Shown: positions 1-58,268 of the stretch, one piece after another
Position numbering within the stretch: the first letter of the stretch is position 1
How the letters are laid out: each line of letters opens with the position of its first letter
DNA from: Candidatus Woesearchaeota archaeon
GTDB taxonomy: Archaea > Nanobdellota > Nanobdellia > Woesearchaeales > GW2011-AR9
DNA length: 58,268 bases
Direction of reading: 5' to 3'
Assembly: GCA_018696595.1 (NCBI GenBank)
Contig: JABHQW010000007.1
Span: 1 to 58,268 of the forward strand
The notes under the pieces: generated by a model
What the model saw: the letters and a program-made list of their open reading frames with translations, nothing else
What the model was told of the DNA's origin: nothing
Databases searched by the model: none
Program-made: the position numbers and the translations under genes

Positions 1-132
1 ATTCTAAAACACCCTTAAAGAGGAAAACCTAAACTAAAAAGAAAGACTATGGTTGTACTGGTTCCTGCGTCATAACTTCAACCTTCGCTATGCTCAGGTT
101 GCTCCCCAACATGAAGTGGGGGACAACTTAAC
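1..132 (+). repeat. Right arm of a truncated cassette (unit 0), same family as the right arm of cassette b
   Basis: Near-identical to 1966-2045 (ttctaaaac.cccttaaagaggaaaacc...ctggttcctgcgtcataacttcaa). Hairpin at 103-123, then caacttaac. Confidence 0.85.
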
Positions 133-136
133 ATAC

Positions 137-1183
137 ATTATGCTTAATTTTCAAGTTACCTAAAAGAGAACAATCCTGTCGGATAATCTCTAAACTAATG
201 CGTTGCTGTCTTTAACAATGTAAAAATCTATAACGGCAAAAACAAAAATAAACTGGAGCTCTCTGAACTATTTCAAATACTTTAAAAAGTCTAAAAAATT
301 ACTTAGAGTATAATGGTCATACCAATCATAAGTGATATAATCAGCAATATATGGTTCTTTCAAACAGAGAGTGTTGTACCATTATTTAAAGAAATATCAA
401 TCATTATCCTAATCCTATTTGTTGTTGATTTTATTTTAGCGGTAGTTCTTGATCAAGTTTTAATGAGATCAAAATATCATATTCCAATAGGATTAACGTT
501 GTGGCCAATATTTGTAGTAATTTTAACATACTTGTTTTATTCCTTTGGTGGACTTCTTGGTTTTAATTTTTACCAATTTGAGTTTAATAATCTTCTTGGT
601 TATGCAATAAAACATTGGTGGGTATTTGTAGTTTTTTGGATAATGACTTTATTTGGAAATATTCCTTATTCACTTGGCAAGTTAACCAAAAATGAAAAAG
701 TAATGAACTTTTTTGGAACATTCTTTACTCCCATACATGAAGAGTTCTTTTTTCGCTATTTAGGCATAAATACTATCTATGTACTTACCAATTCTATTGA
801 AATTGCAATAATATTTTCCTCTATTGGTTTTACATTGATCCATCTACCAAATAAATCCGGCGATAAATGGGGAGGGCCCGTAAAAATAAATGCAACATTG
901 TTTATGGGATTTGCATTAGGAATTATTGCTGTTAAGTATGGCTTCATTTTCGCAATAGCAATCCACATACTTAATAATTTACTAGCATTTTATGTTCTTC
1001 CTAAAATATTTAAAGATGAACAAATTTAACTAAAAAGAGAGCCCCAACTAAACACTAAAACTATTACTTGTTTTTGCCTAAACTAAATGTGTTAAAGACT
1101 TATGACAGCAACGCTCTATGAACGGTAACTTGAAAACTTCTCGGCTACGCCTCGACCCCGACGTAAAGTCGGGGAAGCATAAC
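137..1183 (+). mobile_element. Cassette a (CAAX protease cargo)
   Basis: Ends attatgctt / aagcataac (8/9 complementary). Nested inverted blocks ttttcaagttacc/ggtaacttgaaaa, gcgttgctgtc/gacagcaacgc, ggcaaaaacaa/ttgtttttgcc. Arms ~137-264 and ~1036-1183. Confidence 0.8.
313..1029 (+). CDS. CPBP/CAAX (Abi) family intramembrane metalloprotease
   Basis: Multi-TM protein with HEEFFFR (EExxxR), FTLIH and HILNN (HxxxN) motifs. Confidence 0.85.
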   Translation: MVIPIISDIISNIWFFQTESVVPLFKEISIIILILFVVDFILAVVLDQVLMRSKYHIPIGLTLWPIFVVILTYLFYSFGGLLGFNFYQFEFNNLLGYAIKHWWVFVVFWIMTLFGNIPYSLGKLTKNEKVMNFFGTFFTPIHEEFFFRYLGINTIYVLTNSIEIAIIFSSIGFTLIHLPNKSGDKWGGPVKINATLFMGFALGIIAVKYGFIFAIAIHILNNLLAFYVLPKIFKDEQI

Positions 1184-1296
1184 ATCGTTAAGTTGAATTA
1201 TTACTCGGAACCAGTAAGTTACAAACACTTAAAAAATAAAAAAGGTTTTCCTATCTATTAAAAATTAGGGCGTTTGAAAAAAAAGAAAAAAATAAT

Positions 1297-1905
1297 TTAC
1301 TCATAAAAATCATAACCAATCAGATGTTCTTTTATTTCCTTCTTACATCCAAATTCAGTATTGATGCCCGGATATTTAGCATTGTTACATTCATCATCTG
1401 GAAGTAATTGACAATAATGTTCATCATGATCACAACAACAGATTGGTAATTCAGACTCTTCATAAAAATCATAACCCATCAGATGGTCTTCTATTTCCTT
1501 CTTACATTCAAATTCAGTATTACTGTCTGGATATTTGGCATTATTACATTCATCATTCGGAAGTAATTGGCAATAATGTTCATCATGGTCACAACAACAA
1601 ATTGGTAATTCCGTTGGTACAATTGGTTTCAGAATTCTCTTTAGTTTCATTTTATACGCTGTCTTCAAAAACTTATCTTTTGGAATGTTTCTTGGAATTG
1701 TTAGTGTTTTTTTGTACGCTTGTCCTGCTAAAGCACTAGTATCCTCTGATTCTACTGTTTCAATTGCCTGATCTAATTCTTCAGCAGATAATTCACTTAA
1801 TTCTGCTTCCAATTCTTCATCAGAGATTTCTTCAGTAGGAGTACATCCAACCAAAAACATAAAAACAACTAATAAGCCCAACATAACTAAAAATATTTTT
1901 TTCAT
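1297..1905 (-). CDS. Secreted lipoprotein with two 53-aa Cys-rich repeats
   Basis: GAGGTG RBS before the ATG at 1905; signal peptide ending LVGC; duplicated ELPICCCDHDEHYCQLLP...GYDFYE. Confidence 0.75.
   Translation of the reverse strand: MKKIFLVMLGLLVVFMFLVGCTPTEEISDEELEAELSELSAEELDQAIETVESEDTSALAGQAYKKTLTIPRNIPKDKFLKTAYKMKLKRILKPIVPTELPICCCDHDEHYCQLLPNDECNNAKYPDSNTEFECKKEIEDHLMGYDFYEESELPICCCDHDEHYCQLLPDDECNNAKYPGINTEFGCKKEIKEHLIGYDFYE
1300..1611 (-). repeat. Intragenic tandem duplication, 159-bp period
   Basis: 1300-1452 and 1459-1611 encode near-identical peptide repeats. Confidence 0.9.
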
Positions 1906-2249
1906 AATAAACACCTCATTTTAAGTATAAATAAAGAACTATTTAATCCTTAATAAATATTACTATTCTAAAACGCCCTTAAAGAGGAAAACCCTAACTT
2001 TAAAAAAAGACTATGTTTGTAACTGGTTCCTGCGTCATAACTTCAAACTTGCCCATGGCAAGTTTGATCAGGACATAAAATCCTGACAACTTAACATCGT
2101 TATCTTCAATTCTCTTTGAGTTTAAGGGGCACTAATAACTATTCTAAAAAAATTATAATGGGGCAAAAACAATAAATATAAAAACAAAAATAGGGGCTCT
2201 CTTGTACTCTATTAATAACTAAACTCACAGACTAATACTACAAATAAGT

Positions 2250-2477
2250 TTATCTTTTCTTCTTACGTACAACTTCTTTGACTGGATGGCTAAGTAATGT
2301 TGGAAATAATATTCTTCGCAATCCTGCTAGTACTAATAAAACCGCAACCCAGGCAACCCAACCATCAATTCCAGACCATTTTGGCCAAACAAATGCGTTG
2401 AGTAAAAGTAACAATCCCCATGCAAGCCTCTTCACACCAAGATTACGAATACATTTAATATCTTTACACATGTCCAT
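2250..2477 (-). CDS. Small membrane protein, similar in layout to 38750..38950
   Basis: AGGTGA RBS before MDMCK; two TM segments with LLLLNA..W and a basic tail. Confidence 0.6.
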   Translation of the reverse strand: MDMCKDIKCIRNLGVKRLAWGLLLLLNAFVWPKWSGIDGWVAWVAVLLVLAGLRRILFPTLLSHPVKEVVRKKKR

Positions 2478-2499
2478 ATGTTTCACCTCTTTTTTTAAA

Positions 2500-2691
2500 C
2501 TACCAAACAAAAATTTCAGCTAGTGTTGATCCTGTATACATAAAGTATGCAACGACTCCAGCTAGTACTAATACTGCAACAATTAATATCACACCAATTC
2601 CCATCCTTAAATTGGGCGCCACAAGATGTAATAGTATCCTAAGAACAATTAGCCCACCTAAAACCAAAGCTAATATCATTAACGGTCCCAT
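2500..2691 (-). CDS. Small two-TM membrane protein
   Basis: Hydrophobic ORF, co-oriented with its neighbours. Confidence 0.55.
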   Translation of the reverse strand: MGPLMILALVLGGLIVLRILLHLVAPNLRMGIGVILIVAVLVLAGVVAYFMYTGSTLAEIFVW

Positions 2692-2746
2692 TTTTAAAAT
2701 GATATCTTATATATTTATAAGTTTTCCTAAAAGCTTTTTCTGTGAC

Positions 2747-3562
2747 TTACGCTGTTTGTAATAATTTATCGTAACCACCATACGTTTTGTTTAACCAATT
2801 GACAAGTAGACGAGCTAGAAGAGTTAAGATTACACCTGTCGCAGGTAGAGGAAGAACTTTTCCGGTTACTGCTGCAGCTCCTATAACAACCCTTTCTCTT
2901 AATTCCTTCTTTTCAATTAGTTTGGTAATTGCTTCCATTTGAGGTTCATTTTTCTGTAAAAACAAATCAAATCTCTTGATTATTTGTTCCTCGCTTAAAA
3001 TTAGATTGAACAATTTATTCAATTTCCTTCTGGAATTTGGAGTTTTATAACTTCTTATGAATTTATTAATAATTTTATCTTCAAGTTGTCTGGTTGCTAT
3101 CAACTTTACAAGCATCTTTCGGTTTGATCTGAAAAAATAATAGATTTTTATCATGGCCTTATGCACTTCATCTCTTGAATACAAAGCAGGCATTAAGAGT
3201 AGCGAAAAATATTTTGCTTTGGCACGAACTTTATCTTTAAATGCCATATATGTTTCTAGCCCATATAACTCTCTATCAATAACACTAATTATTACCCTTA
3301 GAATCATATTGGAAGCAAGTGAGTATTTTTCCAATTTTGTACTATGTTCAAGTAAATCATCCCAACTTTCAGATTTTTTTAAATCGAGGGCATATTCTAC
3401 TCTTTTAACATCGTTTCTTTCAAGAATATTAATAAGAAGTTTTAATGTCCTTTCGGTAAAAGTTCCTACCTCTAACTTAGCCCCAATAACATCCAAATCA
3501 TGTTCTGAAAGAGCTTCTGGAGAATATAATGTTCTAATGTCGCTATCTGAAACTTGGCTCAT
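2747..3562 (-). CDS. Hypothetical protein (helical, C-terminal hydrophobic segment)
   Basis: 271-aa ORF, no recognised motif. Confidence 0.7.
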   Translation of the reverse strand: MSQVSDSDIRTLYSPEALSEHDLDVIGAKLEVGTFTERTLKLLINILERNDVKRVEYALDLKKSESWDDLLEHSTKLEKYSLASNMILRVIISVIDRELYGLETYMAFKDKVRAKAKYFSLLLMPALYSRDEVHKAMIKIYYFFRSNRKMLVKLIATRQLEDKIINKFIRSYKTPNSRRKLNKLFNLILSEEQIIKRFDLFLQKNEPQMEAITKLIEKKELRERVVIGAAAVTGKVLPLPATGVILTLLARLLVNWLNKTYGGYDKLLQTA

Positions 3563-3783
3563 TATTCTGAATAATTATATTATAATTAATAAACATTTTG
3601 TAAACAAACAAGAGAGTCCCTTAATCTAACTTAAACTAAAAGTGTTTTTGCCCCCGGTCTAAATCTCATTTTAAAGGTATTAGTGCCCTGTATTCTAGAC
3701 TGCTATTGCAGTAATCTATACAAACTCAAAGAAAACTACTCGCTGCGCTCGTCCCCTACATAAAGTAGGAGGAAGATAACATC

Positions 3784-4775
3784 GTTATGTGCAATAAATT
3801 TTAGCGCGCTTTAAGAAGTGAACTTCTACTCGATTTCTTTTTTCTTTCACTGAGGTCTGCTCTTGTCATTTTTCTTTCTACTACTTCTTTTCTAGTTACT
3901 CCTGTTTTTTCTTTAAGTTCCTTAAAAGAAACAGAACCAAATTCACATCTGCTTATTGGAACGTCTTCTCCAATCCAAAATTCAGGAACTTTAAAATTGC
4001 CCTTGTACTTATCTATTCTTACTATTGATTTGTAATATTTTGTAAAAAGGAGATTGATGAAGAATTTTTTAAATTCAAGATAATTTTTTAATTTTGGTTT
4101 CTTTTTCATGAACATATCTTTTTCAAATGCTTCAGACAATTTAACCCAATCTTTTCCAAATTTCTTTTTCAAAATAGGCTTATGATATTTTTCATCCCAA
4201 TATTTTTGCTCTAAAACATAACAATGTTTTGCAATCTTATCTGTGATTTTAAACATAATATATTTATTACCTATTTTTGAAAAAATTGAAGCAATATAAT
4301 TAGGATCATTTGAACCTTTTAACCATCCATCTTGAAATTTCTTTGAAAAAGCCAAAATATAACCTTCATTATTAAAAAATTCCTCAAGTAATTTGTTTTT
4401 ATATTTAAATTCTATATCTCTATAACAACTTTCATAATTTTCTTCATCATCTTGTTCTTTTTTATACAGATCTATCAATTTTTTATTTTGGTGTTGATAT
4501 GCTTGTAATCTTCTAATTTCGGTTTTACTTAAAAAATCTTCAGGGCAATTTTCTAAAATCCAATCATAAGCATATGTTTTTGCAAAAGAAGTAGCCAAGA
4601 GCAGACCATCCTTCTTAATCTCTTTAATAAATCGAGTATAATGATAAAAAGTTTTAATTCTTCTCATAATCAAAAGAAGATTATTAGACTATAATAACTT
4701 TTCTATAAGCGCGCTAAAATTTACTTGCTCCGCATACATGCTACGCACCCCTACATAAAGTAGGGGGCACATAAC
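3784..4775 (+). mobile_element. Cassette d (ART-like cargo)
   Basis: Ends gttatgtgc / gcacataac (9/9). Inverted block taaattttagcgcgct / agcgcgctaaaattta; the cargo stop codon lies inside the left arm. Confidence 0.85.
3801..4673 (-). CDS. Hypothetical protein, possible ADP-ribosyltransferase-like fold
   Basis: N-terminal FYHYT...I..DGLL and C-terminal PEFWI...VP resemble the DarT/ART motif layout (pattern recognition only). Confidence 0.45.
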   Translation of the reverse strand: MIMRRIKTFYHYTRFIKEIKKDGLLLATSFAKTYAYDWILENCPEDFLSKTEIRRLQAYQHQNKKLIDLYKKEQDDEENYESCYRDIEFKYKNKLLEEFFNNEGYILAFSKKFQDGWLKGSNDPNYIASIFSKIGNKYIMFKITDKIAKHCYVLEQKYWDEKYHKPILKKKFGKDWVKLSEAFEKDMFMKKKPKLKNYLEFKKFFINLLFTKYYKSIVRIDKYKGNFKVPEFWIGEDVPISRCEFGSVSFKELKEKTGVTRKEVVERKMTRADLSERKKKSSRSSLLKAR

Positions 4776-4778
4776 ATC

Positions 4779-5587
4779 GTTAAGTTTAAGTTTCTTTTTT
4801 CCTGAATTTCGCTTTTATGTACTTTTTTACGTATAAGTCGATGATAAATCTCCATATCCATAATAAAATAAATAAATGAAGAATCTTGCGAAATCCTGAC
4901 CAGTGCTCCTACTCAAATTAGAACAGGGATAGCTCAATAAACCTGAAAACTTTAGAAACTTATTTAAATGATTTTTTATTACTTAACTGTATGAATGATT
5001 GTTTGTTTTGTAAGATTGTAAAAAAAGAAATCCCAATCACAAAAATATATGAAGATAAGAAAGTTCTTGCTATATTGGACATCCAACCAGTCAATGATGG
5101 TCACGTTTTAATAATTCCAAAGAAGCACGCAGTTCTTATTACAGAATTAGATGATAATTTAACTTCACACCTATTCAAAGTAGCAAAGAAAATAAACATT
5201 TCTTTAAGAAAATCAGGGCTTAAGTGTGAAGGTGTTAATTATTTTCTCGCTGATGGTGAGGCAGCAATGCAAGAAGTACCCCATGTACATTTACACGTAT
5301 TTCCAAGATATAAGAAAGATGGTTTTGGTTTGAAATTCGCGAAAAAATACTTTAAATTACCATCAAGAAAAAAACTTGACATCATAGCAAAAAAAATCAA
5401 AAATAATAAATAAATGAAGATTCTGAGCTATCCCTGAACTTGTTCTATTTGGAGCCCTGTTCATCGGAAAAAAGAAACCTCTGCGTAACCGGGTACTCAT
5501 TAGTTTCTTATATTATCGCCTTCGGCGAATTTCAACACTAATGAGCACTCCGTTACTTGCGGGAGGATGAACCTCCCGAAACTTAAC
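4779..5587 (+). mobile_element. Cassette e (HIT cargo)
   Basis: Ends gttaagttt / aaacttaac (9/9). Inverted blocks tttctttttcc/ggaaaaaagaaa and cagggatagctca/tgagctatccctg. Confidence 0.85.
4991..5413 (+). CDS. hit: HIT family nucleotide hydrolase (Hint-like)
   Basis: CLFCKI N-terminus, GHVLIIPK, HVHLHVFPR histidine triad. Confidence 0.95.
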   Translation: MNDCLFCKIVKKEIPITKIYEDKKVLAILDIQPVNDGHVLIIPKKHAVLITELDDNLTSHLFKVAKKINISLRKSGLKCEGVNYFLADGEAAMQEVPHVHLHVFPRYKKDGFGLKFAKKYFKLPSRKKLDIIAKKIKNNK

Positions 5588-5778
5588 ATCGTTAAGCTTA
5601 ATTTTCAAGTTACCTAGACGAGAACAATCCTGTCGAATACTCTCTAAACTAATGCGTTGCTGTCTTTAACAATATAAAACTCTATAACGGCAAAAACAAT
5701 AATTATGATAAAAATAAAATTGGGGACTCTCTTAAAAAATGTAGAAAAATATATTAACTTAGTAAAATTGACAAAACT

Positions 5779-5961
5779 ATGCGACTAAATGAAATTAAAA
5801 CATTAACAGGTTACATTATAGCTGTTGTTTATTTTCTAATAGTAATTTTTGTTATAATTCTAAACATTAGGTCTCCAATATTACACATTGTGATTGTTTC
5901 ATCAATTGTTATTGGGGTTGTTTTGTGGTTCTTCTACCTTTGGTTGGTTAAGTATTTTTGA
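5779..5961 (+). CDS. Small membrane protein
   Basis: Two hydrophobic helices; overlaps the convergent ORF by 60 bp. Confidence 0.4.
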   Translation: MRLNEIKTLTGYIIAVVYFLIVIFVIILNIRSPILHIVIVSSIVIGVVLWFFYLWLVKYF

Positions 5962-6201
5962 AATAAGAAAACCAATTCCTGCACCAATTCCAAATCCTAC
6001 AATTAACACAACTATAATCCACAAGATACCTGGAGGAAAGCCAAGAATTGATACAGTTCCAGCCATTCCTGATGTTTCACCAGCCACAAATTTCTGTAAC
6101 TCTAAATGTTTCATATATGAATAAATAAACAAAATCACTTCAAATATTAAAGCAACAACAATTCCAATAATTAACCAGAGTTTATTTTTCATTTTAATCA
6201 T
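5902..6201 (-). CDS. Small two-TM membrane protein
   Basis: Hydrophobic ORF with plausible composition. Confidence 0.6.
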   Translation of the reverse strand: MIKMKNKLWLIIGIVVALIFEVILFIYSYMKHLELQKFVAGETSGMAGTVSILGFPPGILWIIVVLIVGFGIGAGIGFLISKILNQPKVEEPQNNPNNN

Positions 6202-6603
6202 CTCTTTTTTATTATTTCTATGAAATTACTTTAATCTTTTTAAAATTAACTCTTCTCAATGAACGAAAGAGCCCCCCAAACACTAAAAAACTAATTGTTT
6301 TTGCCTTTAAACTAACTAAACTAAGAACTATGACAGCAACGCACTATGCACGGTAACTTGAAAACTTCTCGCTAACGCTCGACCTGGACGTAAAGTCCAG
6401 GAAGCTTAACATCGTTAAGTTCAATATTTTTACCGCCTTGTAGGTTCACACAATGTTCCCGAAAATCTTTTGCACTGGCACCTTTGCATAGACGAGAACA
6501 ACAAACGTGAGGAAATTAAAACTTCCTATAACATTGTCTATGCGATTTCATTTCATTACACCCAAATTCACTAATAGGCAGGGGGCGGAGAGTTATTATT
6601 AAA

Positions 6604-7146
6604 CTATCTAAGAGAACTAACACATTCAACAAATTCTGGAATAACTTTTATTCCAACTAACTTAACCCCACTTAACAAGTCAATAGCCGTATCAATATTC
6701 TTATTACACTGATTAATCCTAATTTCAAAATTATTCCTCATCTTCAAAAAATCATCATTTAGAATATCAAAATCATTTCTAGTTCTTTCTAATTTCTTCT
6801 CAATCCGCTCTTTAAAGACAATAATCTTTTTTACTTCCTTAACGAGTTCTTCCCATTTTTCATCAATTAAAGTATCAACAATCTCTTCTACTTTTTCGTA
6901 GATCATTTGCTCTGTTGATATATTGCCGACTTCAGTAAAATAATCTCCCTGCTCCTGAAAATTCTCATCAAAATCTTCCTCTTCATTTTGAAAAGTTTCA
7001 TCCGGTTGTCCAAAAGCCCAGTTAATTTCCTCTTCACTGTAACCTTTCGTAATCAATTCATCAAAAACATATTCGTCAGATAAACCATAATTTCTTAAAT
7101 TTTTTACTTCCAGAAGCAAATTATTGTAATAGTCCCTCTCCGACAT
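6604..7146 (-). CDS. Acidic coiled-coil hypothetical protein (DPANN-type)
   Basis: GGAGG RBS before MSERDYY; EEIVDTLIDEKWEELVKE segment recalls a conserved DPANN hypothetical family. Confidence 0.65.
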   Translation of the reverse strand: MSERDYYNNLLLEVKNLRNYGLSDEYVFDELITKGYSEEEINWAFGQPDETFQNEEEDFDENFQEQGDYFTEVGNISTEQMIYEKVEEIVDTLIDEKWEELVKEVKKIIVFKERIEKKLERTRNDFDILNDDFLKMRNNFEIRINQCNKNIDTAIDLLSGVKLVGIKVIPEFVECVSSLR

Positions 7147-7218
7147 CTGAAACCCTCCACCATCTGTCAAGATGTTCCCATTTTTCATCTTCATCAAACA
7201 ATCCAAAATTTTCTGAAA

Positions 7219-7383
7219 TCATTTTCTTATTTTCAACTCTTTTATTGCTTCTCTTAGCAGCTTACGGAGAGACTTTCTTTTGCTTTGCACAGGAGCAGGA
7301 CTTTTTTCTACTTCTCTTATTTCACCATAACTAAAATCTGGGTCTTTCTCTATTTTTGGGATATGCTCAAAATATTGGTTCAT
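7219..7383 (-). CDS. Small hypothetical protein, 54 aa (not in ORF track)
   Basis: MNQYFEHIPKIEKDP...LREAIKELKIRK; overlaps the end of the upstream ORF. Confidence 0.4.
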   Translation of the reverse strand: MNQYFEHIPKIEKDPDFSYGEIREVEKSPAPVQSKRKSLRKLLREAIKELKIRK

Positions 7384-7525
7384 TTTCCAATACCTCTTGA
7401 TCTTCAGGAATTCCTTTCAGTAATCTTTCCCAATTCTCTTCACGCAGATCATTCCACTCTTCATCGTAATCATAGTCTTCCCTTGATGCCCGCCACTTTA
7501 ATTTTTGCTTACGAGATCGAGCCAT
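7367..7525 (-). CDS. Small protein with basic N-terminus and acidic C-terminus
   Basis: GGGGTGA RBS before MARSRKQKLK. Confidence 0.55.
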   Translation of the reverse strand: MARSRKQKLKWRASREDYDYDEEWNDLREENWERLLKGIPEDQEVLENEPIF

Positions 7526-7606
7526 GATAATCACCCCTTTAAGCCTAACAGTAAAAGAAGTATAAAATTCTGTGGTAGAAATCACCAACTTTTTTGGGAA
7601 AAATAG

Positions 7607-7903
7607 TTAACCATAAAGTGCAATCCCCCCTAAAATAAAGATATAACAAATCAACCAAAGAACATAAGTGATGATAATTGGCTTTTTCTTATGTATGCTT
7701 CCGTAGGCTATCCAAACAAGTGCAATTAATATGTAGGAAAGCCAAGCAATCGCTGATACTCCACTCGCATTTTTTCCAATCCAAATTTTAGTTATTTGAG
7801 GAATCGTCATCGCCAATCCAAAAAAACCGGAAGAATAAATCAAAGTGTCAATTAGTTTTTCTTTTTTCGCTAGAAAAGTATATCTTGTTTGGTTTTCTTT
7901 CAT
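7607..7903 (-). CDS. SemiSWEET / PQ-loop family transporter
   Basis: TIPQITKIWIGKNASGVS motif, three TM helices. Confidence 0.85.
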   Translation of the reverse strand: MKENQTRYTFLAKKEKLIDTLIYSSGFFGLAMTIPQITKIWIGKNASGVSAIAWLSYILIALVWIAYGSIHKKKPIIITYVLWLICYIFILGGIALYG

Positions 7904-7975
7904 TTTCCATGCTAACCATAAATTATATGTTGAAAAGAAAAAAGATATTTGGGAATAAAAAATTGTCTTAAAGAC

Positions 7976-8071
7976 TTATTTTTTCTTCCCTTTCTTTGCT
8001 CCTTTTTTGGATTTCTTACCAGAAGCTTCTGCTCCAGCTGCAATCTTTGCTTTCCTTGATTTAGTTGCCAT
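7976..8071 (-). CDS. Lys-rich micro-protein, 31 aa
   Basis: MATKSRKAKIAAGAEASGKKSKKGAKKGKKK; GGAGGT RBS. Confidence 0.55.
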   Translation of the reverse strand: MATKSRKAKIAAGAEASGKKSKKGAKKGKKK

Positions 8072-8090
8072 TATATTTTACCTCCATTAT

Positions 8091-8258
8091 TCAGTCATAA
8101 TCATACTTGTAAGCCCAATCGTCATCATCTGGGTTGGTCTTCTTTCTGTTAGAACCTTCAAGGTTTCCCTCTTCGTAATCTTCTAACTCTGCAGAATCTT
8201 CTCCAAACCATCCAATGAAACTAAAGTTCTCATCTTTAAATTCTTCAGTATCTTTCAT
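8091..8258 (-). CDS. Acidic micro-protein, 55 aa
   Basis: MKDTEEFKDENF...DDDDWAYKYDYD; GGTGAGGGG RBS. Confidence 0.55.
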   Translation of the reverse strand: MKDTEEFKDENFSFIGWFGEDSAELEDYEEGNLEGSNRKKTNPDDDDWAYKYDYD

Positions 8259-8325
8259 TTTCCCCTCACCATCTAATTGAAAAAAAGAAAAAAAATTTAA
8301 AACAGAGATTTCCTCTCAAAGAGAG

Positions 8326-8358
8326 TCACTTTTTCTTTTTTCCTTTCTTTTTAGCCAT
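8326..8358 (-). CDS. Lys-rich peptide, 10 aa
   Basis: MAKKKGKKKK; GAGGTG RBS. Confidence 0.4.
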   Translation of the reverse strand: MAKKKGKKKK

Positions 8359-8386
8359 TGTGGAATCCACCTCATCAAGATTTTTT

Positions 8387-8464
8387 TTACTTCTTTTTTT
8401 TCTTCTTTCCTTTTTTTTTACCTTCTTTAGACTCAGCTGCAGCTTTCTTTTTCTTTTTGGCCAT
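8387..8464 (-). CDS. Lys-rich micro-protein, 25 aa
   Basis: MAKKKKKAAAESKEGKKKGKKKKKK; GAGGTGA RBS. Confidence 0.55.
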   Translation of the reverse strand: MAKKKKKAAAESKEGKKKGKKKKKK

Positions 8465-8481
8465 TTATTTCACCTCATTTT

Positions 8482-8592
8482 TTAATAATCCTTGTCCCAA
8501 CGATCATCATCATCAGGATCAGGTTCTTCTTTGTCCTCATCTTCAAAATCTTCGTCATTACCTTCATTTTTCTTCTTCTTTCTTGGCGGCAT
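8482..8592 (-). CDS. Basic/acidic micro-protein, 36 aa
   Basis: MPPRKKKKNEGNDEDFEDEDKEEPDPDDDDRWDKDY; GGAGGT RBS. Confidence 0.55.
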   Translation of the reverse strand: MPPRKKKKNEGNDEDFEDEDKEEPDPDDDDRWDKDY

Positions 8593-8605
8593 TTTTTGTA
8601 CCTCC

Positions 8606-8737
8606 TTACAGTATTGCTCCGCAATAAGGGCAAACTAAAGAAAGCCCTTCCATTTTTGTTTCATCTACAAACACTTTACACTTCGGACAATAACAACCCT
8701 GATGGCTTTTTTTTGAAGAGGTGTTTTGGCTTGTCAT
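8606..8737 (-). CDS. Zinc-ribbon micro-protein, 43 aa
   Basis: CPKC...CPYC; missed by the ORF track. Confidence 0.65.
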   Translation of the reverse strand: MTSQNTSSKKSHQGCYCPKCKVFVDETKMEGLSLVCPYCGAIL

Positions 8738-8820
8738 TGTTGTTCAGAAAGAAAGAAAAGTACCTATATAATCTTGCGGTAGGTGAAATAAACCAAAAAA
8801 AGAAAATAAGTTTAAACTAA

Positions 8821-9378
8821 TTATTTCTTTTTCAGGAAGAACTCGTTAAGCGGGAATTCTTTCTTGTCAAGAATTTCATAAAGCAGACCTATCGGTGATT
8901 CTGTGATTATCTTCTCAGTGGAAAATGGATAAATATGTAAGATTTCAACTTCTCTGGAAAACTTCGTCTGCATTTTAGCAACGTATCTATCCATTTGATC
9001 TAAATCCTTAAAGCCCATAATCAATATATGGCTCGCTTTAGGCTCTGTGACACGATAAGCATTAATCACGTAGGGGATTTGCTTAATCCTCTGTGAAATC
9101 TGTTCATCACTATGAGAATCCCAGACTTCTGAAGTTAGCTTAATGATGAGCATCGCCATTACTTTAATCCCTAATTTCCTTAAATCAAGAATAGGCTGAT
9201 AGCCTTTAATTATACCTTTATCTTCTAACTTATGACGAATCTTAAAAACAGCTTGAGGAGAAAGACCCATCTTTTTAGCTATTTCTGTATCGGGCAATTT
9301 AGCAGACTGGATAATCGTCTTTAAAACTTCCTGATCATTTCTTGTTAAGTGGGGGTTCTCTGGGTCTGGCTGCTTCAT
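8821..9378 (-). CDS. Lrp/AsnC family transcriptional regulator
   Basis: HTH TEIAKKMGLSPQAVFKIRHKLEDKGIIKGY followed by a RAM-type domain. Confidence 0.9.
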   Translation of the reverse strand: MKQPDPENPHLTRNDQEVLKTIIQSAKLPDTEIAKKMGLSPQAVFKIRHKLEDKGIIKGYQPILDLRKLGIKVMAMLIIKLTSEVWDSHSDEQISQRIKQIPYVINAYRVTEPKASHILIMGFKDLDQMDRYVAKMQTKFSREVEILHIYPFSTEKIITESPIGLLYEILDKKEFPLNEFFLKKK

Positions 9379-9698
9379 AGTAAGCTAAAATAACTAACAA
9401 CTTTAAAAGCATTTCTAAGAAATTTAAATAACTCTCCGCCCCATGGTTTTACTCTGCTTTGCAGTAATTGATATGCCTATTAGTGAACTACGGTGCCAGT
9501 GCGATTTTCGGCGGTAAAAATACTCTGCGATTTAATGTTCTCCGTGAGGAATTAATAAAAAAATTCTAGTCTCACTCCGAACTTAAATCTTGGTCTCCCC
9601 ACTCCGCAAACATATCACTGTAAAAGTAGATGTTTAAATCGAAAGAACCCGCTTCTGTAAGTCGCTATAATTCCCTAAATGTTTGCTCGTAAGTCGAC

Positions 9699-9810
9699 GA
9701 ACTTAACAGGAATTATGCGGTTGCGTTACTCAGGCTCCCCTCTAAAGGGGTCGCCCTGCGTTACTCACCCAAATGGCTTCGCCACTTCGCATAATTCCAC
9801 CGTTATACGT
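9699..9810 (+). repeat. Junction J7 with a 94-nt attC-like palindromic insert
   Basis: gaacttaac-aggaattatgcg...cgcataattccacc-gttatacgt; near-identical to 12271-12373. Confidence 0.8.
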
Positions 9811-10122
9811 AATTTTTTATTTGCCTTGCCTTTGGCAACTTTCTTAGCTCTTTTCCTTTCCCATGCAAAGCTCAAGTAAAAACCGAAAAGAAAGCTTCGG
9901 GCTACGTCGGGAATGTTTAACGTTGGTACTTTCGTTTAGTCGGATAAAACAAAAAGAATTCAATTGAAACTGAATATAACATTGACTAAACGGCTTCGCT
10001 TCGCTACGACCCAAATTTTTTTAATGAATCTAAATCAAGTAATAATTACAAAATACTATTAATTTCAGATGAATTTATAAACTAATCCTGAAATTTTTAC
10101 GCTTAAATTGACAAATAAAGAA

Positions 10123-11172
10123 ATGGAATCATTGAACTTTTTGATAACTAATGCAAAAGCACAAACTTTTCCAGGAACAGTCTACAGCTTAAAGCAAGAA
10201 TTTAAAGGAAAAATAATTTCTGTATCTTATAAAGAAAACGCAATAGGTGCATTCCTTTCTGATAAAAATTTTATAATCTCAAAAAACGATTCTTCTCAAT
10301 ACATCAGAGAAATTTTGTCCATTTGTAAAGAAGAAAAAATCGATGTAATCATCCCACTTAGTATTGAAGAAAGAATTATTTTTCTTAAAAATAAACAACT
10401 GTTTGATGAAAATGAAATTAAGATATTCTCTTCAAGTATTGAATCAATTGAGAATGCAGAAAATAAAGTTTTTCTTTATGAACTTTGTAAGAAAAATAAT
10501 ATTCTAACTCCTTATTTTTATGTTGTTAATAATTATACTGACTTAAAAGAAAAAGCGTTATTATTAGGTTATCCACAGAAAAAAGTAATCATCAAACCAA
10601 TTAATTCTTGCGGTTCGAGAGGTTTAAGAATATTAAATAAAAAAGCTGATTACAAAAAAAACTTTTATAATATTAGAGCAGATTACACTGAAATTACTTT
10701 AAGTGATCTTAGAAATATTATTGGAAGTAAATTTAGAGATTTAATGCTTTGTGAATATATCTCGGGTGAAGAATATACCGTCGACTGTTTGCGTTTAACT
10801 GAACATCATTTTTCTTTTCCTAGAATAAGAAAAGAAGTAAAAAATGGATTAACATATGTTGGCCAGATGAGTAAGCATGAAGAAATAATTCAATCAAGTC
10901 AAAAATTAGCAAATATTTTGGATTTAACAACCGTATTTGGTTTCCAGTTTAGATTGAATGAGATGAATAAGCCTGTAATCATTGATTGCAACCCTCGAAT
11001 TCAAGGAACAATGATTATGAGCACTTTAGCAGAAGCAAATGTAATAGCTGCTGGGATTAAGATTTTGTTAAATAAAACTAAAGTAGAATTTAATCCTGAT
11101 TGGAACATGACATATTATAGATTCTGGGGTGGTGTTTCTGTTGGTAAAACGAAAAAAATAGTTAATTTTTAA
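10123..11172 (+). CDS. ATP-grasp domain protein (carbamoyl-phosphate-synthase-like)
   Basis: IIKPINSCGSRG, CEYISGEEYTVD, IIDCNPRIQG. Confidence 0.85.
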   Translation: MESLNFLITNAKAQTFPGTVYSLKQEFKGKIISVSYKENAIGAFLSDKNFIISKNDSSQYIREILSICKEEKIDVIIPLSIEERIIFLKNKQLFDENEIKIFSSSIESIENAENKVFLYELCKKNNILTPYFYVVNNYTDLKEKALLLGYPQKKVIIKPINSCGSRGLRILNKKADYKKNFYNIRADYTEITLSDLRNIIGSKFRDLMLCEYISGEEYTVDCLRLTEHHFSFPRIRKEVKNGLTYVGQMSKHEEIIQSSQKLANILDLTTVFGFQFRLNEMNKPVIIDCNPRIQGTMIMSTLAEANVIAAGIKILLNKTKVEFNPDWNMTYYRFWGGVSVGKTKKIVNF

Positions 11173-12106
11173 CTATTCCCAGATGGATGATTCTTGATCC
11201 AGCATAATTAACTGGATTAGTGTTTTTTCCGATAATAATTCCATTTTCAGGAGAATGATATTCTTTTATAACTTTTCCAAAGATATCACTTACAATTGCA
11301 ATTTTTTCTCCCTTTTTTACATTAGATCTCAACCCTGGTAAAACATTTAAAATTCCACCTCCTTTAGTGTTAATTCTTTGCGAACTAGTGCAAATAGTTG
11401 GATTAGTATTAATTGAAGTTTTTCCATCAATAATATTTAGATAAATTAAGCAGTTAACTATTCCTTTAACCGCATTAGAAATCACTTCATTTTGAAATTT
11501 GTTTGGGTCCCCCAATTCTAGAGTAATCGCTATTATTCCATTTTCATTTGCCTGTCTTCTCAGGGTTCCTTTTCCACCTATTGAATTAAGGATAATATCT
11601 GAATTTAGTAGTAATGACAAATCGTAAATAACTTTATTTTTCAAATTAGCTCTAACATAAAAAGAATTCACATTTCCAATTCTCGCTGTATGTAGATCAA
11701 GAATATAATCAAAATTTTTTATAACTTTATTAAAAATATTGAACGCATAAATACTACTCTCTGTGCCATTTTCCTTTCCAGGAAATTTATAATTCAAATC
11801 TCTTCCGTCAATAAAATTTCTTTCTTTTCTTAAAAAACCAGGCACATTAATTACTGGCACTCCTACAATAATTCCTTTTAATTTATTTAAATCAATTTCA
11901 TTAAACACTTTATGGATTACCAAAAGACCATTTAATTCATCTCCATGAACTAGTGCTGTTAATCCAAATGTTGGTCCCTTTTCTTTTCCTTTTAATACCA
12001 TAACTGGAACACTAATATCATGACCCAAACTATTTGAAACTATCTTTAACCAGCAACTTGTTAATCCTACTGGAAAATTATTAAAATCCAATTCTTTTAT
12101 CTCCAT
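11162..12106 (-). CDS. Succinylglutamate desuccinylase/aspartoacylase family (M14) protein
   Basis: HGDELNG, DLNYKFPG, LDLHT, TLELG. Confidence 0.9.
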   Translation of the reverse strand: MEIKELDFNNFPVGLTSCWLKIVSNSLGHDISVPVMVLKGKEKGPTFGLTALVHGDELNGLLVIHKVFNEIDLNKLKGIIVGVPVINVPGFLRKERNFIDGRDLNYKFPGKENGTESSIYAFNIFNKVIKNFDYILDLHTARIGNVNSFYVRANLKNKVIYDLSLLLNSDIILNSIGGKGTLRRQANENGIIAITLELGDPNKFQNEVISNAVKGIVNCLIYLNIIDGKTSINTNPTICTSSQRINTKGGGILNVLPGLRSNVKKGEKIAIVSDIFGKVIKEYHSPENGIIIGKNTNPVNYAGSRIIHLGIVKN

Positions 12107-12270
12107 GAAGAGAGGTTTTATCCATAACTATAAAAATTTAATTGAATAAACCACATATATAATTGGTTTTACTCTGCTACGCAGTTATTGATAACGATTC
12201 ATTAAAAAAACTACAGTACCAACTACATTCCCGACAAATAAAAAACTCCGCAGACCATCAAAGGTCTGCT

Positions 12271-12373
12271 ACGTATAACAGGAATTATGCGGTTGCGTTA
12301 CTCGGGGCATCAAAGCCCCTGCGTTACTCACCCAAATGGCTTCGCCACTTCGCATAATTCCAACGTTATGCTC
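12271..12373 (+). repeat. Junction J8 with an 85-nt attC-like palindromic insert
   Basis: acgtataac-aggaattatgcg...cgcataattccaac-gttatgctc. Confidence 0.8.
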
Positions 12374-12950
12374 AATTAATCTTTTCCTCTTTTCCAAAAA
12401 CATCTTTATTGCCAACTTTTGCTTTCTCAACTGTTATCTTAATCCTCTTAATTCTAGTTTCTTCACGTTTCCCACGTAAGATCCATCTATAAAAAACCTT
12501 TTTTAGAGAAGCAGAGTACTTTTCAAAATTATCTTTAGCTTTCTTATTTTTATCTAAAGCTTTCTTTAATTCAACAGGTATATCTGGATTTTTTGGAATT
12601 CCAAAATCATGTGTGGGCTTCATCAGACCTTCTTTGTAAAATTTCAAGCCTGAAGGAGTCATTTTTCCACGTTCAATCAACTGTTTACCATACCCGAGAG
12701 TGTTATCACTCCATTTACTATTTTTATTCCTTCTAGAAAATGTTCTGATATACCTTTCTTCATCTAATTTTTTAAGTGTAGTATCAATCCAACCAAAACA
12801 AATCGCTTCTTCCATTAATTCTCTGTGAGAAGGAGATGACTTACCTGTATGTTTCTTGTAAACTATAACTAAAACTTTATCTTCTTTATCATGATTCGTC
12901 ACTAACCACTTTCTAAAATCTATTCTATTGAATGCAGTTATTGTCTTCAT
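12372..12950 (-). CDS. YdeI/OmpD-associated family protein
   Basis: FRKWL, EEAICFGWID, F..R...S.WS..N and IPVELKKAL motifs; GGTGA RBS. Confidence 0.9.
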   Translation of the reverse strand: MKTITAFNRIDFRKWLVTNHDKEDKVLVIVYKKHTGKSSPSHRELMEEAICFGWIDTTLKKLDEERYIRTFSRRNKNSKWSDNTLGYGKQLIERGKMTPSGLKFYKEGLMKPTHDFGIPKNPDIPVELKKALDKNKKAKDNFEKYSASLKKVFYRWILRGKREETRIKRIKITVEKAKVGNKDVFGKEEKIN

Positions 12951-13072
12951 AGTATCACCATTAATCTTTGATATCATTTAAACTTTATGGGTTTTTCTGT
13001 TTCAATATTTTATATTGGTTCAATACTCCACTTTTTGAAATCCCCTTATCCTTCAGACATATAGACCCCCCA

Positions 13073-13093
13073 GCACATAACATCATTAAGTTC
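13073..13093 (+). repeat. Degenerate junction J9
   Basis: gcacataac-atc-attaagttc(aat). Confidence 0.65.
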
Positions 13094-13139
13094 AATTTAA
13101 ACACACATCTTTATAACTGAGAAGCATATTTTGCAGTAT

Positions 13140-14390
13140 ATGGATACATCATTTAAAGATCTTAATCTGAACCCGCAATTAGAAAGAGCATTAACTAAAT
13201 TAGGATATAAAGTACCAACCCCGATTCAGTTGAAAGCAATCCCGGGTTTATTAGAAGGTAAGGACCTAATAGGTATTGCACAAACAGGCACTGGTAAAAC
13301 TGCAGCATTTGTATTACCAATACTGCACCGGATGGTTGAAAAATATCCTAGAAAAATTAGAACTTTAGTAGTTGCACCAACACGAGAACTAGCAGCACAG
13401 ATTGGAGAAAGTTTTACCCAATATGGAGAGTTCTTGAAGTTTAAACACACAGTTATCTTTGGTGGTGTTAAACAAGGAAAACAAGTTCAAGCATTAACTA
13501 AAGGAGTAGACATTCTTGTAGCAACACCAGGAAGATTATTAGATTTAATAGATCAAAGAAAATTAACTCTTAAAAATGTAGATTTTTTTGTCCTTGATGA
13601 AGCAGACAGAATGTTAGACATGGGATTCATTAATGATATTAAAAAAATAATTTCCAGATTACCTCATAAAAGACAATCACTATTCTTCTCAGCAACAATG
13701 TCTCCACAAATCAACAAACTTGCAAAGAGTTTACTTAATAACCCAATTCATGTTGAAGTTACGCCTCAAGCAACTACGGTAGAATTGATCAAACAAGAAG
13801 TCTTTTTTGTTGACCAAAAAGCTAAAGAACAGTTATTGCTTAAACTTTTGAAACATGAACACCTTACAAGTATTCTAATTTTTACTAGAACAAAACATCG
13901 AGCAAACAAAGTTGCTGTTTTCCTTAATAAGAATAATATTTCTGCCGATGCAATTCATGGCAACAAATCACAAAATGCAAGAACAAAAGCAATTAAAGAT
14001 TTTAAAACAGGTAAGATTAAAGTTTTAGTTGCAACTGATATTGCTGCACGAGGGATAGACATTCCAGAAATTTCTCATGTGATAAATTTTGAACTTCCTA
14101 ACGAACCAGAAAGTTATGTTCACCGGATTGGTAGAACTGCCAGAGCTGGAGCTAAAGGAACAGCATTTTCATTTTGTGCTGCTGAAGAAAGAAGTTATCT
14201 TCACAGTATTGAAAGATTGATCAAACAAAACATTGAAGTTATGGATCACACTTTTCATTCAGAGACTGCAAAAAACGCAGTAGGTGCAGCAGCCAAACCA
14301 GCACCAAAACAAAGAGGATCATTTAGATCAAAAAGCAAAAAATCATTTTCTAAAAAGTTTAAGCCCAAACACCGTTTTAAAAGAAGATAG
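13140..14390 (+). CDS. rhlE: DEAD-box RNA helicase (RhlE-like)
   Basis: AQTGTGKT, PTRELA, DEAD, SAT, HRIGRTAR. Confidence 0.92.
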   Translation: MDTSFKDLNLNPQLERALTKLGYKVPTPIQLKAIPGLLEGKDLIGIAQTGTGKTAAFVLPILHRMVEKYPRKIRTLVVAPTRELAAQIGESFTQYGEFLKFKHTVIFGGVKQGKQVQALTKGVDILVATPGRLLDLIDQRKLTLKNVDFFVLDEADRMLDMGFINDIKKIISRLPHKRQSLFFSATMSPQINKLAKSLLNNPIHVEVTPQATTVELIKQEVFFVDQKAKEQLLLKLLKHEHLTSILIFTRTKHRANKVAVFLNKNNISADAIHGNKSQNARTKAIKDFKTGKIKVLVATDIAARGIDIPEISHVINFELPNEPESYVHRIGRTARAGAKGTAFSFCAAEERSYLHSIERLIKQNIEVMDHTFHSETAKNAVGAAAKPAPKQRGSFRSKSKKSFSKKFKPKHRFKRR

Positions 14391-14468
14391 TAATAGAATT
14401 AACTAAGGAGATAAACTGATTTATATTTTCTTTTTAAGATTATCTAGTGTGGGGGAGGGTCAGAATTA

Positions 14469-14492
14469 GCCCATAACGTTGTTAAGCTCAAT
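14469..14492 (+). repeat. Degenerate junction J10
   Basis: gcccataac-gtt-gttaagctcaat; right half fits the junction consensus. Confidence 0.5.
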
Positions 14493-14521
14493 CGTGAAAA
14501 AAAATAAAAAATAAAAAAAAA

Positions 14522-15298
14522 TTATTTTCTACAGGCAACAATGGTTTCTCTTACACATTCACTCATTAAATCATAAGCCCCATTTTCTATGAGAGAATCA
14601 TGCAATTTACCAGTAAAACTTCCAGGTCCAGCAACTTGACCATATATTTCATCACCGGATGTTCCCATGAGTAAACGTTTTCCAATTGCCATTAAAGTTG
14701 CCCCATACATAGCTCTTGCATCTTCTTCATTCAATCCATCTAAAGAATCTATTTTGCGTTCTATTCCTTTAGCCATCAAACCAGTATCACAAGCAATCCA
14801 AGTACGATCAGCCAAAGCTTTTTCATCAACTTCTTTAGCTGAACCTCCAAAGATGTACTTTACTATTGCCTCATCTTCTTCGGTGGTTTTAGAACCAAGC
14901 GCATATGCTGCTATTTCATCAGATACAAAAATGCCAGTCATCACTCTGCAAACTCTTGATTGGTCAAGAATTGATTCTATATTTGCAATACTCTTTCCTG
15001 CGGCAAGAGAAATTACCAGTTTATCTTTAGCAGAGTATTTTATCTCTTCACAGACATCATCAAGAGAATTTGGTTTTAAACCCAGAATTACTACATCAGA
15101 ATTTTTAACAGCATAAACATTGTTATTGCTAACTTCAATGCCATATTGTTGTTGTAACTTTTCCAATCTTTCTAAGTTTCTTCTTGCTGCAATTATTCTT
15201 TGATGTCCTTTTTTCTTCAAGGCATCAATCACTTTGGTTCCTAAGTATCCCGCACCAACTACAGAAATAGTCTTATCGCTGACAAGGAATACAATCAT
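14522..15298 (-). CDS. Pyrroline-5-carboxylate reductase-like oxidoreductase
   Basis: VVGAGYLG Rossmann motif, SDVVILGLKP, ISLAAG, VAGPGSFT; divergent C-terminus. Confidence 0.7.
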   Translation of the reverse strand: MIVFLVSDKTISVVGAGYLGTKVIDALKKKGHQRIIAARRNLERLEKLQQQYGIEVSNNNVYAVKNSDVVILGLKPNSLDDVCEEIKYSAKDKLVISLAAGKSIANIESILDQSRVCRVMTGIFVSDEIAAYALGSKTTEEDEAIVKYIFGGSAKEVDEKALADRTWIACDTGLMAKGIERKIDSLDGLNEEDARAMYGATLMAIGKRLLMGTSGDEIYGQVAGPGSFTGKLHDSLIENGAYDLMSECVRETIVACRK

Positions 15299-15673
15299 CG
15301 GTATTCCCGAAAGCTGTTTCGCTTCCCATTCCTAATTTTTCCATTCTTTGTTCTAATTCCATTTTATTTTTCCTCCAAGTTTTTTTGAGGAGGGACCAGA
15401 AACATTTTTGTTTCTCGTTTCCCCCAAGTTTTGTTTTTTAGAAATATCCTAATAACTTCTTAAGAAGACAGGATAAAAAAATAATGGAGACAATTATTGT
15501 CCCGGTGTTGGCTGAAGAGAACTAAATCTATTTAAATCAGAATTTGCAATTTCAAAGTTCATTCTCTTCATCATAATTACAAGTAAGAAGAGAATCTATT
15601 TAAAACTTTCTTAATTTTTTTTAGAATACTACACAATCAAAAAATATTTAAATAACCTCTTATCTCTTTCTAG

Positions 15674-16414
15674 TTGAGGTGTAAGGTGTTAACAAATAGT
15701 TTCATTCATATCCCTGGAATTAGTAAAGAAAAAGAAGTGATGTTGTGGTCAAGCAACATTCTTAATTGGCAAGAATTTCTAGACAATGATACGTTTCCTA
15801 GCATGAGATCTTGGATAGAAGAATCAGTTGAAGCACATCAAAATAACAATCATAAATTCTTTCTCACACATTTGCCGGGTAATGAACATTGGCGAGTTTA
15901 CAAACAGTTTAATTGTTGTTTCCTAGATATTGAAACAACTGGATTAAGTAAACATTATCATGATGTTACAGTTATTGGGTTATATGATGGAAAAGAATCT
16001 AAAATATTTATTAACGGTAAAAATATGGATCAGTTTCCAGCAGAGATGGCCAAATATTCAACAATAATATCTTTCAATGGAAAATGTTTTGATGTTCCTT
16101 TCTTAAAAGCTAAATTCCCAGAAATAGATTTTAATAAGTTTCATATTGATTTAAGATACGTAATGAAATCAATTGGTTATTCTGGCGGGTTGAAGAAGAT
16201 TGAAAAAGAAGTTGGGATTTGTCGTGATGACGATCTGCAAGACATTTCTGGTTTTGACGCAATTCGTTTATGGAGACAATATCAGCGAGGAGACGAAGAA
16301 GCTTTAAAATTGCTGGTTAAGTATAATATTGCAGATATTGAAAACCTTAAAACTCTAATGGACTTTACTTATGATAAGTTGAGAGATAAACATTTCTTAG
16401 GGAAAATAGAGTGA
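15674..16414 (+). CDS. YprB-like RNase H-fold 3'-5' exonuclease
   Basis: FLDIETTGL, SFNGKCFDVPFL, YNIADIENL. Confidence 0.85.
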   Translation: MRCKVLTNSFIHIPGISKEKEVMLWSSNILNWQEFLDNDTFPSMRSWIEESVEAHQNNNHKFFLTHLPGNEHWRVYKQFNCCFLDIETTGLSKHYHDVTVIGLYDGKESKIFINGKNMDQFPAEMAKYSTIISFNGKCFDVPFLKAKFPEIDFNKFHIDLRYVMKSIGYSGGLKKIEKEVGICRDDDLQDISGFDAIRLWRQYQRGDEEALKLLVKYNIADIENLKTLMDFTYDKLRDKHFLGKIE

Positions 16415-16421
16415 TAGTATT

Positions 16422-16688
16422 CTAACGATAAGGTTTCCAAGTTGTAGAAGTAAACAAAGTTGCATCTCCCAACTCTGCTGGTTTACCAGTAAGATTATTT
16501 GTTGTTTCTGGAAGATAACCACTCTGCCCCATATTTTGTTGCATAGCAGCATCATAAGCTTTATCAGGATCGTCACCAAAGATTCTCGCCTTACCTTTAG
16601 CTTCAAGTGCTGCAGAAGTAGCACCACCCAGTGCATTATTTAATCGTTGTCTTTCTCTAAACGCTTCATGGTCAAAGTGATCTTTCAT
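16422..16688 (-). CDS. Hypothetical protein
   Basis: ORF directly downstream of cdc48 with a GGAGG RBS. Confidence 0.55.
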   Translation of the reverse strand: MKDHFDHEAFRERQRLNNALGGATSAALEAKGKARIFGDDPDKAYDAAMQQNMGQSGYLPETTNNLTGKPAELGDATLFTSTTWKPYR

Positions 16689-16706
16689 TTTTATTCCTCC
16701 AAAAAA

Positions 16707-18977
16707 CTAACCGAAGTAATCAGCTTTCTCATGCTTAATCTGTTTCGCTCTGGCAGCAGAAAAGTAATCTGCCAGTTTATCATAAGCTTCTTCAACTTCT
16801 TTATCCACAGACGGTTTAACAACATTAAGGGCTTCTTCGAAATGTTTCAAAGTAATTTCTTTACTGCCCATATTTTCTCGTAAAGCAATCATGGCAGCCT
16901 CTCTACATACTCCTTCAATGTCTGCACCAACATAACCTTCGGTTTTGTCTGCCAATTGAATAATATCAACATCTTTGGCAACAGGCATACCTTCAACATA
17001 AATTTCAAAGATTTTCTTCCTACCTTCTACATCAGGAACAGGAGTAAAAATAATTCGATCAAACCTTCCTTGTCTTAACAAAGCAGGATCAACAATGTCT
17101 GGCCTATTAGTTGCAGCAATAACAACAACATCATTCAGACTTTCTAAGCCATCCATCTCAGTAAGCATTTGGTTAACCATTTTCTCACTAACTCGATGAC
17201 CTTCCGATGATCCACCTCTTCGAGGAACTAAAGCGTCAATCTCATCAAAGAATAAAATAGTAGGAGAGGTTTGTCGAGCTTTTCTAAAAATTTCTCGCAC
17301 AGCTTTCTCAGATTCACCAACCCACTTACTAAGTAATGAAGGTCCATTAACTAAAATAAAGTTTGATTCTGCTTCTTTAGCTACAGCTTTCGCCAATAAA
17401 GTTTTTCCAGTACCAGGAGGACCGTATAATAAAATCCCTCTTGGTGGACGAATCCCCATTTTTTCAAAAACTTCTGGGGTTTTCAGTGGCCATTCTACAG
17501 CTTCTTTAAGTTTATCTTTAACGTCTTCTAAGCCACCAACGTCTGACCAATTAACATCAGGAGTTTCTACTAAAACTTCTCTCATAGCAGATGGACGAAC
17601 AATTTTAAGTGATTCCATAAAATCTTTTTGAGTAACCATTAACTTAGCTAGAATATCTTCAGGAATAGTGTCGCCTTCTTCAATACCAGCTTTTTTCAAG
17701 TCAGGAAGAATTCTTCTTAACACAATCATAGCAGATTCTTTCGCCAAAGCATTCAAATCAGCACCAACAAAACCGTGAGTTATTTTGGCCATCTCTTTCA
17801 AATTAACATTCTTTGCCAATGGCATATTTCTTGTATGGATCTTCAAAACTTCCAACCGACCTTCTTTACCAGGAACACCGATTTCAATTTCTCGGTCAAA
17901 CCTTCCTGGACGACGCAAAGCTGGATCAACAACATTAGGCATATTAGTTGCAGCGATAACAATTACTTTTCCACGAGATTTCAAACCATCCATTAAACCA
18001 AGTAATTGTGCCACAACTCTTTTCTCAACATCTCCTTTAGTTTCTTCTCTTTTAGTTGCAATAGCATCAATTTCATCCAAGAAAATTATTGAAGGAGCAT
18101 TCTGTTCAGCTTCATCAAACTTTTTACGTAAGTTAGCTTCTGATTCCCCATAAAATTTACTCATAACTTCTGGGCCATTAATTAAAATGAAATGTGATTG
18201 AGTTTCTGAAGCAACAGCTTTTGCCAATAAAGTTTTACCCGTTCCAGGAGGACCATGTAACAGAACTCCTTTCGGTGGTTCGATTCCTAACCTTTCAAAT
18301 ATTTCAGGATGTTTTAAAGGAAGTTCAATCATTTCTCTAACTTTTTTAATTTCTTCTCCCAAACCACCAATGTCTTCATAATTTACCCCAAGAGTTAATG
18401 TTTCTTCTTCTTCCTTAAAAGAAGCTCTGGGATCAAAAACTAATTCTGTATCTTGATTAACTGTAACAATACCTTTTGCAGGATTAGTTTCAGAAACAAA
18501 TAATTTAACTGCTGCGCCAAACCCAAGAAAATTCTCTTGTACTTGGATAACAATGCCGCCTTGCCTGATTACTTTCGGGCGATCTCTTCGTAAAGAAATA
18601 ATATCGTTTTTCATTAACGGTCTGTTAAGTAAAGCACTTTTTAAGAAATCATGTCTGATTGGAGGAACGTGACCTAAACGGCCAACAACGATTCTCTTTG
18701 CTGGAATTACTTCCGTTTTTTCAATCGTAACAAATTCCCCGATAGAAGTTTTAGCATTTCTTCTGGTATCACCATCCATCCGAACGATGTTAAGATTAAT
18801 ATCTCCTGGATATCCTCTACGAACAACTGCTGCGGTAACTTTCTCACCTTTAACTTCAACAATCTCTCCTTCGTTTACATTAATCGTTTTCATAAAACCA
18901 GAATCTAATCTAACAATTCCTTTATTAACATCATCCTGTACTGCTTCCATAACTTTAAGTTTAAGTTCTTCTGACAT
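16707..18977 (-). CDS. cdc48: CDC48/VAT AAA+ ATPase
   Basis: N-domain plus two AAA modules (GPPGTGKT twice, second region of homology). Confidence 0.97.
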
Positions 18978-19225
18978 AATTACTCACCCTCTCGAGAATA
19001 TTCAGAGAATTGTTAATATATAAAGTTTATGGAGTAAATAATAATAACTACTCCAAGATGGAAATAGTTATATATCAGTGTGCCTCATCAATTTTGTTAA
19101 GAGGTATATAGATCTATGAAGTATACTAAAAATCCTTAGATTTTGAACAGAAATCTAAAGATTTTGGTATATACAAAAGGAATTAAGTCCGAAACCTAAT
19201 TCCTTTTAGTATATATGGTGAATTA

Positions 19226-20704
19226 ATGACAACCTTAGACGCTATCGTTATTGGAAGTGGTCCTGTAGCTACACTTAATGCTGTTTCTTTAGACCCTTCA
19301 CTTACTATTGGATGGACTGTTTTCAAAGATAAAACTGCTAAATTAAAACAAGGAGTACATTTAGTTAATGGGAAAAAAGTTAAAGAAGGTCTTGAGGAAG
19401 AGTTATATGAAAGAGTTATTGAATCTTCTGAGATGGTTTTTGATCCTAAACAACCAGAAGAAGGTAAATTAAATATTTATACAGTTCAACCAAATCAACA
19501 GTTATCCCTAGACACATTACCAATTACAGATGAAACATTAATAGTCTTAGCAACCAAATCTTATAGTAATGAAGATGTTCTTGAACAATTAAAACCATTA
19601 TTAGATGTAGCAAATCCAACAATCGTATTAACTCAGAATGGGGTTGCTCCAGAAATTAGAGTTAATGAATGGCTTGAAAAGGAAGGTTACGATAAAGTTA
19701 AGGTTGTCAGAGGAGTTGCCCTGGGGCCTTGTACTTATGATAAAGATGACCCAACAATATTAAATAATAATATTCATGATCTGGTTTTCGGTCACTGGAA
19801 CGCAGAAAACCATGAAGGACATGAAGAAGCAACAACAACGGTTGTTGAAGCATACACCCATTTACCAACAAAAAGTGGAGGAAATAATTTTAAAGGAACT
19901 TCCATAAGTAAAGCTCTTGTTAATTTAATAAACCCAATTTCAATTTTATTTGCTAACTCTATTGGTGAAGCACTTGAATCTAGTTTAATTAGTAATCTTT
20001 ATCTTTCCTGTTTTGAAGAAGGATTAGCAGTGTTTAAAGATCAAGGCATTACTCTTGAACCCAGAAATACTTTGGATTCTTCATTATTTATGTATGATGC
20101 TGCAAGACCACACATGCCTTCCATGGGCAGAGATACTTTTGTAGCAATTCAAGGAGGAGAAGATTATCAATTCCCATTAGAAACTGAAACTATCGATCTT
20201 TCAGGACAAATTGCAGTGTTAGGAAAAGAAGCAGGGATTACTACTTACTGGAATTCTTTATGTGCAGACTTAGTAGACGATTTCTGTAAATCATTTAATG
20301 AAATTAAAGAACAAGGCGGTTCTGACATTGCTGCAGAATTTGCAGTTAGGTTTGTTACTAGAAACAGACATATTGCAGGCCTAGACCCTTATCAACTCCA
20401 TAATCGTGCTAGAGATTTTGATGTTGTAGAAGATTTACAAGAGGGCGTTAAAAAAAGATTTGCAGAAGTTGACACTAATCTTCCTAAAGCAGTTTACTTG
20501 TGTCCTTCATTAGCAAGCCCTAACACGTCTTTACCAAATTTATCTCAATCATTAATCAATTCTTATCAACAATTAAAATTAGGGTACTCTCAACATTTGT
20601 CTCAATCTAATGTTCAATTTGATTTACAGATAGCAGAATGTCCAAATACAGAAGTTTGTTCTAAAAGAAAAACAATAAGTCCGGTTTGTCTTAGACCCAC
20701 ATAA
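19226..20704 (+). CDS. Ketopantoate reductase (PanE/ApbA)-like oxidoreductase with C-terminal extension
   Basis: VIGSGPVA, LIVLATKSY, VLTQNGV, PSMGRD. Confidence 0.6.
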   Translation: MTTLDAIVIGSGPVATLNAVSLDPSLTIGWTVFKDKTAKLKQGVHLVNGKKVKEGLEEELYERVIESSEMVFDPKQPEEGKLNIYTVQPNQQLSLDTLPITDETLIVLATKSYSNEDVLEQLKPLLDVANPTIVLTQNGVAPEIRVNEWLEKEGYDKVKVVRGVALGPCTYDKDDPTILNNNIHDLVFGHWNAENHEGHEEATTTVVEAYTHLPTKSGGNNFKGTSISKALVNLINPISILFANSIGEALESSLISNLYLSCFEEGLAVFKDQGITLEPRNTLDSSLFMYDAARPHMPSMGRDTFVAIQGGEDYQFPLETETIDLSGQIAVLGKEAGITTYWNSLCADLVDDFCKSFNEIKEQGGSDIAAEFAVRFVTRNRHIAGLDPYQLHNRARDFDVVEDLQEGVKKRFAEVDTNLPKAVYLCPSLASPNTSLPNLSQSLINSYQQLKLGYSQHLSQSNVQFDLQIAECPNTEVCSKRKTISPVCLRPT

Positions 20705-20712
20705 TTTTAGAA

Positions 20713-22590
20713 ATGACAACCACATTAACTACAGAAGCAATGAACCTTGCACAGATTATTGAACATCACGGACAAGATGAAACACTAGGCAATCAAACCT
20801 TTATTATGTTTAGAGATGACGAAACAAAACAGATGCAAGAGGTTACCTATCAAGAATTTTATCAAAGATCTTTAGAGTATGGAAACATGCTTCATCAAAT
20901 GCGTTCTGAAAGTGATAAATCTATCGAAGATAATTTTCAAGTTGGTGCTTTTATGCAAAACACTCCTGAATTTCTATATCTGTTAGGAGGATGTGCTTTT
21001 ACTGGTTCTACTTTAGTGGGAATTAATAATGCTCAAGTTGGAGAAAAGTTAGCACAAGACATTAATGGAATTAACCTAGACCTTCTTGTTGTTGATAATG
21101 TAGAACAACCAAAAACTGGAAGAACTTTTTTAGAAACGGTTTTAGTTGCAAAAAAAGAACACGGATTTGAAGGGTTAAAAAGAGCAGACATTATGGTTAA
21201 AGGTGGATCTTATATGGCGGAATGGGGAGAAGATATAGAAACCATTGAAGACACATTATTAGAATATGGACTATCACTAAATCAATTTACCCCACAAGAG
21301 TTTGATCAAGATAAAGCAGGAGTAATAATTTTTACTTCTGGAACAACTGGCGCCCCAAAAGGAATAGAAGTTAGTTGGAATAAATTAGTTGATGTTGGTG
21401 GTGTTGCTACTAAGATTCTAAACTATACAGAAGATGATGTTGGTTATGTTTGTATGCCGTTAAATCATTCAAATTCTCTTTACTTAAATATTATGCCAGC
21501 ATTATTAAACGGGGCTCAGATTTTATTAAGAAGGAGATTTAGTTCTAGTCAATTTGTAAATGACATTTCAGAAGTTGGAGCTACTGTTTGGAATTGTGTT
21601 GGTGACCCTGCAAGTTATGTAGTTAATAAAGTTGGAGCAGATACTGACCATAGTGGGTTGCCCCTAAGAACAGTAATTAGTACAGGAACCAATGCTGAGA
21701 ATCGAGCAACATTCTCTAAAATATTTGGCCTTGACATTTTCACAGAAGTATATGGTTCAACTGAAGTTGGCGCAATAACAATGGTTGACAAGAACACACC
21801 AGATTATAGTGTTGGAAAATTGATTAAAGATGTGAAAATATTTGGTGAAGATTCAACGGCAGCATTACCACTAGCAAAAGTTGATGAAGATGGAAAAATT
21901 CTAAACTTTAGTGAAGCTGTTGGGGAAGTTGTTGTTAGTCAAGAATCTTTGGCTGGTTCTGCATTTACTGGTTATTATAAACAACCAGAAGAAAGTGCAG
22001 AAAGACTTTGTAATGCGGGTGAAGAACAATTTTACAGAATGGGAGATCTGGGTGCTATTGTAGAGCAGGATGGAATCAAATATTTAATGTTCTTAGGTAG
22101 AACTGGAACAGACAGATTAAGAAGAAGCGGAGAAAACTTTTCGACAACTTTTGTTGAGGATGCTATTCGTAAACACCCTGGTGTAACTAACAGCGCAGTT
22201 ATTGGCATACCAGAATTTAATAGTACTGAAAATGACAACCCCATTTATGTTGTAGAAACAAAAGACCCTTCAACTTTTGATGTTGATAGTTTTTACCAAC
22301 ACTGCCAAGAAACATTACCGGGATATGTTCTTCCTGGTTTTATTAGAGTGGTCCAAGAGTTACCAAAAACTGATACTTTAAAAGTAAGAAAAGCAGAATT
22401 ATCTCAACAATTTATTGAAAGAACCCCAGCAATAGATGAAGATCAAAATGATCGACTTTATGCTGTTAATGAGGGAGTACAAGAATTTGAAACAGCAGAT
22501 TACCTTACAGCAATGAAACAATTTACTGATCCTGCAGTGCAAAGTAGATTAATTGCTGCCACTAGAAGAGACGATTTAAAATTCATATAA
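20713..22590 (+). CDS. Acyl-CoA synthetase (AMP-forming)
   Basis: FTSGTTGAPKG, EVYGSTE, YRMGDLG, GENFS. Confidence 0.9.
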   Translation: MTTTLTTEAMNLAQIIEHHGQDETLGNQTFIMFRDDETKQMQEVTYQEFYQRSLEYGNMLHQMRSESDKSIEDNFQVGAFMQNTPEFLYLLGGCAFTGSTLVGINNAQVGEKLAQDINGINLDLLVVDNVEQPKTGRTFLETVLVAKKEHGFEGLKRADIMVKGGSYMAEWGEDIETIEDTLLEYGLSLNQFTPQEFDQDKAGVIIFTSGTTGAPKGIEVSWNKLVDVGGVATKILNYTEDDVGYVCMPLNHSNSLYLNIMPALLNGAQILLRRRFSSSQFVNDISEVGATVWNCVGDPASYVVNKVGADTDHSGLPLRTVISTGTNAENRATFSKIFGLDIFTEVYGSTEVGAITMVDKNTPDYSVGKLIKDVKIFGEDSTAALPLAKVDEDGKILNFSEAVGEVVVSQESLAGSAFTGYYKQPEESAERLCNAGEEQFYRMGDLGAIVEQDGIKYLMFLGRTGTDRLRRSGENFSTTFVEDAIRKHPGVTNSAVIGIPEFNSTENDNPIYVVETKDPSTFDVDSFYQHCQETLPGYVLPGFIRVVQELPKTDTLKVRKAELSQQFIERTPAIDEDQNDRLYAVNEGVQEFETADYLTAMKQFTDPAVQSRLIAATRRDDLKFI

Positions 22591-22591
22591 A

Positions 22592-23815
22592 ATGACAAAA
22601 CCACAATCAATTGGAAAAGTACAAAGAGAATTGATAACTGCTCATTATCAGAGAGCAAATGAAGCAAAGGCAGAAGGGAAACCAGTTGTTTACGTAACAG
22701 CAATGTTTCCAGTTGAAATTGTTAAAGCTTTTGAACCACACTTAGCAACAGTTTACCCAGAGAACCATGCTGCTTTGTTAATTTCTCGAGGTTTAGCTGA
22801 AGATTTAGCAAGTAAAGCAACAGTAGGTGCACATTTGGACAAGATGGGTTGTGCTTATGAGTTGGTAAATACGGGATACCTTTTACAACCAGAAAGTGCG
22901 TTAGTAGATGCTAAGGGAAGACCAATTTCAAAACTACCAGAACCAGACGTTCTTCTTGCTTGTGATAATCAATGTAGAGTGGTTTCAGAATGGTTTGCTA
23001 ATTTGGGAAAACTCTTTGACGCTACTGCTTACTCTGTAAACGTTGGAGACAATTATACTGGCGAAGAAAGTTCTAGAAAAACAACTTATATCAGAGGACA
23101 ATTAGAACATGTTATTGCTTTTCTTGAAGAGAAAACAGGAACAGATTTGAACCAGGATAAATTATTAGAAGTTGCCAGACAATCAAACTCTGCAGTTAAA
23201 TTATGGCGAGAGTATTTAGAATTAGGAAAATTAACTCCTTCCCCTGTAACTTCATTTGATGGGTTTTTTCATATGGCACCCATCGTTTCAGAAAGAGGAA
23301 CACAACAAGCAGTAGATTATTATCAACAGTTATTGAATGAAACAGATGTTAATGAAGGAGCAGTTCAACCAGAGAAACACAGGCTGTTATGGGATAATTT
23401 AGCCACCTGGTTTAATTTTGGAGAATTAAAAAGATACTTTTCTGACAGAAACATTGCAGTTGTTGGATCCACATACTTAGACGTCTGGAAAAAAGAGTTA
23501 GATACAACAAGTTATGACACTCTTCTAGACAGTATGGCCGAAGCCTATGGCACAATGTATACTAATCAAACAATGGATCAAAGGATTGATCTTTGGAAAG
23601 AAATGGTAAGAAGTCATCGTGCAGAAGGAATTTTATTTCATGACAATAGAAGTTGTCACACTTTTTCTTTAAGACAAAGAGAAATTGCAAAAGCTTTGAA
23701 AGAAGAGTTTGGTAATCAATTTAGAACAATTCACTTTGAAGGCGATCAAGGATTGAAAGAAAGGTTCCAAGAAACATCATTGAAAACTAAAGTTGAAACT
23801 TATTTCTGTGATTAA
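22592..23815 (+). CDS. 2-hydroxyacyl-CoA dehydratase subunit (HGD-D/FldB family)
   Basis: YPENHAA, LPEPDVLLACDNQC, EGILFHDNRSC, FEGD. Confidence 0.85.
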   Translation: MTKPQSIGKVQRELITAHYQRANEAKAEGKPVVYVTAMFPVEIVKAFEPHLATVYPENHAALLISRGLAEDLASKATVGAHLDKMGCAYELVNTGYLLQPESALVDAKGRPISKLPEPDVLLACDNQCRVVSEWFANLGKLFDATAYSVNVGDNYTGEESSRKTTYIRGQLEHVIAFLEEKTGTDLNQDKLLEVARQSNSAVKLWREYLELGKLTPSPVTSFDGFFHMAPIVSERGTQQAVDYYQQLLNETDVNEGAVQPEKHRLLWDNLATWFNFGELKRYFSDRNIAVVGSTYLDVWKKELDTTSYDTLLDSMAEAYGTMYTNQTMDQRIDLWKEMVRSHRAEGILFHDNRSCHTFSLRQREIAKALKEEFGNQFRTIHFEGDQGLKERFQETSLKTKVETYFCD

Positions 23816-23867
23816 AAATTTCTATATAACAGAAACTTTTATTTACTCAACCAAAATACAAAGTGAT

Positions 23868-25010
23868 ATGATTCCTAATTACAAACAAAATAATATAATC
23901 AATTTGATGAGTTCTATTTTACATGGGTTAGGCAGTAACAGCAAATACCCACAATTGAATAAAGAACTAACTAAAGAAATCAAAGAAGCCAAGAATGTTG
24001 TTCTAATGGTCATTGATGGTGTTGGAACTGATAGTTTAAAGAAACTGGGCAAGAAAAGTTTTTTGGTTAAGAATAAAGTTCAGGATTTACAATCAATATT
24101 TCCATCAACTACTGCGGCTGCAGTAACCACTTTCTATACTGGATTGGCGCCACAAGAACATGGCGTTACTGGTTGGTATATGAACATGAAAGAGTTTGGT
24201 GCTGTTGTTTGTCTATTACGTTTTATAACAAGAATGAGAAAGAAGATTGAATTACTTGATAAAGACCCTTATTTACCAAAAGCAATCTTTGACAAAATAA
24301 AAGTTAAAAGTTATAAAATCGGTCCTGAAAGTATATTCAAAAGTCCTTACAATCAGATCTTGGGAAAAAATGCTAGTTTAATTGGTTATAGAAGTTTAAA
24401 CGGTTTCTTCAACAAAATCAATCAAACAATTAAATCAAGTTCAAAGAGAAAATTTATTTATGCTTACTGGCCAGACTTTGATTCCTTGTCGCATTTATTA
24501 GGGAAGAATAGTAAAGAAGCCAAAGACCATCTTAAAGCAATAGATGAAAAGATGGAAAAGTTTGTTAAAAAACTAGAAGGAACAAACACTTTACTTTTAA
24601 TCACTGCAGACCATGGCCAGATTGTTACAACAAGGAAAAAAGCAGTTATTGCTAATGAACATCCATTATTAAAAGAATGTTTATCTGCTCCTCTTTGTGG
24701 TGAACCAAGAGCAGCTTATTGTTATGTATATCCAAGAAAAGTTAAACAGTTTGAAAGTTATGTAAAAAATAAATTAAGCAAGTATTGTGAATTACACAAA
24801 TCTGAAGATCTGGTAAAAGCGGGATATTTCGGGCTTGGAAGAGCACACCCTCGTCTTTTAGATAGAGTTGGAGATTATACATTAATAATGAAGAAAGATC
24901 ATATCATTAAAGATTTTTTAATCAACGAAGAGTTTAGAATTAAAATAGGAGATCATGGTGGAGTAAGTGAAGAAGAAATGATTATTCCTTTAATAAAAAT
25001 AAGAAAATAA
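23868..25010 (+). CDS. Alkaline phosphatase superfamily / nucleotide pyrophosphatase
   Basis: VIDGVG, FPSTTAAA, DSLSH, TADHG, GDHGG. Confidence 0.9.
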   Translation: MIPNYKQNNIINLMSSILHGLGSNSKYPQLNKELTKEIKEAKNVVLMVIDGVGTDSLKKLGKKSFLVKNKVQDLQSIFPSTTAAAVTTFYTGLAPQEHGVTGWYMNMKEFGAVVCLLRFITRMRKKIELLDKDPYLPKAIFDKIKVKSYKIGPESIFKSPYNQILGKNASLIGYRSLNGFFNKINQTIKSSSKRKFIYAYWPDFDSLSHLLGKNSKEAKDHLKAIDEKMEKFVKKLEGTNTLLLITADHGQIVTTRKKAVIANEHPLLKECLSAPLCGEPRAAYCYVYPRKVKQFESYVKNKLSKYCELHKSEDLVKAGYFGLGRAHPRLLDRVGDYTLIMKKDHIIKDFLINEEFRIKIGDHGGVSEEEMIIPLIKIRK

Positions 25011-25015
25011 AAAAA

Positions 25016-25708
25016 TTAATTCTTATAAAAGTCAGTAACTAACTGTGCAATATCTGCAACAACCCGAGTGACATCATGGACACAAGCTACTTTTGGCACT
25101 TCATCAAGTTTAAGATATTTCATATCATGTGCAACTGAACCATTAGTTCTAGAACGTTCATCAATTGAAGTTGGCATAGTAGTTGTGTCAATAACTAACC
25201 CATATTCTCCAGATCTAAGTTCTTCTTTAAGGTTACTTCCTAATACAACTTTATCAGGATCACAGAATACCTCTATTACTTGTTTCATTGCTCGATAAAT
25301 AGAACTATTTTCTCCAGCTGGCATATAAACTAATACTTTACCGCCTTCTTTCAAAGGTGCTTTAGAAACAGTCATTCCAACTAATGTTCCTAATTCATCT
25401 TTATCCAATAATTCAGCACCCAATTCTTTAGCTTTTTCCTTAACCTCTTCTTGGTCAGCTACACCAGTCCAAAGAATTTTCCTAGCATCCAAATCTTCAA
25501 GTTCTTCTAAGATTTTATAACCTTCTGTTCCTTGTGGAGTATATTGTAAGTCTGTAATAATAGTGGTGTAATTTCCAGTTCTTGCTTCTGTAACTAACTC
25601 CTCTGGAGAAGATACAAAAGTTATCTCTGCACCAGGGATATATGGCATTGCTTCTCTAGCAAACTCTAGATTATCGTCCCCCAATAATATTTTTTCTAAT
25701 TTTTCCAT
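25016..25708 (-). CDS. Response-regulator receiver domain protein
   Basis: LLGDDN...IITDLQY...EGY; a second, degenerate receiver-like half. Confidence 0.65.
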   Translation of the reverse strand: MEKLEKILLGDDNLEFAREAMPYIPGAEITFVSSPEELVTEARTGNYTTIITDLQYTPQGTEGYKILEELEDLDARKILWTGVADQEEVKEKAKELGAELLDKDELGTLVGMTVSKAPLKEGGKVLVYMPAGENSSIYRAMKQVIEVFCDPDKVVLGSNLKEELRSGEYGLVIDTTTMPTSIDERSRTNGSVAHDMKYLKLDEVPKVACVHDVTRVVADIAQLVTDFYKN

Positions 25709-25815
25709 TTTAATTTCACCATAGTTTTTTATTAATAATTAATAGAAATAGACGATTATTTATAAACTTTTTGTAAATTACTACTCAAAAGTAAATAAAA
25801 AAGTAAAAAAGAAAT

Positions 25816-26253
25816 TTACTCTTCTTTCTTTGTTTCTTCTGCAGGAGCAGGGTTAGTCTTTACTTTAGGTAAAGGTAACGGACTTGGCAAAGAAATATCT
25901 TCACTAATCTTAATTGCTTGAATGTTTCCTTTATGTAAAGCTGCATTAACAATTTGTTCCATAACATCTGCGGGAATCTTTTTGTCTTTATCCCAACCTT
26001 CTTTAATTTCGTTAATCTTAGCTTCTACTTCAACAAAAAGAACTTGGCCTTCAACATCAATTTTTCCTAAACCAGGTTCATAAGCACAGTTGAAAGTAAA
26101 AGTAAACTTCAAACCTTTTTTACCATCAGCAGCGAAACTCATTTCTTCAACATCTTTAACAGAAACGTTATTGTTGATCTTAATCTGTCCTACTTTTGCG
26201 TCTAAACTTCTTTCTGCATTAACTTTGTGTAAATTTATTTTAACTATTGTCAT
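25816..26253 (-). CDS. Conserved archaeal hypothetical protein
   Basis: MTIV...KVNAER start and LPSPLPLPKV end recall a conserved archaeal family. Confidence 0.7.
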   Translation of the reverse strand: MTIVKINLHKVNAERSLDAKVGQIKINNNVSVKDVEEMSFAADGKKGLKFTFTFNCAYEPGLGKIDVEGQVLFVEVEAKINEIKEGWDKDKKIPADVMEQIVNAALHKGNIQAIKISEDISLPSPLPLPKVKTNPAPAEETKKEE

Positions 26254-26368
26254 CTTTTAACCTCCAGTTATAAGATACAAAAAATTGTAAAACAATTTTT
26301 CAGTATTTTAACCACCTTTTTAAGTTTTAAAGGTTATTTAGAAAGCTCCTTTATAAATTTTATTGATG

Positions 26369-26572
26369 TTAAGAATGATATTTCTTTAATAATTCTATTA
26401 AATTACCTTTGGTTTGAGAGTAAACGGCTTTAGACTTATCAAATAATTCATATCTTTCAGATAAATGATAAACCACTGCACCTAAACCAAATATTGCTAA
26501 AGGAGCAACAAATGAACCTAATAAAGTGGGAGTGAATTCAGCAACAATATCAGTAAGTTCTACTGGAGTCAT
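26369..26572 (-). CDS. Small membrane protein
   Basis: Single TM segment. Confidence 0.5.
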   Translation of the reverse strand: MTPVELTDIVAEFTPTLLGSFVAPLAIFGLGAVVYHLSERYELFDKSKAVYSQTKGNLIELLKKYHS

Positions 26573-26605
26573 TCTTGATGATAGTTTATAAATTATTTAT
26601 AAGGG

Positions 26606-27439
26606 TTATGGTCTCATTGCCATTATCTTGTAAACTAATTTTGCTAAAGAATAAGCTTCTGCCTGAAAGTTTTCTTTTGGGGCAAATTCAACAATATCTG
26701 CTCCAATAACTTCTTTCTCTTTGAAAATTGTTTTTAGAATCGCAATCACCTGATTCCAATTAAAACCGCCAGGTTCAGGTGTGCCAGTATTTCTAATGAA
26801 ACTGGGATCAAAAATATCAACATCTATTGAAATGTAAACTTTATCTTTCAGTTTTGGAAGTAATTCTTTAAGTTTAGTTAAATTGAAGTTGTAAGCGTTT
26901 AGTAGATAAACATTCTCATTATTCTCAATCTGGGTTTTTTCATCAATATCCATTGATCTTATTCCAAGTAAAGCAACTTCACGATTCTTAGAAACTTGTT
27001 TTGCAGTACAAGCATGATTTAAACTTGAACTATTCCAAGAATCTCTGAAATCTGCGTGTGCATCTAAAATAATTACAGAGAAATCTTTGTGTATTTGTTC
27101 TTGTCCCTTAACTAATCCAATTGTAACTGAATGATCTCCGCCTAAACCAATAATAAATTTATTTTCATGTTTCTTAATTTCTTTAGAAACTCTTTCAATC
27201 ATTTCTTCTGGTTCACTAGCTTTAATTGGTTCTAACAATTCAATTCCTTTTTCAAACGGCTCACAATCAAACTGTTCATCATAATATTCTAAATGTTTAC
27301 TTGCTGCAATTATTTCTTTTGGACCATTAATAGTTCCAGTTCCGAAAGTCAAATCCTTCTCATATTCAATAGGCAAGATTACAAACTTACCCCTTTGGTA
27401 TTCTTCTGAGAGATTCATCCAATAATTTTTAGTTTTCAT
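26606..27439 (-). CDS. speB: Agmatinase (ureohydrolase)
   Basis: GGDHS, DAHAD, SIDVD, GTGTPEPGG-like motif. Confidence 0.92.
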   Translation of the reverse strand: MKTKNYWMNLSEEYQRGKFVILPIEYEKDLTFGTGTINGPKEIIAASKHLEYYDEQFDCEPFEKGIELLEPIKASEPEEMIERVSKEIKKHENKFIIGLGGDHSVTIGLVKGQEQIHKDFSVIILDAHADFRDSWNSSSLNHACTAKQVSKNREVALLGIRSMDIDEKTQIENNENVYLLNAYNFNLTKLKELLPKLKDKVYISIDVDIFDPSFIRNTGTPEPGGFNWNQVIAILKTIFKEKEVIGADIVEFAPKENFQAEAYSLAKLVYKIMAMRP

Positions 27440-28155
27440 TTTGTTCCAAAAGTTTTTATTGCCTCATCTAAATCCAATTCAATATAATCAAACAAACAAG
27501 CCCGAAGAATTAACCTTTCTCTTGCCTCTGGATGATCTGGCAAATTTGTTCTAAATCCACTTCTTTTTCCAAAAAGATCTGGGGAGTAAATTAACAGTGC
27601 TGGAAAAATATGTTCTTGATTTTCATTAATGGTATTCTCCTTAAAGTATGCAGGATAAAAACTAAACGGAGAAATTACCCAACAATCAGGAATCTGAAAA
27701 TTCCTATCCCAATAAGCTCTCGTGAATTCATGGTCTCCTTCAAATTCATCTCTCCAAGCAACTTCACAACCCTCTTTTAAAGTTCTAACAACGTTCTTAA
27801 CTAGGTAATGCCATTCTCCACGTTTATTTTTTACAGTAAACTCAAAATCTGGACCTGTTGTCGTTGTTATTCCCCTAAAACCAATTTCTCTCCCAGTATA
27901 TTCTTTTCTTAAATCAGGAACGACTCTACTTTCAATAACATTAGTATAAACGTGAGTTATTAATCCATCAGTATGTTGGTTTCTATCAAAATCGGTTTTA
28001 TTCATTTTTGGATCAAATAAAAATTGATATGTGCTTCCCATTTCTTCCATCCACATTTTAGCTGTTTCTTCATCAACCGGATAATAACTAATTCTTGGAT
28101 CTTGTTGAGCTAATTCTTCAAGTAACTCTGAGTTTGGTCTATGAATGGTAAGCAT
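27436..28155 (-). CDS. Hypothetical protein embedded in the polyamine operon
   Basis: 239-aa ORF translationally coupled on both sides. Confidence 0.65.
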   Translation of the reverse strand: MLTIHRPNSELLEELAQQDPRISYYPVDEETAKMWMEEMGSTYQFLFDPKMNKTDFDRNQHTDGLITHVYTNVIESRVVPDLRKEYTGREIGFRGITTTTGPDFEFTVKNKRGEWHYLVKNVVRTLKEGCEVAWRDEFEGDHEFTRAYWDRNFQIPDCWVISPFSFYPAYFKENTINENQEHIFPALLIYSPDLFGKRSGFRTNLPDHPEARERLILRACLFDYIELDLDEAIKTFGTK

Positions 28156-28156
28156 T

Positions 28157-29191
28157 TTACTCTACAACCTCCGTTTCAATCTCTTCTAAGTCACAAAAGT
28201 TTGTTGTAAAATTGTACGCACCTGCATTCAAGAAAACTAATTGATCCCCTACTTTTGGATTATCTAAATAAACTCTGTAGCGAAATAAGTCCATTGAACA
28301 AGGGGTAACCCCCTTAATCACAAATGACTTTCCTTCTTCTTTAGTTAACTCTCCTTCAACAAGTAGTTTCACAGGAACAATAACTGCATCCATATTTGCA
28401 TTATACACAGAAGCGTTAACAATTATATTATTCTCATGAATAGCAATTATTTTTGTAACCAATTTACCAGCAGAGGCAGCAATAAATCTGCCTGGTTCAA
28501 TCATTAACTGAATTCCTTTTTGGTTAAGCCATTGTTTTAGTTCTGTGATTTTATTAAATATTCCAGGTAAGACTTTAACATTAGTATTGGCATATTCTGA
28601 AGGCAGACCACCACCAATATTGACTAAATCAATCATTTCTAAAACATCTTCATCAAGAATGTTAGACAATTCATATTGTAATTTCCATTCTGCCATATTT
28701 TGTGTCTTTCGATGGAAATGTATCCCTAATTGACCAATTTTAGAATTGTTTCTTAACTCTTTAACTCTTTTATTAATAACTGCAGAGGTCATTCCGAAAA
28801 CAAAATATCTTTCTGTACGCACAGATAATTCTTTTAGTTTTAATCTGAGAAGTAAATTTATCTTAACTTCGTTCTTCTCTAAGAAACTTAGTAACACATC
28901 TAAATCAGATTCGTTATCAACAACAAACCAATTAATTCTTTTCTCAACTAAACTTCTTATCTCTTCTTCATTCCAACCCTGAGCAAGAAAGATAACTCTT
29001 GACAAATCCTGATTATGTTTTAGTTCATTAACAGAATGCACAGAGAACATACAATCAACTTCATTCTCTAAAATCTTTGTAACTGTTTGATTTGTTTTGG
29101 AACTATAGGAAACAAAGTCTGCTAACTGTTTTACTTTACCAAACTGCGAAAGTACTTTACTTTTTGAGATTAGGAATTTCAGGTCATTCAT
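28157..29191 (-). CDS. PLP-dependent group IV decarboxylase (Orn/Arg/DAP family)
   Basis: SYSSKTN, GIHFH, NIGGG, EPGR, GVTPCSMD, AGAY. Confidence 0.88.
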   Translation of the reverse strand: MNDLKFLISKSKVLSQFGKVKQLADFVSYSSKTNQTVTKILENEVDCMFSVHSVNELKHNQDLSRVIFLAQGWNEEEIRSLVEKRINWFVVDNESDLDVLLSFLEKNEVKINLLLRLKLKELSVRTERYFVFGMTSAVINKRVKELRNNSKIGQLGIHFHRKTQNMAEWKLQYELSNILDEDVLEMIDLVNIGGGLPSEYANTNVKVLPGIFNKITELKQWLNQKGIQLMIEPGRFIAASAGKLVTKIIAIHENNIIVNASVYNANMDAVIVPVKLLVEGELTKEEGKSFVIKGVTPCSMDLFRYRVYLDNPKVGDQLVFLNAGAYNFTTNFCDLEEIETEVVE

Positions 29192-30123
29192 TCTAACAAG
29201 CCCTCTTCACTTAATTCTTCCAAAGCTTTAATCATCGCTAAAGGAAACATAATAGTTACATCACCGATAACAGTAGCCACATCAGAATCATCTTTGACTT
29301 TACCCCAAGATTTTGCTTCGTTAGTTGTTGCACCAGACATCGAACCAGAAGTTCTTTGCGCGGTGGTCATGTAAACAGCATAATTTGCCCCACCATTTAA
29401 CAAAGTACATAAGATGGCATGATGTTTACTAATCGAACCACCTAAAGCAATTACTGCTTTCTTATCATCATGACTTGTACAGAACAAAATATTTCCAAAA
29501 TCTTTTACCACGTCAACAATAAAATCTGAATGTTTCTGTTGAAACAAATAAAGATGGAATCCAAAAGCCCCATCAGTAATTGCTGGACAGAAAATAGGAA
29601 CATTATTTTTTGCTGCTTGATATAAAATAGAATTTTCATCGTTTAACTTTAAACCAATCTCTCTTAATAATTCTGAGACTGCCCACCTTTTCTGTTTCTG
29701 ATATAGCTCATCTAGTACGGGAGTAATCCAATCTTCAAAATTCATATAACTTTCATTCTTAACAAAAAGATTTCCTACTCGATTAACTCCTTGTTCATGT
29801 AACTCAACATCATCTGCTTCAAATCTACCAACGGAAAACTTTTCTCCATTAGCTTTCATAATATCTTCTTCTAATCCGCCAACAGTGGTTACAATGACAT
29901 CTGCAAACTTTAACTTGATTAATTGTGCAAAAAACCCTCTCAATCCAGAAGTCACCATATTTGATGTAAATGTAAGAAATACTTTTGCAGAATTCTTTTT
30001 CATTTTCACAAAAACGTCTGCTGCTTTTGCTAGCTCAACACTTTGAAACCCAACTTGACCATACTGTTGAATCAATTCCTTAACGGTAATATCTTTTTTC
30101 CATTGAAAATCTTTAACATTCAT
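29188..30123 (-). CDS. dys: Deoxyhypusine synthase
   Basis: TSNMVTSG, VTTVGGLEED, PAITDG, EAKSWGK. Confidence 0.95.
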   Translation of the reverse strand: MNVKDFQWKKDITVKELIQQYGQVGFQSVELAKAADVFVKMKKNSAKVFLTFTSNMVTSGLRGFFAQLIKLKFADVIVTTVGGLEEDIMKANGEKFSVGRFEADDVELHEQGVNRVGNLFVKNESYMNFEDWITPVLDELYQKQKRWAVSELLREIGLKLNDENSILYQAAKNNVPIFCPAITDGAFGFHLYLFQQKHSDFIVDVVKDFGNILFCTSHDDKKAVIALGGSISKHHAILCTLLNGGANYAVYMTTAQRTSGSMSGATTNEAKSWGKVKDDSDVATVIGDVTIMFPLAMIKALEELSEEGLLE

Positions 30124-30152
30124 TTTAATCCTCGTAATTTTTTAATACCATT

Positions 30153-30800
30153 TTAACGATAACCTTCTCCTGGTGGTGCACCAATTAATGCGCCCCCATC
30201 TTTTAAGAAAGCTTTTTCAGCAGTAACGGGGGCAACACTTTGTCCTTGAAATTCAACTTGCCAAGCCCAATGTTGTGGCCCATAATTGTCAACAACAACA
30301 TCAAATTGTCCTAACAAAGAATGATCCGTTAAAGCTTCTTCTAAACTAATTTGGTGATGCCTAATATTAGAAGAATCTAAAATAATCTTTGCTCTTTGTC
30401 TTAGTTCATTCATTTCTTCTAAATGACTTGGATCTTTCACACATTTTTCCATTTGATCAAAAAGATTAATGCAAGTAGTATAATCAACAAAGTCAATTAT
30501 ATCTATTTGGCCACCTTGTTTAACTACCTGCTTTGGAAATTGTCCTAATCCCGCTCCGATTTCTAAATAACTTTTATCTAGATCAAAATTAGTAAAAAGT
30601 TCACTAACATCAGGATGGTAACCCTTTCCTAACTTTTTCCCAACAAGATCTCTACCCGTAACTGTAAGGTCGTGCATACCACCTTCTCCATGATAAAAAT
30701 AAAAATGCTTCCCTCCTCTACTTAAATGTAATCTTGGTTCGTAAACCAATGTCAATCCATCTTCTTGTATCTTTTCCATTTTCTTAATAAACACACACAA
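30153..30800 (-). CDS. Class I SAM-dependent methyltransferase
   Basis: YLEIGAGLG, FDVVVD, LKDGG. Confidence 0.75.
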   Translation of the reverse strand: MCVFIKKMEKIQEDGLTLVYEPRLHLSRGGKHFYFYHGEGGMHDLTVTGRDLVGKKLGKGYHPDVSELFTNFDLDKSYLEIGAGLGQFPKQVVKQGGQIDIIDFVDYTTCINLFDQMEKCVKDPSHLEEMNELRQRAKIILDSSNIRHHQISLEEALTDHSLLGQFDVVVDNYGPQHWAWQVEFQGQSVAPVTAEKAFLKDGGALIGAPPGEGYR

Positions 30801-30897
30801 AACTCACTAATAGAATTATAATAATAGTACTTTAACTTCCACGTTTTCTTACTGAACTCATTATATACTCAAGAATATAGTTTATTTATAAGGTTTT

Positions 30898-32070
30898 CTA
30901 AGCTTTATTTACTTCTAAAGCACAAACATTACTTCTAGCACACATAGAAGAACAACCAAACCCGTTAACCAAATAGTTAGGATCATAAAGTAATCTTATT
31001 ACTACTTCCTTCAGAGCAAATGCGTCTTTATAAGATACTAAAGATTCTAATTCATCATCATCAAACCCAAAACGATTAAAGAAACTCTTACAATAATCTC
31101 TTTCTCGAGATTCTCTTCCAAGAAAGTCCTCTTGTTCTCGGTGCAATAAAGAATCATACTTCTTAATTATTGCTTGCGACAACCAAGTGGGATGCATTTC
31201 ATTAGAATCCAACTCTGAAACTTCATCTAAACCCTGATGTTTGTAAGCATATTTATGAAACGCTAAACGCAGATAAGGTAATGCAGGAGCAACCGCAGAA
31301 CCTTGAATCTCATGGAGAATTTCAGAAAACCCAATATATGTTGTCTTACACGATTTTCTAAATAGTTTTTCAAGAGAGTCCATTTCTTTTTCAGAATTAT
31401 CGTCAGTAATTCGACTGGTTCCAATCAAATAACGTTTAGCATTATTTAAGATAAACACATTCTTAAAACATTGATATATTTTGTCCCGTTCATTAAACCC
31501 ACTAAGAGTTAAGGCGGCATGAATTTTATCAGCAAATTTAACTTGAATAGTGGCATCTTTCACTTCAGGATCTTGACAGGAAAAGATTCGAGAAATTGAA
31601 CGATAATAACGTTCTCGCTTGTGCCGACTGATCAAATCAACAACAGAAATTAATTTTTCGGGAGTTGCCCCAGAAATCCCCCCTTCAGGAAATAAATCAT
31701 TTAGATTTAAACTTAGAACCGCTTGCATTTGTTCCTCAAGAACATCAAGCACATCTAATCCTTCTGGAACTCCGCCTCTTGCTATAGTGGCATCAACTAA
31801 TTCTTCAACATAATCATGTAACATTCCAGCTGATTGAGCTAAAAACGAAGCACCAGCTTTTTGCAAAAGATGAGTTACTGTAAGAGGGTGGATCAAATGA
31901 TCTGTACCATCTTTTCTTTTCCCAAACCTCTCAAACTCAATCATGTCATAAAATACTTTGAGAAGTCTAACCTCCTCCATAGTGCCAACTGCAATATGAG
32001 AAAAATCAGTATTTGGTAATGGCGTCCAGATCTCTGTGGAGTTGATTACTCCCTCAAGGTCTTTAAACAT
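30898..32070 (-). CDS. HD-domain protein (RelA/SpoT hydrolase-like)
   Basis: RKDG...IHPLTV, LHDYVEE, VKFADKIH. Confidence 0.7.
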   Translation of the reverse strand: MFKDLEGVINSTEIWTPLPNTDFSHIAVGTMEEVRLLKVFYDMIEFERFGKRKDGTDHLIHPLTVTHLLQKAGASFLAQSAGMLHDYVEELVDATIARGGVPEGLDVLDVLEEQMQAVLSLNLNDLFPEGGISGATPEKLISVVDLISRHKRERYYRSISRIFSCQDPEVKDATIQVKFADKIHAALTLSGFNERDKIYQCFKNVFILNNAKRYLIGTSRITDDNSEKEMDSLEKLFRKSCKTTYIGFSEILHEIQGSAVAPALPYLRLAFHKYAYKHQGLDEVSELDSNEMHPTWLSQAIIKKYDSLLHREQEDFLGRESRERDYCKSFFNRFGFDDDELESLVSYKDAFALKEVVIRLLYDPNYLVNGFGCSSMCARSNVCALEVNKA

Positions 32071-32173
32071 TATTAATAAGAGGTAAGTTGAAATACTATT
32101 TATAGATTTATACTCTAAAGTGGTCTGTTAGAGATTTATAATAAGAATTGATACCTCCTGTAGGATTAAAAAC

Positions 32174-32494
32174 TTATTCAAACAAATACTCTGCTACACT
32201 AGGAATCCTACCATAAGTTTCTTGTAACCAAATTTTAAAGGCATCTTTATTCTCTTCAGGTCTCCTTTGTGGAAAGATTCCTAAATGTTCTTTACAAAGA
32301 TCATAATTAAAATCCAAGTGTATTGTGGGAATTATTTCAACCCTCAAAGGTTCTCTTTCTATAACGGTATCAATACTAACCCCAGCATCTCTAGCACCGT
32401 TAGATTTGTAAACTAATCCAAATCCTATTTGAAGAGATCCCAATGGTCGTTTTGTAATTACATCATATTTCATAGGAAAAGCAATTCTCTTCAA
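32174..32494 (-). CDS. Hypothetical protein
   Basis: 106-aa ORF, no motif. Confidence 0.5.
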   Translation of the reverse strand: MKRIAFPMKYDVITKRPLGSLQIGFGLVYKSNGARDAGVSIDTVIEREPLRVEIIPTIHLDFNYDLCKEHLGIFPQRRPEENKDAFKIWLQETYGRIPSVAEYLFE

Positions 32495-32551
32495 GTTATT
32501 TATAAGTGTTTCTTAGAAAACTTTAAAATAACTAAACAAAATCTAACTTTT

Positions 32552-33343
32552 ATGAACTTAGTAGATGTACATTGCCACTTGAACCAAGAACTATTTAAGA
32601 AAGATATAAACGAAGTTATCAAAAGAGCAAAAGATAATGGAGTGAAAGCAATCATTGTTTCTGGAACAAATCCGTTAGCGAATCAAGAAGTTCTTGAAAT
32701 GAAAAAGTTAGATCCAATCATCAAAGTCTCTTTAGGATTACATCCAATTGACGCTTTAGGATTATCTGAAGGAGAAACAGGAATCTCTAAACCAGAAGGA
32801 AAAGTTGACTTAGAAAAAGAATTCAAATATATTGAAGAACATCAAGATGAAATTGTTGCTATTGGCGAAATTGGGCTAGACTATTATTGGGATAAAGACC
32901 ACCATGAAGAACAGCAAGATGTTTTTAGAAAGATTTTAAGATTAGCAGTCAAACTAAACAAACCAGTTATTATTCACACTTGGGCAGCAGAAGAAGACAC
33001 AATAAATATTCTAGAAGAAGAAATAAAAGGCAAAGTTCCTGTAGTTTTACATTGTTTTGGTGGCAGAAAATCTTTAGTGACAAAAGCAATTGAATCAGGA
33101 TATTATTTCTCAGTTCCACCATCAACTGTTAGGACTGGAAACTTTAATACAAAGATTAAGAAAATCCCAATGAAACAATTATTAACAGAAACAGATGCGC
33201 CTTGGCAAGGTCATCTTAAAGGCGAAAGAAACGAACCAGCTTGTGTTCTGGAAACTGTGAAAAAGATTGCAGAGATTAAAGAGATTTCTGTAGAAGAAGC
33301 TGCTGAACAGATTTGGAATAATTACGAAAAAGTGTTTCTATAA
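32552..33343 (+). CDS. tatD: TatD family nuclease
   Basis: DVHCH, GLHP, IGEIGLDY, LHCF, ETDAP. Confidence 0.95.
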   Translation: MNLVDVHCHLNQELFKKDINEVIKRAKDNGVKAIIVSGTNPLANQEVLEMKKLDPIIKVSLGLHPIDALGLSEGETGISKPEGKVDLEKEFKYIEEHQDEIVAIGEIGLDYYWDKDHHEEQQDVFRKILRLAVKLNKPVIIHTWAAEEDTINILEEEIKGKVPVVLHCFGGRKSLVTKAIESGYYFSVPPSTVRTGNFNTKIKKIPMKQLLTETDAPWQGHLKGERNEPACVLETVKKIAEIKEISVEEAAEQIWNNYEKVFL

Positions 33344-34132
33344 ATTCTCTGCTCGCCATTCTCTAAAACCGCAACCAAAAACTGCTGAAAAGTTTTTGTA
33401 AAGTGTATTTCTACTGGAATAACTTAATTCATCAGCAATTTCTGCTCCTCTTTTTCCTTGCCTTAACAGTTCAGGCACTAACGCCATCTTTTCTTCAATT
33501 CCTTTAAGTTCTTCAACAACAGTGTGATCTAGATTAAACAACTCTTTCTTTTCTGACAAATACAACCCACTATCGTAAACAGAACTAAATCTTTGATACA
33601 TAAAATCATGTGCTTTTATTGCATCGGCATGAGAATAAACAAGTCCCCTTGAGCCAACTTCATTATCCTCACCAACTTGAGCATAACGAACAAGAACTTG
33701 ATGTAACCCTAACAAAAATTCTGGATTGAAACAAAAAACTAAATGATTACTACCATTATCATTAACTTGAATACGGCCCTTAGTATCAGAAAATCCCCTA
33801 ACTAAGTTCCGAGCTACTTTTTTAGAGATTCCTTTAGGAAAAGATCTTTCTTTCTTAGGTACTAAAACTTTATGATCATCCAAATATTCTCTTAAAGATC
33901 CAGTAGAACCAACCCTTAACCAATGAGAAGACTTGCCCTCACGATTATCAGAAGCAATGGCGTGTTCACTTTCCAATTCTCTTTTAACAATCTCTACTAA
34001 ATCTTGATTAGAAGAACGGAAGATTATTCCCCTTTTTCCGAAAGGGATAGCACCACCATAAAAAGCACCCAACAAGTAAAACTGATCAAAACCACTTCCT
34101 TTAAAATAATCTTCTTTAATTCTTTTAGTCAT
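33338..34132 (-). CDS. LAGLIDADG-fold protein with C-terminal AraC-like HTH
   Basis: YLLGAFYGGA and LVRGFSDTKG helices; EIADELSYSSRNTLYKNFSAVFGCGFREWR. Confidence 0.65.
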   Translation of the reverse strand: MTKRIKEDYFKGSGFDQFYLLGAFYGGAIPFGKRGIIFRSSNQDLVEIVKRELESEHAIASDNREGKSSHWLRVGSTGSLREYLDDHKVLVPKKERSFPKGISKKVARNLVRGFSDTKGRIQVNDNGSNHLVFCFNPEFLLGLHQVLVRYAQVGEDNEVGSRGLVYSHADAIKAHDFMYQRFSSVYDSGLYLSEKKELFNLDHTVVEELKGIEEKMALVPELLRQGKRGAEIADELSYSSRNTLYKNFSAVFGCGFREWRAENL

Positions 34133-35037
34133 CTTCTTAGTTCACCCATAATGGCCTCATAAACACGATCTGTTTCTCCAGTGTCAATAGTAACCCCGCC
34201 AGAATAAGGATGGCCACCGCCACCTAAAGTGTTTAAGAAAGCCCCAATATCTAAATTAGGAGAATTATCAACAATTAATGGATTCTTAACAACTTGGAAT
34301 CGTGTTTCTCTGTGATCCAAGCCAGGGTGATAAGTTCTAACCATAACACCAGAGTCTTTACCACCATCAAAAACAAAAGGGTCATACATAAAAGAACAGC
34401 GAGTATAAATCTTTGAAGGAGCACCCCGTAAATCAACTAATAACAACCCATTCGAGGATTGCATTTGTTGTTTGAGATAAGGCCTAGCCAATTCCTGCAT
34501 TCTAAAGTATTCAGTTATTTTATCTTCAACTAAAGGATCAGCAATAATCTCTCCAATATGGTCCCCCTTATCTTTCATCAAACTCATTAAATAATGGTTA
34601 AACTGAACAGTATTAACCTCAGAAAAATCTTCATTAATCAGTTTAGATAATAAATAATAACCATAAGGTTCAAAGATTTCTTCGGGAGTTAGGTCTAATG
34701 AATCAATTCGATCAGTCTCAGAAACCAATGCTCCATAACCGGGAACCTCAAACACTCTTGCCAAAATTCCAGCACAACTATCGGCAGTTTCTCTGACACC
34801 AAGAATACCTTCAAATTTATCTAAAAAGTTACTCAGGTGATGATCGAACCAATATGTGGCACCAGAGATATAAGGCAGATCTGTAACTACAATCTCTTGA
34901 CCAATAATATCAATTATTCCATGTTGGGCATCAGAAGGTCTAGCAAACCTAACGTCTTCCGGTTCAAAACCAAAATGTATTCCAGCCAACATAGCTGAAA
35001 CTAAACCATCCAAGTCAGAATGAGTAATTCCTATCAT
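34129..35037 (-). CDS. DHH family phosphoesterase
   Basis: HSDLDG, TD, FDHH, GGGH. Confidence 0.88.
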   Translation of the reverse strand: MIGITHSDLDGLVSAMLAGIHFGFEPEDVRFARPSDAQHGIIDIIGQEIVVTDLPYISGATYWFDHHLSNFLDKFEGILGVRETADSCAGILARVFEVPGYGALVSETDRIDSLDLTPEEIFEPYGYYLLSKLINEDFSEVNTVQFNHYLMSLMKDKGDHIGEIIADPLVEDKITEYFRMQELARPYLKQQMQSSNGLLLVDLRGAPSKIYTRCSFMYDPFVFDGGKDSGVMVRTYHPGLDHRETRFQVVKNPLIVDNSPNLDIGAFLNTLGGGGHPYSGGVTIDTGETDRVYEAIMGELRR

Positions 35038-35105
35038 TAACCTAAAATTTACCCGTTTCTTTTTAAAATTTGTCCAAAGTGTTACTACTTACTATAATAA
35101 TGTCG

Positions 35106-35145
35106 CACTAGACACACTAGACAACCTTGGAAAGAATATATAAAT
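35106..35145. promoter_or_regulatory. 40-bp sequence identical to 56264-56303, containing a TATA-like box
   Basis: cactagacacactagacaaccttggaaagaatatataaat; at this copy tagacacacta is mirrored by tagtgtgtcta (35146-35156). Confidence 0.7.
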
Positions 35146-35166
35146 TAGTGTGTCTATTAAGATTAT

Positions 35167-35295
35167 ATGAAAAAAGTCAAACTGTTTAGAAAAGGTAGAT
35201 TTGTGGGACTGGTAAAAGAAGACTTCCATAACATCCATCATCAAGAACAAGATAATTCTATGTGGGAACAGCTTGGGTTAAGTAAAATTTATTAG
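35167..35295 (+). CDS. Possible 42-aa protein
   Basis: MKKVKLFRKGRF...; fills an otherwise empty gap just downstream of the TATA-like repeat. Confidence 0.3.
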   Translation: MKKVKLFRKGRFVGLVKEDFHNIHHQEQDNSMWEQLGLSKIY

Positions 35296-35296
35296 T

Positions 35297-35680
35297 TTAT
35301 AATAAGCTATAAGTGTTCAGTTTAGGAATATCTTCATTGCAGAACGGACAAGATCTAGGTCTTTTTCTAAATGGATCATATTTAAAAGAATATTTACAGT
35401 TACAACAAGTACATTGTAAATGTTCAGACCCAGGAACTTTTTGGAATTGTGGTTGTTCTTTATCTCTTTCACGTTTTACTTTTTGTAAATACTCATCATC
35501 CATATCCCAACCAGCCGGTTTAGAAGGTTTCTCTTGCTCTGCTTTCGCTTTTTCTTTTTGTAGTTGAGTTTTACCACGAAAACAATCTGGACAGACCATC
35601 ATTTTGTACTTATAATGTAACTTAAATTGATCTGCAGGTACTTCTTTATCACAATTTCTACATTTTGCTTTGATAGTCAT
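35297..35680 (-). CDS. Double zinc-ribbon protein
   Basis: CRNC/CPDC and CCNC/CPFC pairs. Confidence 0.75.
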   Translation of the reverse strand: MTIKAKCRNCDKEVPADQFKLHYKYKMMVCPDCFRGKTQLQKEKAKAEQEKPSKPAGWDMDDEYLQKVKRERDKEQPQFQKVPGSEHLQCTCCNCKYSFKYDPFRKRPRSCPFCNEDIPKLNTYSLL

Positions 35681-35725
35681 ACTAATAGAGAAAAATTAAT
35701 TGTTTTTATATATTTTGGTTGTCTA

Positions 35726-36961
35726 TCATACATTAATCTTAACAACTTCCTTAACTTTCTCCTTAAAATAATCATCATTTACAGAATTCTTAACAAAACT
35801 AGACAATTTACGATGTTTAACTTTGATCTTAGCAAATATTTTACCATTCTTAGTAAAAGTATTCTTGTTTTTCTTCTTGAAGTCTTTAACATAATCTTTA
35901 AGTTTTAACGGCGGACCAGAACGAACTTCAAATTCTGGCAACTCTTTATTTTTTACCACAAAATAAAAGTCGGCTTTTCTTTTCTGACCCCAGTCCCATT
36001 CAGAAAATTTCAACCCAAATGGTTCTAACTCCTTTTCTAAGAAACCAAACGCTTTCAATAGTTTAACCCCAACGACATCTCGCTTCCCAATCAAAGCTTT
36101 CAATTCTAAATGAACCAAGTTGCCTTTCTTTTTTAGTTTCTCAAGATTGATTTCTTGTTTCTCAAAGAATTTTTGATTTGGCTGATCCAAATATTTCTTT
36201 GCTAATTTCTTAAACTGAGCAAATCTTTCTTCAGACAAAGCGGCAGCAGCATTTCTATTCTTATCAACGGGATCAATAATAATTAACGGAGACTGTAATT
36301 TAGATTTATTTAAATTGAAAAAAACATCTTTGCCCTGATAATACTTTTCAGGGTCAATTACTTGTTTATTTTTCCATTTCAGTGAAGATTTTAATAATTT
36401 CTCAAACGACCCGTAATGCGCAACCAGGATCTCTAAAATATAACCAGAGAACCCAGAGATGTGAGATTCTGCCCCATAAATTTTATTCGCTTTACAAAAC
36501 TGTTTTACTAGACGGATATCATCTTTAATGTTCTTAGCATTTTTGTTAACCCAAACAGAATGTAACGTAGAAACATCAGTAATGTTAAGTGCTTTTTCTG
36601 ATTTACTAATTTTAATGATTGGGACGATCTCAAATTCATATTTATGGTAAGTTAATTGAAAATAATCTCTGCTACCATGAAGCTTAGAAATTTTTACTTT
36701 AGGAAATGCTTTATTTAACGCTTTTTCCAAATGTAGAGTTAATTCCATTGATTGGCCTTTATATTTCTGATAATCAAACTGTACAAAAATATCTATATCA
36801 TGACTTCCTGATAACCAAGTATCCTTTGCACCAGATCCACCAAGGATTGCTTTTGCATTATTTAATTTAGAATTAAGCTGTTTAATGAATTGAGTAACTA
36901 CTTTCTTAAATTGAACTTGCTCCTCTTTACTAGGTTTAATTTTGTCTAATACTTCTTGCAT
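35726..36961 (-). CDS. cca: Archaeal class I CCA-adding enzyme
   Basis: GGSGAKDTW...DIDIF, DPVDKNRNAAAA. Confidence 0.93.
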   Translation of the reverse strand: MQEVLDKIKPSKEEQVQFKKVVTQFIKQLNSKLNNAKAILGGSGAKDTWLSGSHDIDIFVQFDYQKYKGQSMELTLHLEKALNKAFPKVKISKLHGSRDYFQLTYHKYEFEIVPIIKISKSEKALNITDVSTLHSVWVNKNAKNIKDDIRLVKQFCKANKIYGAESHISGFSGYILEILVAHYGSFEKLLKSSLKWKNKQVIDPEKYYQGKDVFFNLNKSKLQSPLIIIDPVDKNRNAAAALSEERFAQFKKLAKKYLDQPNQKFFEKQEINLEKLKKKGNLVHLELKALIGKRDVVGVKLLKAFGFLEKELEPFGLKFSEWDWGQKRKADFYFVVKNKELPEFEVRSGPPLKLKDYVKDFKKKNKNTFTKNGKIFAKIKVKHRKLSSFVKNSVNDDYFKEKVKEVVKINV

Positions 36962-37023
36962 GAGTTAAAGAATTATTTGTGGTTATATTAATGTTTTTGT
37001 TTTAACAATAAAAGAATAAGAAC

Positions 37024-37764
37024 CTAAATCTTCTTAAACTCTTTCTCAATCTCTTTTTCCAATAACTTTTCTTCTTTCTCTAAGAAATGTAATCCTTTAA
37101 TCAAAGATTTCTTAATTTGATTCTTGAAGATTACGATCAACAATAATAAAGTTACAACTATAGTAATAATAATCATAGAAACACTAACTTTCCCTGCTGC
37201 TAACTCTGCTCCAAAGTAAGTTAAGATAATCATCTGAACAACAAAACCAAGAGTAGAAACCCAATTAAATTGCCTAAGCTTAATTGTTGTTAACCCGGCA
37301 GTAAAACTAACTAAATCATTTGGAAAGATTGGCGTAATTCTAGCCAAGAATAAAGCCCACAATTTCTTTTGTCTGAAGAAAATATTAAAATGAACAATCT
37401 CTTTTTTGCTAAAAAGTCTTAAGGCTAATTCCTTACCATACTTTCTACCTGTTAAGAAAATAATCATCGAACCTAGAAATGCGCCAATTAAACTGTAAAC
37501 TAAACCCAAAATAGGACCAAAAACAAAACCAGCAATGATTGTAGTAATTTGAGAGGGAATAACAGAAATAGTTGTTTGGAATGTCTGCAAAAGAATTATC
37601 GCAATAGGAGCAAGAATCCCAAAGCCCAAAATAAGATTTTTCAAAGATTCTGGGTTTGAAAGATACTGTTTAGCAATCGGAGATTCAACAAATAAGATAT
37701 AAGCTAAAAGGATTAATATTAGTAATAGAAAATACTTTAATTTGTGGGCCCTCTTTTCAATCAT
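37024..37764 (-). CDS. TVP38/TMEM64 (VTT/DedA) membrane protein
   Basis: IPSQI, LARITPIFPNDLVSF. Confidence 0.88.
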   Translation of the reverse strand: MIEKRAHKLKYFLLLILILLAYILFVESPIAKQYLSNPESLKNLILGFGILAPIAIILLQTFQTTISVIPSQITTIIAGFVFGPILGLVYSLIGAFLGSMIIFLTGRKYGKELALRLFSKKEIVHFNIFFRQKKLWALFLARITPIFPNDLVSFTAGLTTIKLRQFNWVSTLGFVVQMIILTYFGAELAAGKVSVSMIIITIVVTLLLLIVIFKNQIKKSLIKGLHFLEKEEKLLEKEIEKEFKKI

Positions 37765-37864
37765 AACTTGATAATATCTTTTTCATTTATAAATTTATTT
37801 AAGATTGTATTATTGTAAAATTGCTTAATGCATCTTCAAAATTTTTAATGGTTTTTCTGTTGGA

Positions 37865-37904
37865 GCTACTTCCCCGTAAGGGACAACCCCCAGTAACGCT
37901 CTAA
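37865..37904 (+). repeat. GC-rich intergenic repeat, 32/40 identical to 55794-55833
   Basis: gctac..cccgta.gg..caacccc..gtaacgc.ctaa; weaker similarity continues ~35 nt. Confidence 0.55.
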
Positions 37905-38012
37905 GATGTAATCAATTGGTTGAATTTTGACTTGATGATGCAGATAGCAATTTTACTTGATTTATTTGAGTTGAGGGGTAACAACAATTTTTTATACTCA
38001 ATTATTTTTCTA

Positions 38013-38312
38013 ATGAAAATGGCAGTGTTAAGAGCGAGGGTTAGTTGTTTTCGTTGTAGAAGACCAGTAAACAAATTGTCCACGATTACTAATAAATCTA
38101 TTAACGGAGAATTTAGACATGAATGTTCTGAATGTTTTAGAAAAGCTAAAAGAGACCCTTTATTAGCTGGTATTGAAGAAGTTAAACAAAAAAAAGAATA
38201 TTATTGTGAAAGATGTAGATATAGGTTTCATTCTAAAAGTGGCGTTTGCCCTTATTGCAGTAGAACCGATCAAGTAATTGGTGGCAAAGTTACAGTTATG
38301 GACTTGCTCTGA
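38013..38312 (+). CDS. Zinc-ribbon protein
   Basis: CFRC/CSEC and CERC/CPYC pairs. Confidence 0.75.
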   Translation: MKMAVLRARVSCFRCRRPVNKLSTITNKSINGEFRHECSECFRKAKRDPLLAGIEEVKQKKEYYCERCRYRFHSKSGVCPYCSRTDQVIGGKVTVMDLL

Positions 38313-38351
38313 AAACAAAAGATTTAATTACAACAACTCCTTTCTATCTTT

Positions 38352-38747
38352 ATGAAACTTGACCTAAACTATTCGTTAAAGTTCTATTGGGGAGCAGTAT
38401 TAATAGTTTTAAGTGTTATTTTAGGAACATTAACAAAAGTAGTTTTCTTCTATCCTACTATTAGTAGTACAACTAGGTTAACAATGGTTGTAACTTACAT
38501 CATCTCTTGGCCAATATTGTTCTTAGGGGTTTATTGGATGGGTAAAGAATATGCAGATAGTTTAAGGAAATATTTACAGTACAAGTATTATCACAAATAT
38601 GTAAGAGCGGGAACCAAGAAGGCTTATGAAGTTACCAAAAATAAAACTCAAAGAGTAAAACAAGGAGTAAAAACAAAAATAGAAAATAGTAAAGAAAAAG
38701 CTCGTTCTAGAAAATTAGCAAGAAAAAATAAAAAAATAAAAAAGTAA
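38352..38747 (+). CDS. Membrane protein with basic tail
   Basis: Two TM segments. Confidence 0.65.
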   Translation: MKLDLNYSLKFYWGAVLIVLSVILGTLTKVVFFYPTISSTTRLTMVVTYIISWPILFLGVYWMGKEYADSLRKYLQYKYYHKYVRAGTKKAYEVTKNKTQRVKQGVKTKIENSKEKARSRKLARKNKKIKK

Positions 38748-38749
38748 AC

Positions 38750-38950
38750 TTATTTACACATTTTACCGTGGAGTGCTAAAATTATTCCTTTTAGAATTAT
38801 AATTCCTCCAATAAAAACTCCCCAATTAAACCAACTATAAATTGCATTCAGTAATACTAATATACCCAAAACAATTAACATGCCACTATAACATCCCATA
38901 TGACAACCAGTAGAACAAGTTGAAACGGGTTTCATTTTCTTTTTTACCAT
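38750..38950 (-). CDS. Small membrane protein
   Basis: GAGGTG RBS; LVLLNA..W TM segments. Confidence 0.65.
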   Translation of the reverse strand: MVKKKMKPVSTCSTGCHMGCYSGMLIVLGILVLLNAIYSWFNWGVFIGGIIILKGIILALHGKMCK

Positions 38951-39063
38951 TTAAAAACACCTCTTTTGTAAGAAAATGATTTTTTAGAAGTTTAAAAAAG
39001 TATCGAAAAAACAAGTTTTATCGGACATCCCAAAAAACAAAGTTTTTTGTTATGTATCGAAAT

Positions 39064-39372
39064 TTATTTCCACTCACTATGCCCAAACTGGACAAGCAGA
39101 TCAAAATCTTTAACATTAGGCACATCACAAGCGCCAAAACAAGAACCAGACCAGAAAGTTAATTTTACAGCAGGAAACTTCTCTTTAACAATTTCTTGAA
39201 TTTCTTTTGCTTTCGGTTTCAGTCCGTCTGGAAGTTGAATTAAAATAGTCTCAGCTTTAGTCTTAAGAATTTCATCAAGTAATTTATCTAATTCAAAATT
39301 AAAAGAAAGATTATTCTGAACAAGTTCAGAATGACCAGAAATTTCTTTAGAAATTTCTCGTTTATTCGTCAT
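39064..39372 (-). CDS. Stand-alone N-terminal domain of diphthamide synthesis protein Dph2
   Basis: IQLPDGLK, SCFGACD, QFGHS, then a stop codon. Confidence 0.8.
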   Translation of the reverse strand: MTNKREISKEISGHSELVQNNLSFNFELDKLLDEILKTKAETILIQLPDGLKPKAKEIQEIVKEKFPAVKLTFWSGSCFGACDVPNVKDFDLLVQFGHSEWK

Positions 39373-39826
39373 CTTCTCTTCGAATAACCTTTACAGCATC
39401 CATCTTAACCGTAATTGGAATTGGAACAGCCGCTTCAAGTAACTCAACAACAATTTCTTCTTTCTGTTTATTAATCCTAATTACTTTAGCATTTTCTCTC
39501 TTAAAAGGACCAGAAATAATTTCAACAATGTCGCCTTTCTTAATATTCATCTCAACTTTAACTTGTTCTAACATATGTTCAATTTCAGGATAAGGAATTT
39601 CATGAGGTAAAGTTCCTCTAGCATAAGGAACGCCTTGCAAAGCAGCGTCAGCAGCTTCTTTAGATTCAGCTTCTACAAAAATGTAACCACGCATACCATG
39701 CGGTCTAATTACTGCATATACTTTAGCTTTAGTGTCACGTTGCAATTTTGAGACGAAAAAGTCTATTACTTGATCTTCTCTGTTTGCAGAGGTTCTAATT
39801 GCGAATATTTTTGTTTGTGCTTCCAT
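39362..39826 (-). CDS. spt5: Transcription elongation factor Spt5
   Basis: GYIFVEA NGN domain and KOW GDIVEIISGPFK. Confidence 0.96.
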   Translation of the reverse strand: MEAQTKIFAIRTSANREDQVIDFFVSKLQRDTKAKVYAVIRPHGMRGYIFVEAESKEAADAALQGVPYARGTLPHEIPYPEIEHMLEQVKVEMNIKKGDIVEIISGPFKRENAKVIRINKQKEEIVVELLEAAVPIPITVKMDAVKVIRREDDE

Positions 39827-39833
39827 TTTTTCA

Positions 39834-40022
39834 TTAAAATAATAGTTGTTTGATCAAGAAAATAAAAAACCCAATTAAACCAATAATCAGAATTCCTAAG
39901 CCTGTTACTTTAACAATACTCTTAAATTCTTCCTTATTCGGCTTTTTAGTAATTCTCAAAACCCTGATAGTTTCCTTAAAAAACCGCCTAATTTTATTTG
40001 GTCTAACGTCTTGCTCGATCAT
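39834..40022 (-). CDS. secE: SecE/Sec61-gamma
   Basis: RVLRITKKPNKEEF followed by a TM helix; ftsZ-secE-spt5 synteny. Confidence 0.95.
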   Translation of the reverse strand: MIEQDVRPNKIRRFFKETIRVLRITKKPNKEEFKSIVKVTGLGILIIGLIGFFIFLIKQLLF

Positions 40023-40081
40023 TATTAGCCGTAAACGAGCTAACTGATTTATAAAGTTTACTGTTTTTTATTAGAAAAGAC

Positions 40082-41254
40082 TCACTTCATGAAATCAATC
40101 CCTAGCTCGTTCTCAATAGCTTCCTTCTTTTTACCAAAGAATTGGTTATCAGTTCCAAAGATTTGTTCAGAGTTAACACCAGTTATAATCAACATTGTTC
40201 GTACAGTTTTCTCTAAATCTTTATAGATCTGAGCCCCCCAGATGATTTTAGCTTTAGGATCCAAACTTTCAGAAACTGTTTCTACGATTTTCTTAGATTC
40301 GTCCAGAGTTAAACTTTCTCCGCCAGAGATATTAATCAAAGCACCGGTTGCATTAGAGATGTCAACATCAATTAAAGGGTTATCTAACGCTTTCTGGACA
40401 GACTCATCTGCTCGATTCTCAGAATCAGATTCCCCAACACCAATCAAAGCAACTCCACCTTCACTCATAATAGATTTTACATCAGCAAAATCTAAGTTTA
40501 CAAGTCCAGCCTTAGTAACTAATTCAGCAATACCTTTAACAGAATTTGTCAAAATTTCATCTGAAACCTTAAATGCAGTTTGTAAAGGTAAATGAGGAGC
40601 AATCTCTAACAATTTCTCGTTAGGAATAACAATTAGAGTGTTAATACTTTGTTCCAACTTTTCTAAACCAATTAAAGCATTTTCATGCCGATGAGATCCT
40701 TCCATAGTAAAAGGCATAGTTACAATTCCAACTGCTAAGATACCCATCTTCTTTGCTAAATGAGCCATATAAGGAGCACTACCAGTTCCAGTTCCGCCAC
40801 CTAAGCCACAAGTAATGAAAATTAAGTCTGCACCTTCAATTAGTTTTTTCAGATCATGTTCATTTTCTTTTGCTGCTTCTTCACCAATCTTAGGATTAGA
40901 ACCTGCGCCTAAACCGCCAGTAAGTTCTTTTCCAATCAGCAACTTTTTATCGGAGTTAGTGTATAATAAATCTTGAGCATCAGTATTTAGAGCAATTGTT
41001 TCTACCCCTTTAATTCCAACTTCAGAAATTCTGTTAATAGTGTTATTACCACCACCGCCACAACCAATAACCTTGATTCTGGTCTTGTGTGAAGCAATTA
41101 ATCTTTCTAATTCTTCATCAACATCAAAATTAGCTTTCTTATGAGAAACTTCTTCAGTTCTCATTTGATTAACAGGAGCTGCTTGTGGTCGCTGCTGTGC
41201 TTGTTGATTTTGTTGTGATGATTGATTTTGATTCTGTTCAGTATTGTATTCCAT
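40082..41254 (-). CDS. ftsZ: Cell division protein FtsZ
   Basis: GCGGGGNN, GLGGGTGTG, NLDFAD. Confidence 0.98.
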   Translation of the reverse strand: MEYNTEQNQNQSSQQNQQAQQRPQAAPVNQMRTEEVSHKKANFDVDEELERLIASHKTRIKVIGCGGGGNNTINRISEVGIKGVETIALNTDAQDLLYTNSDKKLLIGKELTGGLGAGSNPKIGEEAAKENEHDLKKLIEGADLIFITCGLGGGTGTGSAPYMAHLAKKMGILAVGIVTMPFTMEGSHRHENALIGLEKLEQSINTLIVIPNEKLLEIAPHLPLQTAFKVSDEILTNSVKGIAELVTKAGLVNLDFADVKSIMSEGGVALIGVGESDSENRADESVQKALDNPLIDVDISNATGALINISGGESLTLDESKKIVETVSESLDPKAKIIWGAQIYKDLEKTVRTMLIITGVNSEQIFGTDNQFFGKKKEAIENELGIDFMK

Positions 41255-41369
41255 TTTAAAATTACCCTCAACCCTTTTTTAATGTATTACTGATATGAGA
41301 ACTAATTTATAAAGATTATTGTGCTGTGAAAACTACTAACCATGTTGTTATGATATGAAAGAAAGAATC

Positions 41370-41981
41370 CTAAAAACGGAAAGAAAAAGAATCTATTGGT
41401 ATTGGCGCCGGTGTTGGTGCAGGAGAAAGTAAATCTTTCAATTTTTCACCCGTTCTTTTCCACACAGTTTTCTCTGGAGGGTCTGGCATATCTGCTTTTG
41501 AAGTATATTCTGCAATGTTGTAAGGAATAAATGATAAACCCGTAGTGTAAAAAATAGCGGCACCAGAGTAACTAAAAAAGTCTTGTTTTGTTGAATCCAT
41601 CCCCAACAAGTAATTTCCTCCTAAAAAAAGAAAAGGCATATACACTGACAATTGTGTTAACCTAAGTAATTTTGGAACCCATTTTGGTTGTCCGCCCGCT
41701 TCCTGTTGTATTCCTTCTTCCAGAGGAGAAGAACAATCAGGGTGAGAGTAATTTTCGTATGACAAAGCCCCATAAAGAAATCCCACGGGACTACCCCCTA
41801 AAACAGTTAACCCAAAGCCCCAAGTAGAAATCTTGTAACAACTCTTAACAAGATCTTTATAACTTCTCCCAGTCATCTGTTGATAGGCTTTCCCCACTTG
41901 AGCAATAGATTTAATTAGAATATTATCTAGTTTAGTTAAAGGACTTCCATCTTCGGGATAAAATTGATCTTCTAAGGACAC
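41370..41981 (-). CDS. Hypothetical membrane protein
   Basis: ORF with TM segments. Confidence 0.65.
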   Translation of the reverse strand: MSLEDQFYPEDGSPLTKLDNILIKSIAQVGKAYQQMTGRSYKDLVKSCYKISTWGFGLTVLGGSPVGFLYGALSYENYSHPDCSSPLEEGIQQEAGGQPKWVPKLLRLTQLSVYMPFLFLGGNYLLGMDSTKQDFFSYSGAAIFYTTGLSFIPYNIAEYTSKADMPDPPEKTVWKRTGEKLKDLLSPAPTPAPIPIDSFSFRF

Positions 41982-42068
41982 ATTTCATAAAATCCAAGAA
42001 TATTTTATAAAACTTTGGGCGATAACTACTTAATAGAGATAACGATTAAAAGAGAAGTTAGAACACTA

Positions 42069-42839
42069 TCATTTCAACATTTCATGTAACTTTACTGATT
42101 CTTCCAAATACCCTTGTGCTGCCAAGAAATCTGTTGCTTGAGAAAGTAATTGTTTATTTCTGGTAGCATGTTGTTCAATTAAAGCAATTACTGCTTTTGC
42201 CCCGACATCATAACGATTTCCACCGATGTAATGAGGAGAAATACTTAATTGTTCATCTCTTTGGATTAATCCCTTATGATGAGATAAACAACGATCAATT
42301 ATTCGATCAACTGGCCTTAATAGCCCACCAAAATTTAATGAATTCGCTAACTGATTGGCAACATAAGATCCTTTTTTTCTTGCCACACTGATATCTTCCC
42401 AAGAAAGAGATTTATATTCTTTAGAGTTATTCTTAATTGCTAAATCATATTCAATGACTTTGTCTTTATGATAATCTTCAAGGGAAGTATATTCAAGATA
42501 ATCACCTGCACAATCCCGCCAGTGCTCTTGTAAAAAAGAACGATCTGTTTCATCATCATAATCCCAATAATCTTGGTGTATTCCACTAAGTAATTTAAGC
42601 AATTCATCATAATGGGTATTAACACATTCCTCTATACTTTCTCTTCCTTCTTGTGTTTCTTTAAGAACATTAAAGAACCAAGCATTGCTATCTTTAGTTA
42701 GATCAACAGCATAAGGGATAACTTGTCCTTCACTACCCAAAGCAGTAGAGTTAGCAATCGCATAAACAAAAGATTGTGCAATAGGTTCAAGTCCATCTAA
42801 TATTGTTCTCTGAATCTCAATAGGTAAAGTATCTGTCAT
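42069..42839 (-). CDS. Hypothetical protein
   Basis: 256-aa ORF. Confidence 0.65.
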   Translation of the reverse strand: MTDTLPIEIQRTILDGLEPIAQSFVYAIANSTALGSEGQVIPYAVDLTKDSNAWFFNVLKETQEGRESIEECVNTHYDELLKLLSGIHQDYWDYDDETDRSFLQEHWRDCAGDYLEYTSLEDYHKDKVIEYDLAIKNNSKEYKSLSWEDISVARKKGSYVANQLANSLNFGGLLRPVDRIIDRCLSHHKGLIQRDEQLSISPHYIGGNRYDVGAKAVIALIEQHATRNKQLLSQATDFLAAQGYLEESVKLHEMLK

Positions 42840-42930
42840 AAATAATCATTTGAGGGAAGTCTTATATAAACTCTCGTTGTCTTATAATAAAACGACAAGT
42901 TTATAAAACAGAATAAGATTACAATTAGAG

Positions 42931-44049
42931 ATGCAAAAGGAAAAGATATTACAAAACTTCGGATTAACAGAAGCAGAAGTTAAATTATATTTAGAACTTC
43001 TAAAAGCAGGAGAAGCTACAGCAACAGAATTATCAAAAGAAACTAATACAAACCGAACTTTTACTTATGACCGGTTAAAGAAACTTTTAGATTCTGGTTT
43101 AGTAAGTTACGTCGTTAAAGATAATAAAAAATATTTCAAAGCAGCTGAGCCAAATCATTTATTAGGAATAATTAAAGAAAGAGAAGAACAAGTCAAATCA
43201 ATTCTCCCAGAATTAGAGAAATTAAAGAGACCACGCCAAGAAGGTCCAAAAGTTGAACTGTTCTCCTCAAAGAAAGGGATTAGAACTGTTCTTAATTTGA
43301 TTCTTAAAGAGAAAAAAGAAGTTCTCATTCACGGCTCAATTACGCGCTTTCAACAAATCATGGAAGAATACTATGAGATATGGAATAAAAGAAGAGAGAA
43401 AGAAAAGATTAAAGCAAGAATTCTTACTAATGAAGATGTAGAATTGCCGTTAGCAAAAGTAGACCTGTTAGCAGAAGAAGAAAAATCAAACATTACAACA
43501 TTTACTTTTGGCAATAAAGTAATCGTTGCTTTGTGGTCAGACGTCCCAGTAGCAATTTTTATTGAGAGTAAAGAAATAGCAAAAGATAACACTTCACTTT
43601 TCAATAACTTATGGAACCGAGAGATTAAAATTTACTCAGGTGTTGCAGGCATCAGAAGAGCGTGGATGGAATTAGTATCTCAAAAATCAAAAGAATTGGT
43701 GGGCTATGGCTTCTCTTGGGACTTAGCTCAGATTTATGGCCGAGAGTTCAGTAATAAATGGCACCAACAAAGGACTAAAAAACAAATCCCCGCAAGAATA
43801 ATTTCTTACGACAACTCCAATTCAAGAAAATACTTTGATGTGAGAATGATGGAACATAAGAAGTTCAACATTCAGTTTCTAGATAAAGACCTCTGTGGAC
43901 CTGCTTGTATTACTCTCTCTGATAACTTAATTGTAGAGTTCTTATACACAGAAAAAAAGTTTAGAGTGATTGTAAGTAAGAATAAAGAGATGATAAAGGT
44001 TTATAGAAAATACTTTGAAACGTTATGGAAAAAGATAAAGAAAGAATAA
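42931..44049 (+). CDS. TrmB family regulator with duplicated C-terminal domain
   Basis: GLTEAEVKLYLELL wHTH; two ..GIR...W..R....I.ARI repeats. Confidence 0.88.
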   Translation: MQKEKILQNFGLTEAEVKLYLELLKAGEATATELSKETNTNRTFTYDRLKKLLDSGLVSYVVKDNKKYFKAAEPNHLLGIIKEREEQVKSILPELEKLKRPRQEGPKVELFSSKKGIRTVLNLILKEKKEVLIHGSITRFQQIMEEYYEIWNKRREKEKIKARILTNEDVELPLAKVDLLAEEEKSNITTFTFGNKVIVALWSDVPVAIFIESKEIAKDNTSLFNNLWNREIKIYSGVAGIRRAWMELVSQKSKELVGYGFSWDLAQIYGREFSNKWHQQRTKKQIPARIISYDNSNSRKYFDVRMMEHKKFNIQFLDKDLCGPACITLSDNLIVEFLYTEKKFRVIVSKNKEMIKVYRKYFETLWKKIKKE

Positions 44050-44056
44050 AGAAAAA

Positions 44057-44752
44057 TTAGTTTTTATTTTCAGATTTAACTTCTCCCTTCTTCTCAGCTG
44101 CTTTGACAAACTTAACTTCTTTCAATTTAGTTAACTCAGCTAACTTTTGACTAATAGCTTCAGTAAACTGTTCAGGAAGATCCATTGGCAACTTGATTTC
44201 TGCTTTATCTTCGTTAACTGTAACATCAATTTTATCTCCAGGCATTTTCATTGAAGTTGTTAAAAAAGATTTAATCTGTTCAGGAACATCAGTTACTTTA
44301 CGGATAACATTGACAGTATAAACAACTTCTTTTCCTGCCAGAGGGTGATTAAAATTAACAATAACTCTTCCACCAGAAACTCTGGAAACAGTTCCAACTT
44401 TACCATCAGCATCAATTTGCATCCCAGGTTGAGGTTGCATGTTATGTTCTTTGAAAGCAGAGATTGGCATGATTCTCATTTTCTTTACATCTCGCTTACC
44501 GAAAGCTTCTTCAGCAGAAAGTTTAACATCATGATTTTTGCCGATTTCCTTATCAACTAACTGAGCATCTAAGCCAGGAAGAATTTGTTTTTCTCCAACA
44601 CAAATAACTGCAGGAGCAAAGTTAGCTTTCTCGTTATTAAAACCATTTTCTTTAGCAACTGCTTCAATAGTAGTGTCGAAAACAGTACCATCAGTTAGTT
44701 TCCCAGTATAATTTAATTCAATAAAATCATGTTCTTTAATTGTTTCAGTCAT
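44057..44752 (-). CDS. slyD: FKBP-type peptidyl-prolyl isomerase (SlyD-like)
   Basis: YTGKLTDGTVFDTT, VNFNHPLAGK. Confidence 0.93.
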   Translation of the reverse strand: MTETIKEHDFIELNYTGKLTDGTVFDTTIEAVAKENGFNNEKANFAPAVICVGEKQILPGLDAQLVDKEIGKNHDVKLSAEEAFGKRDVKKMRIMPISAFKEHNMQPQPGMQIDADGKVGTVSRVSGGRVIVNFNHPLAGKEVVYTVNVIRKVTDVPEQIKSFLTTSMKMPGDKIDVTVNEDKAEIKLPMDLPEQFTEAISQKLAELTKLKEVKFVKAAEKKGEVKSENKN

Positions 44753-44796
44753 TTTAAGTTTCTTTTTAATTTAATCTTTATAAGTTTTACTGGGAA

Positions 44797-45045
44797 TTAT
44801 TTATTGTCTAAGTGATTTTGAATTGTAGTTCTATAATCTGTGATGGTGTTTGCCATCCTCCTATAACCATCAAGCACTAAACCCAGCCCACCCAAAGTAG
44901 TGACAACTTCAGCTATAATTGCATAATCACCCTGAAAATCAAAGATTTGTTTAGCAAAAATTACAACTCCCCCTATTGTTGCTTCAGAAACGTATGCCCA
45001 AGGTTTAGATTCTTTTTTCAATACTTTCTCAAGCGTTTCTGTCAT
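44797..45045 (-). CDS. Small membrane protein
   Basis: Coupled to cmk. Confidence 0.55.
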   Translation of the reverse strand: MTETLEKVLKKESKPWAYVSEATIGGVVIFAKQIFDFQGDYAIIAEVVTTLGGLGLVLDGYRRMANTITDYRTTIQNHLDNK

Positions 45046-45581
45046 TTTCTTTCCTCGATAAATTTAATTATTTTCTCTGCCACTTCTTCGGCAGGAATTC
45101 CAGTTGTATCAACAACCAAATCATAATTGTTATGGTCATAATAGTTAAGGTTATAATAATCTTGATAACGTTTAATTTCAGATGCTCTTCTGTTTTTAAT
45201 ATTTTCTAAAGTGGAGTTTAAATCTGTATTATATTTCTCATCTTTCCGATCTTCTTTAAAGATTCTCCTAGCTGCTTCTTCATCACTAACGTCTAAGAAT
45301 ATTTTAACAGAATTGGGAATGAAATGCCATCCTAAACGAGCATCAATAATAAAATTGTCTTCTTCTTTTCCTAATTGAATTTGTCGCTCATCTATTTCTT
45401 CATCAATCAACTTATCTGTTTCTGCTAATTTACTTAATTCCAAAAGACTGACTCCTCTTTTTGCAGCAATCTCTCGCATCAGACCACCACTAGAATAATG
45501 TTTAAGATTAAACTTTTCAACTAGAATCTTGGCAACTGTACTTTTTCCTGAACCTAATGCTCCAGAGATTGTAATTATCAT
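45042..45581 (-). CDS. cmk: Cytidylate kinase
   Basis: ITISGALGSGKST, DARLGWHF. Confidence 0.93.
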   Translation of the reverse strand: MIITISGALGSGKSTVAKILVEKFNLKHYSSGGLMREIAAKRGVSLLELSKLAETDKLIDEEIDERQIQLGKEEDNFIIDARLGWHFIPNSVKIFLDVSDEEAARRIFKEDRKDEKYNTDLNSTLENIKNRRASEIKRYQDYYNLNYYDHNNYDLVVDTTGIPAEEVAEKIIKFIEERK

Positions 45582-45655
45582 AGTTTAAGCATAATTATAA
45601 CTCCTTAATAAAGTTTATTGCTAGAAATTAAAAAAAATTAAAAAAAATAAAAGAA

Positions 45656-47332
45656 TTATCTCCTCTTCTTTAAAACCAAAGCAACTATTGAGCCAAAGAC
45701 TACAAGAGTTACAAAGAGAGTTAACCAGATTAGCACATTAGATTTCTGAACAACAGGAATTACACATTGATGATTATCAATGATCTGCCCTTCTCCACAA
45801 ACTAATTTAACACACTTTTCAGACTTACAATACTCATCAGCAGCACAACCATCGTTGCTTAAACATTCTGGTTCTACTTCTTCAGGTTCTGGGGCTTTAT
45901 CAACACAAACATAGTTCTGGCAAATCTTTTCATCCCAACAATGTTCATCCTTAGTACATTGAGTTGGACTAGATGAAACTGGTTTAATAACACATTTGTC
46001 CTTCTCACAAACTTTCCCGCTACTACAATCATTGTCTTTGACACATTCTTTGCTACTTTCAGAGGAATCTGAACCGCCATCCCCATCATCATCATCATCT
46101 TCAACAATCTTAACCATACAAACCCCTTCTTGACATTCTTCTCCTTCTGCACAATTGTTATCATTAGCACAAATTTCTGTACAATCTGGAATTAAATTTG
46201 TATTTTTATCTAACGCCTCACCAAGCGGTTTCTTAGTAACTAACAAGTTTATTTGAGTCGTGTCAATACTACTATAATCACCATCACAATCAAAATCAAT
46301 AAATTCTAAAGTGGTTCTCCAACAATCAGGTCTTGTAACAGGTTCAGAATTTAAACCTTCAAAAATCAATACACTACATTGAAGATCTATAACATTAACA
46401 TTTCCATCAAGATTTGTATCTCCGTAATCATATTTAGAAGTTATAAGACAATCTTCACAATAATCATTCTTAACATCACATTCTTCATCTCCTTCAATGA
46501 TTTCATCTCCACAAATTGGGCCTTCTTCTTTACAGTCTGGAATTTGGTTAGTGTTTTTATCTAATGCTTCACCCAGTACATCATTACTAACTAATGAAGT
46601 TACTTGAGTTAAATCTACAGTGGTAACATCTTCATCACAATCAAAATCAATAAAATCTAAAGAAGTTTTTAAACACGCAGCTACGGATTCATCAGTAGTC
46701 CAATCTTGAAAAACTAAAACCATACATTGTAAATCAACTGCATCAACATTTCCATCTAAATTCAAATCACCAAACGCAAATTCAGAGGTTAATTGACAAT
46801 CATTACAAAAAAGATTATCCGAATCACATTCTTCAGAAATTTCTACAATATTATTACCACAAACCGCAGGCATACAAAGATTATCAATACATCCTTCATT
46901 TTCTGCACAATCAGCATTACTATCACAATGTTCTTTGCAGTCTGGAATTAAGTTTGTATTTTTATCTAGTTCTGACCCTAAAGCTTTTTTACTAACCAAT
47001 AAACTCACTTGAGTGAGATCAACATTGGTCATATCACCATCACAATCAAAATCAACAAAATCTAAAGAGGTTTGCAAACATGCAACTGGATCCTCGTCAC
47101 CAGCCCCTTGAAGAACTAAAACCATACATTGTAAATCAACAGAGTTAGTACTTCCATCTAAGTTCAAATCCCCGTACTTAAAATCAGCAGTGAGTTGACA
47201 GCTATTACACAAAGCATTTTCTGAATCACATTCTTCTTCTAATTCAATAATATTGTTGCCACATTCTGCGTAAACTGTAAAACTAAGTAAAGTTAACATG
47301 AGAAATAATAAAACTAATAATTTGCCTTTCAT
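45656..47332 (-). CDS. Cell-surface protein with three dockerin-like modules and Cys-rich repeats
   Basis: Signal peptide; three repeats of CG..I.E..EECD + (Y/F)GD.N.DG....DLQC...DFDCD; C-terminal TM helix and basic tail. Confidence 0.75.
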   Translation of the reverse strand: MKGKLLVLLFLMLTLLSFTVYAECGNNIIELEEECDSENALCNSCQLTADFKYGDLNLDGSTNSVDLQCMVLVLQGAGDEDPVACLQTSLDFVDFDCDGDMTNVDLTQVSLLVSKKALGSELDKNTNLIPDCKEHCDSNADCAENEGCIDNLCMPAVCGNNIVEISEECDSDNLFCNDCQLTSEFAFGDLNLDGNVDAVDLQCMVLVFQDWTTDESVAACLKTSLDFIDFDCDEDVTTVDLTQVTSLVSNDVLGEALDKNTNQIPDCKEEGPICGDEIIEGDEECDVKNDYCEDCLITSKYDYGDTNLDGNVNVIDLQCSVLIFEGLNSEPVTRPDCWRTTLEFIDFDCDGDYSSIDTTQINLLVTKKPLGEALDKNTNLIPDCTEICANDNNCAEGEECQEGVCMVKIVEDDDDDGDGGSDSSESSKECVKDNDCSSGKVCEKDKCVIKPVSSSPTQCTKDEHCWDEKICQNYVCVDKAPEPEEVEPECLSNDGCAADEYCKSEKCVKLVCGEGQIIDNHQCVIPVVQKSNVLIWLTLFVTLVVFGSIVALVLKKRR

Positions 47333-47452
47333 TTAAATACACCTCTTTTGTGTTAAGAAAATACTTTTATGTTTATATAATTATTGTCTTTATCAGCTCT
47401 TATGGAATTGTATTATCTTTTAAATTAAAAACAAAAGTAAGAAAAATAAAGT

Positions 47453-47854
47453 TCAATTTTTATTAAAATAACCAAGAGCTAACAAACAGTTAACCTCTCC
47501 TGGATTTGTTTGAACTAATGCAAAATATTGATCACCTAATTGTTCAACTTTTTGTACTAACGGATCCTCTGCAGGAAGCTGAGAAATGGTTTGATGGAAG
47601 TCCCATAAATATTGGTCTAAAGACTGTTTTTGAAGAGGTTCTGCCGCATCTTTTAATAGGGTAGAGTTTTCTTGAGTGAATGACCCATAATTTCTAATTA
47701 TTTCTTCTTGTATTCTATATCTAACATCCGATGAATCTAATTGTTCCTCAGTTTTAATCTTAAATGAACCACTATTAACGGGTTCTAAAACCCCCCACTT
47801 GGACCAAAAACTAGTAGTATCAAAAACATATTCTGTTTGTTGTGAATCTGTCAT
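47453..47854 (-). CDS. Hypothetical protein
   Basis: 133-aa ORF. Confidence 0.55.
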   Translation of the reverse strand: MTDSQQTEYVFDTTSFWSKWGVLEPVNSGSFKIKTEEQLDSSDVRYRIQEEIIRNYGSFTQENSTLLKDAAEPLQKQSLDQYLWDFHQTISQLPAEDPLVQKVEQLGDQYFALVQTNPGEVNCLLALGYFNKN

Positions 47855-47893
47855 TTTTAGTTTACTTCTTCAAAAATTTATAAATGTTATGAT

Positions 47894-48589
47894 TCATCTT
47901 ACTTTCTCATAATCAGAATCCTTTAAATCAGAAACGTAATTCTTGCCCCACTCTTTAATCCAAAAGAAAGTGGCTTTGGTTAAACCCCATTGCTGGAATC
48001 TTCGCATAGAAGTAGTTACGTTAGTATCAAGACATTTGAATTTCTTTTTCGTGTGTCTCTTCAAATCAATAATTAACTTACGATGTTCTTTAACAACAAT
48101 CTCTGGATAACCATTTACAGCATGGAAATCTTCTTTCCTACAGATTAAAGCACCACTACATCCTTGATACAGTTTTGTTCGATGATAGAAGTTCTTAAAT
48201 CCAAGAGCAAACTTAAATTTCATTTTCTGATCATCCGGAATTGCTCTTGTTGTTGCTACAGAATACTCTTCTGTAAACTGATCTTTGATTTTTTGTAAGG
48301 AATCTTCTTCTAAGGTTGTATCTGCATCTAAAAAAAGAAAAATTTCCCCATTAGCAAATTTAGAACCAAAATTTCTAGCTTTGGAAACATTCGCTTCACT
48401 AATTGAAAAGAATTTAGTTTTATCATTAGTTCTTTTCTTAACAAGATCCTCAGTTCCGTCCGTACAACCATTAGCCACAACAACGGTTTCATAATTCTGA
48501 TAGGTTTGATTTTTAATAGAATGTAACGTTTTTCTAATATAGTTCTCTTCGTTATGTGCAGGAATTATGATAGATATTTTTGGATCCAT
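47894..48589 (-). CDS. Glycosyltransferase family 2
   Basis: IIIPAHNEE, FLDAD. Confidence 0.92.
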   Translation of the reverse strand: MDPKISIIIPAHNEENYIRKTLHSIKNQTYQNYETVVVANGCTDGTEDLVKKRTNDKTKFFSISEANVSKARNFGSKFANGEIFLFLDADTTLEEDSLQKIKDQFTEEYSVATTRAIPDDQKMKFKFALGFKNFYHRTKLYQGCSGALICRKEDFHAVNGYPEIVVKEHRKLIIDLKRHTKKKFKCLDTNVTTSMRRFQQWGLTKATFFWIKEWGKNYVSDLKDSDYEKVR

Positions 48590-48665
48590 TAGTCAAAACC
48601 AGTTCTTTTGGGAATTGAGAAGTAACTGCTTTTTAAATAATTGTTGTTCTAGAGAAGCTATATTT

Positions 48666-49748
48666 TCACAATGTCAAGTAATTGGCAGCCCATAACATTC
48701 CAGAATCGCAGTAAAAGAACGGACTACTAAACGGTTTACCGTTGGCAAAGAAAACTTCTAAGTAATTCTTATGTTTTTCAATCATTTCTGTGTAAACTTC
48801 TTTATACTCAGAAGCTTTTTGTTTATCAATCTGCTGAACCAACTTAACAAATAACGGACCCATATGTGTCCAAACAGAATCACTTTCATAATTGTACATT
48901 AAAAGTTCTTCAGGAATAAACTTAACTTGATCTCTACTTTGTGTATACTTTAAAGGTAAAGGTTCATCTAATCCGGCTTTAGCAATTTGTTGCAAAGCAG
49001 AACGCATCATTTCTTTATCAGAAATTATTCCCAGAATGAAAGGAAACAGATTAGCATCTCCAGCCACATATTCTTTCCTGGAAAGGTCATCATAAAAATA
49101 TTTGCCGTTCCAGAAATGTCTTTTAATCAAACTAGGATAATCGAATTTCTTGAAAGGGTTTTCTAATTTCATTTCTTTAAGATCATTAGCTAACATTGCC
49201 AACATACAATTGTCATAACAAGAACTTTTTCTAACCGAAAAATCTTTCATTGAAGAAAATGTTACTTTAGGGGTTACTAGACCCGTATGCTCATCAATAA
49301 CTTTCTTGTAAAATTTTCTAATTTCTTTGTTCAAGAAGTTTTTGTAAGAGTGATATGAAAATTTGCTAATTTTAATAGTATGAATTAGCCAAGGTAAAGA
49401 ATCAACTGCAAACACAGGAAAATCATAAGCTCTGCCTTTCGGAGTTATTGTTGTAGTTATTTTGTTGTATTGTTTAAATCTGTTTAAAGCAAATCGAATT
49501 GTTTGATGAACTTCTTTATTATATTTTAATTTGATTAAAGAACTTGCACACCACCCAAAATCTCTTGTCCAGAATTGTGAAAAGTTTCCTGATGAAGTTT
49601 GAAAATATCTACCGTTCCAACAATCTTCAACTACTTTTTGACAAATTTCTTCAGCGTTTCCTTCATATTTCTTTTTAAAGAATCTGCGGTACCAACTAGT
49701 AAAAAATATTCTTACTCCTTCTGTTAAATAAAATCCCAAACCCACCAT
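48666..49748 (-). CDS. Six-hairpin glycoside hydrolase-like protein
   Basis: FWTRDFGW, YESDSVWTHMG. Confidence 0.6.
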   Translation of the reverse strand: MVGLGFYLTEGVRIFFTSWYRRFFKKKYEGNAEEICQKVVEDCWNGRYFQTSSGNFSQFWTRDFGWCASSLIKLKYNKEVHQTIRFALNRFKQYNKITTTITPKGRAYDFPVFAVDSLPWLIHTIKISKFSYHSYKNFLNKEIRKFYKKVIDEHTGLVTPKVTFSSMKDFSVRKSSCYDNCMLAMLANDLKEMKLENPFKKFDYPSLIKRHFWNGKYFYDDLSRKEYVAGDANLFPFILGIISDKEMMRSALQQIAKAGLDEPLPLKYTQSRDQVKFIPEELLMYNYESDSVWTHMGPLFVKLVQQIDKQKASEYKEVYTEMIEKHKNYLEVFFANGKPFSSPFFYCDSGMLWAANYLTL

Positions 49749-49815
49749 ATATAGTGTAGAATTGAAGTAATATAAATATTTATTGGAAGAAAAGTAAAAA
49801 ACACATGATTAAAAA

Positions 49816-50391
49816 TTATTTTCTTTTGTGACCACCAATGTCAAAAGTTAAAGGATTTGGAGAATAACATCTTCTTACGTCATGATTGTAATTTATTGCT
49901 CTTCCAAAATGTTTTACTACTATTTCGTCTTGACCCAACTCATCAATTACTTCTTTCCATCCTTGCCCAGTTATTTCTAAATTTTTGTAATTTCTTACTC
50001 TTCCATATAACCTAAATAGTTTAGGATCAGTTCTTCGAGCCATATTTACTTTATGGTCTTTACGGCCAGGATTCCCTAACTCTTGTGGCCGAAGTAAATA
50101 TAAATCTTCTAAATTTTGGACTTTTACTTCTTTTGTTTCTTCTTGATGTCCAGAAATAATTGCTTGTTCTGCAATAATGTAAGCAAGAAGTAACGTTTTA
50201 TCTTCCATTCTTATAAGATCATGGTAAGCATGATAATTGGTAGGTCTATGGTTAAGATTAAAATCTTGGTTAGGATCTGCAAGTTCCCGTTCTTGTTGTC
50301 TTTCTAAGAAATCTTTAACTGCTTGTTCATCAGAAAATTTAATACCATACTTTCTAATGCAATTCTCTAAAACAGTATCTAAAGTGTTCAT
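49816..50391 (-). CDS. Hypothetical protein
   Basis: 191-aa ORF coupled to nfi. Confidence 0.6.
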   Translation of the reverse strand: MNTLDTVLENCIRKYGIKFSDEQAVKDFLERQQERELADPNQDFNLNHRPTNYHAYHDLIRMEDKTLLLAYIIAEQAIISGHQEETKEVKVQNLEDLYLLRPQELGNPGRKDHKVNMARRTDPKLFRLYGRVRNYKNLEITGQGWKEVIDELGQDEIVVKHFGRAINYNHDVRRCYSPNPLTFDIGGHKRK

Positions 50392-51020
50392 TCTTTCTTC
50401 CCCTTAACTTTCTTCTTAGCAACTTTTCTAGCAATATGAAGGGGTTCCGGCATTTTATGTGGAAACTGAATAGTTTTAGAAACAATGTTTAATGTTGAAC
50501 CAAAAGTGATTAAGTGTCCTGGTGCAACGTAAACAGGATTAGCATGTTCTCTTGTCTTTACTTCAAATCCAACATGTTCGTTATGATTAATTATTTTCCC
50601 TTTCTCAATTGTACCAAATGGAAGTTTTTGTGTAACTCCAATAGTTGGTTTGTTTAGAGATAATCCTAAATGAGAAGCCATACCTAGTTTTCTTGGATGA
50701 TTAATTCCTAATCCATTAACCATAATAACATCTGGTTCTTCATCTAATTGATTATATGCTTCAATAATTGCTGGCATTTCTCGATAAGCTTGAAATCCAG
50801 CTTTGTATGGAAGAGGACTTGATAAAGAATAAGTTTTTTTCTCAATAACTTTTAATGAAGGGAATTCACAAACTACAACTGAAGCCAAAATATTATCTCC
50901 TTCAACAATACAATCTACTCCTGCAATAGTTTTTAATTTATCAAAGTCGTCTTGCAATCGTATCTTTCTAGCAAGTTTGTTCTGTTCTCTTTTTAGTTCG
51001 AATGAATCTATTTTAATCAC
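50388..51020 (-). CDS. nfi: Endonuclease V
   Basis: IAGVD, YKAGFQAYREMP, HPRKLGMASHLG, PEPLHIA. Confidence 0.92.
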   Translation of the reverse strand: MIKIDSFELKREQNKLARKIRLQDDFDKLKTIAGVDCIVEGDNILASVVVCEFPSLKVIEKKTYSLSSPLPYKAGFQAYREMPAIIEAYNQLDEEPDVIMVNGLGINHPRKLGMASHLGLSLNKPTIGVTQKLPFGTIEKGKIINHNEHVGFEVKTREHANPVYVAPGHLITFGSTLNIVSKTIQFPHKMPEPLHIARKVAKKKVKGKKE

Positions 51021-51096
51021 CTATTTGAAAGTATACTTTCCAGAGCAAGGTTTATTTATAAATGTTTTGTTACTTAAGAGTGGTTGTTTAAAGGAA

Positions 51097-51903
51097 ATGT
51101 TTATAAAAAACCAACAGCTTTTAGAGAAAATAATGGAATTACGCCAAACATTAGAACAAAGAATATATCTTAATGTTCAACAAAAGTTAGCATTAAAGCA
51201 GTTATTACTATTAAAATTAGAATTAAAACATCCAGAGTATCCTGATGTTGTTAGGGGTTTAGAAGGAATGAAGGTTGCAGATAAAGTTCTAAAAGAAAAA
51301 GAAGTTGCTGGTGTTTTAATTGGTGGGTTAGCTGAAGCAGTTTGGAACCAAAGAAGAAAAATAGAAGATCTTTATCGGCATAAAGATGTTGACGTCATGG
51401 TTTTGGGTGAAACTAGTTTTGATAAATTTGAGGGTGGGGTCGATTGGTGGTTACCACAAAAAGCCAGAATATCCACGATAGGAAATTATACTGAAGGCGA
51501 AAGAAAAGAACAATGGTACGAAAATGGTAATGGAGTAATTCTATCTTTTGGTGCAAAAAGAGTTCAGGATTTAGAACCAGGATTATACATCCCTGATAAT
51601 GAGTGGGTCATTGATATGCGCGAATATGAAGCAAGTGCACACATTGATTATGGTAGTGTTGATACGGAATTTGATGACCAAGTTTTTGAAAAGTTTAGAA
51701 AACATATTAAGAAAAAAGTAAAAACAAGATTACCCTCATTTATTTGTGAAGAATTTGAAAGACAAATAATGTCTTATCAATATGAACCAAATTGGAGAAT
51801 TGTAGATGCTGTGGAATTAGAACTATTTGATTTAGGGACTATACGAGGAATCAATAAGTTTAAAGGAAATTATCTTAAACCTAACGAACAACCAAAAACT
51901 TAA
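51097..51903 (+). CDS. Hypothetical protein with nucleotidyltransferase-like motif
   Basis: VLIGGLAEA...HKDVDV; start codon uncertain. Confidence 0.5.
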   Translation: MFIKNQQLLEKIMELRQTLEQRIYLNVQQKLALKQLLLLKLELKHPEYPDVVRGLEGMKVADKVLKEKEVAGVLIGGLAEAVWNQRRKIEDLYRHKDVDVMVLGETSFDKFEGGVDWWLPQKARISTIGNYTEGERKEQWYENGNGVILSFGAKRVQDLEPGLYIPDNEWVIDMREYEASAHIDYGSVDTEFDDQVFEKFRKHIKKKVKTRLPSFICEEFERQIMSYQYEPNWRIVDAVELELFDLGTIRGINKFKGNYLKPNEQPKT

Positions 51904-51939
51904 ACATTCACTTGACAAATCACAATTCAACTAATAAAA

Positions 51940-52446
51940 ATGGAAGAAAACCTAGAACAGAAGTGTAATGAACCAAAAAAGTTTGCTAAGTTAAAAGAAT
52001 GGGGCAAACGTTATGGTTTAGCAGAAATAATTGGGACAGTAACCGCTTATGCAGAATTTTTTGTAGCTAATGAAATTTATGATAATACTATCATTGCTGC
52101 TTATATGGGAACTATAGGAGAAGGCATTGGTTTTTATGGGACAATGATTACTAGAGAAATTATGACTGACGTTAAAAAAGCTAAAGAGGAAAATAGAAGA
52201 TATGAAAATGTTGATGTACTATTAACATTAGGGAAATTAGTTTCTGAATTTGGACCAAGCGAAGTATTAGATTCTTTAGTTGTAAGACCTGCAGCAATGG
52301 GATTTGGAGCAGAAATTCTAGGTAAAGGCCTAGGTGTGGGAATTGGAAAATTAGTTGCAGATGCAGTGTTTTATGTTCCTACAGTGATTTCTTATGAAGT
52401 TAGAAAAAAATTATTTAAAGATAGTAATAAAACAAATTCTAACTAA
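51940..52446 (+). CDS. Hypothetical membrane protein
   Basis: Gly-rich hydrophobic helices. Confidence 0.65.
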   Translation: MEENLEQKCNEPKKFAKLKEWGKRYGLAEIIGTVTAYAEFFVANEIYDNTIIAAYMGTIGEGIGFYGTMITREIMTDVKKAKEENRRYENVDVLLTLGKLVSEFGPSEVLDSLVVRPAAMGFGAEILGKGLGVGIGKLVADAVFYVPTVISYEVRKKLFKDSNKTNSN

Positions 52447-52492
52447 TCCCCTTACCAAAAACTTATATACTAATTTTATTTTATACTTAATT

Positions 52493-52948
52493 ATGAACAA
52501 AAGAGGTATTAGTCCAATAATCGCTACTTTACTATTAATTTCTTTCGCAGTAGCTCTGGGCGTAGTAATTATGAGTTTCGGACGAGCACAAGTAGAACTA
52601 GAAGCACAATGTCCAATCAATATTGGTTTAAAAATTTCTAACATTGGTGGAGAAGATCAGTTTTGTTATGATGCAAACTCAAAAGAGATTAAATTTACTT
52701 TAGAAAACGGAGTAAACATTAAAGTAGATGGATTAATTTTTAACGTTATTGGAACCAACCAAGCAGAATCTTCTGAGATTAATACTGAAATTATTAAAGC
52801 GGGAACTTATTTAGGAACAGTAAAATACGATTCTTCTGCTTCTGGCGAGATTAGACAAGTTAAAATTTCTCCTAAAGTGAATTTGTATGATGAAGAACAA
52901 ATTTGTACGGATAAAGCTTTAGTAGTTGAAGATGTTCGAGCTTGTTAG
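52493..52948 (+). CDS. Archaeal type IV pilin-like protein
   Basis: Class III signal peptide MNKRG/ISPIIATLLLISFAVALG. Confidence 0.88.
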   Translation: MNKRGISPIIATLLLISFAVALGVVIMSFGRAQVELEAQCPINIGLKISNIGGEDQFCYDANSKEIKFTLENGVNIKVDGLIFNVIGTNQAESSEINTEIIKAGTYLGTVKYDSSASGEIRQVKISPKVNLYDEEQICTDKALVVEDVRAC

Positions 52949-53128
52949 AAACATATTAAGTTAGATTTGCCAATAGAGGCGATTTTTTTAAGATATTCTC
53001 AAGATTGTAACTCACGAAAAAAAGTGGAGTGCTTGAGAATTTAAAAAAATGATAAACGCCGTGCAATCTTAACTTAATACAAATATTGTTAAGAAACATT
53101 TTTAACTCATCACATTATTCTTCAACTC

Positions 53129-53947
53129 ATGGAAATAGAAATAGATCTTACTAAGTCTGTAGATGAGAACGCAGGAACGTACTTTAACTTAGCTAAGAAA
53201 GCAAAAAAGAAGATTGAAGGTGCCAAGAAAGCGGTAGAAGTTAGTAAAAAGAAACTAGAAAAGTTACAGAAAGACGAAGATAAATTCATGGAAGTAGAAA
53301 CGAAGAAGTTAGAAAAGAAGGAAAGAAAAAAAGAATGGTATGAAAAATTTCATTGGTTTGTTTCTTCAGAAGATTTTCTTTGCGTTGGCGGAAAAGATGC
53401 TACATCAAACGAAATTATTGTTAAAAAACATACAGACAAAGATGATTTAGTATTTCACACAGAAATGGCAGGGTCTCCTTTCTTTATTGTTAAAAATGGT
53501 CAATCCGCTAAAGAAGAAACAATTAATGAAGCCGCTCAAGCAACAGGAGTTTATTCTCGTGCTTGGAAACTTGGACATACTACTGCGGACGTTTTCTATG
53601 TCAAACCAGAACAAGTAAGTAAAGAAGCACAATCTGGTGAATACATGAGTAAAGGAAGTTTTATGGTTAGAGGAAAATCAACTTTTGTTTATCCAAGATT
53701 AGAATATGCAATTGGTTTAGTTGATACTCAGAAACCCAGAATTCCTGGCACCGCCTCTGATGGTGCAGAAATTATTGGCGGTCCTTTAACAGCGATCAAA
53801 AAAAGAACAAACAAGTTTGTAAAAGTGATCCCAGGAAAATACAAGAAAAGTGCTTTAGCAAAGAAAATCAGATCTAAATTAAAAGGTGGCGATTTAGATG
53901 ACATTATTAAATTCTTACCTGCTGGCGGCGCTGAGATTAAGAAGTGA
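53129..53947 (+). CDS. NFACT-R (DUF814) RNA-binding protein, short Rqc2-like form
   Basis: SVDENAGTYF, WYEKFHWF, GGKDATSNE, YSRAWK. Confidence 0.88.
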   Translation: MEIEIDLTKSVDENAGTYFNLAKKAKKKIEGAKKAVEVSKKKLEKLQKDEDKFMEVETKKLEKKERKKEWYEKFHWFVSSEDFLCVGGKDATSNEIIVKKHTDKDDLVFHTEMAGSPFFIVKNGQSAKEETINEAAQATGVYSRAWKLGHTTADVFYVKPEQVSKEAQSGEYMSKGSFMVRGKSTFVYPRLEYAIGLVDTQKPRIPGTASDGAEIIGGPLTAIKKRTNKFVKVIPGKYKKSALAKKIRSKLKGGDLDDIIKFLPAGGAEIKK

Positions 53948-54086
53948 GTCTCTTAACAAACAGCAGTGCCAAAGGAGGCACATTTTTCTGTAAAGAAAAA
54001 TCTAAGGTGCCGTGCCCTGCTGTTTGTGAAAACATATTTAATTTAAGGTAAATTTTTTAAACTGACCTTAATATTTAATTTCTATT

Positions 54087-54190
54087 GCTCCCGTAGTCTA
54101 GTGGATATTTAATGAAACCATAAAGGACACAAGATTGCGGTTTTTCAAAGCAGAAATCTTGAGACCGGAGTTCGATTCTCCGCGGGAGCG
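54087..54190 (+). tRNA. tRNA-Arg(GCG) with two introns (54107-54123 in the D-loop; 54141-54155 at 37/38)
   Basis: Acceptor stem GCTCCCG/CGGGAGC; T-arm CGGAG-TTCGATT-CTCCG; anticodon stem CAAGA/TCTTG; both inserts form bulge-helix-bulge motifs. Confidence 0.9.
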
Positions 54191-54808
54191 TTACTTCTTT
54201 TTCTTAAAAGGATTCTTCAACAGTAACCCTAACCAGGCAAGAGCAGAACCCAATATTCCCAAAGCCATATCTTTCTGAGCATCCCATTGATCACCCTGCA
54301 TTCCCAAGTAATGTGTGCCAATAATTTCACTTCTGGTAATTAAAATAAAAGCAAACTCTATAACCTCAAAAATACTTTGTAAAGAAACAACGGCTAAGAA
54401 AGTTAAGAAAAAAGCCCAAAAACCTTTTATTTTCAGTTTCTTAGAAATAAATTCATAGCCAGGAATGAAAAAGATCAAACCAAATAAGAAATGTACCACA
54501 CGATCATAATAGTTTCTAGCTAAGCCAAAAGAATCACGAATTAATTCAAATAAAGGCATTTCAGTATAACTGTACTGGCTTCCAATTGTATGCAAAACTA
54601 AAAATGCAAAAAGTAAAGTATAACTAAGATTAGAGAATTTAAATTTCTTATAAGTTAAGATTAAGAACCCGACAAAAAGAACTGTTAAGATATTTTCTGC
54701 AATCCAGACGCCGCGATATAAAGGAGAGATAGCAACAATTATCCAGAAAACTAAGAATACCCCTAACAAAATTCGGGGATAGTTTTTCTTATTAAACACC
54801 TCTTTCAT
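54191..54808 (-). CDS. DUF2238 (YjdF) membrane protein
   Basis: LHTIGSQYSY, RNYYDRVVHF, QGDQWDAQKDM. Confidence 0.9.
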   Translation of the reverse strand: MKEVFNKKNYPRILLGVFLVFWIIVAISPLYRGVWIAENILTVLFVGFLILTYKKFKFSNLSYTLLFAFLVLHTIGSQYSYTEMPLFELIRDSFGLARNYYDRVVHFLFGLIFFIPGYEFISKKLKIKGFWAFFLTFLAVVSLQSIFEVIEFAFILITRSEIIGTHYLGMQGDQWDAQKDMALGILGSALAWLGLLLKNPFKKKK

Positions 54809-54896
54809 TGTTTAAAGAAAATCATTAAGTAATATAAAGTTAACTGATAAGTTTGTTCCTTAAAATTTATAAATAGAGTCTTAATAAAAATAAATT

Positions 54897-55160
54897 ATGA
54901 CATATGAAACAAACAACATTGATTTTTTGAAAGGAGGATTAAAAAGTTCCCCTCGGTTTGAATTAGTTGGAGAACTGGAATTTTTAGCTGGTGGATTAGA
55001 TGATTTGCCAAGACCGGGAAAACCGATCAAAGCAGGAGTACTTTACGTTGCAAGGAAAGCAGGAGATGCAGTAGAAACAGCAACAGAACCACTAAGAAAA
55101 GCTTATAGTATGATGGAAACTTTGAAACATTATTTCAATCCTAAGAATCAGAATGACTAA
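54897..55160 (+). CDS. Hypothetical protein
   Basis: 87-aa ORF. Confidence 0.5.
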   Translation: MTYETNNIDFLKGGLKSSPRFELVGELEFLAGGLDDLPRPGKPIKAGVLYVARKAGDAVETATEPLRKAYSMMETLKHYFNPKNQND

Positions 55161-55692
55161 TTATTACAATCCCTCTTTCTTTGCCATCAACTTCTTTTGA
55201 CATTGCTTTCATTAATTCTTTAATAGAAGTTTTCCAATAAGACTTATCTTCATAACTAGGGTCACATATTTCTACAACATCATCTTCAATAGAATTAACT
55301 AAACAGAAATGCCCCCAATTCTTCTGAGGATCGTAAATACCTCGATGTAAGTTGATCATAATATCGTTTCCTTTTTCCAAATTCTCAGTAATCAATTTCT
55401 TCAAATCTTTAATCTCAGGAAAAAGAATTACTTCTGCTTTTAATCCGTATTTTTCAAGAATAGAACCAAACTGATTAAATTCTAACAGATTTAAACCAGC
55501 ATCAGAATCATTAATTTCAAAATCAAGCAAATATTTATCTTGATTCTTATTTCTTATTCGAGTACCTAATTTCTTAGCCAATTCTTCTTGCTCTACCCAA
55601 ATTCCTCTTCTGAACAGAATCATCTGTAAAGAGGTAGGACCGCAGAAAGAACTTTTCTGAGTAAGATGTTTATATGGTGGATTGATTCTCAT
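55141..55692 (-). CDS. Peptidase C39-like protein
   Basis: Q..SFCGPTSLQM, WGHF, ICDP. Confidence 0.82.
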   Translation of the reverse strand: MRINPPYKHLTQKSSFCGPTSLQMILFRRGIWVEQEELAKKLGTRIRNKNQDKYLLDFEINDSDAGLNLLEFNQFGSILEKYGLKAEVILFPEIKDLKKLITENLEKGNDIMINLHRGIYDPQKNWGHFCLVNSIEDDVVEICDPSYEDKSYWKTSIKELMKAMSKEVDGKERGIVIISHSDS

Positions 55693-55793
55693 AAAAATAA
55701 AAACAAAGAAGTAATATATAAACTTAATCCAAATCAAGTTTTTACAAAACTCCCTTTATTGTCTTCAAAATTCTCGTCGTTTGTTTTAATAGT

Positions 55794-55833
55794 GCTACGT
55801 TCCCGTAGGGAGCAACCCCTCGTAACGCACTAA
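55794..55833 (+). repeat. GC-rich intergenic repeat, copy 2
   Basis: 32/40 identical to 37865-37904. Confidence 0.55.
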
Positions 55834-55886
55834 AATTAATTTTGATAGAATTTTGACCTTATGACAATAGCGAGAGTTTTTGTAAC

Positions 55887-56195
55887 TTAATCTTCTCTAA
55901 CTTTCTTAATCTTCTTTTTTACTTTCTCATAGAAAGGAACTTGACCAGTTTTAAAGATATAAGCAGCTACAACAATAAATAATCCAAGGATTGCAGCAGA
56001 ACTAATATAATTTGTTTCTTTAACAACAATTTGATCAGGATACTCGTGACATTCATAATCCGTACCACAATAAGCATTGCCTGGGCAATCTCTGTTACTG
56101 TTACATTCTCGCTGAGCAAAGCTAACAAGTACATAAGCCAATATAACTAAAGCTAAGACAACGGCAACAATTTGAATCATACCCTTTTTGTTCAT
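55887..56195 (-). CDS. Small membrane protein with class III-like signal peptide and Cys motif
   Basis: MNKKG/MIQIV..., CNSNRDCPGNAYCGTDYECH, C-terminal TM helix. Confidence 0.7.
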   Translation of the reverse strand: MNKKGMIQIVAVVLALVILAYVLVSFAQRECNSNRDCPGNAYCGTDYECHEYPDQIVVKETNYISSAAILGLFIVVAAYIFKTGQVPFYEKVKKKIKKVRED

Positions 56196-56263
56196 TGAAT
56201 CAAAGATTGAAACCAGGTTGTTTTTAAAGTTTGTGGAAGGTATATGATTTATATGTCAGAACC

Positions 56264-56303
56264 CACTAGACACACTAGACAACCTTGGAAAGAATATATA
56301 AAT
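56264..56303. promoter_or_regulatory. 40-bp sequence identical to 35106-35145, directly upstream of a LAGLIDADG gene
   Basis: Exact match, compared base by base. Confidence 0.7.
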
Positions 56304-56323
56304 GATTTTTACTACAAAGGATT

Positions 56324-56929
56324 GTGAAAAATAAAGAAAAACTTGCTGAGTTTGTTGGGATTATGCTAGGTGATGGATATATTGGTTTTCCAAACTGTCC
56401 ACGAATAAAGATTTCCTTCAATTCTATTGATGACAAAGAATATTTTGGTTTTGTTGAGAATCTGTTATCCCAATTATTTGATGCGAATATTATCACTAAT
56501 CATAGAAAAAATGAAAACACTTCGGAATTATTTATTTTTAAAAGAGAAGTAATTCGTTCAGTAATCAATGAATTAAAACTTTTACCTTCTCCAAAATGGG
56601 ATAGAGCAAGAATCCCTGGCTGGATTTTTAATCAAAATTTAGAAAGATTTGTTTTAAGAGGATATTTTGATACGGATGGGTGTGTTGTCATTACTAATAA
56701 CAATGGAACGAGGTATCCTAGACTGGAAATGAAAGTCAGCCCCTCACCAATGCAAAATCAATTTGTAAAGATTATTGACAAATTGGGTTTTAGATTTGGA
56801 GTTTATAATATTGGTAAAGGAAAAGTAAGAATTCAAATGAATGGGAAAGAACAATTAAGAAAATGGAATGAATTAGTTGGTTTTAGTAATAAGAAACACC
56901 AAAGAAAAAGTGATTCTTTCATTAATTAA
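56324..56929 (+). CDS. Free-standing LAGLIDADG homing-endonuclease-like protein
   Basis: EFVGIMLGDG and VLRGYFDTDG motifs. Confidence 0.88.
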   Translation: MKNKEKLAEFVGIMLGDGYIGFPNCPRIKISFNSIDDKEYFGFVENLLSQLFDANIITNHRKNENTSELFIFKREVIRSVINELKLLPSPKWDRARIPGWIFNQNLERFVLRGYFDTDGCVVITNNNGTRYPRLEMKVSPSPMQNQFVKIIDKLGFRFGVYNIGKGKVRIQMNGKEQLRKWNELVGFSNKKHQRKSDSFIN

Positions 56930-56933
56930 AAAA

Positions 56934-57102
56934 TAGCGGAGGGAGGACTTTCAATTTTAGGAGTTCGCTCCCAAAGATTTTGAATTCGGCAACCACAAGC
57001 AAAACTTAATGGTTTCCTCCGATCTCCGGGTTATGAGCCTTCCGCATCTAATACTTATTCATTACTAGATTCGGCGGGTACTCCTAGCTTCCCTACCCCG
57101 CT
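56934..57102 (-). tRNA. Initiator tRNA-Met(CAT) with three introns (57040-57071, 56985-57015, 56948-56978)
   Basis: Removing 32+31+31 nt gives a 75-nt cloverleaf with an A1-U72 pair, GGG/CCC anticodon stem and TTCAAAT T-loop; each insert forms a BHB-type motif. Confidence 0.92.
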
Positions 57103-57199
57103 ATGTAACTTGAGAACTGGTGATTCTTTAAAAAGATTTGCCTTTTATTCATGATTATGGGAAAATTTTAATAAACAGGTTTACATTTTCTTTTTTAAA

Positions 57200-57610
57200 A
57201 TGGAAAATTGTCAACTTTGTCAAGCGTACAAAAACGAGAAAAGTAGAATTTTTATGGAAAATGAGCATGCTTTTGCAATTATTGCCAAATGGCCGCTAAA
57301 TGAAGGGCATTCTATGGTTCTGCCAAAAAAACATGTAAAAGATCTTAGTGAATTACCTTCTGAAGAAATAAAAGCAGTCATGGAACTTTGTGAAAAAGTT
57401 GTTGCAAAAATAGACGAAAAATTAGATAAATCAACAATTACAATGTTAAATTCTAAAGGTTGTCGAACCCAAGAACATTTACATTTCCAGTTGGCCCCAT
57501 TAAAGAAAGAAATTGGAGTTAGAGATTTAGTTAACGCTTTAGAAAAAAATAGTTTATACCCAGAAGTTTCTGATGAACAAATGAATAAACTAGCAGACCA
57601 GTTTAAATGA
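57200..57610 (+). CDS. HIT family protein
   Basis: CQLC, GHSMVLPKKH, HLHFQ (divergent triad). Confidence 0.85.
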   Translation: MENCQLCQAYKNEKSRIFMENEHAFAIIAKWPLNEGHSMVLPKKHVKDLSELPSEEIKAVMELCEKVVAKIDEKLDKSTITMLNSKGCRTQEHLHFQLAPLKKEIGVRDLVNALEKNSLYPEVSDEQMNKLADQFK

Positions 57611-57692
57611 CTTTTTTGTCCCACTTTCTTACGAAACATTTTTAATTGTAAAACACTTATATGTAATACAATAGACTAAATAGTGACACAAA

Positions 57693-58013
57693 ATGTATGA
57701 CCAATCTCCAGAAGGAAATGTACAAGCAGTATTAGCAGGAATGGGCGAAAGTAGTAATGCCCATAACGTAATGGGCCCCTATATGAAATCATTAGATCAA
57801 AGTTCTTACAAAGGTTTTCAACAAGCATTAGCAGATTATTCTACTAGAGCACAAACAATGCAAGATTCTGGTATTGGACAAAGAGGTATTGGTTTAGGGA
57901 TAAAAGATAATGACCTTTCCTCATTACTCGGACCAGGAGAACCGTTGAAAACACCTTCTATTCCAAGAGAATTACTTTATTCTCCGAACAGTTGTGCGGG
58001 TTGTTACAATTAA
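57693..58013 (+). CDS. Hypothetical protein
   Basis: 106-aa ORF. Confidence 0.5.
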   Translation: MYDQSPEGNVQAVLAGMGESSNAHNVMGPYMKSLDQSSYKGFQQALADYSTRAQTMQDSGIGQRGIGLGIKDNDLSSLLGPGEPLKTPSIPRELLYSPNSCAGCYN

Positions 58014-58039
58014 AAATAAAAGAAATAAAAAAATAAATT

Positions 58040-58268
58040 TTATTCTTTCTTTTCTTCTTCTGAATGTTCTTCTTTCTTTTTCAGATGTAGGGCTTCCTCA
58101 ACCTTCTCAACCACATGATGAACTTTTTCTCCAAAACTTTCATGTGCTTCTGGTTTAGGTTCTTCAGCAGGAGTTTCCTCTTCAGCAGGAGCTTCCTCTT
58201 CAGCAGGAGCTTCCTCTTCAGCAGGAGCTTCCTCTTCAGCAGGAGCTTCCTCTTCAGCAGGAGCTTCC
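58040..58268 (-). CDS. 3' end of a gene with an acidic EEAPAE-repeat tail (truncated by the window)
   Basis: Open frame ...EEAPAEEETPAEEPKPEAHESFGEKVHH...EEEKKE-stop. Confidence 0.65.
   Translation of the reverse strand, partial: EAPAEEEAPAEEEAPAEEEAPAEEEAPAEEETPAEEPKPEAHESFGEKVHHVVEKVEEALHLKKKEEHSEEEKKE
58161..58268 (-). repeat. 18-bp coding tandem repeat, 6 copies
   Basis: tcttcagcaggagcttcc x6 (first copy has one substitution). Confidence 0.95.

Follow-up and report, generated by a model that had tools for sequence, protein, structure and literature searches.

The classical attC site of integrons is a contiguous element of 57-141 nt with the layout R''-L''-loop-L'-R', and crossover takes place at its base, in the G/TT of R'. 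Folded single strands are also usable by Xer enzymes, as in CTXphi. Integrons and CALINs (clusters of attC sites lacking an integrase) are known in archaeal metagenome-assembled genomes (Ghaly et al. 2022, PMC9668308). The dif sites consist of inverted 11-bp arms around a 6-bp spacer and occur once per chromosome, near the terminus (PMC2958812). In the pdif modules of Acinetobacter, resistance genes on plasmids are flanked by XerC/XerD sites, whose orientation alternates (C/D, then D/C) and whose recognition depends on their sequence (PMC11705084).

The stretch of DNA analysed here (the window) is 58,268 nucleotides of contig JABHQW010000007.1 from a marine Candidatus Woesearchaeota archaeon (GCA_018696595.1, labelled G000; C3 and C8 are contigs of G000, and other G numbers denote related genomes). 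The 1.19-Mb genome and its archaeal marker families fit a DPANN affiliation. Positions 1-13093 contain an array of at least nine cassettes in a row, with nine units of 0.7-3.3 kb each; an initial annotation of this DNA had put them at 0.8-3.3 kb. The core AACATCGTT is present in 8 copies in the window, compared to 0.45 expected, and none of 100 shuffles reached 8. Six of these copies form consecutive true junctions (1181, 2093, 3778, 4773, 5585 and 6408) with the invariant 11-base core TAAC-ATC-GTTA, confirming the annotated run of six joins with exactly ATC between AAC and GTT. The remaining two (3407 and 18783) lie inside ORFs without flanking features and are probably chance occurrences. 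Each of the six true joins has a 7-bp hairpin immediately 5' and AAT on its 3' side (AAG at one join). The join between cassettes a and b (1175-1195, plus strand) reads arm-TAAC-ATC-GTTA-arm, and the same core is found in the joins at 2087-2107, 3772-3792, 4767-4787, 5579-5599 and 6402-6422. The core is dyad-symmetric and dif-like, with arms ..WTAA/TTAW.. around an asymmetric centre of constant orientation; arms ending in TAA/TTA are also those of E. coli dif. A cassette starts with GTTA and five variable nucleotides, followed by AA(T) and ~13 cassette-specific nucleotides, and ends with the complement of this ~13-nt stretch, two hairpins, and five variable nucleotides plus TAAC. Each cassette end is half of one recombination site, and neighbours are joined via the invariant TAAC-ATC-GTTA.

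The cassettes, all given on the plus strand with their 9-nt start and end, carry varied cargo. Cassette z is clipped by the contig start to its 3' end (1-132), which closes with a hairpin and the arm CAACTTAAC; this copy is related to cassette b, and one metagenome contig fuses a b-like body to the z end (joint 1980->20). The array continues past the contig start, and one more join-like site lies at the end of contig C8. A degenerate join (124-145, plus strand, CAACTTAAC-ATAC-ATTATGCTT) leads into cassette a (137-1183, ATTATGCTT/AAGCATAAC, matching at 8/9), which encodes an Rce1-like CAAX protease (ORF 313-1029, plus strand). Cassettes b to h match at 9/9. The ORFs of cassettes b (1187-2095, GTTAAGTTG/CAACTTAAC; ORF 1297-1914), c (2099-3780, GTTATCTTC/GAAGATAAC; ORFs 2250-2510 and 2747-3562) and d (3784-4775, GTTATGTGC/GCACATAAC; ORF 3801-4673) are all on the minus strand and belong to no Pfam family. 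Cassette e (4779-5587, GTTAAGTTT/AAACTTAAC) encodes a HIT-family protein (ORF 4991-5413, plus strand), and cassette f (5591-6410, GTTAAGCTT/AAGCTTAAC) a small membrane ORF (5902-6201, minus strand). The 3.3-kb cassette g (6414-9707, GTTAAGTTC/GAACTTAAC) has three minus-strand ORFs, one of them an HTH/MarR-like regulator (8821-9378). Cassette h (9802-12279, GTTATACGT/ACGTATAAC) encodes an ATP-grasp enzyme (10108-11172, plus strand) and an AstE/AspA-like deacylase (11162-12106, minus strand), and cassette i (12365-13081, GTTATGCTC/GCACATAAC, matching at 7/9) an OmdA/YdeI-like protein (12372-12977, minus strand).

At the joins g|h and h|i, ATC is replaced by a structured insert of 85-94 nt. The 94-nt copy at g|h (9708-9801, plus strand) is closed by an 11-bp stem (ggaattatgcg/cgcataattcc) and contains two copies of GCGTTACTC as well as an internal hairpin. 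The second copy is at 12280-12364 (plus strand), within a 136-nt region that is 100% identical to a join in the same-genus genome G001. Members of this insert family are present in 10 of 40 relatives. The terminal join (13073-13093, plus strand, GCACATAAC-ATC-ATTAAGTTC) is degenerate and marks where the variable array gives way to the conserved chromosome, with same-genus homology beginning at 13090. The conserved right-hand neighbour is a DEAD-box helicase gene (13131-14390, plus strand), which adjoins the array in G016 and is near it in G012. Beyond this gene is a lone degenerate site (14405-14489, plus strand, GCCCATAAC-GTT-GTTAAGCTC, with its join at 14469-14489).

As the initial annotation had stated for units a to h, the first nine nucleotides of a unit are the reverse complement of its own last nine. 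Across eight genomes (G000 and seven relatives), the ends are perfectly complementary within 31 of 47 units, compared to 2.3 on average and 10 at most in 10,000 trials with shuffled end partners. Across a join, a perfect arm match was found at only 1 of 61 junctions, the variable positions being different, in agreement with the claim that these positions co-vary within a unit and not across a junction. The rule is broken in 16 of the 47 units, which is a point against the explanation that we favour below. Such within-unit complementarity is what one would expect of cassettes that go through a circular intermediate and recombine at an invariant core; this reading, already proposed in the initial annotation, is supported, and the rule recurs in the seven related genomes. 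Terminal inverted repeats on each unit, with the same 3 nt on both flanks, would also be seen if the units were TIR transposons or MITE-like elements inserted next to one another with a 3-bp target duplication, ATC. We consider this highly improbable. Each unit has its own version of the 9-nt arm and of the 13-nt outer stretch, complementary all the same, and inverted repeats that vary in this way would offer no target to a sequence-reading transposase. No transposase domain is encoded in the window units, and the conserved side hairpins are found at one end only. The sites occur in one array per genome and are not dispersed; in G000 they were found in this array alone, and not genome-wide without end complementarity, a distribution that the initial annotation had named as evidence against mobile cassettes.

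When their ends are joined as in a circle, nearly all cassettes are predicted to fold into the same four-way structure, consisting of an outer stem of ~13 bp (P1), two side hairpins (P2 and P3) and a 9-bp arm hairpin (P4) with ATC at its tip. Cassette g, which has no side hairpin and no outer stem, does not give this fold. The mean folding energy is -26.3 kcal/mol for a cassette's own ends, compared to -15.2 kcal/mol for the in-array join and -14.7 kcal/mol for random halves, and the own-end fold is the more stable in 31 of 31 cases; the reconstructed circle site of cassette b folds at -36.3 kcal/mol. The median exact run in the outer stem is 13 nt, compared to 5 in controls. In the P3 hairpin, changes are two-sided in 7 of 7 pairs and 97% of cells are paired, with no one-sided (G.U-type) change. 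Related end modules with different yet matched arms were found in a, f and a G012 cassette, and also in b and a G002 cassette; those of f and a are homologous, with compensatory change in the arms. A strand preference of the fold was tested for, and none could be shown.

Conserved hairpins between genes, together with the significant folding of the structured insert (z about -4), could alternatively reflect intergenic elements acting at the RNA level (terminators, or processing or circularisation signals) between immobile genes. We regard this as very unlikely, given that the covariation is strictly Watson-Crick with no G.U class, that genes run in both directions relative to the element, and that the end-to-end pairing bridges whole genes of either orientation. 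Cassette turnover between close relatives and a metagenome depth that is uncoupled from neighbouring cassettes, both described below, also speak against it.

The array shares several properties with integrons. It is a head-to-tail series of mostly one- or two-gene cassettes, and a site element close to the end of a cassette complements the beginning of that same cassette, perfectly so in 7 of 9 units of the window and at the above-chance frequency given for the eight genomes. The putative crossover is flanked by GTT/AAC triplets, it is the fold of the site that is conserved and not its sequence, and cassette content is hypervariable between relatives, in which a divergent tyrosine recombinase gene and an attI-like site lie beside the array. 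The joins might therefore be ordinary attC sites recombined by IntI, in a classical integron or a CALIN: integrons are typified by the end-complementarity rule and by GTT/AAC triplets, the arms are R-box-like (compare ACATAAC/GTTATGG of the published Nanoarchaeota attC), and the layout of recombinase gene and array in G012 mirrors that of intI, attI and cassettes. We nevertheless find this the least probable of the readings considered. The published Nanoarchaeota attC has the classical layout, whereas here only 3 nt and no L boxes separate the R-like arms, the right side of the join does not pair with the left, and the in-array join has no folding advantage over random halves. The arms abut at the tip of the fold rather than forming its base, and the fold is a four-way junction rather than an R-box/L-box hairpin with extrahelical bases. 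Crossover would divide the folded site into ~30 and ~80 nt, while integrons leave 6 nt on the far side. The mismatch with classical attC noted in the initial annotation is thus upheld, the remainder of the folded site being split over both cassette ends. Rfam gave no match. The ORFs of integron cassettes are co-oriented, lack promoters and are read from a common promoter, whereas the cassette genes here point both ways, with the longest ORF of a cassette on the minus strand in 28 and on the plus strand in 15.

The candidate recombinases also differ from IntI. None of five Xer-type proteins passes the integron-integrase model TIGR02249 (150-216 bits, in two stretches, compared to a cut-off of 265), and in the alignment to IntI4 (2a3v) chain residues 179-240 are skipped, showing that the IntI-specific segment is absent from the candidates. 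In contrast, the XerA equivalog model NF040815 (cut-off 220 bits) is passed by the G000 protein (232.3) and by the array-adjacent proteins of G012 (235.7) and G009 (231.7). These belong to one clade of Xer-type tyrosine recombinases (clade A), whose best solved relatives are the XerA structures 5hxy and 4a8e. In G012 and G009 the clade A gene lies directly beside the array and is divergent from it; in G021 it is located at the end of a contig. The divergent xer gene of G012 is followed by ~300 nt that include an attI-like site, by 13 or more cassettes and, a few kb beyond, by the DEAD-box gene. This divergent arrangement with attI is also present in G009; it is absent from assembled G000, where the left end of the array falls in an assembly gap. 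The XerA-type gene of G000, the only full-length Xer-type gene found there, maps to contig C3, distant from the array, and has a single degenerate site next to it; the left flank (~60-65 nt) of the lone site in the window is duplicated directly 5' of this gene (C3, about 264990-265075). The initial annotation had predicted an IntI- or XerA-like tyrosine recombinase near the array: the XerA-like half of this prediction fits, with a position next to the array in G012 and G009 but not in assembled G000, and the IntI-like half does not.

We consider the clade A XerA-type enzyme the most likely recombinase, judging from sequence and gene position. It is only a candidate, since a second Xer-type gene (clade B) is present in G012, G009 and G021, and a 206-aa tyrosine recombinase is highly conserved in G000, G012 and G020. 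The same cassette system might be run by either of these, or by an unrecognised single-strand cut-and-rejoin enzyme that uses the pairing of cassette ends to bring two ATC joins together, the adjacent XerA-type gene being a bystander or supplying only the landing site (dif). In line with this, the arrays of G000 and G020 have no xer gene next to them, and an ordinary double-stranded Xer/dif reaction would leave the requirement for a fold unexplained. However, the position of the clade A gene in G012, G009 and G021 speaks for its involvement, the core resembles a dif-type site, both G000 and G020 have arrays though no clade B gene was found in them, and no nuclease gene, whether HUH or of another kind, is repeatedly found next to the arrays examined. 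We therefore think a different machine unlikely, though it deserves to be kept in mind.

We hypothesize that conservative site-specific recombination with a XerA-type catalyst has assembled mobile gene cassettes into an array on the chromosome, a reading that we hold to be probable, if far from certain. Strand exchange would take place inside the invariant core. Excision would circularise a cassette and bring its two half-sites together as a single site, which could fold into the four-way junction either as a cruciform or in single-stranded form. Selection on this fold would keep both ends of every cassette complementary, and re-entry of the circle at any join, or at the attI-like site beside the recombinase gene, would stack the cassettes head to tail. 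Given that the genes face in both directions, each cassette would bring its own signals for expression. Two further points count against this scheme: the symmetric arms leave a centre of odd length (3, 5 or 7 nt, depending on the arm end chosen), and to our knowledge crossover at a hairpin tip has no precedent among the folded-DNA substrates of tyrosine recombinases.

With Xer/dif and the elements that exploit it (IMEX: CTXphi, VGJphi, TLCphi and the gonococcal island), the locus shares a XerA-type recombinase as best candidate, a dyad-symmetric core with inverted arms, and elements in tandem at one chromosomal locus. It differs in the odd-length centre in place of a 6-bp spacer and in the many sites within one array, which are only dif-like. 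The units are bare gene cassettes rather than phages or islands, and each has private, self-complementary arms and an outer stem. Like pdif modules, they are small gene modules bounded by Xer-type sites in varied contexts; in contrast to pdif, all sites have the same orientation and the centre ATC, the arms vary freely yet remain complementary within a cassette, and each site has a conserved multi-hairpin structure. It is conceivable, and we put this forward tentatively as something short of an even prospect, that DPANN archaea of this family run an integron-analogous, XerA-based gene capture on a folded four-way site with crossover at an R-box-like hairpin tip. If true, this would make the site an 'inside-out attC' and place it, as a living intermediate, between the Xer/dif resolution of chromosomes and bacterial IntI/attC. 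No description of such a cassette system was found in the literature searched, consistent with the suggestion in the initial annotation that it may be undescribed.

Cassette mobility is supported indirectly, by the cassette content of relatives and by metagenome context. Arrays with the same core are present in several genomes of the family, including G012, G021, G020, G009, G002, G016 and G001. In same-genus genomes, the genes to the right of 13090 are kept at 75-81% identity, but none of what cassettes a, c, d, e, f, g and h encode is present; cassette content turns over between these close relatives. In G001, the identical h|i join is followed by ~5.5 kb of other cassettes and then by a homologue of cassette i (84% identity). 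No circle junctions or empty sites were seen among the assembled metagenome contigs, which counts against the proposed scheme. In the seawater metagenome X10, cassette a has a depth of 171, compared to 5 for b, and its own contig covering 138-1190, while cassette e has a depth of 114, compared to 7 for d, and is preceded by a different upstream arm. Cassettes a and e are thus present at 16-35 times the depth of their neighbours, with contig ends exactly at the joins.

The 9-mer AACATCGTT is present in eight copies in the window against 0.45 expected, and six consecutive copies (1181, 2093, 3778, 4773, 5585 and 6408) form the run of exact ATC joins that the initial annotation had described for the array at 1-13093. 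These six joins have a wider context in common, in which a 7-bp G+C-rich hairpin with loop rTrAA lies ahead of the arm, followed by five variable nucleotides and TAAC, then ATC, then GTTA and five further variable nucleotides; AAT trails the right arm at five of the joins and AAG at one. The copies at 3407 and 18783 lie inside ORFs, are without this context and are probably due to chance. The end pairs claimed for the consecutive cassettes a to h proved correct, being 9/9 complementary in b to h and 8/9 in a, and the ends of a ninth unit, i (12365-13081), are 7/9 complementary. Structured inserts of 85-94 nt take the place of ATC at joins g|h and h|i, and degenerate joins were found at 124-145, 13073-13093 and 14469-14489.

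Since the window begins contig C2 of this 1.19 Mb genome (97% complete), the array is cut by the assembly. One further site of the join kind lies at the extreme end of contig C8, for which a search returned no partner start; in a genome-wide scan the hairpin-plus-arm element was found nowhere beyond the array and this contig end. The sites are confined to one array per genome. The window contains no Rfam match at gathering thresholds, and no tRNA gene was found in it. An attempt to read the joins as classical attC sites, with R'' 50-130 nt upstream or with L boxes, failed, each arm having its partner at the opposite cassette end rather than across the join; the initial annotation had likewise noted a mismatch with attC.

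Searching relatives for the junction motif, as had been proposed, identified arrays with the core TAACATCGTTA in several genomes of the same family, with 12 joins in G012, 10 and 6 in G021, and 5 in G020, and with others in G002, G009, G016 and G001, the last belonging to the same genus. Among 47 units from eight genomes, each lying between two exact ATC joins, 31 were perfect at all six variable positions, whereas shuffling of partners gave a mean of 2.3 perfect units and a maximum of 10 (10,000 trials). Arms facing each other across a join were perfect at only 1 of 61 joins in the eight genomes. When 53 joins were aligned, the four arm pairs that are invariant across the join were paired without exception; each of the five variable cross-join positions was unpaired in 6 to 26 of these sequences. 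The complementarity rule is general and above chance. TAACATCGTTA also occurs once in G039, a closed genome, and in G032 and G007, but without any site feature; these copies were set aside as probable chance occurrences.

Circle junctions were modelled by connecting the last 75-84 nt of a cassette through ATC to its first 40-50 nt, using DNA parameters. Junctions of a cassette's own ends folded in nearly all cases to one four-way structure: an outer stem (P1) between a cassette-specific stretch just past GTTAnnnnnAA and its complement ~55 nt before the end, a small, variable hairpin (P2), the 7-bp hairpin (P3), and the 9-bp arm hairpin with ATC as its loop (P4). The mean folding energy was -26.3 kcal/mol for own ends; joins as they stand in the array averaged -15.2 and randomly paired half-sites -14.7, and the own-end fold was the more stable in 31/31 cases. 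The longest exact run in P1 had a median of 13 nt versus 5 in controls. All seven base pairs of P3 show covariation; 97% of cells are paired, and one-sided changes of the G.U type are absent. As the covariation is strictly Watson-Crick without wobble, a DNA structure, either single strand or cruciform, fits these sequences better than an RNA. The counts of G.T and A.C mismatches in P3 showed no asymmetry between strands, and the minus strand folds better by 0.8 kcal/mol on average (28/33 cases).

One family of end modules is shared by cassettes a (137-1183) and f (5591-6410) and the G012 unit 27911-29203, and a second by cassette b (1187-2095) and G002_C41 53-1918; within each the arms differ yet are matched, indicating that pairing itself is under selection. 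With this site anatomy, own-end circle junctions would have the form CAACTTAAC-ATC-GTTAAGTTG for cassette b and GCACATAAC-ATC-GTTATGTGC for cassette d (3784-4775).

The cargo in the window is accessory and unrelated between cassettes, and comprises an Rce1-like protease, a HIT protein, an HTH regulator, an OmdA/YdeI-like protein, an ATP-grasp enzyme together with an AstE/AspA-like deacylase, and several ORFs without a family. Gene orientation is mixed over 43 cassettes (28 minus, 15 plus), and a few units of ~300 nt have no ORF. The ORF of cassette b (1297-1914) is predicted to be secreted or lipoprotein-like, with an internally duplicated Cys-rich module (ELPICCCDHDEHYCQLLP.DECNNAKYP), and has weak DNA matches on several contigs of the same-genus genomes.

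Array content is hypervariable between conserved flanks. The right flank, past the terminal join (13073-13093), carries genes for a DEAD-box helicase, a P5CR-like reductase, an RNase H-like protein and CDC48, which are 75-81% identical in two same-genus genomes (81-84% complete), with homology beginning at 13090. Cassette matches in these genomes are limited to i (84%), fragments of the repeat-containing ORF of b, and site modules. With regard to the different cassette orders that the initial annotation had proposed to look for, the h|i join in G001 is 100% identical over 136 nt, and ~5.5 kb of other cassettes lie between this join and the homologue of i. In G021, a cassette with different ends carries an Rce1-like protein that has 67% identity to the cargo of cassette a, and the ends of cassette a reappear in G012 around other cargo. 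The terminal joins of the window (GCACATAAC-ATC-ATTAAGTTC, 13073-13093) and of G001 (GAACTTAAC-ATC-ATTATGTGC, C45, locus L050, reverse strand, 6377-6397) have the same two arm types with positions exchanged, and ATT replaces GTT on the right side of both. Nested-looking cassette ends were observed in G012 (L026/L025, units 30056-34060 in reversed coordinates), where the start arm GTTATGTCG pairs with CGACATAAC three joins onward, which suggests either that cassettes were inserted into another cassette at a secondary site or that the unit is composite.

Logan contigs from four independent seawater metagenomes were aligned to window positions 1-14600. In run X10, cassette a forms a contig of its own, exactly 138-1190, with zero mismatches and a depth of 171, compared to 5 for its neighbour b; cassette e (4772-5485, 98% identical) has a depth of 114 versus 7 for cassette d, and is preceded by a different upstream arm. 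Contigs break at the last shared base of the core, as expected of a de Bruijn graph when one cassette occurs in several contexts. Cassette depth is thus uncoupled in nature, which supports an independent distribution of single cassettes, in other arrays or as free circles. The search for circle junctions proposed in the initial annotation was run on contigs, from which rare forms are dropped, and no clean own-end junction was seen among them. Several joints in metagenome contigs that go back or skip were not counted as excision products, because their sides are short (21-37 nt) or the homologous end modules of a and f, or of b and z (the cut unit at the contig start), explain them. Uncovered parts in run X12 were not taken as evidence.

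Covariation, turnover between conserved flanks and uncoupled cassette depth together support the original proposal of mobile cassettes, and we consider it highly probable that the cassettes are moved by site-specific recombination at the core. We favour, with moderate confidence, a fuller model in which a cassette would pass through a circular intermediate, crossover would take place within TAAC-ATC-GTTA, the site would act in a folded state, single-strand or cruciform, and an XerA-type enzyme would be the catalyst.

The tyrosine recombinase predicted to accompany the array does adjoin it in G012 and G009, and is of the XerA type. In G012 some 1.6 kb separate the gene (323-342 aa) from the first ATC join, and its transcription runs away from the array. 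A degenerate site (agcatataaaga|GTTATGCCT), ~300 nt from the start of the gene, opens the first cassette, whose cargo is a DUF7790 gene; G009 has the same divergent arrangement. In a tree, the Xer-type proteins of the family fall into two groups. Clade A comprises both array-adjacent genes, one from G021 that lies where a contig ends, and the only full-length Xer-type gene in each of G020 and G000, the genome that holds the window; clade B is the second paralogue in G012, G009 and G021. Against the NCBIfam XerA equivalog (cut-off 220), clade A passes with 232-236 bits and clade B falls just under (210-212). All five Xer-type proteins tested fail the integron-integrase model (150-216 versus 265, in two stretches), and alignment to IntI4 skips the segment holding the IntI-specific domain. 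A further tyrosine recombinase, of 206 aa and lacking the N-terminal SAM-like domain (G000 C6:89664-90170, G012 C2:170971-171477, G020 C3:88337-88843), is highly conserved between genera, its N-termini being near-identical. It resembles a core gene, and is another candidate enzyme for the array or for dif.

The clade A gene of G000 does not adjoin the array in the assembled part of the genome; it is located on contig C3 (265133-265957), away from any array. A search around this gene for an array or additional sites returned one lone degenerate site (GCCTATAAC-AAT-AGTATAAGC) ~60 nt upstream. The left flank of this site (~60-65 nt) is duplicated at window 14405-14477, beside the lone site at 14469-14489. 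The flank plus half-site (…CTAGTGyGGGAG.GGGTCAGAATTAGCCyATAAC) spans C3 ~264990-265075 (minus strand) and window 14405-14489, one copy being directly upstream of the xerA-type gene and the other past the DEAD-box gene at the right end of the array. Flank plus half-site was not found in 23 relatives, and a 20-nt flank motif (C3 site and window 14458-14477) searched in relatives was confined to G000. The duplication is a hint of a former connection between the xer-proximal site and the array end. A rearrangement that parted xer from the array may have left it as a trace, or it may be an accessory or promoter element that both loci have in common.

Integrons are the textbook system for gene capture in bacteria, and the within-cassette complementarity and GTT/AAC triplets of the array are both integron hallmarks; its arms also resemble R boxes in published archaeal attCs. 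A classical attC consists of one contiguous hairpin, R''-L''-loop-L'-R', with the cut at the base, whereas the R-like arms of the array abut at the tip of the fold, and crossover would halve the folded site and place the halves at opposite cassette ends. We know of no system intermediate between Xer-type enzymes and the integron integrase. The latter is thought to have descended from Xer-type enzymes (PMC4792948). As a double strand with inverted arms ending TAA/TTA the join resembles dif, but its centre is odd-length and asymmetric, while bacterial and archaeal dif have been described with a 6-bp spacer (PMC2958812). IMEX elements and Acinetobacter pdif modules are examples of DNA moved by Xer, but have neither private self-complementary ends nor a conserved fold, and pdif sites, unlike those of the array, alternate in orientation. 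The TAACATC core is in no sequence of the supplementary text of Ghaly et al. (PMC9668308) that was searched, and a search of ~8.4 million papers and preprints returned no description of an Xer-driven or DPANN cassette array.

The array obeys integron logic (cassettes, a circular-form footprint and a fold-defined site), yet its core is dif-like and its probable enzyme is of the XerA type. Should the mechanism prove true, it would explain accessory-gene exchange among genome-reduced symbiotic archaea, represent a second, independent solution to cassette capture, and open the Xer-to-IntI transition to experiment. Tools based on attC are probably blind to such arrays, and 'integrase-less' cassette clusters of archaeal MAGs may deserve re-examination.

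The other end of the window (~58160-58268) is made up of perfect tandem repeats of 18 nt (CTTCAGCAGGAGCTTCCT), which run on into the beginning of contig C4. Contig ends also overlap for C6/C1, C4/C7, C7/C3 and C6/C8, so the assembly is near closure; three gaps are left, one of them at the array.

The inserts that substitute the ATC centre at some joins form a family of 85-94 nt, represented in the window at 9708-9801 and 12280-12364 and also at loci L058, L059, L060, L061 and L062. A core consisting of GGTTGCGTTACTC, a hairpin with loop ATCAAA and then TGCGTTACTCACCCAAAT is conserved among them, the 11-bp closing stem is specific to each element, and the right part is variable. The family may represent either a join of a second class or a small element targeting the join. 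The P3 hairpins of insert-adjacent cassettes have the ATCAAA loop too, and the family is present in 10 of 40 relatives, one of which belongs to another family.

Follow-up and report, generated by a model that had tools for sequence, protein, structure and literature searches.

A covarying hairpin with a conserved loop, in fixed register with the junctions of woesearchaeal cassette arrays

Most cassettes of the arrays analysed here end in a short hairpin whose stem covaries while its loop and its register with the recombination junction stay fixed. Structure-specific recognition of such an element had been proposed from the letters of one window, a 58,268-nucleotide stretch of a Candidatus Woesearchaeota archaeon genome. 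Our analysis confirms the observation as real, and the evidence from beyond the window is far stronger than that of the window by itself. On comparative sequence grounds, the chances appear to us evenly balanced that an integron-like (attC-like) recombination site includes the hairpin in its cassette-side half, as an integral component under structural constraint.

The window holds six hairpins with a 7-bp stem and an RTRAA loop, together with two variants. Checking of coordinates and single-stranded DNA folding recovered every one where the sequence-only reading had placed it, though those at 2068–2086 and 3753–3771 are imperfect.

104–122, + strand: variant hairpin, 7-bp stem with one mismatch, ATGAA loop; right end of the cassette running off the window start
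1156–1174, + strand: hairpin, perfect 7-bp stem, GTAAA loop
2068–2086, + strand: hairpin, 6 bp plus C.A at the loop-closing position, ATAAA loop
3753–3771, + strand: hairpin, one internal mismatch, ATAAA loop
4748–4766, + strand: hairpin, perfect stem, ATAAA loop
5560–5578, + strand: hairpin, perfect stem, ATGAA loop
6383–6401, + strand: hairpin, perfect stem, GTAAA loop
12250–12269, + strand: variant hairpin, 7 bp, 6-nt loop, one base 5' of the tip of an attC-type junction

The four perfect hairpins (1156–1174, 4748–4766, 5560–5578 and 6383–6401) fold as single-stranded DNA at -7.6 to -8.8 kcal/mol (z -3.7 to -5.8). The hairpin at 3753–3771 reaches -5.9 kcal/mol (z -4.3) and that at 2068–2086 reaches -4.9 kcal/mol (z -2.3), the C.A mismatch at its loop-closing pair leaving effectively 6 bp and a 7-nt loop. 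The variant at 104–122 is covered by a match of covariance model R1 at 78–149. The whole 1.19-Mb genome contains nine GC-rich 7-bp hairpins with an RTRAA-type loop. Seven lie in the array of the window, each on the + strand and each leading into tip and core, one lies at the end of contig C8, 5' of a variant core, and one lies elsewhere. The class is exclusive to junctions, with eight of the nine genomic copies preceding a core. No Rfam family matched any junction in positions 1–15000, searched at E up to 1; two chance-level matches were both off-junction.

Neighbouring cassettes are joined by an invariant 11-nt core, TAACATCGTTA, and the sites to which the hairpins are tied are as follows.

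124–148, + strand: junction with variant centre (5 nt replacing ATCG); 9-nt tip, centre, 11-nt right arm
1175–1198, + strand: junction; 9-nt right tip of cassette 1, invariant core 1180–1190, right arm ending AAT
2087–2110, + strand: junction; tip, core 2092–2102, right arm
3772–3795, + strand: junction; tip, core 3777–3787, right arm
4767–4790, + strand: junction; tip, core 4772–4782, right arm
5579–5602, + strand: junction; tip, core 5584–5594, right arm
6402–6425, + strand: junction; tip, core 6407–6417, right arm
9699–9813, + strand: attC-type junction; tip, 94-nt insert with inverted ends at the core centre, right arm; upstream hairpin weak
12271–12376, + strand: attC-type junction with 85-nt insert, inverted ends
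13073–13096, + strand: last junction of the array, core with one mismatch, without hairpin

The same array is also carried by assembly GCA_018656325.1.

Each cassette is shown to be a discrete mobile unit. Its left end consists of a 9-nt tip followed by AAT, and its right end of a variable block, the 7-bp RTRAA-loop hairpin and a 9-nt tip that can pair with the left tip of the same cassette. The left and right tips of one cassette match at all five variable positions (5/5) in 54 of 99 cassettes, compared with 4% in shuffles, and tips facing each other across one junction match at chance level only. Delimited by this complementarity, the tip begins at the base right after the hairpin, so the gap is 0 nt. 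The fixed spacing originally described stands; with that reading's own delimitation of the tip the gap is 1 nt. The hairpin is one-sided: cassettes have it on the right end but not on the left, and the first site of the platform, beside xerA, has none. In the site itself, the right arm (11 nt, ending AAT) is conserved, whereas conservation of the left arm is confined to the inner 5 nt, its outer part being the hairpin stem. At most junctions ATC alone separates the two inverted tips, and with just 3 nt between them these junctions lack an L box. The hairpin had been thought to give the site its polarity; the core has an asymmetric centre, ATC, in any case, so polarity does not need the hairpin.

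The hairpin moves together with its cassette: cassette 1 (138–1191) recurs with 100% identity in another contig with different neighbours, the breaks falling at G|TTA and inside the core. Breakpoints of this kind show exchange that, as judged from sequence, takes place inside the core, at or next to G|TT. Compared with its copy in a 98%-identical cassette elsewhere, hairpin 5560–5578 differs by two compensatory double substitutions, which points to selection for pairing. Long inverted ends are a feature of the cassettes. When circularised cassette ends are folded as DNA, the hairpin comes to lie next to the tip helix within a multibranch junction. Gene orientation is unbiased among 63 cassettes (36 minus, 27 plus), which speaks against a terminator and supports a hairpin that goes with the recombination junction whichever way the genes face.

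Evidence beyond the window comes from 204 unique junctions from metagenomes and sister genomes. The hairpin is present in the same register at 159 of them, with 70 distinct stems, which bears out its placement at the right tip of most cassettes. Outside the window, 159 of 173 good hairpins (92%) keep the register to the base, and 96.2% of stem cells are paired compared with 57.3% in shuffles. A compensatory-change test on 106 diverse copies found double changes at all seven stem pairs, in 25–67 sequences each, and a covariation score of 0.98 against 0.26 in shuffles, a value reached by 0 of 500 shuffles; pairing collapses once the stem partners are slid out of register. Ranked by mutual information, the top seven column pairs coincide with the seven pairs of the stem, and the flanking hairpin is the sole structure found by RNAalifold on the junctions. 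Compensatory change of the stems, as claimed from the window, thus holds in a larger alignment. Loop conservation in the metagenome set is partly circular, as that scan fixed loop and core; in arrays found independently via xerA, 14 of 17 sites show the loop in that register, in keeping with the proposed retention of loop and spacing. Loop-adjacent positions are restricted in sequence, and an unpaired purine lies 5' of the stem in 92% of copies. An extension of the stem across this bulged purine was considered and rejected, just one extra pair (-26 with -5) being enriched (formed in 59% compared with 30% expected). An RNA GNRA-like pentaloop was ruled out, as two-thirds of loops begin with A. 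Non-Watson-Crick stem pairs comprise 17 G.T and 23 A.C with no strand bias, so that nothing favours RNA or a particular DNA strand.

Of the 40 genera sampled from the family, 25 give a match to the covariance model, and matches elsewhere in the order are almost absent, extending the element well beyond this genome. A scan of a genome collection for core plus right arm gave nearly all chance matches in bacteria and one Woesearchaeota contig, with no main hairpin at its site. The hairpin is not indispensable, because at about 15–20% of junctions (roughly one in five or six) it is missing or replaced by another end type.

Directly 5' of the main hairpin lies a further element.

6359–6382, + strand: semi-conserved block or weak second hairpin directly 5' of the main hairpin
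1132–1155, 2044–2067, 3729–3752, 4724–4747: block equivalents; long version at 5497–5559

A looser second hairpin had been described at this position. A recurrent, semi-conserved sequence block is indeed present; the hairpin is borne out only in part, the 30 nt 5' of the main hairpin folding slightly beyond shuffles (mean -1.9 compared with -1.07 kcal/mol; 25% of segments at -3 kcal/mol or lower compared with 8%), and the block of the commonest subfamily has essentially no stable stem. An upstream TAAC-like motif was considered as a second half-site pairing with the core and rejected, since it is unconserved in most copies and does not covary with the core.

In relatives, a XerA-type tyrosine recombinase is the enzyme consistently associated with the arrays. 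Its gene lies divergently upstream of the array in at least ten loci, comprising eight metagenome loci, in which recombinase genes were sought by tblastn, and genomes G409 and G406. In G404 (twice) and G401 the match coordinates are, as coordinates, compatible with the same divergent layout. The linked recombinases are 271–275 aa long and score above the cut-off of the XerA_Arch model. They match integron-integrase models in two stretches, below cut-off and skipping the insert, and in this profile comparison the IntI-specific domain is not present. In the present genome no recombinase gene was found in the window or within 10 kb leftward in the same strain's long contig.

These features suggest a mechanism in which a XerA-family tyrosine recombinase, encoded divergently at the array head in relatives, would perform the exchange. 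On single-stranded DNA or an extruded palindrome the hairpin would fold and stack directly on the tip helix, and such stacking would explain why the hairpin–tip distance is fixed to the base. It may also extend and mark the weak cassette-side arm of an otherwise near-symmetric core. The recombinase or a helper protein could then read the loop and the S:S closing pair sequence-specifically, either separating the cassette site from the platform site or setting the reacting arm or strand, in parallel with the role of extrahelical bases and terminal structure in attC. A single folded junction cannot by itself serve as a full tyrosine-recombinase substrate, being one duplex arm closed by a 3-nt loop, and a role in folded DNA is mechanistically incomplete for that reason.

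Other explanations of the hairpin deserve weighing. A GC-rich stem in a genome of 32% GC might be a bidirectional transcription insulator, or a hairpin stabilising RNA 3' ends, at each cassette boundary, linked to the site by the shared boundary only. Cassettes with genes in both orientations need insulation, and in the alignment A-runs often lie 5' of the upstream block and T-runs 3' of the right arm. The Watson-Crick stems, without a G.T-over-A.C excess, fit DNA read on both strands and equally an element acting in both transcription directions. We nevertheless think an insulator unlikely: a terminator requires neither the base-exact register with the tip in 92% of copies nor the conserved asymmetric loop, the T-runs lie 20–30 nt from the stem instead of adjoining it, and minus-strand genes have the hairpin upstream of their start, not past their stop. 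In archaeal termination T-tracts suffice and hairpins are not needed. It is also improbable that the hairpin is a passenger palindrome without a role of its own, left over from a longer attC-type terminal structure, paired via hairpin-templated repair (template switching) and spread by end-module swaps. Across 25 genera and 70 stem variants the loop has kept its sequence and its length, and the closing pair and the exact register are conserved as well; this implies that purifying selection acts on more than pairing, and the paired double changes within the 98%-identical cassette likewise speak against it. Such a history would nonetheless agree with the swapping of end modules between cassettes independently of cargo, with three copies (L257, L166 and L168) that resemble template-switching products or joins inside the loop, with the different hairpins found at the equivalent place in attC-type junctions of the same arrays, and with the 15–20% of junctions that manage without the hairpin.

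The sequence-only reading had likened the element to the subterminal hairpins of HUH transposases. A one-sided, subterminal hairpin with a conserved loop could be a signal for a single-strand HUH enzyme (IS200/IS605-like or Rep-like) nicking near or inside the loop; two natural chimeras seem to join different end families there, and the -26/-5 pair faintly recalls guide pairing. The analogy does not hold up as a mechanism, and we regard such a signal as very improbable. A Y1 HUH transposase (PF01797), the one HUH family covered by the search, was not found in this genome (G000, completeness 97%) or in G409 (completeness 98%), which has more than 13 sites, the cassette boundaries lie within a palindromic core with tips matched in integron fashion, and the gene consistently linked to the arrays encodes a tyrosine recombinase.

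In a more far-reaching, and doubtful, form of the recombination-site reading, structured recombination sites would come in a third kind, next to integron attC and the attP fold of CTX phage, and the hairpin would be the recognition element that defines it. The reader would be a plain XerA-type recombinase, either unaided or assisted by a helper protein; from the helix of hairpin stacked on tip, in DNA that is folded or extruded, it would distinguish cassette ends from the platform site and select the reacting strand. If true, the arrays would amount to a Xer-based equivalent of the integron in DPANN archaea, or to its forerunner. Integron integrases are considered descendants of Xer-like recombinases, and how recognition of sites by their structure emerged is a standing question in the field. 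Within the literature searched, no description of the hairpin or of XerA-linked arrays was found. As an element very well defined by its covariation, at a fixed crossover distance and in arrays whose linked XerA looks ordinary, it offers a compact (~45 nt), synthesisable substrate for testing whether Xer proteins read DNA structure. The covariance model is a practical marker, finding arrays in metagenome-assembled genomes missed by attC finders and integrase profiles, and, with accessory genes of tiny symbiotic archaea as their cargo, the arrays bear on gene exchange among such organisms.

Parallels with known systems are partial in each case. IS200/IS605 and REP/RAYT elements share a short, imperfect, one-sided hairpin, close to the end of the element and recognised by its structure. 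Terminal inverted repeats are lacking in IS200/IS605 elements; here the ends are inverted repeats meeting in a palindromic core, with no HUH (Y1, PF01797) gene linked. Acinetobacter pdif modules are plasmid-borne and XerC/XerD-dependent, with flanking sites in inverted orientation, and we know of no flanking hairpin reported for them. Like the cassettes, they are small gene modules bounded by Xer-type sites in varying contexts (e.g. PMC11705084). As with Xer/dif and IMEX, a Xer-family recombinase is associated with the arrays. The commonest form of the right arm is one position off the XerD arm of E. coli dif, a 28-mer confirmed in the literature, and with arms aligned the centre is 5 nt here compared with 6 in dif. 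Many IMEX sites share the degenerate left arm seen here, although IMEX are one or few phage-like elements and not arrays of many cassettes. A precedent for folded DNA is CTX phage, whose folded single-stranded attP(+) is reportedly a Xer substrate; there the fold itself forms both arms, whereas here the hairpin flanks an arm.

The closest comparison is with integrons, in which attC sites follow the layout R''-L''-variable terminal structure-L'-R' with extrahelical bases, as in archaeal integrons and CALINs (Ghaly et al. 2022, PMC9668308). Unlike integrons, the linked recombinase is XerA-type without the IntI-specific domain, and the cassettes have long inverted ends with genes either way (36 minus, 27 plus) instead of mostly co-oriented. 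Unlike attC, most junctions lack an R/L-box fold within one site, having just 3 nt between tips, the hairpin lies outside the R''/R' pair and not between its members, and the loop is conserved in sequence. In common with integrons, there are cassette arrays with crossover at or next to G|TT, and each cassette ends in a sequence complementary to that at its start (54 of 99 at 5/5 positions). As for attC, the cassette site is asymmetric and distinct from the platform site, recognition would be by structure and not by stem sequence, and two junctions of the window (9699–9813 and 12271–12376), with about ten elsewhere, adopt the canonical attC-like layout.

An array of short gene cassettes occupies the left end of the window, which covers the first 58 kb of contig C2 in an archaeal genome of 1.19 Mb and 32% GC. 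Its junctions are centred on an invariant 11-nt core and are listed here together with related sites on two other contigs of the same genome, C8 and C3.

Window 1 to ~13,100: array of short gene cassettes
Window 133-137: variant junction centre
Window 1180, 2092, 3777, 4772, 5584 and 6407 (start positions), all plus strand: exact 11-nt core, TAACATCGTTA
Window 9699-9813 and 12271-12376: attC-like junctions, each with an 85-94-nt insert exactly mid-core with 11-12-nt inverted ends
Window 13078: core with one mismatch, the last junction of the array, without hairpin
Window 16707-18977: CDC48 gene, archaeal-type
C8 89525-89594, 130 nt from the contig end: perfect hairpin with ATAAA loop at a cassette end, followed by a variant core
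C3 ~265030-265135 (L261:1395-1485), minus strand: dif-like site ~70 nt upstream of the xerA start, with an apparent decayed cassette end beyond it

Preceding every exact core stands one of the hairpins listed by the sequence-only reading (6/6), each with a 7-bp stem and a 5-nt RTRAA loop. Stems are perfect in four, mismatched at the loop-closing pair in one and mismatched internally in one; their folding energies as single-stranded DNA lie between -4.9 and -8.8 kcal/mol (z-scores -2.3 to -5.8). A whole-genome scan for GC-rich 7-bp stems around this loop returned nine matches, seven of them in the window array, one at the C8 end and one elsewhere, compared with one to three for each control loop; Rfam has nothing at the hairpin sites. 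The hairpin-bearing cassette end close to the end of C8 probably represents an array continuation that was not assembled, which indicates that the array is split over assembly gaps. A 235-kb contig of the same strain carries ~2.1 kb more of the array beyond the left edge of the window, and the 10 kb on that side contain no recombinase gene. At the other end of the window (58150-58268), which is the end of contig C2, an 18-nt tandem repeat is common to the start of contig C4; it is coding, Ala/Gly/Glu-rich in one frame, and is the likely cause of the assembly break. Within the array, cassette 2 contains a 152-nt tandem repeat (1301-1611; 90% identical, period 159) that lies inside a 205-aa minus-strand ORF and encodes a Cys/His-rich repeat.

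The hairpin stem is conserved as a structure rather than as a sequence. A search pattern with loop, core and the terminal AAT of the right arm fixed, and all stem positions free, matches sister genomes and at least 119 metagenome contigs; the matches listed, together with arrays found independently via xerA, provide 204 unique junctions. At the fixed offset all seven pairs form in 136 of these and six of seven in 23, using 70 different stems, while the unpaired junctions are mostly chance matches outside arrays or a second end type. Register and 5-nt loop are the same in 159 of 173 good hairpins. The top seven column pairs by mutual information in the ungapped alignment are the seven stem pairs, and for an alignment of 106 sequences RNAalifold predicts the hairpin helix as the sole helix, each stem pair having changed on both sides in 25-67 sequences. 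Pairing stands at 96.2% versus 57.3% in shuffles and the covariation score at 0.98 versus 0.26, a value reached by none of 500 shuffles, and both collapse when the partners are slid. The proposal that stems change in a compensatory manner while loop and spacing are kept is thereby upheld.

The loop reads ATAAA, GTAAA, ATGAA or GTGAA in 166 of 171 copies, and because the scan itself fixed the loop, the independent figure is taken to be 14 of 17 sites in the arrays of two other genomes, G409 and G406. C:G or G:C closes the loop, the adjacent pair has its purine on the 5' side, and an unpaired purine lies 5' of the stem in 92% of copies. Non-Watson-Crick stem pairs (17 G.T, 23 A.C) display no strand bias. 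A second right-end type, at L175, L193, L233, L174 and L171, keeps the usual register for its loop-like pentamer and GC-rich 3' half but lacks the complementary 5' half. In a few chimeric hairpins (L166 ~3700-3765, plus; L168 ~1890-1960, plus; L257 ~1756-1823, minus) the 5' and 3' halves come from different end families and are joined within the 5-nt loop, and in one of them part of the 3' stem has been overwritten with sequence copied from the 5' stem. Such chimeras could arise from template switching at the folded hairpin or from loop breakage.

The 9-nt tip that follows the hairpin is reverse-complementary to the opening 9 nt of its own cassette. Among 99 cassettes, 54 have own tips that agree at all five variable positions, versus 4% when shuffled, and agreement between the two tips joined at a junction is at chance level only. 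Complementarity of a cassette's own ends follows the integron rule and locates the exchange within the invariant core, as natural recombinants confirm. Cassette 1 (138-1191) recurs with 100% identity in another contig, there directly after an xerA-type gene, and the flanks of the two copies diverge starting exactly at G|TTA on the left side and immediately beyond the core on the right. A 614-kb contig contains a 98%-identical copy of the HIT cassette (4772-5485) in which the upstream block is replaced and the main hairpin shows two double substitutions, each compensatory, and one loop change. These comparisons indicate that the hairpin moves with the cassette right end and stays paired while diverging. 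The platform-side site, the first beside xerA, is without hairpin, and attC-type junctions have other hairpins with other loops in the same place. The inserts at 9699-9813 and 12271-12376 give the otherwise minimal site a canonical attC-like fold, and the same insert families are seen again in other contigs. At L253/L281 (~7460-7600) two junctions lie just 119 nt apart, an interval that is an 'empty' cassette of end modules only.

DNA folds of circularised cassette ends predict that the inverted ends pair into a long stem leading to a multibranch junction, where a weak hairpin, the RTRAA hairpin and a tip-ATC-tip hairpin lie side by side with zero bases between the main hairpin and the tip helix. 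In the model proposed here the hairpin would stack on the tip helix; the core is dif-like with a degenerate arm on the cassette side, which the stacked hairpin would lengthen and mark. On the opposite side lies a well conserved 11-nt arm that terminates in AAT and closely resembles the XerD arm of E. coli dif. By analogy with attC, the stacked hairpin may take the role of extrahelical bases and terminal structure. One folded junction supplies only one arm, and the stacking model is therefore incomplete.

The hairpin might alternatively act on transcription. Cassette genes occur in both orientations (36 minus, 27 plus), which rejects a co-directional terminator; a bidirectional insulator is possible but leaves both the exact register and the asymmetric conserved loop unexplained. 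As a mechanism, the likeness to hairpins read by HUH transposases, drawn from sequence alone, is not supported: neither the host genome nor G409 has a Y1 HUH transposase gene. A second, looser hairpin had also been proposed 5' of the main one. It is weak: the 30 nt upstream of the main hairpin fold only slightly better than shuffles, the commonest subfamily is without a stable stem, and a semi-conserved block is the better description of this region.

A 271-275-aa recombinase gene lies divergent to and upstream of the array at eight metagenome loci and in G409 and G406, and by match coordinates only the same xerA/array layout fits two arrays in genome G404 and also G401. The array-linked recombinases score above the NCBIfam XerA cut-off; integron-integrase models match them in two pieces and below cut-off, and these proteins are therefore without the integron-specific domain. 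On contigs C1 and C24 of G404 there are two xerA-type paralogues, each with matches to R1, our covariance model of the hairpin element, in divergent layout (coordinates only), so the array-linked enzyme need not be the chromosome-resolution XerA. In the host genome the sole full-length XerA gene is on C3 with no array alongside, and an apparent decayed cassette end (4-bp stem, ATAAA loop) lies ~60 nt beyond its dif-like site. A window segment of ~80 nt (14415-14492) is ~85% identical to the region just upstream of this gene and contains a TATA-like stretch and a dif-like site (14474-14492); the gene whose end lies just in front of this segment encodes a DEAD-box helicase (13131-14390), and no recombinase gene adjoins it. 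In some arrays (L280, region 7610-9331; also L173, L185 and L229) a gene for a 296-aa DNA-binding protein of ORF6N/KilA-N type separates the xerA-type gene from the first cassette and is on the xerA strand; other arrays are without it, and its product is a candidate helper. Between the xerA-type gene and the first site, in the 40-150 nt upstream of that gene, L223, L156, L146, L207 and L273 share a conserved non-coding block that contains inverted GTCCAGTG-like words and could be a promoter, an operator or a small RNA.

R1 detects the element in 25 of the 40 further genera that were sampled within the family, at up to 19 copies per genome; a sample of the order yields it in only two of ~119 other families, as single matches. 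Archaeal integrons and integrase-less attC clusters have already been published (PMC9668308). In contrast to the XerA-linked, hairpin-marked arrays with genes on both strands described here, those published systems use integrases of the IntI type and have canonical attC folds, and most of their genes point the same way.

Follow-up and report, generated by a model that had tools for sequence, protein, structure and literature searches.

An archaeal array of gene cassettes flanked by the halves of long palindromes, with sites that appear to be split at the apex

How can a gene be bracketed by the two halves of one recombination site, and where in such a site would strands be exchanged? These questions are raised by the beginning of a 58,268-nt stretch of the genome of a tiny marine archaeon (97% complete, 8 contigs). 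Positions 1-14.5 kb of this stretch hold most of one gene-cassette array. We believe, with somewhat more confidence than doubt, that the array represents an integron-like cassette system of Xer type whose sites are differently built and split at the apex. We found no paper describing this cassette system.

The cassettes are read here on the + strand. The contig start truncates the first of them, z (1..132), leaving only its right arm with a hairpin (104-122) and a right tip (124-132); its positions 1-104 are 81-88% alike to the right arm of cassette b (1965-2069). The array extends upstream onto another contig, C8, whose end bears array junctions. Cassette a (138..1183; left arm 138-264, right arm 1036-1183, hairpin 1156-1174) carries an ORF for a Rce1-like CAAX protease (313-1029, +). 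It is followed by b (1187..2095; arms 1187-1275 and 1971-2095), whose ORF (1297-1914, -) has a 152-nt tandem repeat inside, by c (2099..3780; arms 2099-2216 and 3585-3780) with two ORFs on the - strand (2250-2510 and 2747-3562), and by d (3784..4775), whose arms run from 3784 and to 4775, with strong blocks at 3795-3811 and 4707-4723, around an ORF on the - strand (3801-4673). Cassette e (4779..5587; arms 4779-4977 and 5391-5587) carries a HIT-family ORF (4991-5413, +). The arms of f (5591..6410; arms 5591-5733 and 6267-6410) belong to the same family as those of a (93% and 88% alike), but the cargo is different. Several ORFs, all on the - strand, are present in g (6414..9707; arms 6414-6613 and 9414-9707), one of them for a MarR-type HTH protein (8821-9378). 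In h (9802..12279; arms 9802-9960 and 12090-12279, hairpin 12251-12270) the cargo is a convergent pair, ATP-grasp (10108-11172, +) and AstE/AspA-like (11162-12106, -). Unit i (12364..13081) has an OmdA/YdeI-like ORF (12372-12977, -) and tips mismatched at 2 of 5 variable positions.

The core TAAC-ATC-GTTA forms the a/b junction (1180..1190) and recurs identically at 2092-2102, 3777-3787, 4772-4782, 5584-5594 and 6407-6417. All six exact copies lie on the + strand, and in the whole genome exact cores with the covarying hairpin described below and an AAT context occur only in this array. The preliminary description, which had ATC as the loop of the circularized cassette, needs correction at some junctions. 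The core of the first junction (129..141, +) is degenerate, TAAC-ATACA-TTA, and a similar variant is seen at the C8 end (TAAC-AAACA-TTA). At 9704-9803 and 12276-12365 there is no ATC, and an 82-92-nt forked hairpin lies between TAAC and GTTA. Another degenerate core, TAAC-ATC-ATTA (13078..13088, +), precedes the DEAD-box helicase gene (13131-14390, +) of unit j (13085-14477). The last junction (14414..14492, +) is an attI-like sequence ending in ...CCCATAAC-GTT-GTTAAGCTCAAT; no array sites were found beyond it in a search to position 58268.

The flanks of the cassettes were examined by minimum-energy folding with DNA parameters of in silico circular junctions, each composed of right arm, ATC and left arm. 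Long inter-arm helices had been claimed for five cassettes, and they are found at almost exactly the claimed positions: 138-264 with 1036-1182 in a, 2099-2216 with 3585-3780 in c, 4779-4977 with 5391-5587 in e, 6414-6613 with 9414-9707 in g and 9802-9960 with 12090-12279 in h. Units b, d and f pair in the same manner. Each of units a-h forms 56-81 inter-arm pairs with one-sided insertions between blocks, and the helices are nested and reach the ORF borders. When all left and right arms were combined in a 10 x 10 matrix, a comparison that the preliminary description had proposed, cognate combinations of a-h gave residuals of -23, -26, -27, -35, -32, -19, -7 and -29 kcal/mol (non-cognate sd 4.3). 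Pairing within cassettes is thus better by 19-35 kcal/mol, with only g at 7; g is weak with 200-nt arms and forms 80 inter-arm pairs with 300-nt arms. The only strong off-diagonal cells combine a with f; arms of different cassettes are otherwise unrelated in sequence. No arm pairing was found in this matrix for units i and j, in line with the claim that it ends at about 12279. The same preference holds in other genera: among 43 cassettes from 14 loci, folded without their 9-nt tips, 37 were more stable than each of the six non-cognate controls (cognate arms averaging -42.0 kcal/mol and non-cognate arms -24.2). As to which strand folds, the signal of our test was accounted for by base composition.

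The ends of the arms locate the crossover. Left-tip positions 5-9 are perfectly complementary to the right tip of the same cassette in 34 of 46 units; perfect pairing occurs in none of 32 pairs of tips facing each other across a junction and in 4% of random tip pairs. With perfect tip pairing inside cassettes and none across junctions, the crossover falls between the right tip of one cassette and the left tip of the next. Further, arms of the cassette families a/f/G010 and z/b (G010 denotes a relative) are common right up to the core. Together with the half-cores found beside the recombinase gene in relatives, this tip phasing and the common arms support the proposal that the crossover lies in the core. 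Judged from the sequence, its place is inside TAAC-ATC-GTTA, which is the apex of the hairpin of a circular cassette. The proposed topology is upheld as well: the mobile unit is bounded by a core on either side, its two ends together make up one long branched palindrome, and the apex of this palindrome would be TAAC-ATC-GTTA upon circularization.

Every ATC-type junction has a covarying 7-bp hairpin just 5' of the core. At 72 sites picked by the core alone, Watson-Crick pairs make up 81-90% at its seven positions, every one of which shows 3-4 pair types; in slid registers, used as control, the share was 4-50%. Compensatory changes are present in the tip and the hairpin within the a/f/G010 arm family, for example GTTAAGCTT/AAGCTTAAC in the tips of f versus (G)TTATGCTT/AAGCATAAC in those of a. 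Since the long lower stems hardly vary in this sole three-member arm family (61 of 75 pairs invariant), it is in the tips and the 7-bp hairpin that covariation is shown, and not in the long arms.

A tie to integron-type sites is provided by three junctions of the array whose local fold resembles that of classical attC sites. At 9704..9803 (+), TAAC is followed by an 11-bp stem (GGAATTATGCG / CGCATAATTCC) around a forked structure and then by ACC-GTTA, so that the local fold is attC-like: an R box, an unpaired spacer, an L box and a variable terminal structure (z -3.1 for the + and -4.3 for the - strand). The second copy of this Y-type junction, at 12276-12365, differs from the first solely in its central mini-hairpin. 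Y-type modules were found only at array junctions. The ATC-type junctions (six exact and the degenerate ones) have only 3 nt between AAC and GTT, and no local fold was found (interval 1140-1200). Both the covarying 7-bp hairpin and the three attC-like junctions are absent from the preliminary description.

Which enzyme might act on these sites? Only one full-length Xer gene was found in this genome, of XerA type (C3:265133-265957); many relatives have a second Xer paralogue. The gene does not adjoin the array, which runs from the end of contig C8 to the start of contig C2 and whose neighbors are a KamA-like gene on C8 and the helicase gene. The attI-like copy at the far end of the array is 81-84% like C3:265035-265115 (opposite strand), the stretch immediately 5' of the XerA-type gene. 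Among relatives, at least 16 genomes have an array that starts 0.4-7 kb from a XerA-type gene, which is always transcribed away from it. The recombinase-proximal junctions of these relatives keep GTTAWG...AAT and lack the hairpin and TAAC-ATC; direct repeats of GTCCAGTG precede them, and the center is GA or TC instead of that of the cassette core. The protein matches the XerA equivalog model NF040815 over residues 14-265 with 232.3 bits (cut-off 220), and its best solved relative is XerA (5hxy). We also considered an IntI-type integrase and rejected it, as the protein is without the IntI-specific additional domain (the I2 helix around patch III): the integron integrase model TIGR02249 gives 193.7 bits (cut-off 265) in two segments that leave out model positions 182-235, and the match to IntI4 (2a3v) is broken in two as well. 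In integron integrases the I2 helix goes with single-strand recombination (PMC7790495).

The host belongs to a family within DPANN, a group of archaea of very small size. Of 100 genomes of this family, 55 contain the core in its AAT context, the reversed-pattern control giving about 0; in a sample of the phylum it is present in 25 of 41 family genomes and in 19 of 360 others. Genomes of the same genus possess different cassette sets, and an 84% copy of unit i stands behind other cassettes in the array of one of them (G045). In one seawater metagenome a 1056-nt contig covers 138-1190 (cassette a), ends at cores and has a depth of 171, compared with ~5-15 for its neighbors (~30 times). The depth of this cassette, the contig ends at cores and the differing cassette sets lend indirect support to excision of cassettes as circles and insertion at attI. 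No cleavage or read-level joint was seen, nor any circular joint among the assembled contigs of four metagenome runs.

We propose the following model. The non-coding flanks of each cassette, ~100-280 nt per side, constitute halves of one long, imperfect, branched palindrome, and in a circular cassette they would meet as right arm, TAAC-ATC-GTTA and left arm. As a single strand or an extruded cruciform, this joint could form one long hairpin composed of a 3-nt ATC loop, a cassette-specific 9-bp tip, a three-way junction bearing the conserved 7-bp hairpin (loop RTRAA) and a long lower stem. A tyrosine recombinase would then open the circle inside the core, most likely at or beside G|TTA, which corresponds by homology to the crossover point of integrons. 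Because the circle is opened inside the core, the site would be split at its apex and its halves left on either side of the gene. That a Xer-type enzyme without the integron-specific domain is the catalyst seems to us probable; that the folded form is its substrate is a slightly less secure proposal, which we nevertheless favor. Against the model count the separate location of the recombinase gene in this genome, the enzyme's lack of the I2 helix, the failure to see a circular joint in the contigs, the near-invariance of the long lower stems, the outcome of the strand test and the placing of ORFs on both strands, unlike in classical integrons. The preliminary description had called for a different chemistry of excision and integration or of cassette creation, but nothing here demands more than ordinary tyrosine-recombinase chemistry by a XerA-type enzyme.

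Plain double-strand recombination of Xer/dif type at the 21-bp duplex junction (9-bp arm, ATC, 9-bp arm) is the alternative to which we give serious attention, although we consider it rather unlikely. The long arms and the small hairpin would then do other work, such as cruciform marking of free circles, priming of circle replication or insulation, or they might be origin relics. Such a reaction would suit an enzyme of XerA type without the integron-specific insertion. ATC in the center hardly varies, as one would expect of an overlap region, and all cores of an array point in one direction. The duplex junction is a proper 9-3-9 site with an invariant center and two properly inverted arms, whereas the ATC-closed hairpin gives one recombinase-binding arm beside the cleavage site, which speaks against a folded substrate. 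Yet duplex recombination offers no reason for the exact, cassette-specific complementarity of tips, nor for the covarying hairpin and the cognate arms, and with GA and TC in the centers of recombinase-side junctions, overlap homology with the cassette core is missing. In another arrangement, which we find decidedly improbable, the gene would lie inside its own site. The two near-palindromic cores flanking a cassette on one strand would pair and build a complete two-arm site, one arm made of the cassette's own tips and long arms, the other of the neighbors' TAAC/GTTA boxes; the two ATC triplets would be the unpaired center and the "loop" the whole cassette. A recombinase dimer would cut both cores and swap ends, much like a hairpin telomere resolvase, which would set free a single-stranded circle with its closure at the ATC apex and reseal the array. 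If so, a Xer-type enzyme lacking I2 would run a single-strand cassette system with synapsis by base pairing, which would either have arisen independently or represent the state from which integrons evolved.

Two further explanations dispense with the Xer-type enzyme or with DNA recombination at the arms. The units could be foldback or MITE-like elements with long terminal inverted repeats, inserted beside TAAC of an earlier copy by a transposase, for example a single-strand one of HUH/Y1 type. They do carry terminal inverted repeats, a hairpin followed 9 nt on by the junction recalls HUH nicking sites, and no recombinase stands beside the array of this genome. But the Y1 HUH transposase (TnpA, PF01797) has no match in this nearly complete genome, while control genomes were matched; arms unrelated between cassettes are unreadable as sequence by any transposase; no target duplications were seen; and the relatives with a divergent Xer-type gene and an attI-like site beside the array remain to be accounted for. 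All this renders a transposase very improbable. Alternatively, the arms might act in RNA as processing or stabilizing stems around genes in a long array transcript, like rRNA processing stems. Long-range stems do flank each unit, and covariation alone makes no distinction between RNA and DNA. We can hardly credit this idea, though: ORFs occupy both strands (26:52) and are often convergent inside one cassette, there are cassettes of 167-369 nt with no ORF at all, no Rfam match was found, and the stems stop exactly at the core that also marks presence or absence of cassettes between genomes.

Integrons are the textbook case of sites recognized as folded single strands, an ability attributed to a domain that only integron integrases have. 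Here we have a widespread archaeal cassette system in which each gene is bracketed by its own site halves and which presumably relies on a Xer-type enzyme without that domain. Provided that the folded form is the substrate, there would be two designs for structure-specific cassette recombination rather than one, and it would be possible to test whether integrons arose from Xer-type enzymes. The apparent lack of an integrase in many archaeal cassette arrays may also find its explanation here. Programs that look for integrons by local attC hairpins and the IntI domain would probably overlook such arrays, although a large share of the accessory genes of these small genomes lies in them.

Among known systems, hairpin telomere resolvases (TelK, ResT) are tyrosine-recombinase-like enzymes that cut a palindrome at its center and leave strands closed at the hairpin apex. 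They may offer the geometrically nearest "crossover at the apex", although their products are linear replicons, not cassettes, and no protelomerase-type protein was identified in the archaeon. The pdif modules of Acinetobacter plasmids (PMC7399989) are gene modules between Xer-type sites, thought to be mobile as units. Xer-type sites bound gene modules in both cases, but pdif are 28-bp duplex sites of alternating orientation without long arms, while the archaeal cores are direct repeats with cognate, hairpin-forming ends. The folded single-stranded attP of CTX-phi is recombined by XerCD; this sets a precedent for a Xer enzyme without the I2 helix using a folded single strand and exchanging one strand pair. 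TLC-phi provides further context for such Xer-exploiting elements, IMEX (PMC9226527). With Xer/dif and IMEX the array shares a probable Xer-family enzyme and tandem arrangement at one chromosomal site; unlike them, the archaeal elements are bare cassettes without replication or phage genes, and their core is 9-3-9 instead of 11-6-11. Archaeal XerA, which resolves chromosome dimers, works at one dif site (11-6-11) in the terminus region; no such site was identified in this genome of 8 contigs.

In integrons, the classical attC lies between cassettes as a local hairpin with imperfect pairing (R''-L''...L'-R'), and the crossover takes place at G|TT of R', 6 nt from the stem base. Besides sedentary chromosomal integrons and CALINs, integrons are now known from archaea (Ghaly et al. 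2022, PMC9668308). Our system differs from them in its XerA-type enzyme without the IntI-specific domain, in having ATC alone between AAC and GTT at most junctions, in a conserved additional 7-bp hairpin and in ORFs on both strands. Further, the 3' arm has its pairing partner at the opposite cassette end, over a depth of 100-280 nt and not of 6 nt, and the crossover is therefore expected at the apex of the site, not near its base. The likenesses are nevertheless numerous: a head-to-tail array of cassettes with mostly one or two genes; a divergent recombinase gene and an attI-like site with direct repeats, both seen here in the relatives; boxes like RYYYAAC / GTTRRRY; pairing of the first bases of a cassette with its own 3' box; sites set by structure, with cassette-specific sequence; and a minority of junctions, three here, that fold locally into R box, spacer, L box and forked loop.

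The genome analyzed here (G000; 1.19 Mb, 32% G+C, 97% complete) contains the window as a complete 58-kb contig, C2, and an array of units joined by the 11-nt core TAAC-ATC-GTTA occupies it from base 1 to approximately 14490. By genes such as CDC48 and Nre, the organism belongs to the DPANN archaea, which are very small, and is of Woesearchaeota type. The core has six exact copies, all in + orientation (1180, 2092, 3777, 4772, 5584 and 6407), and degenerate cores are found at 129-141, 13078 and 14474. At junctions 9704-9803 and 12276-12365, a structured insert of 82-92 nt separates TAAC from GTTA. No junctions were found past 14492 in the remainder of the window. Upstream, the array runs off the start of C2 and onto the end of contig C8, where it begins (G000:C8:87793-89720; L026:15793-17721) behind a KamA-like radical-SAM gene with a forked junction of the classical type. 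Next come one cassette, whose 423-aa ORF matches no known family, and a TAAC-AAACA-TTA junction, so that C8 and the start of C2 are very likely contiguous.

In cassette b, the single ORF (1297-1914, - strand) includes 152 nt duplicated in tandem with 90% identity, within 1301-1611; the duplication encodes a repeated Cys- and Asp-rich module without a Pfam match. Cassette g, 3.3 kb long, carries a series of small ORFs on the - strand, several of them very Lys-rich, together with a MarR-type HTH protein (6604-9378), and may have been captured as a plasmid- or virus-like module rather than as a single-gene cassette. The convergent ATP-grasp ligase and AstE/AspA-type zinc hydrolase genes of cassette h (10108-12106) resemble a small module for modifying peptides or amino acids, mobile as a single cassette. 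ORF-less cassettes of 167-369 nt occur in the related genomes G083, G010 and G086, and at the array start of G051 (L022, G051:C2, 15900-15960, - strand) a 38-nt mini-unit between two cores consists of tip, 7-bp hairpin and tip, and nothing else.

According to the preliminary description, the two ends of each cassette form long inverted arms, which pair within the cassette and place the crossover at the apex of a hairpin. We folded right arm, ATC and left arm with DNA parameters in all left-right combinations of ten units, and energies were corrected for row and column effects before cognate and non-cognate pairings were compared. Cognate arms proved more stable by 19-35 kcal/mol in units a-f and h and by 7 kcal/mol in g, against a non-cognate scatter of 4.3. 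In the same matrix, units i and j, which follow h, showed no comparable arm pairing. The sole strong off-diagonal cells combine a and f, two units with similar arms (93% and 88%). In the minimum-energy folds, 56-81 pairs connect the two arms; they are arranged as nested helices extending to the ORF borders and interrupted by one-sided insertions, and these helices closely match the arm coordinates proposed from the sequence. The suggested comparison with shuffled cross-cassette folds came out in favor of pairing within cassettes. Arm pairing is a property that extends beyond this genome. Other genera supplied 43 cassettes from 14 loci, which were folded after removal of the 9-nt tips bordering the core; cognate folds averaged -42.0 kcal/mol vs -24.2 for non-cognate ones, and the cognate fold beat all six controls in 37 of the 43. 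Covariation in the long lower stems was looked for in the only arm family with three members (a, f and a G010 cassette), where these stems are nearly invariant. Strand preference was considered as well: in 37/46 cassettes the bottom strand folds better, by about 2 kcal/mol, and with more G-T pairs. Because the same bias appears in non-cognate controls (105/138), it reflects base composition, and neither strand can be named.

The position of the crossover can be read from the tips. When the five variable bases of left and right tips of one unit are compared, they are perfect complements in 34/46 cases (mean 4.37/5), whereas tips facing each other across a junction reach a mean of 2.69/5 and are perfect in 0/32, which is the chance level (random pairs, 2.60). 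Tips pair within units and not across junctions, and exchange therefore takes place between the tips of adjoining cassettes, inside the 11-nt core, in agreement with the AAC-ATC-GTT core proposed in the preliminary description. Further observations set the unit boundaries at the same place. In arm families with differing cargo (a, f and the G010 cassette; b and z, the cassette cut by the contig start), likeness ends at the core. The G010 array holds one cassette in two copies with different neighbors, and G045, a genome of the same genus, has a junction that matches 12240-12375 at 100% identity but leads into a different cassette. Recombinase-adjacent junctions of relatives keep the right half, GTTAWG...AAT, and have ATATAWR-GA in place of hairpin and TAAC-ATC. 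Such right-half-only junctions locate the crossover at ATC or immediately to its right, close to G|TT, where integrons recombine.

A 7-bp hairpin with a 5-nt loop always stands directly 5´ of the right tip. Its stem clearly covaries: among 72 distinct sites picked by the core alone, Watson-Crick pairs make up 81-90% at each of the seven positions, in three or four types per position, against 4-50% when the register is slid. In 51 of these sites the loop reads ATAAA or GTAAA. An isolated exact core in AAT context, lacking this hairpin and distant from the arrays (G000:C3:356380-356398, - strand), could have arisen by chance or serve as a secondary site. Covariation of both hairpin and tips points to selection on a single-stranded or extruded form.

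Four seawater runs were compared, as assembled contigs, with window 1-16000. One of them contains a 1056-nt contig equal to 138-1190 (cassette a, Rce1-like protease), which agrees with the unit boundaries and has a depth of about 171. Cassette e (HIT protein, 4772-5485) is represented by a variant at about 114, while the rest of the array has a depth of roughly 5-15. Cassettes a and e are far commoner in that community than the array of this strain, and this contig-level depth is taken as evidence for the circulation of single cassettes. No clean circular or excision joint was found among the assembled contigs of the four runs; joints that go back or skip within the array were rejected as circles, being explained by arm-family similarity (z/b, a/f) or having short sides.

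The core in AAT context is present in 55/100 genomes and 40/58 genera of the family, and a reversed-pattern control gave almost nothing; in a phylum-wide sample it was found in 25/41 genomes of the family vs 19/360 others. At least 16 genomes encode a tyrosine recombinase of 274-282 aa at 0.4-7 kb from the first core, in every case with transcription directed away from the array. The interval that separates this gene from the first cassette holds a TATA box, direct repeats of GTCCAGTG and an attI-like junction. With 232 bits against a cut-off of 220, the protein is accepted by the archaeal XerA model; lacking the integron-specific insertion, it scores 194 bits with the integron-integrase model, below the cut-off of 265. 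No canonical integron integrase was found in the G000 genome. The orthologue of the XerA-type protein resides there on contig C3, apart from the array, and no second full-length Xer-type gene was found. A tyrosine recombinase of 206 aa comprising only the catalytic domain is encoded on contig C6 (G000:C6:89616-90236; L002:1453-2073), next to 400 nt of non-coding DNA that precede it. Immediately upstream of the C3 gene stands an attI-like sequence (GTCTAGTG...GGGTCAGAATTAGCC.ATAAC; G000:C3:265035-265115). An 81-84% copy of it occupies window 14414-14492, where the array ends past a DEAD-box helicase gene, and is oriented like the array. The copy hints at an earlier site-specific rearrangement or at a second platform since lost; a comparison with G051 synteny yielded no reconstruction of the events that separated the C3 recombinase from the attI-like copy past the helicase gene.

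How might such cassettes move? In a circular cassette, right arm, core and left arm would be joined as a single long branched palindrome, and a cut within the core would linearize the circle at the palindrome's apex. Since a circle opened in this way has the arrangement seen in the array, the "inside-out" site holds as topology. We find it somewhat probable that recombination uses a folded substrate. Xer enzymes are able to use a folded phage strand, which we count toward this reading. Plain duplex recombination, with arms serving another purpose, has its own merits: as duplex DNA, the junction makes a good two-arm site of 9-3-9 layout whose center is invariant, and the recombinase lacks the helix linked to single-strand recombination in integron integrases (PMC7790495). 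We nevertheless regard it as rather improbable. Cognate tips, covarying hairpin and arms would play no part in the exchange between duplexes, and these same features favor the folded substrate.

Other explanations are unlikely. Units could be read as transposons; no HUH/Y1 transposase was found in the G000 genome. The arms could act in RNA; window 1-15000 gave zero Rfam matches.

Purely as an idea, but one compatible with the data, the folded substrate could also have another geometry, in which two cores flanking a cassette pair with each other on one strand, as their near-palindromic sequence would permit. The cassette's own tips would then form one arm and the neighbors' boxes the other, ATC opposite ATC would make an unpaired center, and the gene would occupy the place of the attC variable loop. 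A dimer swapping the cut ends might free a circle closed at its apex, much like the hairpin closure by telomere resolvases. As a structure the system is well supported, as a mechanism it is unproven.

The relation to integrons is a difference of degree as well as kind. When a hairpin site is cut in its 3´ arm, the stretch from cut to stem base moves to the other end of the inserted element; this stretch measures 6 nt in attC vs 100-280 nt in the archaeal cassettes described here. Three junctions (two in the window, one on C8) resemble attC in having R box, spacer, L box and a forked loop beyond the tips, and the ATC type looks like the classical attC design with all that is distal to the R box shrunk to three bases. 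Xer-exploiting elements have been described in bacteria, and archaeal integrons with canonical IntI and attC are already known (PMC9668308); in the literature searched, neither cassette arrays linked to Xer nor split hairpin sites are described for archaea. To this literature we add the cross-cassette control matrix, the crossover phase test and family-wide numbers, contig-level depth evidence for circulating single cassettes, and the occurrence of ATC-type and classical-type junctions side by side in a single array.

Follow-up and report, generated by a model that had tools for sequence, protein, structure and literature searches.

A three-intron initiator tRNA-Met gene next to a LAGLIDADG endonuclease gene in a DPANN archaeon

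Archaeal tRNA genes carry up to three introns, which is the published maximum (PMC3239211), and a close counterpart of the gene described here is known from ARMAN-2, whose pre-tRNA-Pro(GGG) contains an intron pair at positions 53/54 and 59/60 (PMC3239211). Nested pre-tRNAs of Crenarchaeota, as summarized in PMC3728597 from Sugahara 2007 and Tocchini-Valentini 2009, contain up to three BHB introns per tRNA and assemble their last motif only after other introns have left. Disrupted initiator tRNA genes are known as well, for example the permuted gene in T. pendens. A precedent for the coupling of an intron to a separate enzyme is the collaborative homing of cyanophage psbA and F-CphI, in which the intron insertion site is the target of the enzyme (reviewed in PMC3984707).

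Here we describe an initiator tRNA-Met (iMet) gene with three introns in a 58,268-nt stretch of DNA from a woesearchaeotal (DPANN) genome; this whole stretch is referred to as the window. The locus is very probably the single, functional initiator tRNA-Met gene of this archaeon, and its precursor would favour the loss of intron 2 before intron 3. It resembles the ARMAN-2 case in belonging to a DPANN genome rich in non-canonical introns and in having two introns at the same T-loop positions around the same 6-nt micro-exon. However, the ARMAN-2 gene encodes an elongator tRNA, its motifs are described as strict and its EndA is a three-unit epsilon2 enzyme with an ASL loop, whereas the present gene encodes an initiator tRNA, has a third intron at 29/30 and a relaxed intron 2, and is accompanied by a single plain alpha EndA unit. 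The crenarchaeal pre-tRNAs, in the same summarized accounts, share the number of introns and the dependence of the last motif on prior removal, but they are processed by an (alpha-beta)2 EndA with a CSL loop, and the dependence predicted here is partial. The psbA system likewise places an endonuclease gene beside, not inside, an intron-bearing gene; there, however, the introns are group I introns of phages and cleavage has been demonstrated, whereas here BHB introns interrupt an archaeal tRNA and the enzyme is a putative homing endonuclease of the LAGLIDADG type. The three-intron layout itself has precedents and is common within this archaeal family; beyond it, the loop-less EndA and the linkage between endonuclease and introns are worth following up.

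Gene layout and intron motifs

The gene was found at exactly the coordinates given by the earlier note (Table 1), and re-derivation of the exons and the cloverleaf reproduced the intron positions, the intron lengths, the central helices and the TTCAAA exon that the note had proposed. Because the flanking bases differ at each junction, the splice junctions are unable to slide. Exon 1 has the same sequence, or very nearly so, in 80 family genomes, and CCA is not encoded at the 3′ end. The TATA-like box upstream is the presumed promoter of the gene, and the T6 run that follows it is its likely terminator.

Table 1. Features of the iMet locus and related loci (window coordinates unless a contig is named)
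Feature	Coordinates	Strand	Description
iMet gene	56934..57102	-	169-nt precursor; exons of 31, 24, 6 and 14 nt, inserts of 32, 31 and 31 nt
Exon 1	57072..57102	-	31 nt; positions 1-29; acceptor 5′ strand, D-arm, first three anticodon-stem bases
Intron 1	57040..57071	-	32 nt; at 29/30; strict hBHBh' motif
Exon 2	57016..57039	-	24 nt; positions 30-53; anticodon loop with CAT, variable loop, T-stem 5′ strand
Intron 2	56985..57015	-	31 nt; at 53/54; relaxed motif
Exon 3	56979..56984	-	6-nt micro-exon TTCAAA; T-loop positions 54-59
Intron 3	56948..56978	-	31 nt; at 59/60
Exon 4	56934..56947	-	14 nt; positions 60-73; T-stem 3′ strand, acceptor 3′ strand, discriminator A73
TATA-like box TTTTTAAA	57127..57134	-	-32..-25; within motif AAATCTTTTTAAAG, conserved upstream of relatives' iMet
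T6 run	56928..56933	-	directly after A73; overlap with the stop codon of the endonuclease gene, which is convergent
Two-motif LAGLIDADG homing endonuclease gene	56324..56929	+	free-standing; 201 aa; I-DmoI-like; PF14528 31.5 bits
Inverted block	55887..57610		iMet, promoter and endonuclease gene
EndA gene	contig 7, 39,417..40,040 (= L017:1474-2097)	-	207 aa
Two free-standing LAGLIDADG loci	contig 3, 151,271..152,321; contig 1, 36,005..36,796		one after tRNA-Arg(TCT), which has a 59/60 intron; one before tRNA-Leu, which has an 8/9 intron
ORF running off the window end	58040..58267	-	perfect EAPAEE repeats; acidic low-complexity protein

By the BHB rule, a 4-bp helix lies between two 3-nt bulges and the cut falls after the second bulge base. 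Intron 1 conforms with a CCGC/GCGG central helix (4/4 pairs), bulges CGA and AAG, an ATCTA/TAGAT distal helix and a short outer helix, and its distal helix covaries in seven orthologues (ATCTAGTA/TATTAGAT, ATCCATTA/TAATGGGT and ATCGGATA/TATCTGAT). The central helix of intron 2, CGGA/GCCG, has 3 bp plus an A51.G mismatch next to the 5′ bulge, the bulges being GGA and AAT and the distal helix AACCA/TGGTT; with three pairs, a mismatch and no outer helix, the intron is classed as a relaxed form. Its helix is built on T-stem bases 49–51, with G52, G53 and T54 in the bulge, and in relatives it co-varies with the T-stem (CGGA/GCCG, CGAA/TTCG and CGGA/TCCG), the CGAA/TTCG form (G005 and G107) occurring where the T-stem is GAAGG or GAAAG. 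Intron 3 has a fully paired TTCA/TGAA central helix (4/4), bulges AAA and AGT and a GGAG-CGAA-CTCC hairpin. The T-stem itself serves as its outer helix, so that the motif is strict only once the T-stem forms. In each of the 11 genes that lack intron 2 this outer helix consists of a perfect 5-bp T-stem, and in none of the seven that carry intron 2 can it form with the neighbouring sequence. T54 is thus used twice: it occupies the third bulge position of intron 2 and opens the central helix of intron 3. The earlier note had argued from this double use of U54 that two strict motifs cannot coexist; the argument is correct, and the clash extends beyond U54 to the T-stem (bases 49–53).

For the family survey, 113 genomes were searched with exon 2 and then with exon 1, and a spliced aligner parsed 79 iMet genes, the neighbouring introns of G093 and G032 being separated by eye. 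Twenty-five of these genes are intronless and 54 have introns, which fall at 7/8, 29/30, 37/38, ~43/44, 53/54 and 59/60. Three introns occur in nine genes: the exact layout of the window recurs in five other genomes from four other genera, and three further genes have other layouts. As the iMet gene of a same-genus genome (G001) is intronless, gain and loss of introns must be fast. The 43/44 introns (L131/G117, L133/G032, L106, L109 and L113) form a second family, in which the 3′ end is invariably GGGTAA|AG and ACCC is paired with GGGT.

The window's own genome has 59/60 introns that end in GAAAG|T in about 18 tRNA genes, a count restricted to matches with a G+C-rich T-stem because the genome-wide T-loop intron pattern is noisy. 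The Rfam model sees only 16 tRNAs there, at least nine of them with introns or as partial matches. A search of the genome for paralogues of the three iMet introns returned only chance matches of 10–13 nt. The description of the gene as unusual in the earlier note is therefore overstated, given introns in 54 of 79 family iMet genes, three of them in nine, the many 59/60 introns of this genome, and the ARMAN-2 pair and nested splicing already in print.

In one relative (G005, L035), the last 16 nt of iMet together with a 12-nt trailer (AATCCTTCCCTCGCTATTATTTTAGTTT) are repeated ~130 nt downstream. This repeat resembles either the att-type scar that an integrated element would leave or the remnant of a tRNA end.

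A LAGLIDADG gene beside the iMet gene

The LAGLIDADG gene is convergent with iMet and stops 4 nt short of the tRNA 3′ end, its stop codon falling inside the T-run terminator. The gene is intact and retains the acidic residues of both motifs. I-DmoI, its best solved homing-endonuclease relative, matches over the whole length (E 5e-9), and only endonuclease domains of V-ATPase subunit A inteins score slightly better. I-DmoI is likewise a monomeric two-motif enzyme tied to an archaeal protein-spliced intron; however, it is encoded inside a long BHB-type 23S rRNA intron of Desulfurococcus mobilis, whereas the gene here is free-standing and the 31-nt introns are too short to hold a gene.

LAGLIDADG homologues adjoin iMet in eight of the 79 family genomes, beside a gene with a 53/54 intron in G000, G062 and G078 and beside one with a 43/44 intron in G063, G017, G033, G032 and G117; for the 43/44 introns this amounts to 5/8 loci with assessable flanks. 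All eight are thus found among the 21 genes with a 43/44 or 53/54 intron and none among the 58 lacking both (one-sided Fisher P = 8e-6, with a post hoc grouping and related genomes); compared with the 25 intronless genes alone, none of which has such a neighbour, the one-sided Fisher P value is 0.04, again among related genomes. Gain and loss can be followed in two genera. In g67, G078 has the endonuclease gene (an insertion of ~780 nt) and a 31-nt intron, and the syntenic locus of G080 has neither; in g59, G062 has both the gene and the intron, and G061 retains the intron without the gene. In the window's own genome, all three free-standing LAGLIDADG genes lie within ~120 nt of an intron-bearing tRNA gene. 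Across the family, a tRNA occurs within 200 nt at 16 or more of the 30 best loci, against an estimated ~2% expected by chance.

This association suggests collaborative homing. The three-intron iMet gene and the LAGLIDADG gene may, as a tentative possibility, constitute one selfish unit that spreads by collaborative homing of protein-spliced tRNA introns. In iMet alleles that lack introns, the target of the enzyme would lie in the variable loop and T-arm (approximately positions 40–56); the 53/54 intron here, like the 43/44 intron in relatives, would split the target and so render the carrier immune, and a recipient repairing the cut would thereby acquire both the introns and the endonuclease gene.

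Close to an even prospect is that the adjoining LAGLIDADG gene is a selfish gene that lands at tRNA ends and has no causal link to the introns. Such genes are abundant in the family, with more than 300 copies in 88 of the 113 genomes. Several copies adjoin intronless tRNAs of 72–73 nt, and a LAGLIDADG gene is absent from the vicinity of at least nine of the 12 iMet genes interrupted at 53/54. The iMet-adjacent copies are also only 27–29% identical to each other, with the exception of the G117 copy, which lies 89 nt upstream of its iMet and is the closest homologue of the window's gene (68% identical). Landing at tRNA ends without a link to introns is, on the other hand, at odds with the restriction of all eight iMet-adjacent copies to genes with a 43/44 or 53/54 intron, and with the joint presence or absence of endonuclease gene and 31-nt intron in the congeners G078 and G080 at an otherwise syntenic locus.

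As to the proposal cited in the earlier note that tRNA introns protect against integrating elements, the data point to a homing endonuclease rather than to integrases. Our literature search turned up no published work that connects free-standing endonucleases with archaeal tRNA introns, and a recent preprint on Asgard tRNA introns mentions neither homing nor LAGLIDADG. Compared with G001 (L031, same genus) and G016 (L028, another family genome), the block that carries iMet, its promoter and the endonuclease gene has the opposite orientation with respect to the conserved neighbouring genes, which are a HIT-family gene and a 102-aa membrane ORF. A search for inverted or direct repeats bounding this block returned weak AT-rich matches only, and no leftover 3′ half of an old tRNA was found beyond the endonuclease gene.

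Splicing endonuclease and predicted order of intron removal

The genome encodes one EndA with an N-terminal and a catalytic domain (PF01974, 102 bits in the genome search; PF02778, 57 bits in the protein) and one RtcB (560 bits). No second EndA subunit was detected with PF01974 or PF02778 at E values up to 10. The catalytic Tyr, His and Lys of EndA are all kept, and its nearest relatives belong to MAGs that carry the labels Woesearchaeota, Nanoarchaeota or Nanoarchaeia, in support of the DPANN assignment. Compared with the A. pernix alpha subunit, the enzyme has a 9-residue gap at the site of the Crenarchaea-specific loop (CSL); compared with the N. equitans alpha subunit, it has gaps of 2 and 4 residues at a 6-residue insertion between the catalytic Tyr and His, which is probably the L3 loop of Kaneta 2018. 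The loops near the active site that characterize broad-specificity EndA (CSL/L1, ASL/L2 or L3) are thus all lacking. The enzyme resembles the alpha4 homotetramer of M. jannaschii (PDB 1a79), to which it aligns end to end with no gaps or loop insertions and with the same catalytic Tyr, His and Lys. It differs in its 35-residue, Lys/Ser-rich N-terminal tail and in having to process relaxed non-canonical motifs, which alpha4 reportedly cannot. Published work links plain alpha-type EndA to strict motifs at 37/38 and relaxed or non-canonical introns to loop-bearing enzymes, and the recognition of intron 2 by a loop-less alpha EndA is therefore a mismatch with the published scheme. The same plain alpha EndA coexists with non-canonical introns in most tRNA genes of this genome.

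Transcription from the TATA box, ~27 nt upstream, would yield the 169-nt precursor with three BHB introns; EndA would cut each intron after the second base of the two 3-nt bulges, and RtcB would join the exons. Intron 1, with its self-contained strict motif, could be removed at any time. Introns 2 and 3 would compete: because the helix of intron 2 uses the 5′ strand of the T-stem, the T-stem must melt for the intron 2 motif, whereas intron 3 needs a paired T-stem and U54. These competing needs make removal of intron 2 first the favoured path. Once intron 2 had left, the T-stem would form, the intron 3 motif would be complete and intron 3 would be removed last.

We used ViennaRNA at 37 °C to compute the free-energy cost of forcing each BHB motif, both for the full precursor and for each intermediate. 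In the window RNA, the intron 1 BHB belongs to the minimum-free-energy fold whatever the context (cost ~0.5 kcal/mol). The intron 3 BHB costs 3.9 kcal/mol in the full precursor, 2.1 kcal/mol without intron 2 and 1.6 kcal/mol without introns 1 and 2; the intron 2 BHB costs 2.8 kcal/mol in the full precursor and 4.3 kcal/mol without intron 3. The predicted order preference in this RNA is thus modest, at 1–2 kcal/mol in nearest-neighbour folding at 37 °C, which leaves out a protein able to capture rare conformers. In all seven orthologues with both T-loop introns, the intron 3 BHB becomes cheaper after removal of intron 2, and the cost of the intron 2 BHB does not drop upon removal of intron 3 (7/7). 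Across these orthologues the intron 3 cost falls from 3.9–9.6 kcal/mol in the full precursor to 1.6–4.4 kcal/mol when the other introns are removed, and genes that have only intron 3 show costs of 0.4–3.2 kcal/mol, near the range of the precursors freed of other introns.

It is less likely, but quite conceivable, that the introns are real but removed independently and in no fixed order, a relaxed endonuclease capturing transient motifs, including intron 3 in a three-way junction. All BHB costs in the window RNA are small (0.5–4.3 kcal/mol), and after intron 1 has left, intron 2 and intron 3 form their BHBs with about the same probability (P 0.006 versus 0.0095), the minimum-free-energy fold of this intermediate already having both the TTCA/TGAA helix and the T-stem. 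Moreover, in the red alga C. merolae the order of removal tracks motif stability although the motifs fold independently (PMC3728597). Independent removal is harder to reconcile with the incompatible requirement of both motifs for T54 and T-stem bases 49–53, with the cheaper intron 3 motif after loss of intron 2 in all seven orthologues, and with the full precursors, in which the intron 3 BHB is far costlier than the intron 2 BHB in six of seven (up to 9.6 versus 2.3 kcal/mol). Folding therefore supports removal of intron 2 before intron 3 as the favoured path, a predicted preference and not a requirement, the dependence of intron 3 being a shift in energy and not all-or-none. Of the sequential splicing proposed in the earlier note, the order preference finds support in the predicted folding of all seven orthologues, whereas a strict requirement is not established by a margin of 1–2 kcal/mol in the window RNA.

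Identity of the predicted spliced product and implications

The joined exons give a 75-nt RNA that ARAGORN folds into a perfect tRNA-Met(CAT) cloverleaf, so that removal of the introns restores a canonical tRNA. An A1:U72 pair, three consecutive G:C pairs at 29–31/39–41 and a G11:C24 pair are hallmarks of initiator tRNAs, and the spliced product bears all of them. The exons are collinear, with no indels, with 25 intronless family orthologues, one of which (G027) differs by a single base, and this exon pattern is therefore not due to chance.

The genome is a draft of 1.19 Mb in 8 contigs and is 97% complete. No second iMet copy was found in it with an anticodon-arm pattern allowing 2 mismatches, a short-word BLAST of the spliced sequence or a CAT stem-loop search; an intact iMet copy elsewhere, which the earlier note had named as evidence against its reading, is thus not seen, and no further match to an iMet exon occurs. 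The genome also lacks any intact tRNA-like CAT anticodon stem-loop, from which it follows that elongator tRNA-Met and tRNA-Ile(CAT) must be interrupted too. At the iMet locus itself, no tRNA is called by ARAGORN, with or without the intron option, or by Rfam at the gathering score, as the earlier note had anticipated in suggesting that default annotation would miss the gene.

That the locus is instead a decaying pseudogene or an insertion-riddled remnant, the initiator tRNA being supplied from elsewhere, would fit the silence of the standard tRNA finders and the draft state of the assembly, but it is highly improbable in view of the single match to any iMet exon in a nearly complete genome, the intact exons and a product one base away from an intronless orthologue, the BHB geometry and covarying helices of each insert, the conserved promoter motif and T-run terminator, and the identical layout in other genomes. 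We therefore read the locus as a functional gene, and count in favour of this reading that the three-intron layout is kept in five other genomes with covarying distal helices.

Together, these results show that standard finders miss essential genes of DPANN archaea, here even the sole initiator tRNA; 'missing tRNAs' reported in such genomes are therefore annotation artefacts. The co-occurrence of a relaxed non-canonical motif and a loop-less alpha EndA contradicts the accepted view that intron diversity goes with the type of enzyme. Last, the endonuclease gene adjoining iMet and the family-wide link to 43/44 and 53/54 introns bear on how ORF-less archaeal tRNA introns move. If collaborative homing is indeed at work, it would provide a mechanism for the unexplained 'transposition' and the rapid gain and loss of archaeal tRNA introns.
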